Of a DNA stretch of 47,138 nucleotides, positions 1 to 47,138 are shown piece after piece. Positions within the stretch are counted from its first letter, which is position 1. Each line of letters opens with the position of its first letter. The DNA comes from Rhizaria sp. SCN 62-66 (taxonomy: Eukaryota), in NCBI GenBank assembly GCA_001724265.1, contig MEDY01000047.1:62001-109138 (forward strand), written 5' to 3'. The notes beneath the pieces were generated by a model. That model was not told the DNA's origin. It did no database searches and saw only the letters and a program-made list of their open reading frames with translations. Position numbers and translations under genes: made by a program.

Positions 1-2
1 AC

Positions 3-872
3 AGCAAGCGCATTGTCGCGAACAGCACCGCTGCCGGCAACCACGCGGACGGTGATAACCACAGCGAGTATGAGAGCGAAGGCAGCGTGATCCGCCGTGA
101 CATCAGCACTGCGCACGCCGCCGCCTTCGAGAGCAACCATCATTTCCTGCCGTTGACGCATGCCGGCCCCGGCGCGTCCCCGTCCCGCGCCGTGACCGCT
201 GCCGAGGCCCAGTCCGCAGCGGCCGCCACGCAGGTCAGCGAGCCGGGCGCGCCGCTGCATTTCTCTGATTCGAATAGCAGCAGCGCGCTCGCGAGTGCCC
301 ACGGCGCCACGGTCTCTGTCGCTGCTGCTGCTGACAGCGGCGACGTGAGTGCGCTGACGATGGGAGCTCGTGTCAAGCGTTCTTTCGGGATCGTCGCTTC
401 CCCGGCCATCCAGCTCGCGCTGGTGTATTTCTTCGAGTACGTCGTCTGCGTCGGTTTTGCCGCCGTCGCCAACCCAGACCCTGAGACGTGGGCTGAACGC
501 AATGCGTACGAGATTCTCTCACTGTGCTACCAAACCGGCGTCTGGATCAGCCGGTCTAGTATCCAACTCATCCAGATTCGCCGGTTTGAGATCATTACGG
601 TCGTGCAAGGGTTTAACTTCCTCTTTTGGTTCCTTCACGTCATGTTTGGCTTCATGGCTGTTTACGCGCAGTTCGCCGCGATGCTCTGGGTTGGACTGTT
701 CGCCGGTGCGATGTATGTCAACGTGTTCTTTGTGCTGCTCCGCGATGATAAGTACGAGGTTGACCGTGAGCTTAACCTTAACATTGTCTCGATTTTTATC
801 AATATCGGTGTGATGATGTCGTCGTTCTTTACGCTGATCGCTGATAACACGTTTCTTGCTAAGTTTCATTGA
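3..872 (+). CDS. CLN3: CLN3/battenin (Btn1) family lysosomal membrane protein, 3' part (5'-truncated by the window)
   Basis: Frame is open from nt 3 to TGA at 870-872. Family-like motifs LVYFFEY, YQTGVWISRSS, GLFAGAMYVNVF and RELNLNIVSI lie in several TM helices. Confidence 0.85.
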   Translation, partial: SKRIVANSTAAGNHADGDNHSEYESEGSVIRRDISTAHAAAFESNHHFLPLTHAGPGASPSRAVTAAEAQSAAAATQVSEPGAPLHFSDSNSSSALASAHGATVSVAAAADSGDVSALTMGARVKRSFGIVASPAIQLALVYFFEYVVCVGFAAVANPDPETWAERNAYEILSLCYQTGVWISRSSIQLIQIRRFEIITVVQGFNFLFWFLHVMFGFMAVYAQFAAMLWVGLFAGAMYVNVFFVLLRDDKYEVDRELNLNIVSIFINIGVMMSSFFTLIADNTFLAKFH

Positions 873-1614
873 ACAAGAAAACAAAGGAACAATGGGACAA
901 CAATTTGTTTTGTGTTTGTTTCGTAAGACTTGTGAAGTCAATTTTTTTTCGCACTCGTATTGAAATTTGCAGTGGTGAAGATTCCTCTATTTCCCCCAAC
1001 TTAGTGGGACTTTCTTTGGTTTTATTTCTGTGAGACTTTTTCTGTTTGTGCAGTATCCGTATTATTTATTCTTCCTTTGCCGTCAGCATGCAAAAGCAAA
1101 GGCCAATACATAGTAGATATACACTTGAAGTGAGCCAGCTTTTTGACTAAAGAACGATTTATTTATGACAAGAAAGCTTAGTTAGATTATGTTCAAGCGG
1201 TGATGACGCACCACACTAATATTGCTAAGAAAAGGGCGTTAGAGAGTCGTTACATTCCGGTTTGCGGCAAACAAACGCTACGATGAAAACGCTTTGACTA
1301 TAGAAAACATAAACGAAATTGAGAAAATACAACAAAAAAAACACAAAGTAAAGCAACACAAATCACCACCAACCATGTTCACTTCAAAGAAAAAGAAGAA
1401 AAACAACAACTTCAACAAACCATTTATAATCACAACATGCGTTACACACATGTCTTACACACTGTACGTGGCATTCGGGGCGCGATACTTGATCGAAGTA
1501 TCAAAAGGCATCACACACCGTTTCTTTTTAGTACACAGTGCTGTTTCCGCATATTTTCGCATGCATAATATGCTTTTTGACAAATTGGTTTCTTTTAGGA
1601 TTGTTCCACTTCGT

Positions 1615-3606
1615 TTACGCGCGAACGCAGGCACGCTTCGTAGACTGCGTATTGCACGAGATATCATCCTCACCGCTCTCAATCTGGATCGTCGAGTGAG
1701 AAATACCATACTTCTTCCGCAGCATCCTCTGCGCGCGCGCCAGTACACGGCCCGCCTCGCCCAACACAGCGCTCGCGGCCTCGGCCTCCGCGAGTGCGTT
1801 TTCGTCCGACAGGGGAGAGAACGGCGTCGGCGGAATCGGCGACGCCGGGATGACGGGCTGGACCTGTAAATGCACCGATAACGCGGGGTTACCGACCGAG
1901 AGGGACCAGACGTGGAGGTCGTGGACGCGTTGGACACCGGGGATGGCCTTGAGGTCGGCCGTGAGGGCAGCGACGTTGAGGCCGTCGGGCACGCCCTCCA
2001 TCAGAACCCTAGAGTCGCATGAACAAAACAGTCGATATATCAAGCACATGTAAGAATATTGAATTAAACATAATGCGTACATATGGAGAGTACGAAGATG
2101 ACATATTCCGATATAACTTTAGTGATATTAGAGGTTGTTTAATTGAGAAAGTTGCGATAAAGTGGAATTGACGTACATGACGGCTTCGCGCATGATGCGC
2201 ATAGTGGTGAAAAGCACGATAAACGAGAACACCACGGTACAGATGGGATCAGCCACGGCCCAGTTGGGGTTGTACCAGATGAGCGCAGCGGCGAGCATGA
2301 CGCCAAGCGACTGCAGAGCGTCACCGAGCACGTGTACCATTGCAGCACGGAGGTTGATGTTATGGTTCGGGTTGTTGAACAGCTTATCGTAGAAACTCAT
2401 GTTTTCCAAGTTCGACTTCTTGTTCGTGCTCGCAGAGTGGCTGTGACCGTGGGTATCATCGTGGTCATCGTGGTCACCGTGGCCGTCCCCGTCGTGGCTG
2501 TGGCCGTGGCCGCCGCCGTGGCCGTGGCCGTGGCCGTCGTCATCGCTGTGATCCGACGCGAGGAGACTGTCCGAGCCGTAGCTCGAGCGGTGGCGGTGCG
2601 CAGCAGCGTTGCCGCCAGTGGCGGCGCCAGCCAGAAGCCCAGACTTGTCCGTGCTGATGGTAAGCTCAGCAGCGCCGCCGTGATTGTGGCCGTGGCCGTG
2701 GTCGTGGCCGTCATGCTCGTCGTGCTCATCGTCTTCGCTGTGGCCGTGGCCGTGGTCATCGCTGTCGCCGCCGTGGCTGTGGCCGTGGCTGCTGCCGGGG
2801 AGTCCGTGGCTGTGGCCGTGGCCAGAGTACATCAGCAGGGTGCCCATCGACACGTTCACACAGAGGCCGAGAGTGGCGATGGCAAACATGACAACACCGT
2901 TGATGGGCACAGGGTGCGCAAAGCGGTCAAACGCCTCGACAAGCAAAACGCCAGTGAGGGCCCAGATCAAAAGCACGGAGACGATTGCACCGAGAATCTC
3001 GGCACGGTGAAAGCCGAACGAGTAGGACGAAGTCGCAGCCTTGCGGGAGACGTACAGCGACACGATCGAGATGAGGAAAGACGCCAAATCAGAGAGCAAA
3101 TGTGCGGCGTCGGTCATAATGGCGAGGGAGTTGCTGATGTAGCCACCGACGAGCTCGACGACCATGAACGCAAAGCAGAAGAACGAGACGTAGATGAGCG
3201 TTTGGCGCGCCGTGTTGGCCTTGACTTCCTCGGGACTGAGGCACTCGTTGTGTCCGCACTCGGTGGTGGTGGCCGCGAGATGACGGCATCCTTCAGCGTC
3301 GCTGTTGTCGTCGTCACCGTGACTAGCGAGCAGGCCGCCGGCGCTGCTGCGGGCGTTGCTGACGGCCAGGGGCTCGAGCTGCATCAGGACGGAGTGGTCA
3401 GCGTCGCCGCCGAGGAGAGGGGAGTCGCTGCTGCGGCGGTCGAGCAGCGCGAGCGGAATGTCGCCGCTGCCGGCAACGGGAACGCTGCTTGCGTTGAAAC
3501 CGCCGTGACCGTGGCCGTGGCTGTGGTCGTCGCGGTCGTCGAGGGCACCGTGGCTGTGGCCGTGGCCGGAGAAGCCACTATTGCCAGGTTTGTTCTTGCG
3601 GCCCAT
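1615..3606 (-). CDS. CDF/SLC30 (ZnT2/MTP1-like) zinc transporter with large His-rich segments; exons 3606-2177 and 2008-1615
   Basis: Motifs SLAIMTDAAHLLSD, YSFGFHRAEILGA, NINLRAAMVHVLGD, DPICT and VHDLHVWSL. A GTACGT...CTAG intron at 2176-2009 joins REAVM/VLMEGVP in frame. Confidence 0.92.
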
Positions 3607-4041
3607 GGAGTGAGCCTGATGGTGTTATAGCAAGGTGTACAAAGTTAAGAAGGGGGCAGTTTAGAGAATGGCAGTGAGCGAAGAATATTGGTCAGAGGCA
3701 CAGGAGTAGTGCGAATATATTAGAAACAGAGTTGGCAATGTAGAAAGTTGGCAAAATGCATTGCCGAAGCCCGTTTTCTGGAACTAGCGGGGCGATTAGC
3801 CAACGAGGTCGGAGTCTGCGAATGCCCAATCGGGGTTCAGGAAAACGATATATCGTGTCATGTTTAAGCAAAAGGTGAGTTCAAATCGAATGACATTGAC
3901 AGAAATCTGCAATTTCTACCGGATAAAATGCACATCTGCGCGTTTGTCGATCGATCCATCCAGATATCACCATCGCAATCAGCCTCACTTTCTCTTCCAT
4001 CGAACCGTACCGACTGACCGACCACGATCACAGTCTCGGCA

Positions 4042-4059
4042 AGTCGCTGCGCAGCGACT
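4042..4059. repeat. Perfect 18-bp palindrome in the divergent intergenic region between the ZnT and SHIPPO genes
   Basis: AGTCGCTGC|GCAGCGACT. Confidence 0.7.
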
Positions 4060-4751
4060 GACAAAGTACCCTCGCTCGTCCGTTAAGAGGTCAGGCTTCG
4101 GGAAAGGGTGGAGTTAGGGTACTAAACGTCGGTTGTTTAACAAACCAGTTTTTGTTCTGGATAGAAGGGTGAGTGTAATATGGAAATTTGCAAGTTGCAT
4201 GGTCTAAACCCATGACTAGACGTGAATTTGGTTGCATTTAGCACGGTATCTACACTCTCCCGCCCAGATTTCGAACTCGGTTCCTCTCGCCACGATATGC
4301 CACGGATACCCGCAGTGTAAACATTAAGCTACTTTTATTGAGTTAGTGTAGTGTGACTGTCGAGATATATACGACATTTTTCACTATTTGCAGCGAATAA
4401 CCCTTATTTCTACGCGTCTGAAGTTTCGAAGCCGCTCTGCCACGCGCCACGAAGGACTTCCGAGCGCAACGTACTCCCCCTCTTAGCACATCAAAACGAA
4501 CACATGATAGGATTATGCCATGAAATATGTCAACTACGCATGCGATTGCTAACTAATCCGTTATTATTTGTTCTTTCATGCTTTGTTTTCCTGCCCCAGA
4601 CCTCCTCTCACTCACCGTCGTTGCCTTCTTTGCCAACGGCTGTGTGTGCACCCCTTGTTTGCCCCCGCTCCCAACCGCGTTCTCAGGCATACGAGCCCTC
4701 AACAGCGCCCCCCTCATCACGCGTAAACTTGTTTTGCGCCCGTGAAGCCCG

Positions 4752-7700
4752 ATGTCGAGCCCGTCTGCCTCCCACTTTGACGCCCTTGACGCCGCCCAGC
4801 AGCCGCAGCATGACGACATCGCCACCGCCGCTGCTGACGCTTCTGCCTCGGCTCATGCTCCTGCTGATGTGAACATCGACAGCGACAACACGAGCAACAA
4901 CGGAGACGCAGCTATCCCGGAGACGCTGCCTCCGCCGCATGTCTCGCCTTCGAACGCCAACGCTGAGACCGAGGCGGCTGCTGCTGCTGCTGCTGCTGCT
5001 ACTGCTGCCGCTGCGTCACCTATCCCTGAGAAGCTGCCTGCTGCTGAGGCTGCTGCTACGGCCAGCGAAGACGCTGGCTCGAGCGATGCTGCTGCTAAGA
5101 CTGAGCCCCCCGCTGTCACCGAGGCTGTGCCTGCTGCTGCTGCTGCTGCCCAGTCCGAGTCCGACGATGTGCCCGCTAGTGTCCGCCTCTCCGTCTCGCC
5201 CCCTGTCGCTGCTGAGAGCGCTATTGCTGAGAGCGAGAACAATGGTGCCAAGTCAGCCACTCCCGTTGCCGCTGCGTCTGCGCCAATCCCCGTCTCCATC
5301 GCTGTCGAGAGCGCGGACGCCGACGCCGAGACTAGGAGCACTGAGGAGGCCGCTGTCGCAGCGACCCCCTTCGAGTTCACGTTCACTGACGGGACTGACG
5401 GGGCTGACAGCGACAGCGCTGCACACGGCCACGCGCACGCGCATGCGCACGCTCACAGTCACTTGGCGCCGGTCTCCCCCAAGAAGGCCGTGAAGCACAC
5501 CCCGCGCCGCTCTCTGTCCCCCCGTCACAGCAGCCAGACCAGCAACAGTAGCGTTCCTCTCGAGGCTGAGACTGATGCCGTGGCTGAGGCTGCGGCGGTG
5601 AACGCGGACGACATTCCCCAGCCTGCCACTGCGGAGGAGATGGAAAGCGTCGTGTGCGCCGACATCTTCGCTAAAGACGACAATCATGACAACGGTGACA
5701 ACAACACCGCTGACGACAAGACTGCGGCTCCGTCTGCGGTTCCTGAAGCGTTTGCCGAGGACACCGCCAAGCCCAAGACTGAGGCCGCTGCTCCTGAGCC
5801 GGACTCGGCTGTGGTGACCGAGTCCGTCGTCGTTGTCGCCGCCGCCGAGCCTGAGCCTGAGGCCGAGTTGGAATCCGAGCCCATTCCTTCCTCCAAGGCT
5901 CACGGCAAGGCCAAGGCGGGTCGCCCCTCTACTGCCGCCGCTGCTAGCCGTCCGTCCATTAACCGCACCCCTTCAACCTCCTCAAACAACCCCAAGGACG
6001 CGGCGGATGGCAGCGGGAGCAATGCCCACAGTCGTGCGTCGTCTCGCCGCCCCTCGATCAACTCCGCCACTGTTGCGGTGCCACCGACTGTGAGCGCGGT
6101 GCCTACCCCGAGCAAGCGCGTGTCTCTGGCCGCCAGCGCAACCAGCTCTGGCAGCTACAACAACGTGTCGATGGGTCCCCCGCCGTCGATGACGCGCCCG
6201 CAGTCCGCCCGCCTCTCTACGATGGGCCACGGCAACGCGCCCTCGCTGTCCCGCACCATGACTGCCGGCGGCAGCGGCGGTGGTCGCGGCGCCGGCGTCC
6301 CCCCGCCGCCGCCGCCGGCCCCCGAGGACTGCGGCATTTCTCCCTCCGTTCGCGGCCGTCTCTCGGCCATGAAGAAGCCCGTCGGGAACAACCCGTACGC
6401 GACCTTCGTGCCCCGCGGGCCGCCGCGCCCCCACACCGCACGCCAGTCCTCTTCCGCTTCCTCAGCCTCTGGTGGCGGCGGGGGCCGCACGCTGTCCCCG
6501 GGTCCCGCATCGGCCGACCGCACGGCGATGGTCTTCGCGTCGACGGTCGGCCGCTCGGGCGTCGTGTCGTACAACCCCCACCCGCGCGCCGAGAACACCG
6601 GCAACGGCGGTTTCGGCCAGTCCCGTCTGGATGGGCCCTCGCGGTCGCGGCTGCCGAACACCGTCGCCGGGGACAAGAACACCCCCGGACCTGGGCGGTA
6701 CATGCCCAAGGACGCGTGGGTCAAGCCCCCGGTCTCCTCCGTGGGGACCATGGGACGCGTGACCGTGCGTTCCGCACAGGAGCCCGCGTACAACGTCGGT
6801 CCCGGCCAGTACAACATCACGCCTATCTTAGACCTCGAGCTCGCGCGCTCCCGGGGCTTTTCGTTCACCAAGCGCGGCCCTACGATGATCGATGAGGCGG
6901 CGATGCGTGCAGCGGAGACGCCTTCGGCCGTGCACTACGATCCCCAGATCCCAGAGCCCCGGGTACGTCGCAAAATGCGATATTAAAAGCAAATAACGCC
7001 AGAGATGCACCGACTTGCGCACTTTTGTATCTCGAATTCAAATCAAGTTTTATCAGTCTATTTCGATGTTATACCAAATAATAATGTATATCTATCGCCC
7101 AACAATGCTAAATCGACACATTTTGCAATCTCTTTTTTATTTTTCATTTTGTTTTTCGTGTACTCTATCGCAGGGTTTGGCCGGCGCCGTTGCGCTGCGC
7201 TACACAGCCCCCAGCCGCGAGGATCCCGCCGCTGCGTACAAGAACAACCCCGCTGTCGGCGCGTACGAGACGCAGCGTTTCCTGGAGACCGGCACTGGCA
7301 CTCTGGGCGGGGGCGGCGCCAGTATGGCGTACCGCGGCGCTCAGATTGCGGACCCCGCGGCAGCCAAGAAGGACGTCCCCGCTGTCGGCTCCTACCAGGT
7401 ACGATCAATTGCACAGATATCTCACGCAAATCGAAACCAAGTGGGATACTAGCTTGGATTTTTGTATTGGCATAAATGTTTTCACTGTATTCCACGTCGA
7501 TGTGAATATATCAGCTCGATATCAAACTGATGTCTCAAAACTCACTATTTGTTTTTCATACGCTTGTTCTTGTTTGTTTTATCGCATCACCCACAGATTT
7601 CCCAGTTCGGCGAAACCGGCACTGGCACCCTTGGCGGCGGCGCCTCTTCCATGGCCTTCCGCAGCCCCCAGATCCAAGACCCTGCGCTCGCGAAGCGCGA

Positions 7701-9921
7701 TGTCCCCGGTGCCGGCTCCTACAACGTCTCAGGCTACAATGAGACAGGCACTGGCACTCTCGGCGGCGGTGCCTCCTCGATGGCCTTCCGCGGTGCGCAA
7801 ATCCAGGATCCCGCGCTCGCGAAGCGCGACGTGCCGGGAGCCGGCAGCTACAACGTCTCTGGGTACAACGAGACGGGCACCGGCCAGTTGGGCGGTGGTG
7901 CTGCTTCGATGGCATTCCGCGGCCCCCAGAACCTCGATCCTTCCATCGCTAAGCGTGACGTGCCCGGAGCCGGCTCCTACAACGTGTCCGGTTACAACGA
8001 GACTGGCACTGGCCAGCTCGGCGGCGGCGCGGCCTCGATGGCGTTCAAGGGCGCGCAGATCCAGGACCCTGCTCTCGCAAAGCGTGACGTGCCCGGAGCC
8101 GGCTCCTACAACGTGTCCGGTTACAACGAGACTGGCACTGGCCAGCTCGGCGGCGGCGCTGCGTCTATGGCTTTCAAGGGCGCTCAGATCGCGGACCCGG
8201 CGGCCCGTACCAAGGACATCCCCGCTGTTGGCGCCTACAACGTCGCCGGTTACAATGAGACCGGCACTGGCCAGCTCGGTGGCGGCGCTGCGAGTATGAT
8301 GTACCGTGGCGCTCAGATTGCTGACCCGGCTGCGCGCACGAAGGACATCCCCGCTGTCGGATCTTACCAGGTACGTTATCTTTGTTATTTGTTCCTGCAT
8401 CAATTTGATATGATATATCGCTGAAATGTTTACTTGCGCAAATCAGATTGTGATCTGCTTGTCTTTTTTAGTTTTTGCTTCGATCCGTTTATATCTATGG
8501 TCTCATTGTGTCACTATGCGACTATTCTGTTTCTATATCCGCACGCACAGGTCACACAGTACGGCGAGACCGGCACTGGCACTCTCGGCGGCGGCGCTGC
8601 CTCCATGGCCTACCGCGGTGTCCAGACTCTCGACCCGTCCCTCGCGAAGCGCGACGTGCCCGGCGCCGGCAGCTACAACGTCTGTGGGTACAACGAGACG
8701 GGCACTGGCACTCTTGGTGGCGGCGCTGCTAGCATGGCCTTTAAGGGCGCGCAAATCCAGGATCCCGCGCTCGCGAAGCGCGACGTCCCCGGTGCTGGTT
8801 CATACAACGTGTCAGGTTACAACGAGACTGGCACTGGCCAGCTCGGCGGCGGCGCGGCATCGATGATGTTCAAGGGCGCTCAGATCGCCGATCCCGCGGC
8901 TCGCACTCGCGACATCCCCGCTGTCGGCTCTTACCAGGTACGTGTAAATTACAAACAAGATAACCCAAGGATACTGCACCATAAGACTCACGTAGTATGT
9001 TTTCAAATGACTGTTTAATTATATCTTAGATTTTATTTTTTCATTTCACTCATATCTTTGTGCTATTCTGTTCTCGCTGCAACGCAGGTCACTCAGTACG
9101 GCGAGACCGGCACCGGCACGCTTGGCGGCGGCGCAGCTTCCATGGCTTTCCGTGGCGCCCAGATCGCCGACCCCTCTGCCCGCACTAAGGACATCCCCTC
9201 CGTCGGCGCCTACAACGTTGCGGGCTACAACGAGACCGGCACTGGCACTCTTGGCGGTGGCGCCGCGTCGATGGCATTCCGCGGTGCTCAGATCGCGGAC
9301 CCTGCCGCGCGCACGAAGGATATCCCTGCTGTTGGCGCGTACAACGTCGCCGGTTACAACGAGACTGGCACTGGCCAGCTCGGCGGCGGTGCGGCCTCCA
9401 TGGCTTTCCGCGGGCCTCAGAACCTCGATCCCTCTATCGCTAAGCGTGACGTCCCCGGTGCTGGCTCGTACAACGTCGCTGGCTATAACGAGACTGGCAC
9501 TGGCCAGTTGGGTGGTGGCGCTGCCTCGATGGCGTTCAAGGGCGCCCAGATCCAAGACCCTGCTTTGGCGAAGCGCGACGTCCCCGGAGCCGGCAGCTAC
9601 AACGTTGCCGGTTACAACGAGACGGGCACCGGCCAGCTTGGTGGTGGTGCTGCGTCGATGGCGTTCAAGGGTGACCAGATCCAGGATCCCACGGCCGCGA
9701 CACGTTTCGTCCCCGGTCCCGGCGCGTACCAGGCTAAGGACGTCGACGAGGCGTTCAGCACGAAGTTAGGCCGCATCCAGGAGTCGCTGCCCAGTGACGT
9801 GGACCGCGCGATTGCAGAGGCGATGACGCGCCCGGCCCCAGCGTCTCGTGAGGCTATTGAGCGCGGGTATGCGATGATTTTGCCCCGTGCGCCCATGGCG
9901 GACTTCGGCACCTCGATCTAA
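4752..9921 (+). CDS. SHIPPO/sperm-tail PG-rich repeat (ODF3/STPG-like) protein, ~1476 aa; exons 4752-6962, 7174-7398, 7597-8370, 8551-8937, 9088-9921
   Basis: TPGPGRY, VGPGQY, VPGAGSY and VPGPGAY motifs. Four phase-0 GT-AG introns restore one frame ending in TAA. The N-terminus is long, acidic and Ala-rich. Confidence 0.8.
7285..9732 (+). repeat. Coding tandem repeat of 129 nt / 43 aa, about 15 copies, interrupted by 3 introns
   Basis: Unit ETGTG(T/Q)LGGGAASMAF(R/K)GAQI(Q/A)DP..(K/T)(R/K)D(V/I)P(G/A)(A/V)G(S/A)Y(N/Q)V.GYN. Exon 3 is 774 nt = 6 units and exon 4 is 387 nt = 3 units. Confidence 0.95.
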
Positions 9922-11136
9922 GTACTCGCCGCGGTCTAAGTGAAGCAGTGCTTGTTTGGTGCTGTTAAGCGCTCATAAATGTGAACATGTGTGAGTGTTG
10001 AATTGCGCTGTGTTGCCGCGAGTTGATTGATTGCTTTGATGTTGATGTAGCGAAATGAGCCAATGTTGTGGTTTTGATTTGTTTGCGTCTATCTTTTCTT
10101 GTTGCTGATACGTATCCTTGCCTGTGTAGCACTGCCGCACACATCAAAGTTGAGATCGCGTTGAAAGTGAGAATTATCGAAACGAATGCACAACTGTCAT
10201 GAATGCCCACACATTGACTTCGCTTATGCTCAGTTTTCAATCAAGAAGATTCCTTGCGCGCACACACGCGAACCTCTACGAACTTTGACACTACTGGTGG
10301 CACTTGTGTTATTGCTCACGCTTAATTTAACATGCATCTTATGATGCATTGATGAGTACTCAGATTGAGCATGGATAACGATGCCCTCTTGCTTGTTCTC
10401 ACTCGTTTTTACTTTGGATGTTAGTGTTGAGCTGATGTTGACACAGCTATTTCGTTGTTCGTCGCAGCATGCAACTAATTATAACTATTGTTTGCAAGAA
10501 TACGATCGGTCACTTGTATGTCGTCGTGTTATCTTGTGTTTTCCTCCGTATTCTCTCTCTCAACCTCATTTTCTCTCTCTCCATATTGCCTGTATACCTT
10601 TGTCAGTCGTCCCTCTCGCTCTCTTTTCTCCATTCATTGTCTGTTTTAGTTTGTCATGCAAGCCCCAGTCGCTGTATTTGGCGTCGGAGCTGTAATTGTA
10701 GTAGAAATAGTTTTAGCAGTGTTATAGTTCAGCCGCCATGTGTGCGTGCACGTGTTGATCGTAGTGGTCACATCAACACAGTGCTGGCAATTGTTTCAAA
10801 GCACGGGATTTGTTGTAAGTACTGTATTTTCTTAAAACAAATCAAACCCAAAAACTCACAAACACAAACGAAAGTATGTCGTTGATGAACGTGTTTCTAA
10901 ACTGTATCAAAGATATCTTAATAAAGTTATTCAAATATCCAACTTCAAACATCCTTCATCTGGCCCTTGCAATGGATCTTCTTGATCTTAAATATAATCG
11001 TACGATTGACCATGATGAGCTGCATTCATTCATGCCGTCTTGAAAGCACATCATGTACAACTGTTCACTTTCACAGACAAGCACAAGTAATGTACAGTCT
11101 GTGGGGTGTGGATTTGTGGACGATGCTGTCCACTGT

Positions 11137-11451
11137 TCATTGTTCATGGTCCCTGTTGACAGTCATATGCTTCGCCGTAACAATCGGCACTTCCGCAATC
11201 AACCGACCGTGGCTGTCTTTGCCGCTCTCAAAGGGGTTCCACCGGTGCAAATACGACGCAACGCCGCCGTAGTTGCCCTCATCAAACGCCTTTTCAGTGC
11301 CCACCGGTGTCGGTGCGAGGATATAGCTGTTATCCAACCGTGACTGTCCCCAGGCGTTCCCAGCACCGTCGCTGAAGTACGCACCTTCACTCAGCGCGTA
11401 CGTGTTCGCATTGCTAGTGTTGTTCGCGTGTGCACTATGTAGCTGATGCAT
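11137..11451 (-). CDS. 104-aa ORF in frame with and abutting the previous ORF (possible C-terminal continuation)
   Basis: Junction reads GAC CGG TAG ATG CAT. The ORF stays GC-rich and coding-like, unlike the AT-rich 3' flanks of other genes, and ends in TGA. Confidence 0.4.
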   Translation of the reverse strand: MHQLHSAHANNTSNANTYALSEGAYFSDGAGNAWGQSRLDNSYILAPTPVGTEKAFDEGNYGGVASYLHRWNPFESGKDSHGRLIAEVPIVTAKHMTVNRDHEQ

Positions 11452-12024
11452 CTACCGGTCTTGCGCGCTGTTGGCGTTGGTGTTGCTGCTGTTGCCGTTG
11501 ACGATGGCGGCGTCATAAGCCTGGCGCGCGCTATCCATGCTATACTGGCCGTCAAGCGCCTTCTGCTGCATGCGGAAGTAGTAGTCCGCCGGCACAGGCA
11601 CCGGTTTCGCGCCCTCACCGTCTACAAAGCGGACCTGCGCGTTCAACGGCATGTACACGACACTGGGGAAAGCAGTGGGGAAGAGCATTTTGGCGAGGAT
11701 ACGCGCGAGTTGGAAGCCGACGCCGTATGCCATGCCGGCGATTACCTGCTTAAACATGAAGGGCCGCGCGAGGTCCCAGATCACGAGCGCGGCGCGGAGC
11801 CAGTTGCGGAAGAAGCGTTTGATGGTGTCGAGCCATGTGGGAGGACGGCAGTGCGAAGGGCAGGAGCACGTGCAAACGGCGTCGGGGGCAAATTGCGCGG
11901 TGATGTTAAGCGCGCGAAGGGTCGTGGGGCCTGTGAGTGGTGCGGGGGCGATCGGGGCGGCCACGGGGAGTGCGGCGGGCGTCGCGGGGGCAGCGGGTGC
12001 GGAGGACCCGGTGGCGGTGGACAT
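11452..12024 (-). CDS. Hypothetical 190-aa protein with a Cys cluster (CTCSCPSHC) and a central amphipathic/hydrophobic segment
   Basis: ATG-initiated GC-rich ORF with coding-like codons and Pro/Ala-rich N-terminus. It ends in TAG immediately followed by an in-frame ATG. Confidence 0.65.
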   Translation of the reverse strand: MSTATGSSAPAAPATPAALPVAAPIAPAPLTGPTTLRALNITAQFAPDAVCTCSCPSHCRPPTWLDTIKRFFRNWLRAALVIWDLARPFMFKQVIAGMAYGVGFQLARILAKMLFPTAFPSVVYMPLNAQVRFVDGEGAKPVPVPADYYFRMQQKALDGQYSMDSARQAYDAAIVNGNSSNTNANSAQDR

Positions 12025-12692
12025 TCAGAACCGGGTATATAACGGTAGTATAAGTCGCTCAAGCAGTGATAAGTTGCGTCAGTGATTAATTTCTTGGTTT
12101 CTGTTTGTGGGTAAGTATTTCGATGTGAAGGGAATTGTTTGCGTGAGATACAGTGTGTTTTCGGGGATGGTGCGGAGGCAAGTGGTGTGACAGCGCGGTG
12201 AGCTGTTGGGGAAAGACGCATAGCGCGCGATCATAAGGGATCATTGGAATATAATTTAAGTATGGCATAGATAACTCCTTATAAGAACATATATACGGCG
12301 TGCATTGCTAATTGACGATTGCACATGTGTCTACAGAAGAGGCAATCGGTCCTTCGCGCCATCGCTCTTTGACTTGAGGCTGGTTCGAGCCTGGCCGAGT
12401 CGGGTGAGTCAGCGTGCCAAAGTTTGATATTTCCGAGATCCATTCCAGTCTGCCCACGTCCGTTGTGTGACTTCTGTTTCGATTATCCTTATGTACTTGC
12501 TGTGATCTGCATTATATTAATTGAAAACCACTCTACAGCTCCGAGATTGTGCTACCATGTCTCTTAATTCCACTCGCCTCACCGCTCTCTCCACTCGCGT
12601 GCCTTTCCAATCCCCTCCAGACAAGCTTCATCTCTTCCAGTCACTGCCACACACCCATCCCCTACCCACACTTTTCCCCACTCCTCATCCCG

Positions 12693-13855
12693 ATGGGTCA
12701 AGCAGTTTCCGTCGCGTTCTGCCCCGGCAACCGCCCGAAGCGCGGCGCTGACGGCGAAGACGCCGCCGACTCGGCCGCTCCCTCCCCCGTTGGCGCCGGC
12801 GCTGGCGCCACAGCCGACGGTTACGACCTCGAGGCCCAGATTCTGCCGCCCAGCTCCAAGGCCGCCGCTGCTGCTGCCGCCGCCGGTGGCAGCGCTGGCA
12901 ACTCAGCGCTGTGCGGTGTGATCGACGCTAACGGCCAGCCCAAGTGCAACTGCGCCGAGTCTGGCCACGCCCACGGTCTCTCGGCCGCCACGACCGCCGC
13001 GGCGGCCGCGCTGCTGCCGTCGGCCAACGTCGGCACCGACGTCGTCGCCCCGTTTAAGCCGCTGCTGTTCACCATGGCCGTTGGTCCCCTGCAGTGCAAT
13101 ATGAGCATCGTTGGCGACCCCGTGACCAAGGAGGCAGTTTTGGTTGACCCGGGAGGCGACGCGGGCAAGATTATCGAGAAGATCACCGAGATGGGCGTTA
13201 AGATTACTAAGATTCTCATCACGCACGCGCATTTTGACCACTTTCTCGCGGCGGGTGAGCTCAGGAAGGAGACGGGCGCTCAAGTCTTCCTTCACCAGGT
13301 AAGCAGCAATCTTGCTACTTTTTACTTATCTTGCTTTATCTCAATCATATCTTGCATTTGAAATCTAGATTTAAATTTCTACGTGTATTATGACATCTAA
13401 CATTGAAATGCTTTTTTTTTTCTTTTTCTTTTTATTAACGTGATATATAGGCGGACCGCGTGCTGTGGGAGTTCCTGCCCATGCAGCTCCGCATGCTCGG
13501 CATGGTTCTCTCCCGCGAAGCCATCGCCGACATCGGCAAGCCCGACGCATGGCTGACCGACAAGATGCAGCTCGGTCTCCTTGACGGCGTCGTTATCCAC
13601 ACGCCGGGACACTCGGAGGGCTCGTGCTGCTTCTACTTCCACGACTCACGCCTCCTGTTAGCAGGTGACACGCTTTTCCGCGGTGCTGTCGGCCGGTCGG
13701 ACATGCTTGGCGGATCCCCCGAGAAGCTTAAGGACTCGATTGTCAACAAGTTGTACACGCTGCCCGATGAAGTGACTGTGATCACTGGGCACGGACCGAG
13801 CACGATGATTGGGCATGAGAAGCGCAACAACAGCTACATTCGCGCTGAGCTGTGA
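12693..13855 (+). CDS. Metallo-beta-lactamase-fold hydrolase (YcbL/GloC, glyoxalase II-like) with N-terminal acylation extension; exons 12693-13298 and 13451-13855
   Basis: Motifs VGPLQCN, LVDPGG, THAHFDH (HxHxDH), HTPGHSEG, GDTLF, GRSD and GHGPST. GTAAGC...TAG intron at 13299-13450, phase 0. Confidence 0.88.
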
Positions 13856-14464
13856 GTCACTACTTGAGTCACAGGATGACTAGAATGATATTTTATCGTT
13901 TAGATTATGAATATTGTATGATAGACCGGTGATAGAATGTGGAAGCTAATATGAGGGCCTATATAGCCCTTTTTTCCTTCTTTGGAACACTCTCCAATAC
14001 AATTTCATGATTAACAACAACGTCAACGCAGCAAGCGCAGCCGTCACTTTCACCCTTGCATCATGTTGTGGTGCCATTGCAAAATTTGTTTTGTTGACAT
14101 TGACGATATAGTTTTGAATGAATGTGTTGTATATTCTTTGTGAGAAACAGACTCGCCTCTAGCTGTCAACATCACCATCGTCATCATAATCCCGGGAATA
14201 ACTGTGCAACACAGAGAACACCACGAGAGCAACAACAAAGAGTGGTATTGAACTGCAAGAGCAGTCCAATTGTGAACGTTAATACTACATCTAATACAAC
14301 GACGGAAGAAAGAGCGAGATGAACATTTGCGTCCATGCAGCAAGAGTGTGAACTCTCAACAACACACACGCGCTAATAGTCATCTCAGCACCACAGAACC
14401 AAACCCCAGCCTAACAATTTACAGCTGACATCGTGATTGCAGTTGTATGTCACCGTCGTCGCGC

Positions 14465-16613
14465 TTAGAACGCGATGTTGCCGTTGGCAGCATCCGTCTC
14501 GGCAGCGTTACGGTTGGCCTTGATCTTCTCAAGCTCCTTGGCCGCAGACTCGAGGTCAGCCATGGTCTTGACGTACTTGTCAACCATAGGCTTGCAGGCC
14601 TTGGTCTTGAGCTCAGCCTCAGCGCAGTCACCATCAGTCTTGGCGGCCTTGAGGCACTGCTTGACCTTCTTGTCGGCGGCCTGGCACTCCTTGAACTCAG
14701 CCTGCTTCTCCTGGATGAACTTCTGCTTGGGCTTCATCTTGTTCGACTGCTTGTCAGCCTCAGCACCGAGCTTCTGGGCCTCCTCATCGAGCAGCTGGAG
14801 GTCGCGGACCTGCTTGCCGAGCTTGGCAGCCTTGTTGGCAGAGAAATCAGTCGCGGCGACAAACTTGTTGCACTTAGCCTTGGCGACGTTGCAGTCGCCC
14901 TTGGCAAGAACACCGGGCATAGCGCAGGTCTTGACGACGAGGCCGCACTGCTTGACAGCGCGCTCAATCTTGGCCTTGGCAACCTTGGCGTGGAAGCACG
15001 CCTTCTTGGAGATCTGGCACGTGCGGAGGTTGACACCCTGGCCACTGCACGACTTCTCAGAGCTAGCGCAGACGTCAGAGGCGTCCTTGGTGAGCAGGTT
15101 CTGGCGGGCCTCAAGCTCGGCAGACTCGACAGGGACAAACTTGTCGAGGCGCTTGTTAACGCGGTCCTCCCACACCCAGGCGTTCTTGGACGCGACGATA
15201 CCGGCGGACTCGGGCTCAGTGTTGACGACCTTGGTGAGCTTCTTGCGGAGCGACGCGTTGTCGCCCTTGAGCAGAGTCTGGTCGCGCTTGGGGGCAAACT
15301 TCTTGCCACCCTTCTTGCCGGCGATGCGGGCGCGGCGGGGCGCGGCACGGCGGGCAGACTTGCGGGCACGGGAGTGCTTCTTGCCAGCGGCACGCTTGCC
15401 ACGGCGGGCCTTCTTGGTGGCCTTCTTGGCCTTGCGGTTGGACGCCTTGGCCTTCTTGAGGGTGCGCTTGGGGTGCTTGATGGCCTTCTTGATGGCCGAG
15501 ACCTTCATGCCGGTGGACTTAGCAAGCTTCTTAAGCTGAGCCTTGGACTTGAGCACCTTGGACTTGAGGGCAGCACCGCCCTTCTTGAACTGGGTGGCGA
15601 GCTTCTTGAGAACACCGTTCTTCTTGGTGACACGGGCCTGACGACGCTTAGCACGAGTGACGCGGCGGGTGGCACGCTTCTTGGCAGCGGCGGTGCGGCG
15701 AGCAGCACGCTTGGGGGCCGCACGACGGGGGCCAGCACGACGAGGACCAGCACGACGAGGAGCGTGCTTGGGGGCATGCCTGCGGGCAGCAGGCTTGGCA
15801 GCGGCGGGCTTGCGAGCGCGGCGGCGGCGGCGGCGACGACGGCCAGAGTCAGCCTCATACTCGGCATCGGCCTCGACCTCAGAGTCAAGGGCCATCAGAG
15901 CCTCGGACTCAGCGTCAACCTCAGCCTCAGCCTCGGTCTCGATGAGGGAGTCTGTGGTCAGGTGGCAACAATAGGTGCAGGTGGAGGGAAAAAGATGTGA
16001 GAATAAGAGTAGAGCGAGTAAGCTTCTAGGGACAAATAATCATGCGAAGAATCGACGCGGAAGTGGAGGTTCTAGAGCGGTAAAGTGCAAGGGGCAGGGA
16101 ACAGGGGCAGGGGCAAAGGGGGACACAAAGACGTACAGGGCTTCTCGGCGTTGACAAAGTCATCGACGGCAACCTCAGAGGACACCTCGAAGGCTATAGA
16201 GAGGATAGAAGAAGGCAAGGAAAGGCGAGAAAGGGGTAACCGTGAGCAGGGAAGGTCGTAAAAGGGGGGTGGGAAGGGGCGGCGAGAAAGGAGCTCGGGC
16301 TGGTGAGGGTGAGGGGCCTCAGAAAACAAAGCTTGGTCAGTGCCGACAAAGCCCATGCAAGAGATTTGCGGATAGATTGAGGCACTGCTTCGAGCTAGTA
16401 AAAACTATTAGTTGGATGGCAATATCGGTTCAGGCCCTGAGTGGAGCAGACAAAGGGGCAAGAGAGGGCGAGGGGGGCACCAAGTCTCAAGGAGCCACCA
16501 CTCGCGGGCAAAAAGGGTTCATACAGCGCACAAGGAGCGGGAAACGTACCGAACGACGAGCCAACAACGGCAGCGAACGCCAGAGCAAACAGGAAGGCAA
16601 GAGAAGACTTCAT
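14465..16613 (-). CDS. Predicted secreted protein, ~535 aa: signal peptide, acidic segment, poly-Arg/H1-like basic domain, Cys-rich helical C-terminus; exons 16613-16550, 16193-16137, 15951-14465
   Basis: MKSSLAFLFALAFAAVVGSSF is signal-like. Two GTACGT-AG phase-1 introns give a continuous frame (SSF-A-FEVSSEVAVDDFVNAEKP-Y-SLIETEAEAEV). Codon bias is very strong. Confidence 0.8.
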
Positions 16614-17050
16614 TTCGCTCGTACACGATTGGCAATGATCCTCAAAATTTCCGCCCCCTGATCTCCCACTGGGGCTCCAGTGGGCTGGGCCAGCGACCGA
16701 GCCCACAGTCGCCAGAAGCTCCAATGCCCACGGTCCCTCAAAGTTTGGTCGCCTCTCGGTGCGAAAGTTAGGCCGGAGCTAATTGAGAGTGTCAATTATA
16801 TATATCAAGACTATTATGAAAATACAAATAAGTTGGTGTTTTAGAACTAGTGAAACGTGTATTACCGCACACCCCGGGAATTTTCCCGCCAATAGCGCGG
16901 CAAGGTGGTATATTTTCTTCTTTTATGTTTTTACGGTGAGCCCTCGTGAAGCTGTTTACGAACGATTATGTGACTAAAGAACGTATAAATGAAAGGTTTT
17001 TGTTTGTTATTGAAGTATTATTATTTTTCAAGTGTTATGCGCTTTGTTAT

Positions 17051-18529
17051 TTACGCCTTGATCGCAGACTTCTTGGACTTAGGGGCAACAGGAGCCTCCT
17101 CCTCGTCGTCCTCGGCAGTCTCGAGCGCACGCTTGCGGTCCTTCTTGTCCTTCTTGTCCTTCTTGTCCGCCTTCTCGGACGAAGCAGCAGCAGAGACGAC
17201 CATAGTGGGGACATCGGGGTCGAAGGCATCGAGCGCGGCCTTGGCAGCGTCCATCGCCTCGCTATTCTTGCGCGGCGCGGTGCCCGACTTGTAAAAGTCA
17301 AGCCGCTCCTCGAGCTGCTTGCGGAGCTCCTGACCGTAGAACGGCACAGTGGTATCCTCCTCGCTGAACGCGTCGATACGCGCCGCGATGGAGCACTTGT
17401 TGGCGACGGCGCGGGAAATGCGGCCCTTGTTCTTCTCGCTCGCGCGGGAGATGTACGTCGAGTGGTAGATCAGACCGTGCTTCGGGGTGCGAGCGCCGGT
17501 CTGCGCCTTGGTCTTGAGGGCGCGGAAAAGAGCCTTCTCGGCACCGAGGATCTGGACCGTGGACGCGGGGGCCTTGGCGAGCGCGAGGAGCGAGCCGGCC
17601 TTGGCGATGAGGCGCGCGCCAACCTGGTCGCCGAGGATGGCGGCGAGGTTGGGCGCGCACTGGTGCATCTTGGTGCCAACGTAGGCGAGCAGCGACGCAC
17701 GCCACGAGTGCAGAGACACGACGCGGTCGAGGAACGCGTGGAGGTTGACCGAGTCGACGTCGGACAGCAGAGCGCCCATCGAGTGCTTGGCCATCTCGAT
17801 GACCTGCTCGGCGAGTACGTCGTCGTTGACGATGTCGGTGATCTCGGATAGCAGCGCGGGGGTGGATGAGTTGCGGGTCTGGATGAGCTTGGCGACCTGG
17901 CAGTAGGTGACGCCGTCGGGGACGAGGCGGGCGAGCTCGGGGAAGTGCACGCCGTACATCTCACGCACGCGCATGGTGAGGGTGTTGACATCCTTCTCGA
18001 GCTGGTCGAGCAGAGAGATCGACTGGATGATCATCGTGTCGATGCGGTGCACGTTGAACTTCACCTTGGAGCGGGAGAACGAGTGACAGAGACCAACCTG
18101 GGCCTGGTGGAGATCGGCCGCAGTGACGCCCTTGAGGTAGCGCACAAAGTGAAGACGGACACCACGGAGCAGCTCGATGACCATCTCGTTACGCTCGCAC
18201 TTGATGCCGAGAGTCTCGGAGATAGCGTTGCCGATCTTGGCGTCGACGGTGCCGAGAGCGACGGACTTGTCGGCCGGGACGTGCATCTGGAGCCAGTCAG
18301 CGAGGCCCTTGGTGATCTCGCCCTGGGAGATGGCACGGATCGAGTCGAGAGCGACGTCGGAAGTGCCGAAAGGGAGGAAAGCCTTGAGCTTGACGAGCTT
18401 GGAGAAACGCTCGATGTCGCCGATGGCCTTTTGGACCTCAGGGAGGCCCAGGCCGATCTCGTCGGCCTTGGCGCGCTCGAAAAGGCAGAAGCCCAGCGCC
18501 GACTCGAAGAGAAGGTACAAGGTGCTCAT
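17051..18529 (-). CDS. NOP56: Nucleolar protein 56 (box C/D snoRNP core)
   Basis: Motifs LYLLFESALG, SRSKVKFNVHRIDTMIIQSISLLDQL, PASTVQILGAEKALFRALKT, TPKHGLIYHS and KNKGRISR, plus a KKD tail. CDS is intronless. Confidence 0.95.
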   Translation of the reverse strand: MSTLYLLFESALGFCLFERAKADEIGLGLPEVQKAIGDIERFSKLVKLKAFLPFGTSDVALDSIRAISQGEITKGLADWLQMHVPADKSVALGTVDAKIGNAISETLGIKCERNEMVIELLRGVRLHFVRYLKGVTAADLHQAQVGLCHSFSRSKVKFNVHRIDTMIIQSISLLDQLEKDVNTLTMRVREMYGVHFPELARLVPDGVTYCQVAKLIQTRNSSTPALLSEITDIVNDDVLAEQVIEMAKHSMGALLSDVDSVNLHAFLDRVVSLHSWRASLLAYVGTKMHQCAPNLAAILGDQVGARLIAKAGSLLALAKAPASTVQILGAEKALFRALKTKAQTGARTPKHGLIYHSTYISRASEKNKGRISRAVANKCSIAARIDAFSEEDTTVPFYGQELRKQLEERLDFYKSGTAPRKNSEAMDAAKAALDAFDPDVPTMVVSAAASSEKADKKDKKDKKDRKRALETAEDDEEEAPVAPKSKKSAIKA

Positions 18530-19088
18530 CTGAAGGATAAGTTTTTAAGCGAGGACGCGAGGAGAGTGCGACAAACGCGGGTGAAGCGGAAACGTAGCGC
18601 AAGGGGAGATATGCGTGTTGTAGAAATGGTGGTGAGGTGGCATGGTGAATGACGCAAAGTTCGTAGAGAGCGAGACAGTGCGGTGGGGGCAGAGTTGGCA
18701 GGAGCAAGGTTGGCAAACGAAGCGGAGGACAATGGGAAATTAAGGATATGGGAGCAAGAGAGAGAGAAAGAGGGACAAGAGTAGTATAGTTAGTGAGATG
18801 AAGTGCGGAAAAAACGGTGTGATAATGTGAGAGAGGACGAAAGTACAGAGCAAGGCGGGGCAAACAAGGGGCGCACAGAGCAAGACACTCCTCGGAGATG
18901 GGTTCGATAGCGCGTGACAGAGACCATCCATGGAAGGACAAGGACAGCATAGCGCAGACCAACAAACATATACTTGGATAGAACATCTCATAGACTATCT
19001 CACACAATTGTCGCTTCACTATTCAGCGGTCGATATGCAGAGCTGCCTTGTATTTGCGGCCACCTTGCTCACACAGCCGAGAGACTGC

Positions 19089-19132
19089 TCGGTCGGTCAG
19101 TCAACCGAGACCGAAGTGGACTGACCGACCGA
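19089..19132. promoter_or_regulatory. Perfect 14-bp inverted repeat in the divergent intergenic region between NOP56 and the coiled-coil gene
   Basis: TCGGTCGGTCAGTC (19089-19102), a 16-nt spacer, then GACTGACCGACCGA (19119-19132). The regulatory role is inferred only from position. Confidence 0.5.
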
Positions 19133-19811
19133 ACCGAGACGGATGTGTCAGGCTGGGCTGCTCACGGTCACTCGGGCCCGAAAGTCAAGTCGCGTTGTCG
19201 ACTGGGACCGGCAGAAAGGAGCAGATATCTCGCGTTGTCGACATCTGGTCGGTCTTTGCATATTGCATCTATTAAAAAAGAATCACTTACATTTGATTTT
19301 GCGATTAGTTTTATATACAACGGAAGCTGCACGACGAGCTGGTGTTCGAAAGAGCCACCTGAGCCCTCGTCGTCTGTCTCCGGTCGAATCTGCCCTCGAA
19401 ACCCTCTCTGCCCAGTTTAAGTGTCATTCTAACGCAAATACGTATCTGCTTAACAAATGCTTGACTTGAACAATTCTACTCATACTAGTCATACTTCTTC
19501 TGCCTTCGCTTTTCCCTTCTTGCTGCCATGATCTTACCCGCCCACCCCCCTGCCTCCACCACAGCTCGACAGCACCACTCACTCCCACACTGGTCTGTCG
19601 GCCTGTTTTGACACTAACCACACGTCTAGCCCCGCCGAAACCCTCTACTGGCTCTTTTCAGTTGCTGCTGGGTTTTTCGTAGCTCTCTAGCTTCTTGTTA
19701 GCGCTCGCTGTAGCCTCCGGACACCCGTTGCTCGTGCAAGCTGTTTTTTTCTGACAGCAAGCCACACTGTGCCGCTCTCTCCCGTGACGCGCATCGACTG
19801 CCTCTCACAAC

Positions 19812-22800
19812 ATGAAGGCCATCAGCTCGTTTTTCGCGAGTAAAGAAGAGAAAGAGCGCGAAGCGGCCGCCGCCAAGGCCGCGGCCGCCGACGCCGCCGC
19901 GGCCGCCGAGCTGAAAGCCGCCGCCAACGCCGCCGCCGCCGCGATCATGGCGGGCCCTGGTGCGCCGAGACTGCCGCCCGCAGCCGCTGCGGCCGCGGCG
20001 GCGAAAAATGACGGCGGCGCGGCGCTGTTTGCGAAGGATATGGACGCTGTGAAGCTCGTTCTGGTGCCACATGTGCCGCAGCTCTACCACACGGGGCTCA
20101 TTTATGCCCAGGGCCACGACGAGACGGCTCCTGGCACTTTTCAGTGGTACCGCTCTACCCCCGTACGTATTGAACGTGTGATAGCCCAAAATCAATCTAT
20201 ATATCTATGTTAGTGTTCTTTTAACTCTTCTTATGCTCTCTGACTCAAACATCTTGCTTTTATTCTCTCTCTCTTGTTCTATTTATGATCGTCTAGGGTC
20301 CGAACGCGAGCTTCGAGTCTGTTTCTGTGACGATCGACAACGCCTACATGCCCAGCGTTGATGACATCGGCGCCAGCATCTCGTGCCAATGGATTCCCGA
20401 CAACGGGCTGCCCTCATCCTTCGCTGAGATTGGTCCCATCATTGCCAACCCAGACTCACTGCGCAACGCGCGCGCTCTCATGCGGAGCGGCGCTGTTAAC
20501 CTCGACGCCACCGTCGCTGTCTACGCACCTCCCGCGCACGCGAGCAGCGAAAGCGCGGCGTCTGCGGCCGTTGTGGCTGCTAATGCGGCCGCCGCGAGTG
20601 ATAATAGTCGTGAGACTAGTCGCACCTCTGCCCCCGGTACGTTTCCGTCAGAGAAATTGCATATCCGTATTAAGTGGGGATTTAGTTTCGTATAATTTGT
20701 AGTCAATGTATGTATTTAATTGTATTCATTGTTTTAATTCTTATTATACTCACATCCTGTGCCTCATATATTCAATATTATGACTTGTTGTTTTCTAGGA
20801 AGTGGAGCCCCGAGCGGTTCCCTGCCCTTCGGCGCAAACTACAAGCTCACCTTCACCCCCGAAACCACCACAGCGGTGCCCGTGACGGACCCCGACACCA
20901 ACCCGTCCGAGGTCGTCCTCAACGCCAACTTGGACCTCTCTCTCCCGTCGCTGTTGGAGCCCCTCCTGACAGTGTACGACAGTGGGACGGGCGCGGGGTA
21001 CACGGTCGAGCTCCCATCGCTGCGTATGCGTGATCTGATGGTGCTGCTGATGCGCGCGATTGCCACGGAGCAGCGTCAAAAGCAGATGCTTGAGTTGGAC
21101 GGCGTCGCTGTCTCGGGCTCACACGACAACACCGCGAGCAATACGAGCACACACGGCAGCTCGACGCCCGCCACGTCCCCCACCGCCGCCGCCACCGCCG
21201 CCACCGCCGCTGCCACTGCCGCTGCGGCTGCCCCTGTCGTCCCCGTCGCTGCCGCCGCTGCTGCCACGACTCCAGCGCCCGCTGCCAATAAGACTGAGAC
21301 TGCGAGTGCAAGTGCTCAGGCGTCAAAGCCTCCGGCGCCGCCCTCTCGCCCTCCGCCCTCAGCCACCCCGATCGCTGGTCCTGCCCCTAGCCCCTCTATC
21401 CCCGCTCTCAACAGCGCAACCTCCGTTTCCGAGTCTGTCACCGCGACTGTGGTGCCGTTGACCGTCCCCACCTCCACCAGCGCGCCCGCGACTGCGGCCG
21501 CGGCCGCGACTAGTGCAGCGAGTCCTCCTGACGCCTCCGCTGCGGCTGCTAACGCCGACGACCTCGTTGATGCGACCGCGGACCTGTTCCCGACCTCCTC
21601 GCCGTCTTTGGCGCCTCTCCCAGCCTCGGCCTCGGCGGCGCTCAGCAGCCGCGCGCGGTCCAACCGCACCGAGCATTCCCTCCGCACTGAGCTCGAAACG
21701 GCCAAGACAGACCTCGCTAAGCTCCGCGCCGAGCACGCCACCGCCGTGACGGAGCTGGCCTCACTCCGCGAGACGACCGCGGCCGCCATCGCCACCGCCG
21801 CCGCCGCCGCCAACGCCGCCGCGGCCGCCGCCACCAACGCCGCCTCCGAGGGGCCGTCACGGGAGGTCCTCGCTCTGCGCGCGAGCGTTGAGGAAGCCGC
21901 CGCCACCGCCGCAGGGCTCCGTGAGCGGCTCGCCAAGGCGGAGACCGAGGAGACGAAGCTTCGTGCCGAGACACAGGCTCTCACTGGCCGCCTCGCCGCT
22001 GCGGTCAAGCGAGGTGACGACGGAGACGCGTTCAAGAGCGGAAAAGAAGAAGCCGAGGCTGAGGTCAAAAAATGCAAGACGGAGCTGGAGGCGGCGAAAA
22101 AGAAAGCTGCGCGACTGGAGCAGGCGCAGACGGAAAGCCAAGCCGCGCAGGCGACGCTGAGCAAGAAGGTCGAGGCTGCTGAGGAAAAGGCGCGCGGCTT
22201 AACTTCCGAGCTGCGCGCGGCTGAGAGCAAGGCGGCGACTGCGGCTGCGGCGGTGGCTGCCGCGGAGGCCAAGGCTGCTGCTGCTGAAGTCAAGGACAAA
22301 GAGAAGGGCGCCGCCGCGAACAAGAAAGCTGCGAGTGCAGCGACAAAGGCGACCGAAGCCGCCGTTGCTGCCGCCAAGAAGGCCGCTGCTGCGGAGGCTG
22401 AGGCCGCTGTTGACGCAGTCAAGAAGGCTTGTGCCGCCGAAGTGGCGACCGTCAAGGCTGCTTTGGAGGCCAAGGAGGCGGAGATCACTGCCGCCAAGGA
22501 AGAGGCCGCGACCGCTGCCGCCGCCGCTGCTGCGGCCACCGCGACCGCCGCCGCTGCCACGGCCGCCGCGACCGCCGCTGCGAGCGAGCAGGCCGAGGCC
22601 GCGCCCGCCGCCGCCGCTGCCGCCGCCGCCGCCGCGACCGCCGCCGCGTCTGCCGCGACGGCCGCTGCGGAGACTGCCCGCGAGGCGCTCGCGAAAGAAC
22701 TCGCGGCCGCGCGTACCGAGCTCGAGGCGCTTAAGGCGGCTAATCAAAGTCAGGCCGCGACCGCCGCCGAGGCGCTCGCCGCCGCGGTGGCCGCTGCGCG

Positions 22801-25800
22801 CGCCGAGGCGGCCGCGGAGGCCAAGGCCGAGGCCGAGACCGCGTTTGAGGTGAAGCTGGAGGCCGCTGTGAACCAGGCCAAGGATGAGGCCGATGCCGAT
22901 ACGGCGGCCGCGATTATGGCCACAGTGGGCGCGGTCGAGGCTGCGGCTGAGGCCAAGGCCAAGGCCGCTGCAGAGGCCGCGGAGGCCGCCGCGACGGCGA
23001 TGGCTGAGTCGCACGCCGACACGGTCCTCGCCCTCAAGACCGCTCTTACAGCTGCGACCGCTGCCCACGGTGCCGCGGTGGAGGAGGCGGCGGCCACTGC
23101 GGCCGCCGAGGCTGATGCGACGGCGCGCGCGGAGGAGCGCGCGCTGCGCACGGCGGTGGAGATCAGGCTGGCTGCGGCAGAGGCGCGGGCGGCCGAGGCC
23201 GAGGCCACGGCAGCGCAGATCAGCGTCTACGAGGAAGACATGGTGCGTTTTTCGCTTATCTCACTAAATCGCATATATATCTTGACAACTAGCACCATCA
23301 CATGAACAAGTATTACATTTTTTTAATTTAATTATTTTATCAAACAGAACGTATATGCTAACACTGGTATCTACTATATTCGAATGCCATTTTCATAGGA
23401 GCGTGCGCGCATGACGATGCTTGCTCAGGAAGACAACGCGAAGGCCCGCTCTGACGCGATGATGGTGCAAGTCGCCCAACTTGAGGACGCTAAGGAAGCC
23501 GCTGAAGAGGCCTCCCGCAAGGCGATTGAGGCGTTGGACACTGCCGTCGCGCGCGCTGCGGCCGCCGAGGCCGAGGTCGTTGCCCTGGCGGCTAGACTTA
23601 AGGACGAGAAGGACAAGGTCGACGCCGCCAACGCCGCGTTGACCGAGGCCCTCACCGAAGCGGCGGCGCTTGGCACGCGGCTCGGCGAGCTCGAGGTCGT
23701 GATGGGCGAGAAGGACGTTGAGCTGATCGAGCTCCGGTATCGCCCTACGATCGACGCGCACGACAAGGTGGTTGCCGAGGCCAACTTTTACAAGAAGAAG
23801 GCGGATTCTCTGTCGAAGCTCGTCGAGCGCGGGCTCCGTGAGCAGAATGTTGATGTAAACAGCCTCGCGGCGGCGAATGATGAGGCCGAGGCGGCGGCGG
23901 CCGCGGCCGCGGCCGCGGCTGCTGCTGCTGCCGCCGCGGCGGCGGCGGTCACTGCGCCCAACAACGATGAGGACGCCCTCTGGCCCGGTAAGCTTTCTGA
24001 AGAGATATATCGTCGCTATCTTACGATGTCAATTTCAAAGTTCCTTCTGTTTATCTTAAACTGCGTATTCTATCTAAACATTGAATACGACCCTCACTCT
24101 TTTTTGTTCTCAATTCGTAACTTTGTTTGTTTTCAGGCGTCATGAGCGCCCTGATCGAAGGCAAGGCCCACCCCGACATTTCCCCTCACGGCGTCGCCCA
24201 GGGCCCCCCCGCCGGCACCCCCGCCTCGGGCCATGGTAGCGCGACCATCACCGTCACCCCGTCGCCCTCGACTGGCGCTGCTCACAGTCACTCTGCAACT
24301 GGCGCCGCTGTGGCCGCGTCTCCGAGCGTCTCGCTCTCGTTCCACGACATCGGCTCTCTGCCCCGGATGCGCCAGTACTCGTCCAACTCGGCCTCTTACA
24401 ACAGCAGCAGCGGCGGCAACGCGGCGGACGGCACGGCCATCATGGGTGTCATGAGTGCCGAGCAAGAGGAGCAACTCGCCACTCTTAAGTCCCAGCTCGC
24501 TGAGATCGACGCTGAGCGCCAAAAGGCGATCCAAAGCGTCAAGTCGTACAAGCGTGCGTTTGAGCAGCAGCAGGCGATTTCGCACCGGCTGCAAGTTCAG
24601 CTGCAGGCGCACGATATCCCTGCCTCTGACTCGAACAACAACAGCGCTGGTGTTGACGCTGCGTCTAGTGCCGCTGGCGCAGGTGCGAGTGTGCCGAGCC
24701 ACGTTGGCGGGCAAGAAACCCGCAAGCGTTGGATGCTCAAGTCGCTTTTCTCGCGCTCGAGCAGCTCCGCGAGCGGCGGCGTCGGTGCCGCGGGCGCTGG
24801 CTCCAGTTCATCGACCCAGGTCACCATCCAGCAGCTGCAGAAGCAGTACGCGGATATGCTCGTTCTGGCGAACACGCTGATGGAGGATTTGCACGACAAG
24901 GACACTGCGCTGACGCACATGCGCCAGTGCAACCGCATCCTCGGTGCGCGCGTGCGTGAGATCGAGCTGCAGCGCGCCAACAGCAGCGCCAGCAGCGGCG
25001 GCCACGGTGACGGCAACGGAGGCAAGTCTCCTGTGCAGTCAACCGGGTTCCAGGACTTTTCGGCGGACGGCGCGGACAGTGCGACGAGTCCTGTGCTTTC
25101 CGCCGTCGCCGCCGCCCCGGCGTCGGTCAGCGGCAGCAGCAGTGGCAGCGGTAAGATGAGCAAGATGAGTCTCGCAGCCACCCCTGAAGAGGACGAAGAT
25201 GCGATCGACAGCAACACTGAGAGCGACAGCCACGCCGCCAACACCACGACCATCAACAAGACGACTGGGGATGCTAGTGACAACGGCAATGCGCTGAGCT
25301 CCTCGCGCTTTATCACGAGCAACGAAGAGGATGACGACGTTTTCAACGCTGTTATTTGCGACGACACCGCGACGTCGGCAAACAATAACAGCACGGGCTT
25401 TGGGGCCTCAGCGTATGAGGACGACGACGACGTGTTCGCTGCTGCTCCCAGAGCCAATGACGCTGCGGCCGGTCTTGTTAAGAGTGATACGGAGGTCGAG
25501 GCGCCTTTCTCTCTGGACGATAACACGACGGAGACTGCGACGAATGCGACTGAGACTGAGACTGCTGCTGAAGCTGAAGCTGCTGCTGAGGCTGAGGCAG
25601 AGAGCGTTGCCTCGCCCCTGAGTGTTGCTGTTGAGTCTATCAAGTCTGAGCCTGCTGCTGTTGCTGTTGCTGCTGAGGCTGCTGCTGCGACTGAGCCTGT
25701 CGTTGAGACTGAGAAGGTTGAGTATGTGGCTGCCTCTGAGCTCGTTAAGGCTGTCGAGCCTGAGGCTGCTGCTGCTGCTGCTGAGACTGCTGCTGAGACT

Positions 25801-25953
25801 GCTGAGCCTGAGGCTGCTGATGCGGAGGCGACCGAGTCTGAGGCTGCCTCTCCTGTTGAGCCCACTTCTATTGTCGCAACTGCGAGCAACAAGAGTAACA
25901 ACAACAACAGCAAGAGCCACAACAAGAAGGGCAAGAAGAAGGGTGGCAAGTAA
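19812..25953 (+). CDS. Large coiled-coil protein, ~1846 aa, with N-terminal AIR9/SCAB-like Ig(-PH) region and a CCDC149-like motif; exons 19812-20162, 20297-20636, 20799-23242, 23399-23987, 24137-25953
   Basis: Four GT-AG introns (phases 0,1,0,1) join the five track ORFs into 5541 nt ending in TAA. Contains FQWYR...YMPSVDDIG..ISCQW and a long Ala/Glu/Lys heptad-rich region. Confidence 0.75.
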
Positions 25954-26263
25954 ACGCCCATTTGTGTTTTAAGCTTAAGTCTTTGCAAGTGTTGCAAAAC
26001 AGTGTGACTGTGTGGCTGTTTAATTATCAGTTCTTTTTCGACAATGGCCATTAATTTGTTTAATAATACATCTGCTTTATCTATTTTCTCATTAAGCAGT
26101 GCGTGTATTTATGATATACTGTACATGTATCCGAAAAATTGGCCATATCTTAAACAGGGACTATGGACACCAAATCAGTAATATCTAGATTTAACGCAAG
26201 CCTGTCGTTGAGATAACATCAACTGACAGTTGATTGATGTTGATGCCTGAACGCTACAGGTGC

Positions 26264-26785
26264 TCAGTCAGCCATCGCACCGACTGCAGCCGTCTTAGCT
26301 GCAGGTGCAGTTGTGTCAGCAGCCTTGTCTGCGAACGCCTTGGCCACGTCATCTTGAGCCTGTGTCGTGATATACGCCTTGTAGTCGGTCTCAACGCCCT
26401 TCATAAACGCATCGAGCTCTTGCGCAGTGGGCCTAGGCAGCGAGATGGTCTCAATCACGTACTTGGGTGCGATCTTGCCAGTTCGGAGCGCGATAGCAAC
26501 CCCCTCAGACCGGAGCAGGGAAGCCTTGAATTCGAGCCGGCTGCCAGAAACAGCGTCCGCAGGGCCTGAGTAGCCGTGCAGAGTAAGATCAGCGCCGATG
26601 ATGCGGTGGCACGGAACGATTGGCGCGTACGGGTTGGTCTTCATCGCCATACCGACGGCGCGGGACGAGGCGGAGGAGCCGGTGGCGGCGACCGAGAGGG
26701 TCTTGTAAGTCGCGACTTTCCCTGCAGGGACACCCTTTGTCAGGAAAAACCAGATCAATTGCTTAAAAGGCAACTCCGTTGACAT
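26264..26785 (-). CDS. MGMT: O6-methylguanine-DNA methyltransferase (Ogt/MGMT DNA-binding and catalytic domain)
   Basis: VPAGKVATY, SRAVGMAMKTNP (Arg finger), active-site VPCHRII, and K..LL..EG. Confidence 0.88.
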   Translation of the reverse strand: MSTELPFKQLIWFFLTKGVPAGKVATYKTLSVAATGSSASSRAVGMAMKTNPYAPIVPCHRIIGADLTLHGYSGPADAVSGSRLEFKASLLRSEGVAIALRTGKIAPKYVIETISLPRPTAQELDAFMKGVETDYKAYITTQAQDDVAKAFADKAADTTAPAAKTAAVGAMAD

Positions 26786-27178
26786 TCTATAAATCGCAAT
26801 TTTAGTGTGCTGACACGAGTGCTCAAGGAAATATGCTCGCTACAAGTTCAAGACCCAAAAGCAAGGTCGAGCGGGCATTGCTCCCGTTTGACTTTTTGCG
26901 AACCGTGGCTGGTCGAAAACTCAAAAATTGGTTGACCGTGAAACATTGTTCGGTCCGTGGGACGTCATTTGCGACCAGCACCAGCTCCTCGAAACAACCG
27001 TCATTTCAATCATATTCTTACACACGTATATTTTACGATAGTTTCTAACATGGATTTCTATTAAATCTATCTCACTCGACTTCTTCTCCCTCTATGGCCC
27101 CAGGTAACCTTCTCTCGTCCTATCCTAAGACCCCACACACCCGACCGATCGTTGTCGTCGTCGTCTTTCCCTCCGCTT
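26786..27178. promoter_or_regulatory. Likely bidirectional promoter shared by MGMT and eIF4A-III
   Basis: Only ~390 nt separate the head-to-head start codons. Confidence 0.45.
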
Positions 27179-28656
27179 ATGTGGAACACGTTCACGAACA
27201 AGGGCGGCGCCCCCAAGAGCACCAGCTCCGCGCCCGGCGTCAACGGCACCAAGAAGTCAGGCTTCTCCACCAAGGCCACCGGCAACAAGGCCGAGCTTGA
27301 GGCGAATCGCAACAAAGTCGAAGAAGACGGCTTGTTCGAGTCCACCACGGACCTCAAGGTCGTTACGTCGTTCGAGGAGATGGGCCTTAAGCCCGAGATC
27401 CTCCGCGGTCTGTACCAGTACAACATCACCAAGCCCTCGGCCATTCAGCAGCGCGTCATGCTGCCCATCCTCGAGAACCGCGATGTCATCGCCCAGGCCC
27501 AGCCCGGTACCGGCAAGACGACAATTTTCTGCATCGCCGCGCTGCAGCTGATTGACACGCGCTCCCCTGCGTGCCAGGCGCTGTTTCTGTCGCCCACGCG
27601 CGAGCTTGCCGAGCAGTCACGCATGGTCGTCAGCTCCTTCGGCGACTTCCTCAACGCCAAGGTCATGTCGTGCATCGGCGGCAAGTCTGTCGGCGACGAC
27701 ATCCGCGCGCTCGAGCGCGGCGTGCACATCGTCTCCGGTACTCCTGGTCGCGTGTTCGACATGATTCAGCGCGGCGCGCTCAACACCAAGAGCATCAAGC
27801 TCATGGTGATCGATGAAGCGGATGAGATGCTTACGAAGGGCTTCAAGGACCAGATCTACTTCGTGTACCGGTACATCCCCGCCGAGTGCCAGATTGTGCT
27901 CGTCTCGGCCACGCTGCCGAATGACGTCATCGCGATGACGCAGAAGTTTATGCATGATCCTGTCCGCATCCTGGTCAAGCGCGATGAACTCACTCTCGAA
28001 GGCATTAAGCAGTTCTTCATCGCCGTGGAGAAGGAGGAGTGGAAATTCGACACCCTGTGCGATCTCTACGACGTGCTGACGATCACACAGGCGGTGATCT
28101 TTGTCAACACGAAGGAGAAGGTTGAGTGGCTGTCGACGCAGATGCGCGAGGCCAACTTCACAGTCAGTGCCATCCACGGCGGCCTGCCCCAGCGCGAGCG
28201 CGAGGTACGTAACTGGTATTGTCGCTTTGATATCGAAATTGCATTAGATGTGCATATATTGAATTTAATTTAAGAGTAATTGCTCATTATATGATTATTT
28301 CTTTCTTTATTTAATATTCTCTCATCCTATCTCATACTGTCTTTGTATTTTCGTTTTTGCGAATCTAATCTGTGCAGGCCGTGATGAACGACTTCCGCGC
28401 TGCTAAGTCCCGCGTCCTTGTTGCCACCGACGTCTGGGGCCGCGGTATCGACGTCCAGCAAGTCTCTCTTGTTATCAACTACGATATCCCCCTCTCGCGC
28501 GAGCTTTACTTGCACCGCATCGGCCGTTCGGGTCGTTACGGACGCAAGGGTGTCGCGATCAGCTTCGTTCGTGCTGAGGACGTGCAGTCTCTGCGTGATA
28601 TTGAGCAGTATTATGCCACGCAGATCGATGAGATGCCCGTCGACCTTAAGCTCTAA
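27179..28656 (+). CDS. EIF4A3: DEAD-box helicase eIF4A-III (exon junction complex); exons 27179-28204 and 28378-28656
   Basis: Motifs [79 protein letters not shown] and [14 protein letters not shown]...CAG intron at 28205-28377. The start codon choice is tentative. Confidence 0.93.
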
Positions 28657-29875
28657 GCTCTAAGCGCGCGTGCGTGCACTTAGATATCTGCGCAACGAGC
28701 TAATGACCCACTGAGAGGGCTCTAAGTAGCTGCGGCTAAGTGCGAGTTATGCTTGCTACGCATGCAAAAAGTGAGAATCTAGGTTGCTTTATCCACTTAT
28801 ATCATGAGAGTGTGAGCAAATAACAAGCAATGTGAAGTTTGTTAGGTCGGGGTTTGTCAGTCACTTTAGGTTTGTAAAGATGTGTATTGTTCTGTTTTCT
28901 TTGTAATTTTTGGATCATATGAATACAATAGTTGATGATATTTACTTCTTCTATTTATACGTATCAGCATAAAGTATTATCGAGATCAACTTGCGTGCTT
29001 GCCAGTTTTCTTATGGTCTTTTTTGTTACGCAAACCTGATTCGTCTTTGAGGATGGATATGTGCGCATGGTCTTAGCTTCGAGAGATAAGTCTCTAGATT
29101 TAAGCTTGTTGTCCTTAAATACTATAGGCTTTGAGTTTTTAATGTCTAGTATTTCATATTTCAACTTTTAACTCAAGACAACACTTTTCTCAGACTGTCT
29201 AGCTACAACTAGTTGACATGTGGATACATTTCGGGAAAACTAATACAAAATCAATATGAGGAGCAAACATCATTTTATCTCTACTCAGATACAAATGAAA
29301 AAACATTTGATTGTTTTATACGGTGCATTTGTATTGTTATTATCGCAAAAGAACGGATGGTTCGTATTTTCCGAACCTTGAAGGCGACAAACATATCATA
29401 AGGCACATTTCAATAGCATTATATGTGCTTGGAAGCACATGTACAACTAACAACAACTATCTACTAACAAATAATAATAAGACTATCAAGCAACATCTCA
29501 ATATCTCGCACAAAACAAAACAAACTGGCAACAACTAAACTATAACAAACTTGACAGCGAGTATGTTTCCAAGTGCTTTTTGCGTCATCATTGCTGTGTA
29601 CTTTTCACTTAAGCAAAGCACAACAGCAGCATCTCAAACAGCATCAAAGCAGAAACAAATCACGCCACTCACAGTGTTATCTCCCAAACAAAACATCTTT
29701 GTTTGGTGATGTACGGACTACAACTTTGCTGTGCGTTTTGTGGTTTCGCCGAGACAAAGAGACTTCATTTTTTTTTCTTTCGGGTAAAAATTAGAACTCC
29801 TTTCTTCACTGATTTTTCTAATATAATACTAAAAAGTTCATTGTTTGTTTCTTCTTTTTCTCGCATAATTAAGAC

Positions 29876-31078
29876 TTAAGCATCCGCCTTAGCCACCTTC
29901 TCAGCCGAGGCAGCGGGGGCAGCGGCGGGCTCAGCGGCGGCGGGGGCAGCAGTCTCCGTCTTGCTCGCATACGCGGCCGCCGCAGCCTCCTCGATCTGGT
30001 CCTTGGCGATGGTAATGACAGCGTCGATGACGCGGCCGACGGAGTCGAAGACACTATGGGGAGCAGCGACACCGGACATGTAGGCGGGGCCGGTGACGAC
30101 GTTGGTGGCGGCGTCAACATAGGCTTCCTCAATGCTCGTCTCGACGTGGGTCGCGCCGAGCTTCTTGACGGCGGCGGCCGCGCTGGCGAAGGGCCACTCG
30201 GGACTCTCCGTCTCCCCGCCCAGGGTCACCGTCACGCCGGGGATAAGTTTAGCCGCGATGACGGGGGCGATGCACACGAGGCCGAGAGGCTTCTTGGCGG
30301 CGACGAACGCGTTGACAGCGCGGGTCACGTCGGCGTCGATGTCGAGCTTCTCGGCACCTCCAGTCGCGAAAGTGGAGAGGTTCTTGGCGGCGCCGAAGCC
30401 ACCGGGGAAGAAGAGCGCGTCGAAATCAGCCGCGTTGAGCTTGCTCAGGGGCGCAACGGCGCCGCGGGCGATGCGGGCGGACTCGGCGAGCACGTTGCGG
30501 GTCTCGCCCTCGACGACGGCACCCGTGAGGTGGTTCACGACGTGCATCTGAGGCTTGTCGGGCGCGAAGCATGACGTGGCGCAGCCGTTGGCGGAGAGGT
30601 GGATCAGCGCAGAGGCCGCCTCGGTGACCTCAGAGCCGTCGTAGACACCACAGCCGGAGAGGACGACGGCGACACGGACCGGGTTAGCCTCGAAGTCGTA
30701 CGAGAAGCCGTCGGAGGACTCGGAGAGCGCGATGTCGTCGGCGCTAATGTCGTCTTCGGCGTGCGCGGCCGAGGCGGCGGCGGCTGCGGAGACGGCCTCG
30801 GCGGCAGCGGCGGCTTCAGCGGCCTCGGCCTCGGCGGCGGCGGCGGAGGCGGCGGCGGCGGCGGCGGCGGCGGCCTTCTCGGCGGCAAGCTTCGCGTCAG
30901 TCGCGGCGGCCGCGTTGGCGGTGGCAGTGGCGGCAGCAGCAGCAGCGTCAGAGGAGAAGCGACGCGCAATCGCACTAGAAGCACTGGGAAGCACAACAGT
31001 GTTGGCAGTGCGAGCTGCGATTTGGCGGGTCAGGAGGCCGGCGGCGCGGGTTGTGATCGCAGAGACGCGGGGAAGCAT
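29876..31078 (-). CDS. GATD3: ES1/ElbB (DJ-1/PfpI superfamily) mitochondrial protein
   Basis: Motifs VAVVLSGCGVYDGSEVTEA, FAPDKPQMHVVNH, RNVLAESARIARG, PGGFGAAKNLS and CIAPV. The Arg/Ala/Thr-rich presequence MLPRVSAITTRAA...ARRFSS starts at ATG 31078. Confidence 0.93.
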   Translation of the reverse strand: MLPRVSAITTRAAGLLTRQIAARTANTVVLPSASSAIARRFSSDAAAAAATATANAAAATDAKLAAEKAAAAAAAAASAAAAEAEAAEAAAAAEAVSAAAAASAAHAEDDISADDIALSESSDGFSYDFEANPVRVAVVLSGCGVYDGSEVTEAASALIHLSANGCATSCFAPDKPQMHVVNHLTGAVVEGETRNVLAESARIARGAVAPLSKLNAADFDALFFPGGFGAAKNLSTFATGGAEKLDIDADVTRAVNAFVAAKKPLGLVCIAPVIAAKLIPGVTVTLGGETESPEWPFASAAAAVKKLGATHVETSIEEAYVDAATNVVTGPAYMSGVAAPHSVFDSVGRVIDAVITIAKDQIEEAAAAAYASKTETAAPAAAEPAAAPAASAEKVAKADA

Positions 31079-32601
31079 CGTTGTCACACAGAGCCTGGGC
31101 GGAGGGAGCAAGGGGCAACGGAACAAAGCAAAAGGACAGAGAGGTTGAGTGCGGTTTGTTGTCTGTTAAGGATTCGTCATTCTGGCGTCATTACGAGCTC
31201 AGCGCGATAAGACGTGGTGAAATAACGCAAGAAAGGCAGAACGCCGTGCAAGGATGTTTAATACAGCAGTAAATAGAGTGCTTTGAGTGGGCTGCACGAT
31301 TGCGTCGCGTTTGTGTCTTGTTTTGAGTGCCATCGGAGGTTGGGAACACTGGAAGCAGAGGGACGAGCCCCATCACCAAATACCGAAATACACACACAAA
31401 ACAGGCACTAGGAGAAGCAAAGCAAACGTGAGCAAAAGCAACAAAGCGAGGGCTATGCGGGGTGCGTTGCCGAGAAGTAGCGGAGCACGGGATTACGGTG
31501 CAGAGCAGCGGGAAGCGCGGGAGCGGAGCGGCCTGAGAGGGAGCACAGGGAGCATTTCGATTCTAACCTCGCAGCCGTGCAATCTTCCGTTGAATAAAGC
31601 GCCACGGGGGAAATGGAACCCCCCCGCACGTATACTGTTCCCCGTTTTAACGCTTTTGCACCCGACGCGTCGTGGCGCGCATACGGGCGCTTTTCCCTAG
31701 TCGCCCGGCGTGGCTAGCAGCCCGGTCTGCGAGAGCCGCGAAGGCCGATACGGCCTCGCTGACCCTTCCAGAATACCGCTTCATAGATCCCGGCTGTGCG
31801 CAAAAATTGTAAAATAAAACATGCACCACGCGACCTTTTTCTAATACATAGCCCAGGATCGCAGCCGGCGCGGCCTTGCCCGTCTTTAGCTTTAAAAGAC
31901 ATTAAAAGTGGCCTCGCTAAACCTGTTTGTGGTCCGACCGACCAACCAAAGAAACGAGAATGACAAGCACAGGGCCGAAAAAGTCCCGAGCGAGCGGGCG
32001 ACAGACAAAAGGAGGCTTGGGCGCGAGGAAAGAGGGTGTTTCTTCAGGCGTGGAAAGCGTGCGTTTGAAGTTTAATTTTAGATTGGGGGTGTATGCGCCT
32101 GCGTTACTTAAATCCGCTGCTATTATGGACCTTGCATGCCTATCCTCGACCCGCTGGATATTGGGAAGTGATGCTCGTTGTACCGGTGCTCTGGGCACTG
32201 CAAGGCGTTGACATCCGCAGCTCTACAGCCTTCCGCTATTTGTCATTTGAGTTTTTCCTCACGCACACAAATAACCCGTTTTTACTGTCTTTGGCCGCCC
32301 CACTTTTGTATCACAGACCCCTTTTTACTACCGGGATATCTGCTCTTTGCGTTTCCCTCACCGACCTACCCGCTTGTTGAGAACCTAACAACGACAGTAA
32401 CAGCAGAGAAGCGCCGCACACCTCCAGCGCGCTCTTCTGTTGCTGTAGCTGTTTCTCAGGCAACTTAGTTGGGCCTAACACCTTGCCCAAGCAACGCGTG
32501 TCCTCTGCTAAGCCTTTGCGCTCTTGGCACAGCAGCGACGTTTCTCACCACGGATCGTTATCCCACTAAGAGTTTAAGTCTCTTGCACACTCAGGAACAC
32601 C

Positions 32602-35600
32602 ATGGGTAACACTGTAGCTCGTACCGTACGTCACTTTCACACCACCGCAACACCATACTCCACGCTAAACTCGTCTCTCTCAAACACTATCTTCATAGCA
32701 GCAGGCTAACTAACTCCAAACGCTCACTCTTTCCTGCTACCCGTTACATCTTCACCGTTCGCTTTCCTTTTGCACTATTTCCACTTAACACCACATTCTG
32801 CGTATACGCGGCAATTTTTTAGGAGTCTACGGCGGAAGTATGGCGCTTTATGGTGCATATCTGGGACGAAACCTCGACCTACTCCCGATGCACCCCCGAG
32901 GAGCAGACCGCTCTCGTCCGCGATTTGGAAACCTTCGTGGCCTCGGAACTTGGCGCACCCAAGATGGTTGACCGCCTCTGGACCACATACCAGAAGCGCA
33001 ACGCCCCGCGCTTTGTTTCGCGTGTCCGCGAGCAGTGCTCTCTGGCGCTAGAGCTCGTGTATCAGCTGCGCGTGGCTGCCTTCGAAGCCAAGCCGTGGGT
33101 CGTCCGCGGGTCTGTGCTGTACTTACAGGGCATCGCCGAGCTGACGGGTACTTACACGGCGCTCAGGGCCTCGCTGGCGGCCGTGTGGGAAGCGATGAAG
33201 CAGTCGCGCGCGCTCGAGACGATCCAGACCAAGGTTCCCCGCGGCGAAGACGGCTACGACGACGACGAGGACGAGGATGAGGACGAAGACGAGGAATTCA
33301 TCGAGATTGACGAAGGTCTGAGCGAGTATGACCGCGCCATTCTGTCTCAAGTCGTGCAGAATGGCATCATTGCGCCGTCGCCGTCGACAATCACACAGGA
33401 GGACTTCTACAGTGTCTACTTGCCCTTGCTTGTCGTCAACCTCTTCGAAGTGCTGCTCGTTTCCCTGCGCCGCGCCCCGCCGCTCCCGCTGCCGTCGTTG
33501 CTTCACACCGCCGCGGACGGCACCGACGAAGCGATGGCGGCCGCCACGGACACGCTGGGCGCCGCGGGCGTCTCGCGGTCCTCCGCCGCCGCCGCCTCGG
33601 TCGCCGGCTCACGCGGCGTGTCCTCCGCCGTCGCCGCCGCCGCCGCCGCCGCCGCGTCGAGCTCGACCTCGGCGTTCGGCGCGCTCGACGGCATCCCCCC
33701 GCACATTTTGCCCTACGGTGCGGCGACACTGCCCGGTTCGCACCTCGCAATCTCGAGTGACGGGCTCTCGTACGAGGCCAGCTACGTGCCTGACAGCTAC
33801 CCGCTGGCGAGCACTCAGGCGCCGCACACGACGCTAGACCACTACGTTGCGCGGCTGTCGGACGGGAAGGTCGTCCCTGTGCGCGCGTACCACACCGCGT
33901 CCGCCGTCACGGGATCCAGCACGGACGCCACGTCCCCCGCCTCGGCCCATAGTAGCGCCAGTGCCAAGCTGCAGGCCGCGCAGTCACCCAAGGACGGCAG
34001 CGGGGCCCCCAGCGCGGCCGTGACGGACCTGGTGCGGTCAGTCGCGCACGGCTTCGAGGCCGTGTCGGCCGACGTGGCCGCGGCAGTCGGGACAATGATC
34101 TCTGACCGCGTGACGGAGGACCTCAAGGCGCGCGCAGAGTTGGCCTCGGGAGCGCCGGTCCGGTCCAACATGTTCTCGTTCGCATCCTCGGCGGCGCACC
34201 AACAGCAGTTTCCGTTCCACCACTACCAGCAGCAACAGCAGCTTCAACAGCAGCAACATTATCAGCAGCAGCAGGCCAATGAGCGCAACTCGCCTTCGAT
34301 CTCTGGCATGACTGGTGACTACGGCTACGCGTCTGGCTACCTCAGCAAATACGCCCAGAACAACACCTCATACGGCAGCCCCTACGGTAACAACCCAGGC
34401 ACCTTCGACTCGTTCTCACTCAACGGCGGCCAACAGGGAGGGTATTCGCCGCAAATGTCTCCGCAGACCGCCGCGGGCCCCAGGTTCGCCAAATTCCACA
34501 CCACGCTTACGACCACCTCGCTCTCGGCCATCTCCTCGCAGGCCTCCGCCACCGCCTCGGCCTCCGCCTCGGCCTCCGCGTCGGCGGCCGCACTCATGGC
34601 CGCCGGCGCCGGCGCGGCTGACGTGCCCGTCTCCGCCGCCGTCGAAGCCTACCGCCGCGCGCTCATCGTCGGCCCCGGCGGCACGTCTTACCTCGCCACG
34701 CTGCCGTTGCTCACCGCGCACTCGCCGTTCCTGCTCGCGCCTTCGTCTGTCCCGCCCACCGCGGCCGTGTACAACCTCCGCGTCTCCGTCGCCGGACTGG
34801 TCCCGCACGCGCTCACGCCGCTCGAGCGCCGCTTCAGGCCCCTGGAGCTGCCGCTGTCGCCCGCCCTGACCCGCGTCGCCGCCGCGCAGTACCGCGCCGC
34901 CTGGGACGCCCGCGAGCGCGCGCTTGTCACGACTCTGCTCCACGGCGTCCCGAATAGGCACCGCGGCGGCGGCGGCGCGGCCAACGGCGGCTCAGGCCAC
35001 GGCGGGTCGCTGCCCGGCTCGCGCCGCGGGTCGGTCTCCGCGACGACCACCATGAGTACCACTGGTTCCGGCGGCGCAGGGAACACCGGCGCCAACAGCG
35101 GCTCGCTGGCGCTAGTTGACTCAGGCAGCGACGGCGGCCGCGCGGGCTCGCTCGTCCTCGCCGCGGCCCGGCGCAACTCGCGCTCCGGCTCTGTCGTCGC
35201 CGGCTCCACTGGCGCCAGCTCTAGCTCCAGTAACGGCAACGATAGCGGCGATGGCGAGGGTGGCAACGGCGCCAACTCCGGTCTGTCGATTGATTTCGCG
35301 ACCGCGCCCGCGAGCGCCAACGATCCTCGCACGGCGCCCGCGCTGACGTTCGATCCGTCGCTTTTCGTCGTCGTTTCCGCCGCCGTCATCCTCCCCGGCG
35401 CGCGCCGCGAGTGGGTCACCACGACGGAGCCGCGCCAGCTCGCGGCCGTGATCGCGGCCGGTAACGGCGGCGCGGGCGCCGGTGACGCGTCCGCCGCGGC
35501 CTGGTCCAAGGGTCTTGAGTTCGCGTTGCCGCTGCACACGCGCTTCTCCGCGCTGCCCAACGCACTCGCTCCGGGCGCAGACGGCAACGGCGGTGTGACC

Positions 35601-38600
35601 GTCACCTACTCGGCCTCGGCTGACGTCGCCGCCGCCGCGCAGGCCGCCGCCGCGCTCGCCGCCGCGGCCGCCGGCAACAGCGCCGTCGCCAGTCAGTCCG
35701 CGCTGCTGACGTCCGCGGGCGCGACGTCGACGCTGCGGGTTGGGCTGGGCGGCGCGCACGGCGACGGCGTGCTCATCGCGCTCTCCGCCGCCGGGGACGG
35801 CCGCGGAGTGAGCGAGCTCGACCCGCGCACGGCGGCCGCGGCGATGACGCATAAGGTCGCCGCCGTCGCCAAGGCCACACTCGACGCGCAAGCGGCCGCC
35901 GCGGAGGCCGCCGCCGCCGCCGAGGCCGCCGAGGCCGCCGCCGCCGCCGCCGAGGCCGCTGCGAAAGAGACCGGTGAAAGCGCCGAGTCATCCGCCCTCG
36001 TGCCGTCGAGCGCCGCAGCGGTCACCAAGCCGTCGGCAGCGTCGGTTGCCCCCCTTGCGCCCGTGTCGACGGCGCCGCTCCCGTCGTCGGCTGACATCGC
36101 GTCCGTCGCCGCGTTCCCGCGCTCCGACGACACGCCGCTCAGCCTCATCTCGCCCGCGGCGTACGAGACGGCGACGGCGCACACGTACGAAGCCAAGCTA
36201 CCCGCGTGCACGCCGTCGATCCGCCTCGCTGTGCACGTCGTGCGGCTCGCGCGCCGGTCCGACGCCGTCGGCAAGGACGAAGGCGTCGCCGCTGAGGGAC
36301 TCGCGGCTGTGGGGCAGCACAGTGAGGTCGGGGTGGGCAACGCGCTCGCAGCCGCGCTCGACGCGTCACGCAAGACGGCGTCGAACCCCAACAGCAACTC
36401 TGGCAATAGTAACAAGGCGGGGGCGGGGAGCAGCAGGCGTTCCACTGCGGGTCGCGGTGGTAACAACAACGGCCGGGGCGGTGAGATGAGTGCTGAGGAG
36501 AAGTATGACCAGGTCTCCGCGTCGGTCACGCTCGCGTCCCTCGCTGCGAGCAGTTACTCCGACCGCGCCGACACGTCCCTGCTCTCTGAGCCCGAGGAAC
36601 TGACGCTGGATTTTATCGGAACCCTTGGCGCGACCGCGATCCTGCCCCTGGGCGCGCTGATCAACCCGGCGACTGTGGGCGCCTCTGCCGCCGGCTCGCC
36701 TGACTCGCTGTCGCATCCCACGGTCTCCAGCCGCGTTCCGTTGACCCAGCTTGTGCCTGCGCCGAGCTTCGCTCCCACCGCCACGCCCCTCAGCAACAGC
36801 AACAACAACAACAGCAAGGGCTCGGGGGCAACTGCGAGCGCGAGCGGGACTAATGACGCTCACAGTCAGTCGTGGGACCCCAACGACCACGCCGCCGCCG
36901 CCGCCGCCGCGACCGCCATGGCCGCGGGAGCTTCCCCGGCCGAAGTCGCCGCCGCCGCGCGCGCCGCGTCTTCTAACCCGGGCTACCGCCCCCCGACGCT
37001 GACGTTCGACCAGCAGCAGCAGAAGCAGCGGCAGACCGCGGACCAGCTCGCCAGCGCCTTCTATACCCGTCTCTCGCGTCCGCTGCCGACCGCGAGTCTG
37101 ATTGCCGGCGGCGCGACGATTACGCTCACTCCTGTTGCGTGCACGCGGGACACGCTGGACATCGCCACAGGCGCCTCTGCGCTCGCCCCGGCGTCTGCGT
37201 CGCAGCGCGGCGGCGGCAGCAGCAGCGGCCGCATCGGCGCCGGCGCCGCCCGCAGCAGCGCACAGGGGCTGCTGCCGGCGTCGCTGTCGGCCGCACTGGC
37301 TCGCGAGGCGCCCGCTCTCGTCGAGCTGCTCGCCGGCGTCCACGCCAGCGAGGCCGTCTTCCCTTGCCCGCCGGCGCCCGTGTCCTTCACCGTCGCTGCG
37401 GGCTCCGCGCTGACGGCAACCTCCGCCGTCGCCGCGCTATTGGGAGGCGCCCGCGAGGCCAGCGCAGTCGCCCCCGCGCCCGAGACGTCCGGCCTGACCG
37501 GCATCACGGGCCTCCACTGGTCGCTACCCAGCGCAAACGGGCTCATTCTGCACCCGAACGAGCTCAGCAAGATCCATGACCCCGCGCGCCATAACTACGC
37601 TCCCTCAGCTTCGTCGTCGGCGTTCGCGGCGGGCACTGGCGCGGCGTCTGCGTCCGCGGCGGCGGCGGGCGGCGCGGGCGGCCTCATGGCGCCCTCTTCG
37701 GCGACGCTCGCGGCCACGGTCGACTGGGAGGCTGTCGCCTGGGCTTCGTACCATGCCGCCGCCTCTGCTTTGATCACCAAGAGCGCGATGCAGCGTGTGC
37801 GGCTCGGTGTGACGACGCAGGGCCCCGCCAAGATGGGCCTCACGCGGCTCCTGCACGCCAAAAACCAGCAGCAAGCGTGGCACGCGCAGCAGAAAGAGCT
37901 GCGCAAGAAGGAGCGTGAGGCCATCGCCGCGGCTGTGATCGCCAAAGAGCGCGGTCTGACGCACATTCCTGAGAGCGACGAGAACAGCAAGGACAAGGAC
38001 GGGAACAGCTCGACGGCGGATGAGTCCAAGAAGGACGGCTCTGCCGCCGACGGCTCTGGCACCGACTCCTCGAAGTCTTCTGCACTGGCCAAGAAGGTGT
38101 CGACCTATATCGCCCCCGAGACGGCGACTGTGATGACCCCCGACGCGGCTAAACTTCTCGCCGAGCTGCGCCAGTTCGCCAAAGACGTCGCTGAAGACGC
38201 CCGCGACTACGGCCCCGCCGCCGTGATGCTTGTCCCGAGCGCACTGCCCTCTGCCAGTCTGATCAACCCCGCGACGGGCGTGCTGGTGCACGATATCCGC
38301 CTCCGCACGCGACGCCAGTGGACTCTGCGTGAGGCCGCGGTCAAGAACGCGGTGGCGTTTACAGCGCGCGCGGAGGCCACGTCCACTGGTGAGGTTGTCG
38401 CGGCGATCTCCTGCGGCGATTTCTTGCCTGCGCCGGTCACGGCGCTGTCGACGGAGGAGGCGGCTAAGCTTAACGCCGCGCTCGACTCCAAGGATGCGAA
38501 AAACTCCTCTAAGGACGGCAGCGGCACAACTACCAACGCCACTGGTTCCGCTGGTGCAACCGCCGACGGCGAGAAGAAGGACGATAGTGCCAACTCGACT

Positions 38601-41600
38601 GACGCGGCCGCTGCTGCGCCAGCGTCGCCGTCTGCGTTCAGCGCATTCGGCTCGTTCATGACGTCTCTCATCCCCGAAGCCCTCACCCAGTCCGCCGCCG
38701 TGGTCGCCGGCGACAACTCCAACGCCGCCGCGATGCTAGAGGTCGCGCGCGACCGCACGCGCGCTGCGGCGGCCGCGCAGTGGCACGCGATGTCGGCCGC
38801 GGCGACGGCGGATCCCTTTGTGACCGCGCCCGACGCGCTGGCCACGCTCTACATCTCTGACGTCCCGCTCCGCTCAAACGTACGTTTTTTATACTAACAA
38901 ACAAATCTTGATTATATCTTCACTTTTAAATCTAAATTTTATTCAAAACATGTATTTTGTCATTATTTCCACCAATACTATGTTTTTAATTCAATTGACT
39001 CACATATCTTTCCTCCATATCCACAATTCTTTGCGTTGCAGGATTTGCCTGTGGTGAGCTCGTCCGAGACGGCTGAGGTTCTGGCGACGGCCCTCCGCAG
39101 CAACGCTACGCACCTGCCCCCCGCTGACGTGGTCGCCCTGCGCACGGCGCTCATCAGCGAGCACGCGTCCAACAACGCGGCGTTTGCAGCTATCCCTCCC
39201 TCGGTCGCCGCGCGCGCCGACGGCTGGGGTGGTGGCCGCACTGCGAGCCACTTCCGGCCGATCCCGCGCGCGCACACGCGCGTTGAGGCCGCCGCCGGGG
39301 CCGCCGAGGACGCCGCGGACGCCGTGGCCGCCGCGGTGGCCGCAGGGATCTCCGTGTCGGACAGCGAGGCCGAGGCCGAGGAAGAGCTCTCGGAGTCGGA
39401 GCCCGAGGCCGGGAGCTGGGGCAAGCTCGACGCCAACACGCGCGGTGCGATCATCAAGTCACGCAAGGACCTTATGAGTTCTGCCACGGGTTCTGGCAGC
39501 AAGGACGGCGACAAGAGCGGCACTGTGGACGAACACAAGAGCTCTACGCTCTACGACAAGACGAGCGTTTCGTACGCGTTCGACAACGAATACGCGAGCA
39601 TCGAGGAGATCGAGCGACTCATGACGGCCGATCTTACCGCGCTCACGGTAATCGCCGAGGCCAAGAACACCGCCGCCCTCTCGGCCTACACCGCCGCCGC
39701 CTCGGCCGCGACGGCCGCGGCCACGGCGCGCAACGCCGAGCTCCAGTCACAGATCACCGAGCTGGCACCGGCGGCGACGCAGCTCTCGGGCCCTAAGGCC
39801 GCCGAGGCCAAGCGCGCCGTCGCCGCCCTGCAGTCGCAGCTGGTGACGGTCGACCTGGGCCTCATCCAGCAGCAGGCCGGCAAGGGCGGCGTGCCAAGCG
39901 CCAAGGAGCTCGGCAAGCGCGCCCGCGCCGAGCGCGCGCGGCTCTGCGCCGCCGGGATGCCGCTGGCGGACCCAGCGCTGACCCCTGCGCTGCGCATCTC
40001 GGCGATCGAGATTGCCAGCGAACGGCTCGCGCGCGCGCAGGCCCGCGTGACGGCGGTGCCGGAGAAGAGCGAGAAAGAGAAGGCGCGCAAGGAGCGGCTG
40101 GTGAAGCTGGCGGAGAAGCTGGAACAGGAGCTCGAGGCCGTCAAGTCAATCACGGGCAAGGATCCGATCACGCACTTGTATCAGGCCGCGCCGTCGTTTG
40201 TCGCTGACACCGCCGCTTCCACCACGATCTCGATTGCGAACGGCGCTAGCGCGAACAAGAACGACTCCAAGTCTGACTCGAAGGGTGATTCTGCTGCTGC
40301 TGCGGCTGCGGTTGTTGTGCCTGTGTCGTCGTCGTACGTCACGCTCGGTGCCGTTGCCACGTCTGCGTATCTCTCCAACGACCCGTCGTCGTACGCCGCG
40401 CTCGCCGTCTCCGCCGCACACACCGCCCACAGCGGCCCCAGCGGCCCCAGTGCGGCGACTGCGGCGACGAGCGCTGACCTGGCCGTTCTGGCGCTCGCCA
40501 CTCGGTCCACGGCGACTCTGCCGCCCGCTCTGGCCACGGGCGTGACGCCCGCCGCGCCACAGTGCGGTGAGACCCTGGCCTGGCAGTTCGCCGACCTCTG
40601 GGGACCCGCGGCGGCCAACGCGCCGGCGACGCGCGCCGCGCGGCAGCGGGCGGTTGCCGAGGCGCGCGCGCAACCCGCCATCAAGACCACGTTCGTCCCC
40701 ACTAATTCTACCTCTAACAACACCGCTAGCGCTGGCTCCAGCGCGAGCGCGAGTACGACTACTAGTACTGGTTTGGGGTATGATGTGCTGAACATGACGT
40801 ACACCGAGGCGCATGCGCAGACTCTGGCCACACTGGCCAAGCCTGAGCGCCGCTCCCGCTCGCTCGGCAAGAAGGCCGGCGGCCAGGGCTGGGCGGCGGC
40901 GGCGGCGGCGAATGCGGCCGCGCTCGCGATGGCTGCCTTCACCACGACGGCCGTCACCGTCGACGCCGACGACGAGGCGGATGACAACGCCGAAAAGGGT
41001 GACAACGGCGACGCTGATGGCGAGGGCAAGACGCCCAAGGCTGAGTCGGAAGGCAAGATCGCCGCTGATGAGATGGACGAAGAGACTCTTTTGTTCGGCG
41101 CTGACGCTGGGGGCGCCAACGCCCGACGCCCCGGCGCCAACGCGCACCCCGACGACGGCGTCGTTGACGACACTGCTGGCAGCGGCCTCGGCATGTTTGC
41201 CGACGAGGAGACCCTCGCCGAGCTGCGCGCTATGGCCGCCAAGGAGAAGGCCTTCACGGTGCCGCCGCCGATGCCAGTGCTCAGCAGCAGCAGCGCGCAT
41301 GCCACTAAGGGCGGCGCTCACGGTCGCTCCGCTTCTACTGGCACTGGCGCTGGGAGCAAGGGCGGGAAGGGCGGTAAGAAGCCTCTGCGCCGCGCTGGCG
41401 CCAAGGGTGGCAAGAAGTCCTCATCCTCTGCCACTGACTTCTCCGCTGCCAGTGCGGGCGACAGCGGCATGAGTGCGAGCGCGACGCGCGCCGCCGCGTC
41501 CCGCGCCATCAGCGAAGCCATCGCGCAGGCCGAGATCGAGATCGAGGAGGCGGCCATCGCGGCGGCCAACTTCCACCAAGAGCAGCAGCGTGAGGCTGCC

Positions 41601-42596
41601 GCGGCCGCGCTTGCGGCGGCCACGGCGGCGGCGCGCGCGGCGGGCATCAACGTTTCGGTCATCACTGGCGGCGCGCCAGGCACGCCCTCTGTCGGCCCCA
41701 TGTCCTCCGCTTCCGCCTCCTCCGCCTCCGCTGGCTCAGCCTCCGCTGGCTCTGCTGCGGCGTCGGTCGGCAAGTCCCCCAAGGTCTCTGCGGCGGGAGC
41801 GCATGCTGGTGCCCACCCCGCTGCGTCGCCGTCGGTGACGCCCCTGTCGCCGCCCGCTCCCCCCGTGACCGTGAACACTTCCGCTGCCTCTGCGGCGCCG
41901 AAGCCTAGTCCGCTTGCGAGCCCGCGGCAGTCCGCGTCCGCTGCTCCCGCGAGCGCTCCCGCGAGTGTTGATGCCGTTTCTGATGGCGACGACGCTGACG
42001 CTGAGGCGGACGAGGGCGACGAAGGCGACGACGCCGACGACGAGGACGAGGACGAGGACGATGCGGACGCCGCCAACGCCAACGGCTCGGGTGCGACTGA
42101 GACCAAGACGATCACGAACGCTGACGGCACGACTTCTACGGTCACCGTCCCTGTCACCGCGTCTGCGACTGGCGGCAGCGGCGGCAGCAAGACCGGTCGC
42201 CGCCAGAAGACTGGTGGCAAGGGCAAGAAGGGGAAGAGGAGCAGCAAGAAGGCCGCTGAGGACAAGTCTTGGTTTTCGAGCGTCATCGACCAGGTTGCCG
42301 GCAGCAGCAGCGAAGACGACGGCGACGAGGAGGCCAAGGCGCGCGCAGCGCAGCTGGAGAAGGAGAAGGAGTTCATGTATTATGACGACGAAGAGGCGTC
42401 GACGCCCAGTGAGAACGACAGCTCGAGCAGTGAGGAGGACGTCACCGAGATGGTGGACGAGGTGATTGAGGTCGAAGCGCTGGATGAGGCGGGCCGTGTT
42501 GTGATTGAGAAGCGCACTGTGCAGAAGGCTGTGACCAAGAGGGTCAGGAAGGAGAAGAAGGATAAGAAGAAGGACGATGGATGCGTCATCGTCTAA
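32602..42596 (+). CDS. Giant low-complexity protein, ~3211 aa, with N-terminal MGNTVA and C-terminal polybasic-CaaX; exons 32602-32625, 32823-38879, 39042-42596
   Basis: A 24-nt first exon (ATG GGT AAC ACT GTA GCT CGT ACC) and two phase-0 GTACGT...AG introns link the 2015-aa and 1186-aa track ORFs. Ends KKEKKDKKKDDGCVIV*. Confidence 0.78.
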
Positions 42597-43248
42597 TTAA
42601 GCAAAACGAAGAAGGCGTAACAAGACTTCTGCGATCGAGCATCAAGCTGGTTGTTTTGTTACTTTGTTTGATGTAGTATTAAAGTAATGTAGATTGCACA
42701 TTTTATAGACGCGGTACACGCGATGATTCCTCTTTTGTATCACGGAAAGTCCGTTAAGGCGCCCTATAGGCGTGTAAGCAAGGTTTTTTTTTTGTAAAGT
42801 ATTAATACAGACATGATATCATAAGAAGATGCGATTTATCCTTAATGACACGTTTTTAGTTTGAGTCGAGGTCTTACTGCTGTTTTTTATCTTCGTTTTG
42901 TTCCAGTGAGTAACGCAGCGCCTTGCTCACAGTCACTGGCTGACCAGCCTTGCGAGAAGCGGGGTTCACGTTGAGAAGAGATATTGGCATTAAGATCGTG
43001 CGAATATCAATACATGCCGAGATTTCACGAGATGTACATGTTTGCTAGGTGCCCGCAAATCTATACCTTTATATGCTTTTGTATACATCTATATCTCGAC
43101 ACTTTGTCGCTTCCCAGTTCCAGAGTCGCTCCGTCAGTCCGCTCTTCGGTTCGCACCAGCTCCCCAGTACCTCACACATCTCTATTCAAACTATATTCAC
43201 GTTGCCTATGATTTTCCCGTAGACCAAACTACTTATCACCGCGCCGCA

Positions 43249-46200
43249 ATGCTGTTCCGCTCCGTCTCGCGCGCTGCGGGCCAGTCCCAGCGCTGCCTGG
43301 TCCTCGCCACATCTTCAGCGGCTAACGCGGTCACCGCAGCCGCTCCCGCGCTCGCCAATGCGTTGTCTGCTGCGCACGTCTCCGCTGCGTTACCCATGAC
43401 TGCGTCGCGCTCTTTTGCATCGACTTCTTCTGCTTTTGCGTTGTCGTCCTTGTCTCTTTCTGCGTCCGCTGCCCTCCGCACCGCCGCGTCTACCCCCTTG
43501 TCTCACATCGCCAGCTATTACAACAACACAAACAGCAACGGCGCGGCCGTCGGTGTTTTTTCCGCTCCGGCGCGCTCCGTGCAGACAATCACGCCCGACT
43601 CCGTCTCCCACACCACGTCTGCGATGAACAAAGACGCCCTTGTCAGCGCGATCATGAGCCGCGACACGACCGAGCTCCGCCGTCTCCTATCCCTGCCTTC
43701 CGTCTCAGTCAACATGACCCTTGACGCGAACAACGCGACCTTGCTGCACACCGCCGCTATGTCCCGCTCCCCCGAGATTGTCTCCGTATTGCTCGCCGCC
43801 AAGGCTGACGTCAACGCGCTGGACGCAGCGGGCGCTACCCCGCTTGGGATCGCAATCACTGCGCAGAACGAGCCCGTCGCTCTGCAGCTGCTCGACGCTG
43901 GCGCCGATTTGACTCAGTGGCCCGCGCATATCCCCACTCCGGTCGCCTTCGCAGTGCTTCACGGTCTCACCGGTCTGCTCACGCGGCTCATCGCACTGGG
44001 CGCGAGTCCGAACGTGTCCACGACTGCGGTCGACTCCCACGGCCGCGTCAAGGTGCCGCCGCCGCTGCTCATCGCCACCATGCGCGGCTCGCATGCCATC
44101 GCCCGCTTGCTGCTCGAGGCGGGCGCGAACCCGCTTCTGCGTACGACGGGCATCCAGGGCTCTGTGCCTGTGCTCTCCAGCTCCAGCTCCAGCTCCGGCG
44201 CGAAAAGTGAAGGCGCCTCCACCGCCGAGGCTGGAGAGGGCGCCGTGACCGACGCGCCTCCGCTCCTCATCGCCGCCGCCAACTGCGATACTGCCATGAC
44301 GCAGCTCCTCTTAGCACACAAAGCCGACCCTCTGGCGATGGGCCGGCTGAGCGGCGCGTTGCACTCGCCTCTCGCGCTCGCGTGCTACAACCGGTCCCCG
44401 ATCGCGCTGGTGACGGCACTTCTCGACGCCGGCGCCGGCCCCGATACGGCCCGCGGCGCGACGCCGCACCCGCTGTCCTCCGCCGTCGCTGCTAACAACG
44501 CCGAGCTCACGCAACTGCTGCTCTCGCGTGGCGCTGATGCCAACATCCTCCGCGACAGCAACGGGATGACGCTGACGCCGCTGTTCGACGCCCTCGAGGC
44601 CCGCTACGACGACGTCGCGCTGGCACTGATTAAGGCCGGCGCAAACCCCAACAGCGCGGTCACGTACGACGAGAACGGGAACCAGTGCTCGCCGCTGATG
44701 TACGCCGCGTACTTCAACAGCACGAAGCTCGTCGCGGCCCTGCTCGCGGCTAAGGCCAACGTCAACTTCACTGCCTCGCAGCGCAATCCGATCACGGCGC
44801 TGCACATGGCTGCCGTCAACGGGTACACCAGTGTCACGCGTGCCTTGCTCGCGGCGGGCGCGGACCCCAATTGTGCGATCAACGGGGTGCGTCCGCTGCA
44901 GATGGCGCTCACGCAGGGATTTATCGGTCCTGCGCTCGCGCTGATAGAGAAGGGCGCATCGCTGACCACGCGAGACTTTGCGGATCACGACAAGGTGATG
45001 GATGTATACAGCCGTTTTTTCTTCACCCTCGAAGACGTGTGTCCCGACGCGACCGTCACCATGAAGTACAGCAGTATGCGCCGAGGCTCAGTCGCCGCGC
45101 TCGGCCCTTTCCCGGCGCCGTTTGCCGAGTACGTCAGCGATCAGAGCGCTGCCAGCGCAAACACTGCGACCGATGCCAGTACTAGTAGCGGCGGTGTGAC
45201 TGTGTTTGGAGGCCCGTCTGACTACGTGATGGCGTCTGTGCCGACGACGGATGACGTTTTGCTTGCGCGCAAGCAGCAGCAGATGCAGAAGGCCGCCGCC
45301 GCCGCTTCCGCTGCCCACAACATCAACAGCGTTGGCGCGAGCACTGCGGTTGAGGACGACGACGAGGACGTTGAGATTGCAGTTGTGAACAACAACAACA
45401 GCAACAGCAACGACGGTGTGAACGCTGCTGCGGTTACTGCGCCGACAGCGAGCGTTGACAGCGCGCTCGAGCTGCCCCACTCTCTGCGCCAGCAGTTGCC
45501 TCTGCGGCAGAAGGCGATGGGCGAGCTGTTTAAGTTCAACGCGCTCGAGGAGAACGCTGTGCTGCTGCCGACCACGAACGGCGTCGTCGGGTGGCATCCC
45601 GTCGTCGCAGCAGCGTGGCTCGGTGACGCCGAGCTCCTCTCGGCGATGCTCTCACGCTCATCTACGGCTAGCAATAACAACAACAGCAAGAGCGCCAACG
45701 GCGCTGATCTGTCTCAGGCGACTCTCACCGTTGCGCTCGCCTGGGCCGTGATGCAAAACAACGTTTCCTGCGCTCGTTTGCTCCTCGCCGCCGGCGCCAA
45801 CTCGCACGGTCACCTGGACACCGCGGCGCAGTCAGTGCAGTCTAACTCAGGCCCCGCCAACTCGACCCTGCTTACGTGGACGCGCGCGTACGAGAAGGCC
45901 GAGACGGAGCGCTGGCGCGCGGCGGCACGCGACACGGCGGCTAAGGCGCGCGCGCGCGAGCGGGACATCGCGGTGCGGCGCGCGGCTGTGAAAGAGCTTG
46001 CCGCGGCTGATGCGACGGCGGCGGCGACTGACGGGAAAGGCGCGACCGCGACCGTGGCTGCGACGGGTGCGGGTGCGAGTGCCGCCCGCCCCACTGGCGC
46101 TGCGCAGGCGAAGCGCCGACCGCTGGAGAAGCTGCTGGCCGAGGTGACCGTGGGCAGCGAAGTCGAGGCCAAGATCAAGCAGACTGAGGACGCTGCTGAG

Positions 46201-46368
46201 GCAGCGGTGACTCAGGCGTGGCAGAAGTCGTGGGCTGCTAAGTCGGTCGAGACGGCCGCGCAGAAGGCTGCGGCTAGCATTGCAGTTTTGACCCCCGTTG
46301 ATCTAGCCAAGCTGCGGAATAACACGGAGATGGAGGCCCTGCTCACCCAATGGAGCGCCAGCAACTAA
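43249..46368 (+). CDS. Multi-ankyrin-repeat protein, ~1039 aa, with predicted mitochondrial presequence
   Basis: Repeated TLLHTAA/TPLGIA/SPLALA/TPLFDA/SPLMYAA/TALHMAA...LL.AGA.(V/P)N units. N-terminus MLFRSVSRAA...RSFAS has no acidic residues. Intronless. Confidence 0.85.
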   Translation: MLFRSVSRAAGQSQRCLVLATSSAANAVTAAAPALANALSAAHVSAALPMTASRSFASTSSAFALSSLSLSASAALRTAASTPLSHIASYYNNTNSNGAAVGVFSAPARSVQTITPDSVSHTTSAMNKDALVSAIMSRDTTELRRLLSLPSVSVNMTLDANNATLLHTAAMSRSPEIVSVLLAAKADVNALDAAGATPLGIAITAQNEPVALQLLDAGADLTQWPAHIPTPVAFAVLHGLTGLLTRLIALGASPNVSTTAVDSHGRVKVPPPLLIATMRGSHAIARLLLEAGANPLLRTTGIQGSVPVLSSSSSSSGAKSEGASTAEAGEGAVTDAPPLLIAAANCDTAMTQLLLAHKADPLAMGRLSGALHSPLALACYNRSPIALVTALLDAGAGPDTARGATPHPLSSAVAANNAELTQLLLSRGADANILRDSNGMTLTPLFDALEARYDDVALALIKAGANPNSAVTYDENGNQCSPLMYAAYFNSTKLVAALLAAKANVNFTASQRNPITALHMAAVNGYTSVTRALLAAGADPNCAINGVRPLQMALTQGFIGPALALIEKGASLTTRDFADHDKVMDVYSRFFFTLEDVCPDATVTMKYSSMRRGSVAALGPFPAPFAEYVSDQSAASANTATDASTSSGGVTVFGGPSDYVMASVPTTDDVLLARKQQQMQKAAAAASAAHNINSVGASTAVEDDDEDVEIAVVNNNNSNSNDGVNAAAVTAPTASVDSALELPHSLRQQLPLRQKAMGELFKFNALEENAVLLPTTNGVVGWHPVVAAAWLGDAELLSAMLSRSSTASNNNNSKSANGADLSQATLTVALAWAVMQNNVSCARLLLAAGANSHGHLDTAAQSVQSNSGPANSTLLTWTRAYEKAETERWRAAARDTAAKARARERDIAVRRAAVKELAAADATAAATDGKGATATVAATGAGASAARPTGAAQAKRRPLEKLLAEVTVGSEVEAKIKQTEDAAEAAVTQAWQKSWAAKSVETAAQKAAASIAVLTPVDLAKLRNNTEMEALLTQWSASN

Positions 46369-46622
46369 TTCAAGTTAAGCCACGTGCGATAACTCATCCA
46401 AAGTCAAGTCATATTTATTGGTGTTATCGTTACATGCTGTGAATATTTAATGTTTGTTTTGTTTTGGTTCAAGTAAGTTTGAAGTCATATTTAAGTTGCA
46501 GTTTGAAGAGAATACACTGTTTGAAGTATTGTTTTCGTTTCTGGCTCAAAGGTTAATCAAGCTGTATTATTTTGGGTGGGCGCAACACTGATAGTCACAA
46601 CAACGGGTGCAAAGTGTTGTGG

Positions 46623-46872
46623 GTGTTAACCGTCTTGTACAGACAAATCATACACACCATCACCATCACCACACAAGTGTTAACCGTCTTGTGCAGACAA
46701 GTAGAACACAGAGGGCCGACGACGCCCATGGTGGTTGTGCAACCGTCTTGTACAGACAAATTGGACACACCACTGTTAGTGTTGTGGGCTGTGAGTGTTA
46801 ACCGTCTTGTACAGACAAGTCACACACACCATCACCATCACCACACAAGTGTTAACCGTCTTATACAGACAA
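46623..46872. repeat. Five copies of a 24-bp direct repeat GTGTTAACCGTCTTGTACAGACAA separated by 30-36-nt spacers
   Basis: Copies start at 46623, 46677, ~46737, 46795 and 46849 with 0-2 differences. Spacers 1 and 4 differ at only 2 of 30 positions. Confidence 0.9.
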
Positions 46873-46927
46873 GTCCTACATGGGGTGTGGGTGGTTGTTG
46901 GCAGCCCAGCCGCGCAGAGCCGGGTCC

Positions 46928-47137
46928 TTAGGTGTCGCCATGCGTGCACACGCCGAGGCCGAGGTTCCAGATCTCCTTGCACGTGCCGGCAGTGGTGCCG
47001 CAGTCGGACTGGGTCTCGCAGAGGATACCGCAGAACCAATAGTCCTCGTACACGAAGGTGCAGATGGCGGGCGCGCAGAGGGGGTCGGTGGGCTGGACGC
47101 AGGTGGAGATGGGAGGGAACTCGACCTCGAGATCGGG
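46928..47137 (-). CDS. 3' end of a gene encoding an 8-Cys C-terminal domain (5'-truncated by the window; absent from the ORF track)
   Basis: Manual translation PDLEVEFPPISTCVQPTDPLCAPAICTFVYEDYWFCGILCETQSDCGTTAGTCKEIWNLGLGVCTHGDT*. Third positions are strongly G/C. Confidence 0.75.
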   Translation of the reverse strand, partial: PDLEVEFPPISTCVQPTDPLCAPAICTFVYEDYWFCGILCETQSDCGTTAGTCKEIWNLGLGVCTHGDT

Positions 47138-47138
47138 C

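Follow-up and report, generated by a model that had tools for sequence, protein, structure and literature searches.

To our knowledge, few proteins bear lipid signals at both of their ends. The example with experimental support that was found in the literature is the small GTPase DIRAS3, a RAS-family member which is described as N-myristoylated and C-terminally prenylated, an arrangement termed 'double anchoring' (PMC10616557). For the protist proteins FYVE-Rheb and PX-Rheb, membrane binding 'via both termini' has been proposed (PMC5869587), and CVIM is given as the CaaX box of K-Ras in PMC1175975. The locus analyzed here, on the plus strand of the window (the whole stretch of DNA examined, 47,138 nucleotides), encodes a protein which resembles DIRAS3 in having a myristoylated start and a prenylated CaaX end in one polypeptide, here as predicted signals only. 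DIRAS3 is a small GTPase to which the family described here bears no sequence relationship; the members of this family lack a GTPase domain, span 872 to 3,211 aa and contain helical and putative C2-like domains. FYVE-Rheb and PX-Rheb also differ, being small GTPases with N-terminal lipid-binding domain fusions and without homology to the family. In K-Ras4B, the polybasic run directly abuts the cysteine. The likeness to K-Ras4B lies in a Lys/Arg-rich run followed by C-aliphatic-aliphatic-X, with CVIV here and CVVM in the orthologue P0003 resembling CVIM; however, in these two proteins the run is broken by acidic residues, with DDG or DDDG before the cysteine, and the distant homologue L001 has no such run. 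With C2 proteins (the copine BON1, CEP120, extended synaptotagmins and ferlins) the common trait is a sandwich predicted for L001 (VIA Z 8–11.6, rmsd 3–4 Å, ~120–136 residues), whereas here there is no Pfam C2 match, the inserts between strands are very long and model confidence is low. The two-ended signal logic would be found here in a large, non-GTPase, C2-like family that is unnamed in profile libraries. No published account of this architecture was found in literature searches on CVIV with CaaX and, judged from titles and the opening of abstracts, on myristoylation, CaaX, C2 domain and cilia in combination.

It is considered probable, at roughly 0.6, that the locus is a single gene of three exons and that it encodes a peripheral membrane protein of 3,211 aa belonging to a small, undescribed protist family. 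The three exons (Table 1) join in frame to 9,636 nt with zero internal stops, and the statements of the earlier note on the sequence itself, which included a 24-nt first exon outside the predicted ORFs, were all found to be correct in content and position. The ORF that contains exon 2 (32823–38897) is opened by an in-frame stop, the TAG within the intron 1 acceptor, and because this TAG closes the exon 2 frame, a start exon further upstream is required. Exon 1, with the codons ATG GGT AAC ACT GTA GCT CGT ACC and the start context ACACC ATG G, directly abuts its donor GTACGT (32626), and the acceptor, TTTTTTAG, ends at 32822. An in-frame TAA (32575) lies eight codons upstream of ATG 32602, and the plus strand from 32172 to 32601 is free of ATG, the nearest upstream ATGs being located at 32093, 32125, 32136 and 32171. 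Intron 2 is bordered by the donor AAC/GTACGT (38879/38880) and the acceptor TTGCAG/G (39041/39042). GTACGT was found to be the commonest donor at ORF ends in the window (8 of the 18 sites passing the filter) and occurs 26 times in the window against 14.7 expected. An Rfam search of the window gave no match. The proposed three-exon model is borne out by sequence and frame, by the cDNA junction at 38879/39042 and by comparison with homologues.

Table 1. Coordinates of the features of the locus, in positions of the window.
Feature	Positions	Strand	Detail or basis
Probable 5' leader	32230..32601	+	C/T-rich, G-poor; A.21, C.32, G.19, T.28
Exon 1, 24 nt, MGNTVART	32602..32625	+	Sequence; counterpart exon in L001
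Intron 1, 197 nt, phase 0	32626..32822	+	GTACGT...TTTTTTAG
Exon 2, 6,057 nt (2,019 codons)	32823..38879	+	End set by cDNA junction
Conserved N-terminal helical domain, residues 12–288	32832..33662	+	60% identity to P0003; phmmer; AF2
β-strand-like blocks, putative interrupted C2-like sandwich over ~800 aa	34734..37145	+	Collinear blocks with L001
Intron 2, 162 nt, phase 0, AT-rich	38880..39041	+	GTACGT...TTGCAG; spliced form in X1 and X3 contigs
Exon 3, including TAA stop 42594–42596	39042..42596	+	Sequence, cDNA junction, P0003 collinearity
Polybasic run KRVRKEKKDKKK	42537..42572	+	Sequence; kept in P0003
CaaX box CVIV	42582..42593	+	Sequence; homologues CVVM (P0003), CTIV (L001)
Probable 3' UTR	42597..42772	+	cDNA contig ends; weak hint only

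Word-indexed protein searches, with the best ~8,000 candidates scored in each, returned only P0003, P0010 and P0004, the last of these being the window's own fragment. P0003 is a 2,740-aa orthologue which is collinear with the window's protein from residue 9 to the end, including the intron 2 junction. L001 is a distant homologue of 872 aa, encoded by a single uninterrupted ORF from the N-terminal domain to the CTIV end. For the N-terminal domain, phmmer gave matches to P0005, P0006, P0008 and P0010. A first metagenome scan with profile A1 found no relative, Pfam gave nothing usable for both large ORFs and five homologues, and searches of PDB sequences with profiles A1 and A2 gave unrelated proteins at best (E 0.0083 and 0.33). 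Two insect-like repeat proteins (P0007 and P0009) and a protein matched through an acidic run (P0011) were dropped as unrelated, and clusters of the FLJ43738 family in the ESM Atlas, with a score of 0.76 that lies within the range of shuffled proteins, were kept as a lead only. The earlier note had recognized no family for this architecture; this holds for the whole protein, which is without a Pfam or PDB sequence match, but not for its islands, which include the helical N-terminal domain and the putative C2-like strands. The plan of the family is probably, with the same confidence as the gene itself, Met-Gly-Asn from an 8-codon exon, a helical domain of ~180–280 aa, an interrupted C2-like β-sandwich, a variable tail and a CaaX end.

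At the N-terminus, MGNTVAR matches at every position the NMT motif M-G-[^DEFRWY]-X-[^DEKR]-[ACGST]-[KR] quoted in PMC9018777, which also mentions reports of Val at position 6 and treats a basic residue at position 7 as dispensable. Counting both strands, the window has 1,025 ATGs; four of them encode a heptapeptide with this motif, and only the one at 32602 has a donor hexamer after codon 8. Provided that this ATG is the start codon, Gly follows Met directly (ATG GGT, 32602–32607), and Gly2 is a predicted N-myristoylation site. L001 also has a first exon of 24 nt, MGNSIVTS (L001:5670–5693, with the Gly codon within L001:5670–5675), reading ATG GGT AAT...(24 nt)/GTAAGT, followed by a 217-nt intron and TATAG/GAT..., with intron position and phase 0 as in the window. 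BLASTP of the two spliced models aligned residues 1–148 on 1–148 at 32% identity (E 2e-22). Similarity of P0003 and L001 to the window sets in with the opening codon of exon 2, ahead of the Met of MVHIW, which is the only alternative Met of exon 2 and is Leu in both homologues. The comparative and sequence evidence favors ATG 32602 as the probable translation start and lends strong comparative support to the predicted junction 32625/32823. As annotated, P0003 begins with residues that look like the translation of a pyrimidine tract and CAG, placed before the same residue, and the 8-codon start exon was missed by automatic annotation in two predicted relatives, P0003 and P0010. The family shows that ORF-based annotation can overlook an N-terminal signal when it is carried by a micro-exon. 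It should also be noted that the annotated start of P0010 is a GTG inside exon 2.

Lipidation of the C-terminus only would give a prenylated polybasic protein in which MGN either is not the true N-terminus or is not acylated (e.g. N-acetylated, or part of the fold); this is considered unlikely, although with some weight. Four RNA runs were examined in all, X1 and X3 being one sample, and neither junction 32625/32823 nor the start of the transcript was seen in a read or contig of any of the four: the X1 and X3 contigs leave 32367–32733 uncovered and X2 has only a spurious 21-letter joint across this interval, a gap that counts neither for nor against the junction, and the sole listed piece across the intron 1 region (X4 record 23, 32000–33287) is contiguous and DNA-like. 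On the other side, the window and L001, at an identity of only 32%, share M-G-N, a first exon of eight codons, the place of its donor and the phase of the intron that follows. The L001 peptide departs from the NMT motif at position 6 (Val) and position 7, whereas that of the window fits it throughout. In L001, moreover, the reading frame stays open back to another ATG 48 codons upstream, which would place the Gly of L001 inside the protein if transcription begins further upstream; the window, by contrast, has the in-frame stop eight codons before its ATG, and the Met that exon 2 could offer instead is not conserved. A lone myristate without a second signal nearby is a weak membrane anchor, which also speaks for a protein held by its C-terminus only. 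An Arf-like myristoylated amphipathic helix was considered and dropped, since L001 has a low hydrophobic moment (at most 0.28) against a moderate one in the window (up to 0.50).

The protein ends in ...KKDKKKDDGCVIV (the C-terminal stretch is also given as ...KRVRKEKKDKKKDDGCVIV), followed by the TAA stop. CVIV satisfies the rule Caa[L/F/I/M/V] given in PMC11304957, with Cys fourth from the end, a branched aliphatic a2 residue and a final residue that FTase or GGTase-I can accept. The linker KEKKDKKKDDG (-1 to -11) agrees with the small, flexible and hydrophilic character required at these positions for prenylation (PMC1175975). A CaaX end is present in three of the four family members with a readable predicted C-terminus (the window, P0003 and L001), P0005 and P0006 being left out of the comparison as they have no usable C-terminus. 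The fourth, P0008, ends in ...SLFGW without a CaaX box, in a predicted sequence which may be truncated. In the 20 residues before the cysteine, K/R stand against D/E at 10 to 4 in the window, 9 to 5 in P0003 and 1 to 3 in L001. The proposed K-Ras4B-like polybasic character was therefore retained for the long forms, the window and P0003, but not as a trait of the family. A search for orthologues keeping both termini had been called for, and the distant homologue L001 retains both the MGN start and the CaaX end. Both terminal lipidation motifs, which the earlier note had predicted, are thus regarded as genuine and conserved, the MGN start with its 8-codon exon in the window and L001, and the CaaX box in the window, P0003 and L001.

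From established pathways, it is expected that methionine aminopeptidase would expose Gly2 and that N-myristoyltransferase would then acylate it co-translationally. A CaaX prenyltransferase would modify Cys3208, with X as Val or Met suggesting geranylgeranyl or farnesyl, after which -aaX would be trimmed and the new end carboxymethylated. In the window's protein and P0003, the Lys/Arg run beside the prenyl group may add electrostatic affinity for acidic membranes, and the two together would form a strong anchor. The single myristate, with no Cys or basic cluster nearby, would add only weakly to membrane contact, or might act as a switch by packing on the helical domain, and the C2-like domain could be a third contact, with membrane or partner. 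The protein would then lie on the cytosolic face of a membrane, held at several points. A more far-reaching and distinctly doubtful proposal is that these proteins are anciently conserved, doubly anchored C2 scaffolds of flagellated protists which staple or space membranes, with their ends in two apposed membranes or serving in ciliary targeting, and with the 24-nt exon kept for its acylation signal. If the lipidations are real, a set of mutants (G2A, C-to-S and polybasic-to-neutral) could be used to ask how multi-point anchoring positions a long, mostly disordered chain.

Between the termini, the N-terminal domain is all-helical in the AF2 prediction (a pLDDT-54 model). A fold search with this domain gave a best VIA Z of 9.1, which falls short of the threshold for helical bundles, so that no fold was assigned, and the ESM Atlas gave no usable match to the domain alone. 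Downstream, the β blocks are YNLRVSVAGLVP, LFVVVSAAV..REWVTTTEP, FALPLHTRF, SIRLAVHVVRL, LDFIGTLGAT and ATITLTPV. The C2-like fold comes from the AF2 model of L001 only, with a mean pLDDT of 50 and ~55–72 in the blocks of the β core. In a wide VIA-align search with this model, 27 among the 50 matches listed had C2 domain in the title, the best superpositions on C2 domains being BON1 (Z 11.6, rmsd 3.1, 136 aligned) and CEP120 C2A (Z 10.0, 126/130). Foldseek gave no match for the same model at E ≤ 0.001, and the Pfam C2 profile (PF00168) is not matched: apart from a spurious VPS13_N hit, Pfam gave no family for P0001 or P0002 at E ≤ 1, and none for the L001 protein at E ≤ 10. Transfer of the blocks from L001 to the window by hhalign gave a best P of 3.8e-4 and 0.11 for the next, and comparison of P0006 with the window gave E 1e-8 and 3e-7. 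Through these short collinear blocks, the blocks of the window are read as putative strands of an interrupted C2-like sandwich. The match to VPS13_N (chorein-type) was rejected, as it lay on poly-Gln and reached only 8.7 of the 80 bits required (E 0.4).

Much of the chain is of low complexity, with A at 21.5%, S at 11.6% and G at 8.1%, and 77% of residues within low-entropy 25-aa windows by the entropy measure of this analysis; 31.5% of residues fall in islands with at least 50% identity to P0003. A long flexible chain of this kind, with a lipid anchor signal at each end, had been proposed as a tether or cortical spacer which would bridge two membranes with one anchor in each and in which the low-complexity chain sets the distance. 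This proposal was weakened by the comparison and is now thought improbable: length changes from 872 (L001) to 2,740 (P0003) to 3,211 aa (window) in proteins that retain the same termini and domains, and the Ala/Ser/Gly stretches, lineage-specific inserts, are the parts least conserved against P0003. The inserts separate domains and also interrupt loops of the putative C2-like domain, and their Ala-rich composition fits the 70% GC of the exons. The Ala/Ser/Gly bulk would have been inserted in particular lineages with GC-rich DNA, and would not represent a length conserved for its function. Because of this range of lengths and the lack of a polybasic run in L001, the predicted protein is read, as probably as the gene model, as a lipid-anchored C2 membrane scaffold swollen by low-complexity inserts rather than as a length-defined tether.

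RNA evidence was obtained for the second junction, 38879/39042, which is spliced in cDNA contigs of the one sample represented by X1 and X3 (GT..AG, skipping 162, the shorter flank measuring 179 and 121 letters; records 4 and 19). The claim that the two large ORFs encode one protein was confirmed by this junction, by the collinearity of P0003 across it and by the single ORF of L001 from N-terminal domain to CaaX. That the ORFs are instead separate genes, or the motifs chance ends of a disordered protein without a membrane role, is hardly credible and already largely refuted, for although no Pfam family is found and intron 2 is unspliced in contigs of X2 and X4, the spliced junction and the homologues join the ORFs, and the CaaX box occurs in three lineages although just 0.3% of the residues in the window's protein are Cys. 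The unspliced forms are a contig from poly(A) RNA (X2 record 13, 38706–39387) and X4 record 26, and the poly(A)-library contig would allow for an isoform of 2,032 aa that ends in VRFLY and lacks the CaaX, or may reflect DNA carry-over. At the 3' end, the cDNA contigs of the one sample (X1 record 7 and X3 record 22) stop at 42771/42772, and X4 continues to 43000.

The window is eukaryotic DNA with GC-rich exons (approximately 70% GC over 33-42 kb) and AT-richer introns and spacers; its introns, about 130-200 nt long, are AT-rich and carry a pyrimidine tract before the terminal TAG or CAG. The three-exon gene proposed in an earlier note was recovered, its sequence matching the claims at the coordinates given there (see table). 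When the exons were joined by script, a product of 3,211 residues with zero stops was obtained, consisting of 21.5% Ala, 11.6% Ser and 8.1% Gly.

Coordinates of the gene model, of GTACGT donors and of cilium-related genes
Feature	Location	Strand	Remarks
Exon 1	32602-32625	+	ATGGGTAACACTGTAGCTCGTACC = MGNTVART, then GTACGT
Intron 1 acceptor	end at 32822	+	TTTTTTAG
Exon 2	32823 to 38879/38880	+	open frame up to AAC, then GTACGT
Exon 3	39042 to 42596	+	follows TTGCAG; C-terminal end ...KRVRKEKKDKKKDDGCVIV-TAA
GTACGT donors	6963, 8371, 8938, 20163, 20637, 28205, 38880	+	at ORF ends with sharp GC drop
GTACGT donor	2176	-	at ORF end with sharp GC drop
Cilium-related genes	window 4746-6986 and 24121-25953		SHIPPO-repeat protein and CCDC149-like protein
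BBS2	L001:11718-13670	-	cilium-related neighbour

The junctions were sought in four public runs (X1-X4) from wastewater or activated-sludge libraries, in which 36-43% of sampled words were present. Among the contigs placed on 32000-43000, those of X1 and X3, which represent one sample, carried the 38879→39042 join, with GT..AG ends, 162 nt skipped and a shorter side of 179 and 121 letters. The NCBI protein P0003 (2,740 aa) showed 60% identity to the window protein across the N-terminal 360 columns and 40% identity in one 2,117-column alignment which spans this junction uninterrupted. On account of the join and of this alignment, both large ORFs are one gene. As counter-evidence, intron 2 was still present in X2 record 13 (poly(A) library, 38706-39387) and in one X4 contig; these unspliced contigs may stem from carried-over DNA, from pre-mRNA or from a minor retention isoform, of which the last would yield a 2,032-aa product ending in VRFLY and lacking the CaaX box.

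The 32625/32823 join and the transcript 5' end were seen in none of the contigs of the four runs, and the case for exon 1 as the true start is indirect, yet strong. A start exon upstream of exon 2 is required, since the TAG in the acceptor of exon 2 closes its frame on the 5' side, since conservation with P0003 and with the 872-aa homologue of the JGI metagenome contig L001 begins at codon 1 of exon 2, and since both homologues have Leu in place of the sole Met near the beginning of exon 2 (MVHIW). The ATG at 32602 is the first plus-strand ATG past 32171; it lies in the context ACACC-ATG-G with an in-frame TAA eight codons upstream, and among the window's 1,025 ATGs it alone has both an NMT-type heptapeptide and, following codon 8, a donor hexamer. 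GTACGT occurs at 26 sites in the window against 14.7 expected and makes up eight of the 18 ORF-end donor candidates passing the filter, including the verified 38880, with two more plain examples at 20163 and 20637; it is the local donor type and prevails at ORF ends. The annotated residues 1-33 of P0003 (MLFSHSFHLSSLPVF...LLLLQ; MLFSHSF...LLLLQ) resemble a translated pyrimidine tract plus CAG directly before the conserved EITSEVWRF, which suggests that the same intron was mis-annotated there and that the public model probably lacks the short first exon.

The decisive comparison for the first exon is with L001, which turned up when JGI metagenome contigs were scanned with a profile and which encodes the database protein P0010. 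Its DNA reads GGGAAG ATG GGT AAT TCG ATC GTC ACA TCG, then GTAAGT, a 217-nt intron ending in CCCTATAG, and GAT GCC CTG TAC GAC GTC TGG TAC TTC. The first exon is again 24 nt (MGNSIVTS) with the donor immediately after it, the TAG acceptor again shuts the frame, and the intron is in phase 0 at the same residue as intron 1 of the window. In the spliced models residues 1-148 align to 1-148 with 32% identity (E 2e-22). The database 'Met' of P0010 is a GTG at L001:6001-6003, 30 codons inside exon 2; this start is read as mis-called, and the true one is apparently the ATG at L001:5670, on the far side of the 217-nt intron.

The region 31100-32600 upstream of the gene has the look of a divergent promoter: the plus strand of 31100-31560 is purine-rich, which would make a pyrimidine-rich leader for some minus-strand gene ending near 31165, and from approximately 32230 a C/T-rich leader without ATG runs toward the start codon.

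At the N-terminus, MGNTVAR fits throughout the NMT recognition motif quoted from PMC9018777, M-G-[^DEFRWY]-X-[^DEKR]-[ACGST]-[KR], so that the predicted N-myristoyl signal noticed earlier stands as a motif, with MGN and the 24-nt first exon recurring in L001. MGNSIVT of L001 departs from this motif at position 6 (Val) and at position 7; according to the same quoted text, Val at position 6 has been reported and a basic residue at 7 is optional (PMC9018777). At the C-terminus, KEKKDKKKDDG-CVIV agrees with the GGTase-I consensus Caa[L/F/I/M/V], in which a branched aliphatic residue is favoured at a2 (as excerpted from PMC11304957), and with a linker that is small, flexible and hydrophilic from -1 to -11, GGT1 substrates being richer in lysines (as excerpted from PMC1175975). 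Homologues keep this terminus also (P0003, KKKDDDG-CVVM; L001, EEEAQ-CTIV), and of the four members of the family in which the predicted C-terminus can be read, three have a CaaX box; the fourth, P0008, which may be truncated, has the predicted end SLFGW. The 20 residues preceding the Cys hold 10 K/R in the window protein, nine in P0003 and one in L001. The K-Ras4B-like polybasic-CaaX end claimed earlier is therefore upheld for the CaaX box in all three, but the polybasic run, found in the window protein and P0003 and not in L001, is a trait of the long forms and not of the family.

To characterize the sequence between the termini, a 260-aa query of the conserved N-terminal domain was searched exhaustively with phmmer over 1.84 billion representatives (E <= 0.001). 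Nine proteins were returned: five real relatives (P0003, P0005, P0006, P0008 and P0010), the window's own fragment P0004, and three that were set aside as non-relatives, of which two are insect-like repeat proteins and one is an acidic-run match. No Pfam family for the relatives and, by sequence search, no PDB relative was found, in keeping with the earlier view that no family is recognised; the folded-looking islands, on the other hand, resemble a helical N-domain and C2-like strands in the L001 protein as modelled by AlphaFold2. This model, built from a six-sequence alignment, is poor overall (mean pLDDT 50) but has two usable parts, a helical N-domain at residues 1-190 (block means 57-89) and a β-rich core at 212-525 (pLDDT about 55-72). 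Foldseek gave no match at E <= 0.001, its weak rows being mostly C2 domains. In a VIA-align search over 48,161 chains C2 domains ranked top, all across model range 205-529 or thereabouts, including BON1 (Z 11.6, rmsd 3.1, 136 aligned) and CEP120 C2A (Z 10.0, 126/130 aligned). Of the 50 matches listed, 27 have a C2 domain in the title, and the remainder are mostly phospholipases, PI3-kinases, DOCK or Nedd4, which are known to carry C2 domains as well. For the N-domain the best Z was 9.1 and no fold was assigned.

The strands of the L001 core match the conserved blocks of the family, which in the window protein (YNLRVSVAGLVP, LFVVVSAAV..REWVTTTEP, FALPLHTRF, SIRLAVHVVRL, LDFIGTLGAT and ATITLTPV) are collinear and dispersed across approximately 800 residues. 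In a profile-profile comparison of short and long forms the best block reached P 3.8e-4 and the next 0.11; P0006 links the two groups, with E 1e-8 and 3e-7 against the window protein. By way of these blocks, a C2-like core is likely in the window protein. The C-terminal third of P0006 (residues ~560-763) is Arg/Pro-rich, unlike the family, and is probably a wrong frame of GC-rich DNA entered through a frameshift or missed intron.

A mode of action can be proposed from the demonstrated gene structure (the first junction excepted), the motifs and their conservation, and the domain order. Following the standard pathway, Gly2 would be myristoylated co-translationally, and the CaaX Cys would be prenylated, with Val or Met at X permitting either prenyltransferase, after which the C-terminal end would be trimmed and methylated. 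The prenyl group and basic run would form the main anchor; the lone myristate may be a weak second contact or switch, because no Cys or basic cluster adjoins it; and the C2-like domain could provide a third contact, so that the protein would be fixed at multiple points on the cytosolic membrane face. The earlier suggestion that a long flexible chain could act as a membrane-to-membrane tether or cortical spacer has low odds, and chain length is probably not the function, as family members range from 872 to 3,211 aa although termini and domains stay, and the inserts, some even within domain loops, are the least conserved parts.

Attachment at both ends is known in DIRAS3, for which a myristoylated N-terminus and prenylated C-terminus ('double anchoring') are experimentally supported (as excerpted from PMC10616557), and has been proposed for protist Rheb variants (as excerpted from PMC5869587). 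These are small GTPases unrelated to this family and resemble it in the two-ended membrane attachment predicted here. The parts as such, lipid signals and a C2 fold, are known already; here they occur in an unnamed family whose two-ended arrangement is unusual and whose start micro-exon is conserved. Searches of open-access text turned up no account of a large myristoyl-C2-CaaX protein.

Neighbouring genes in the window encode CLN3, a cation-efflux transporter, Nop56/58, a DEAD-box helicase and an ankyrin-repeat protein, along with members of the SHIPPO-repeat and CCDC149 families, both associated with cilia. Because of these two and of BBS2 on L001, both organisms are probably ciliated or flagellated, and a ciliary or cortical membrane role of the protein is possible. 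The ankyrin-repeat ORF (42994-46368, an open frame of 1,124 aa) begins approximately 400 nt downstream of the gene, past an AT-rich spacer, and appears to be a separate gene.
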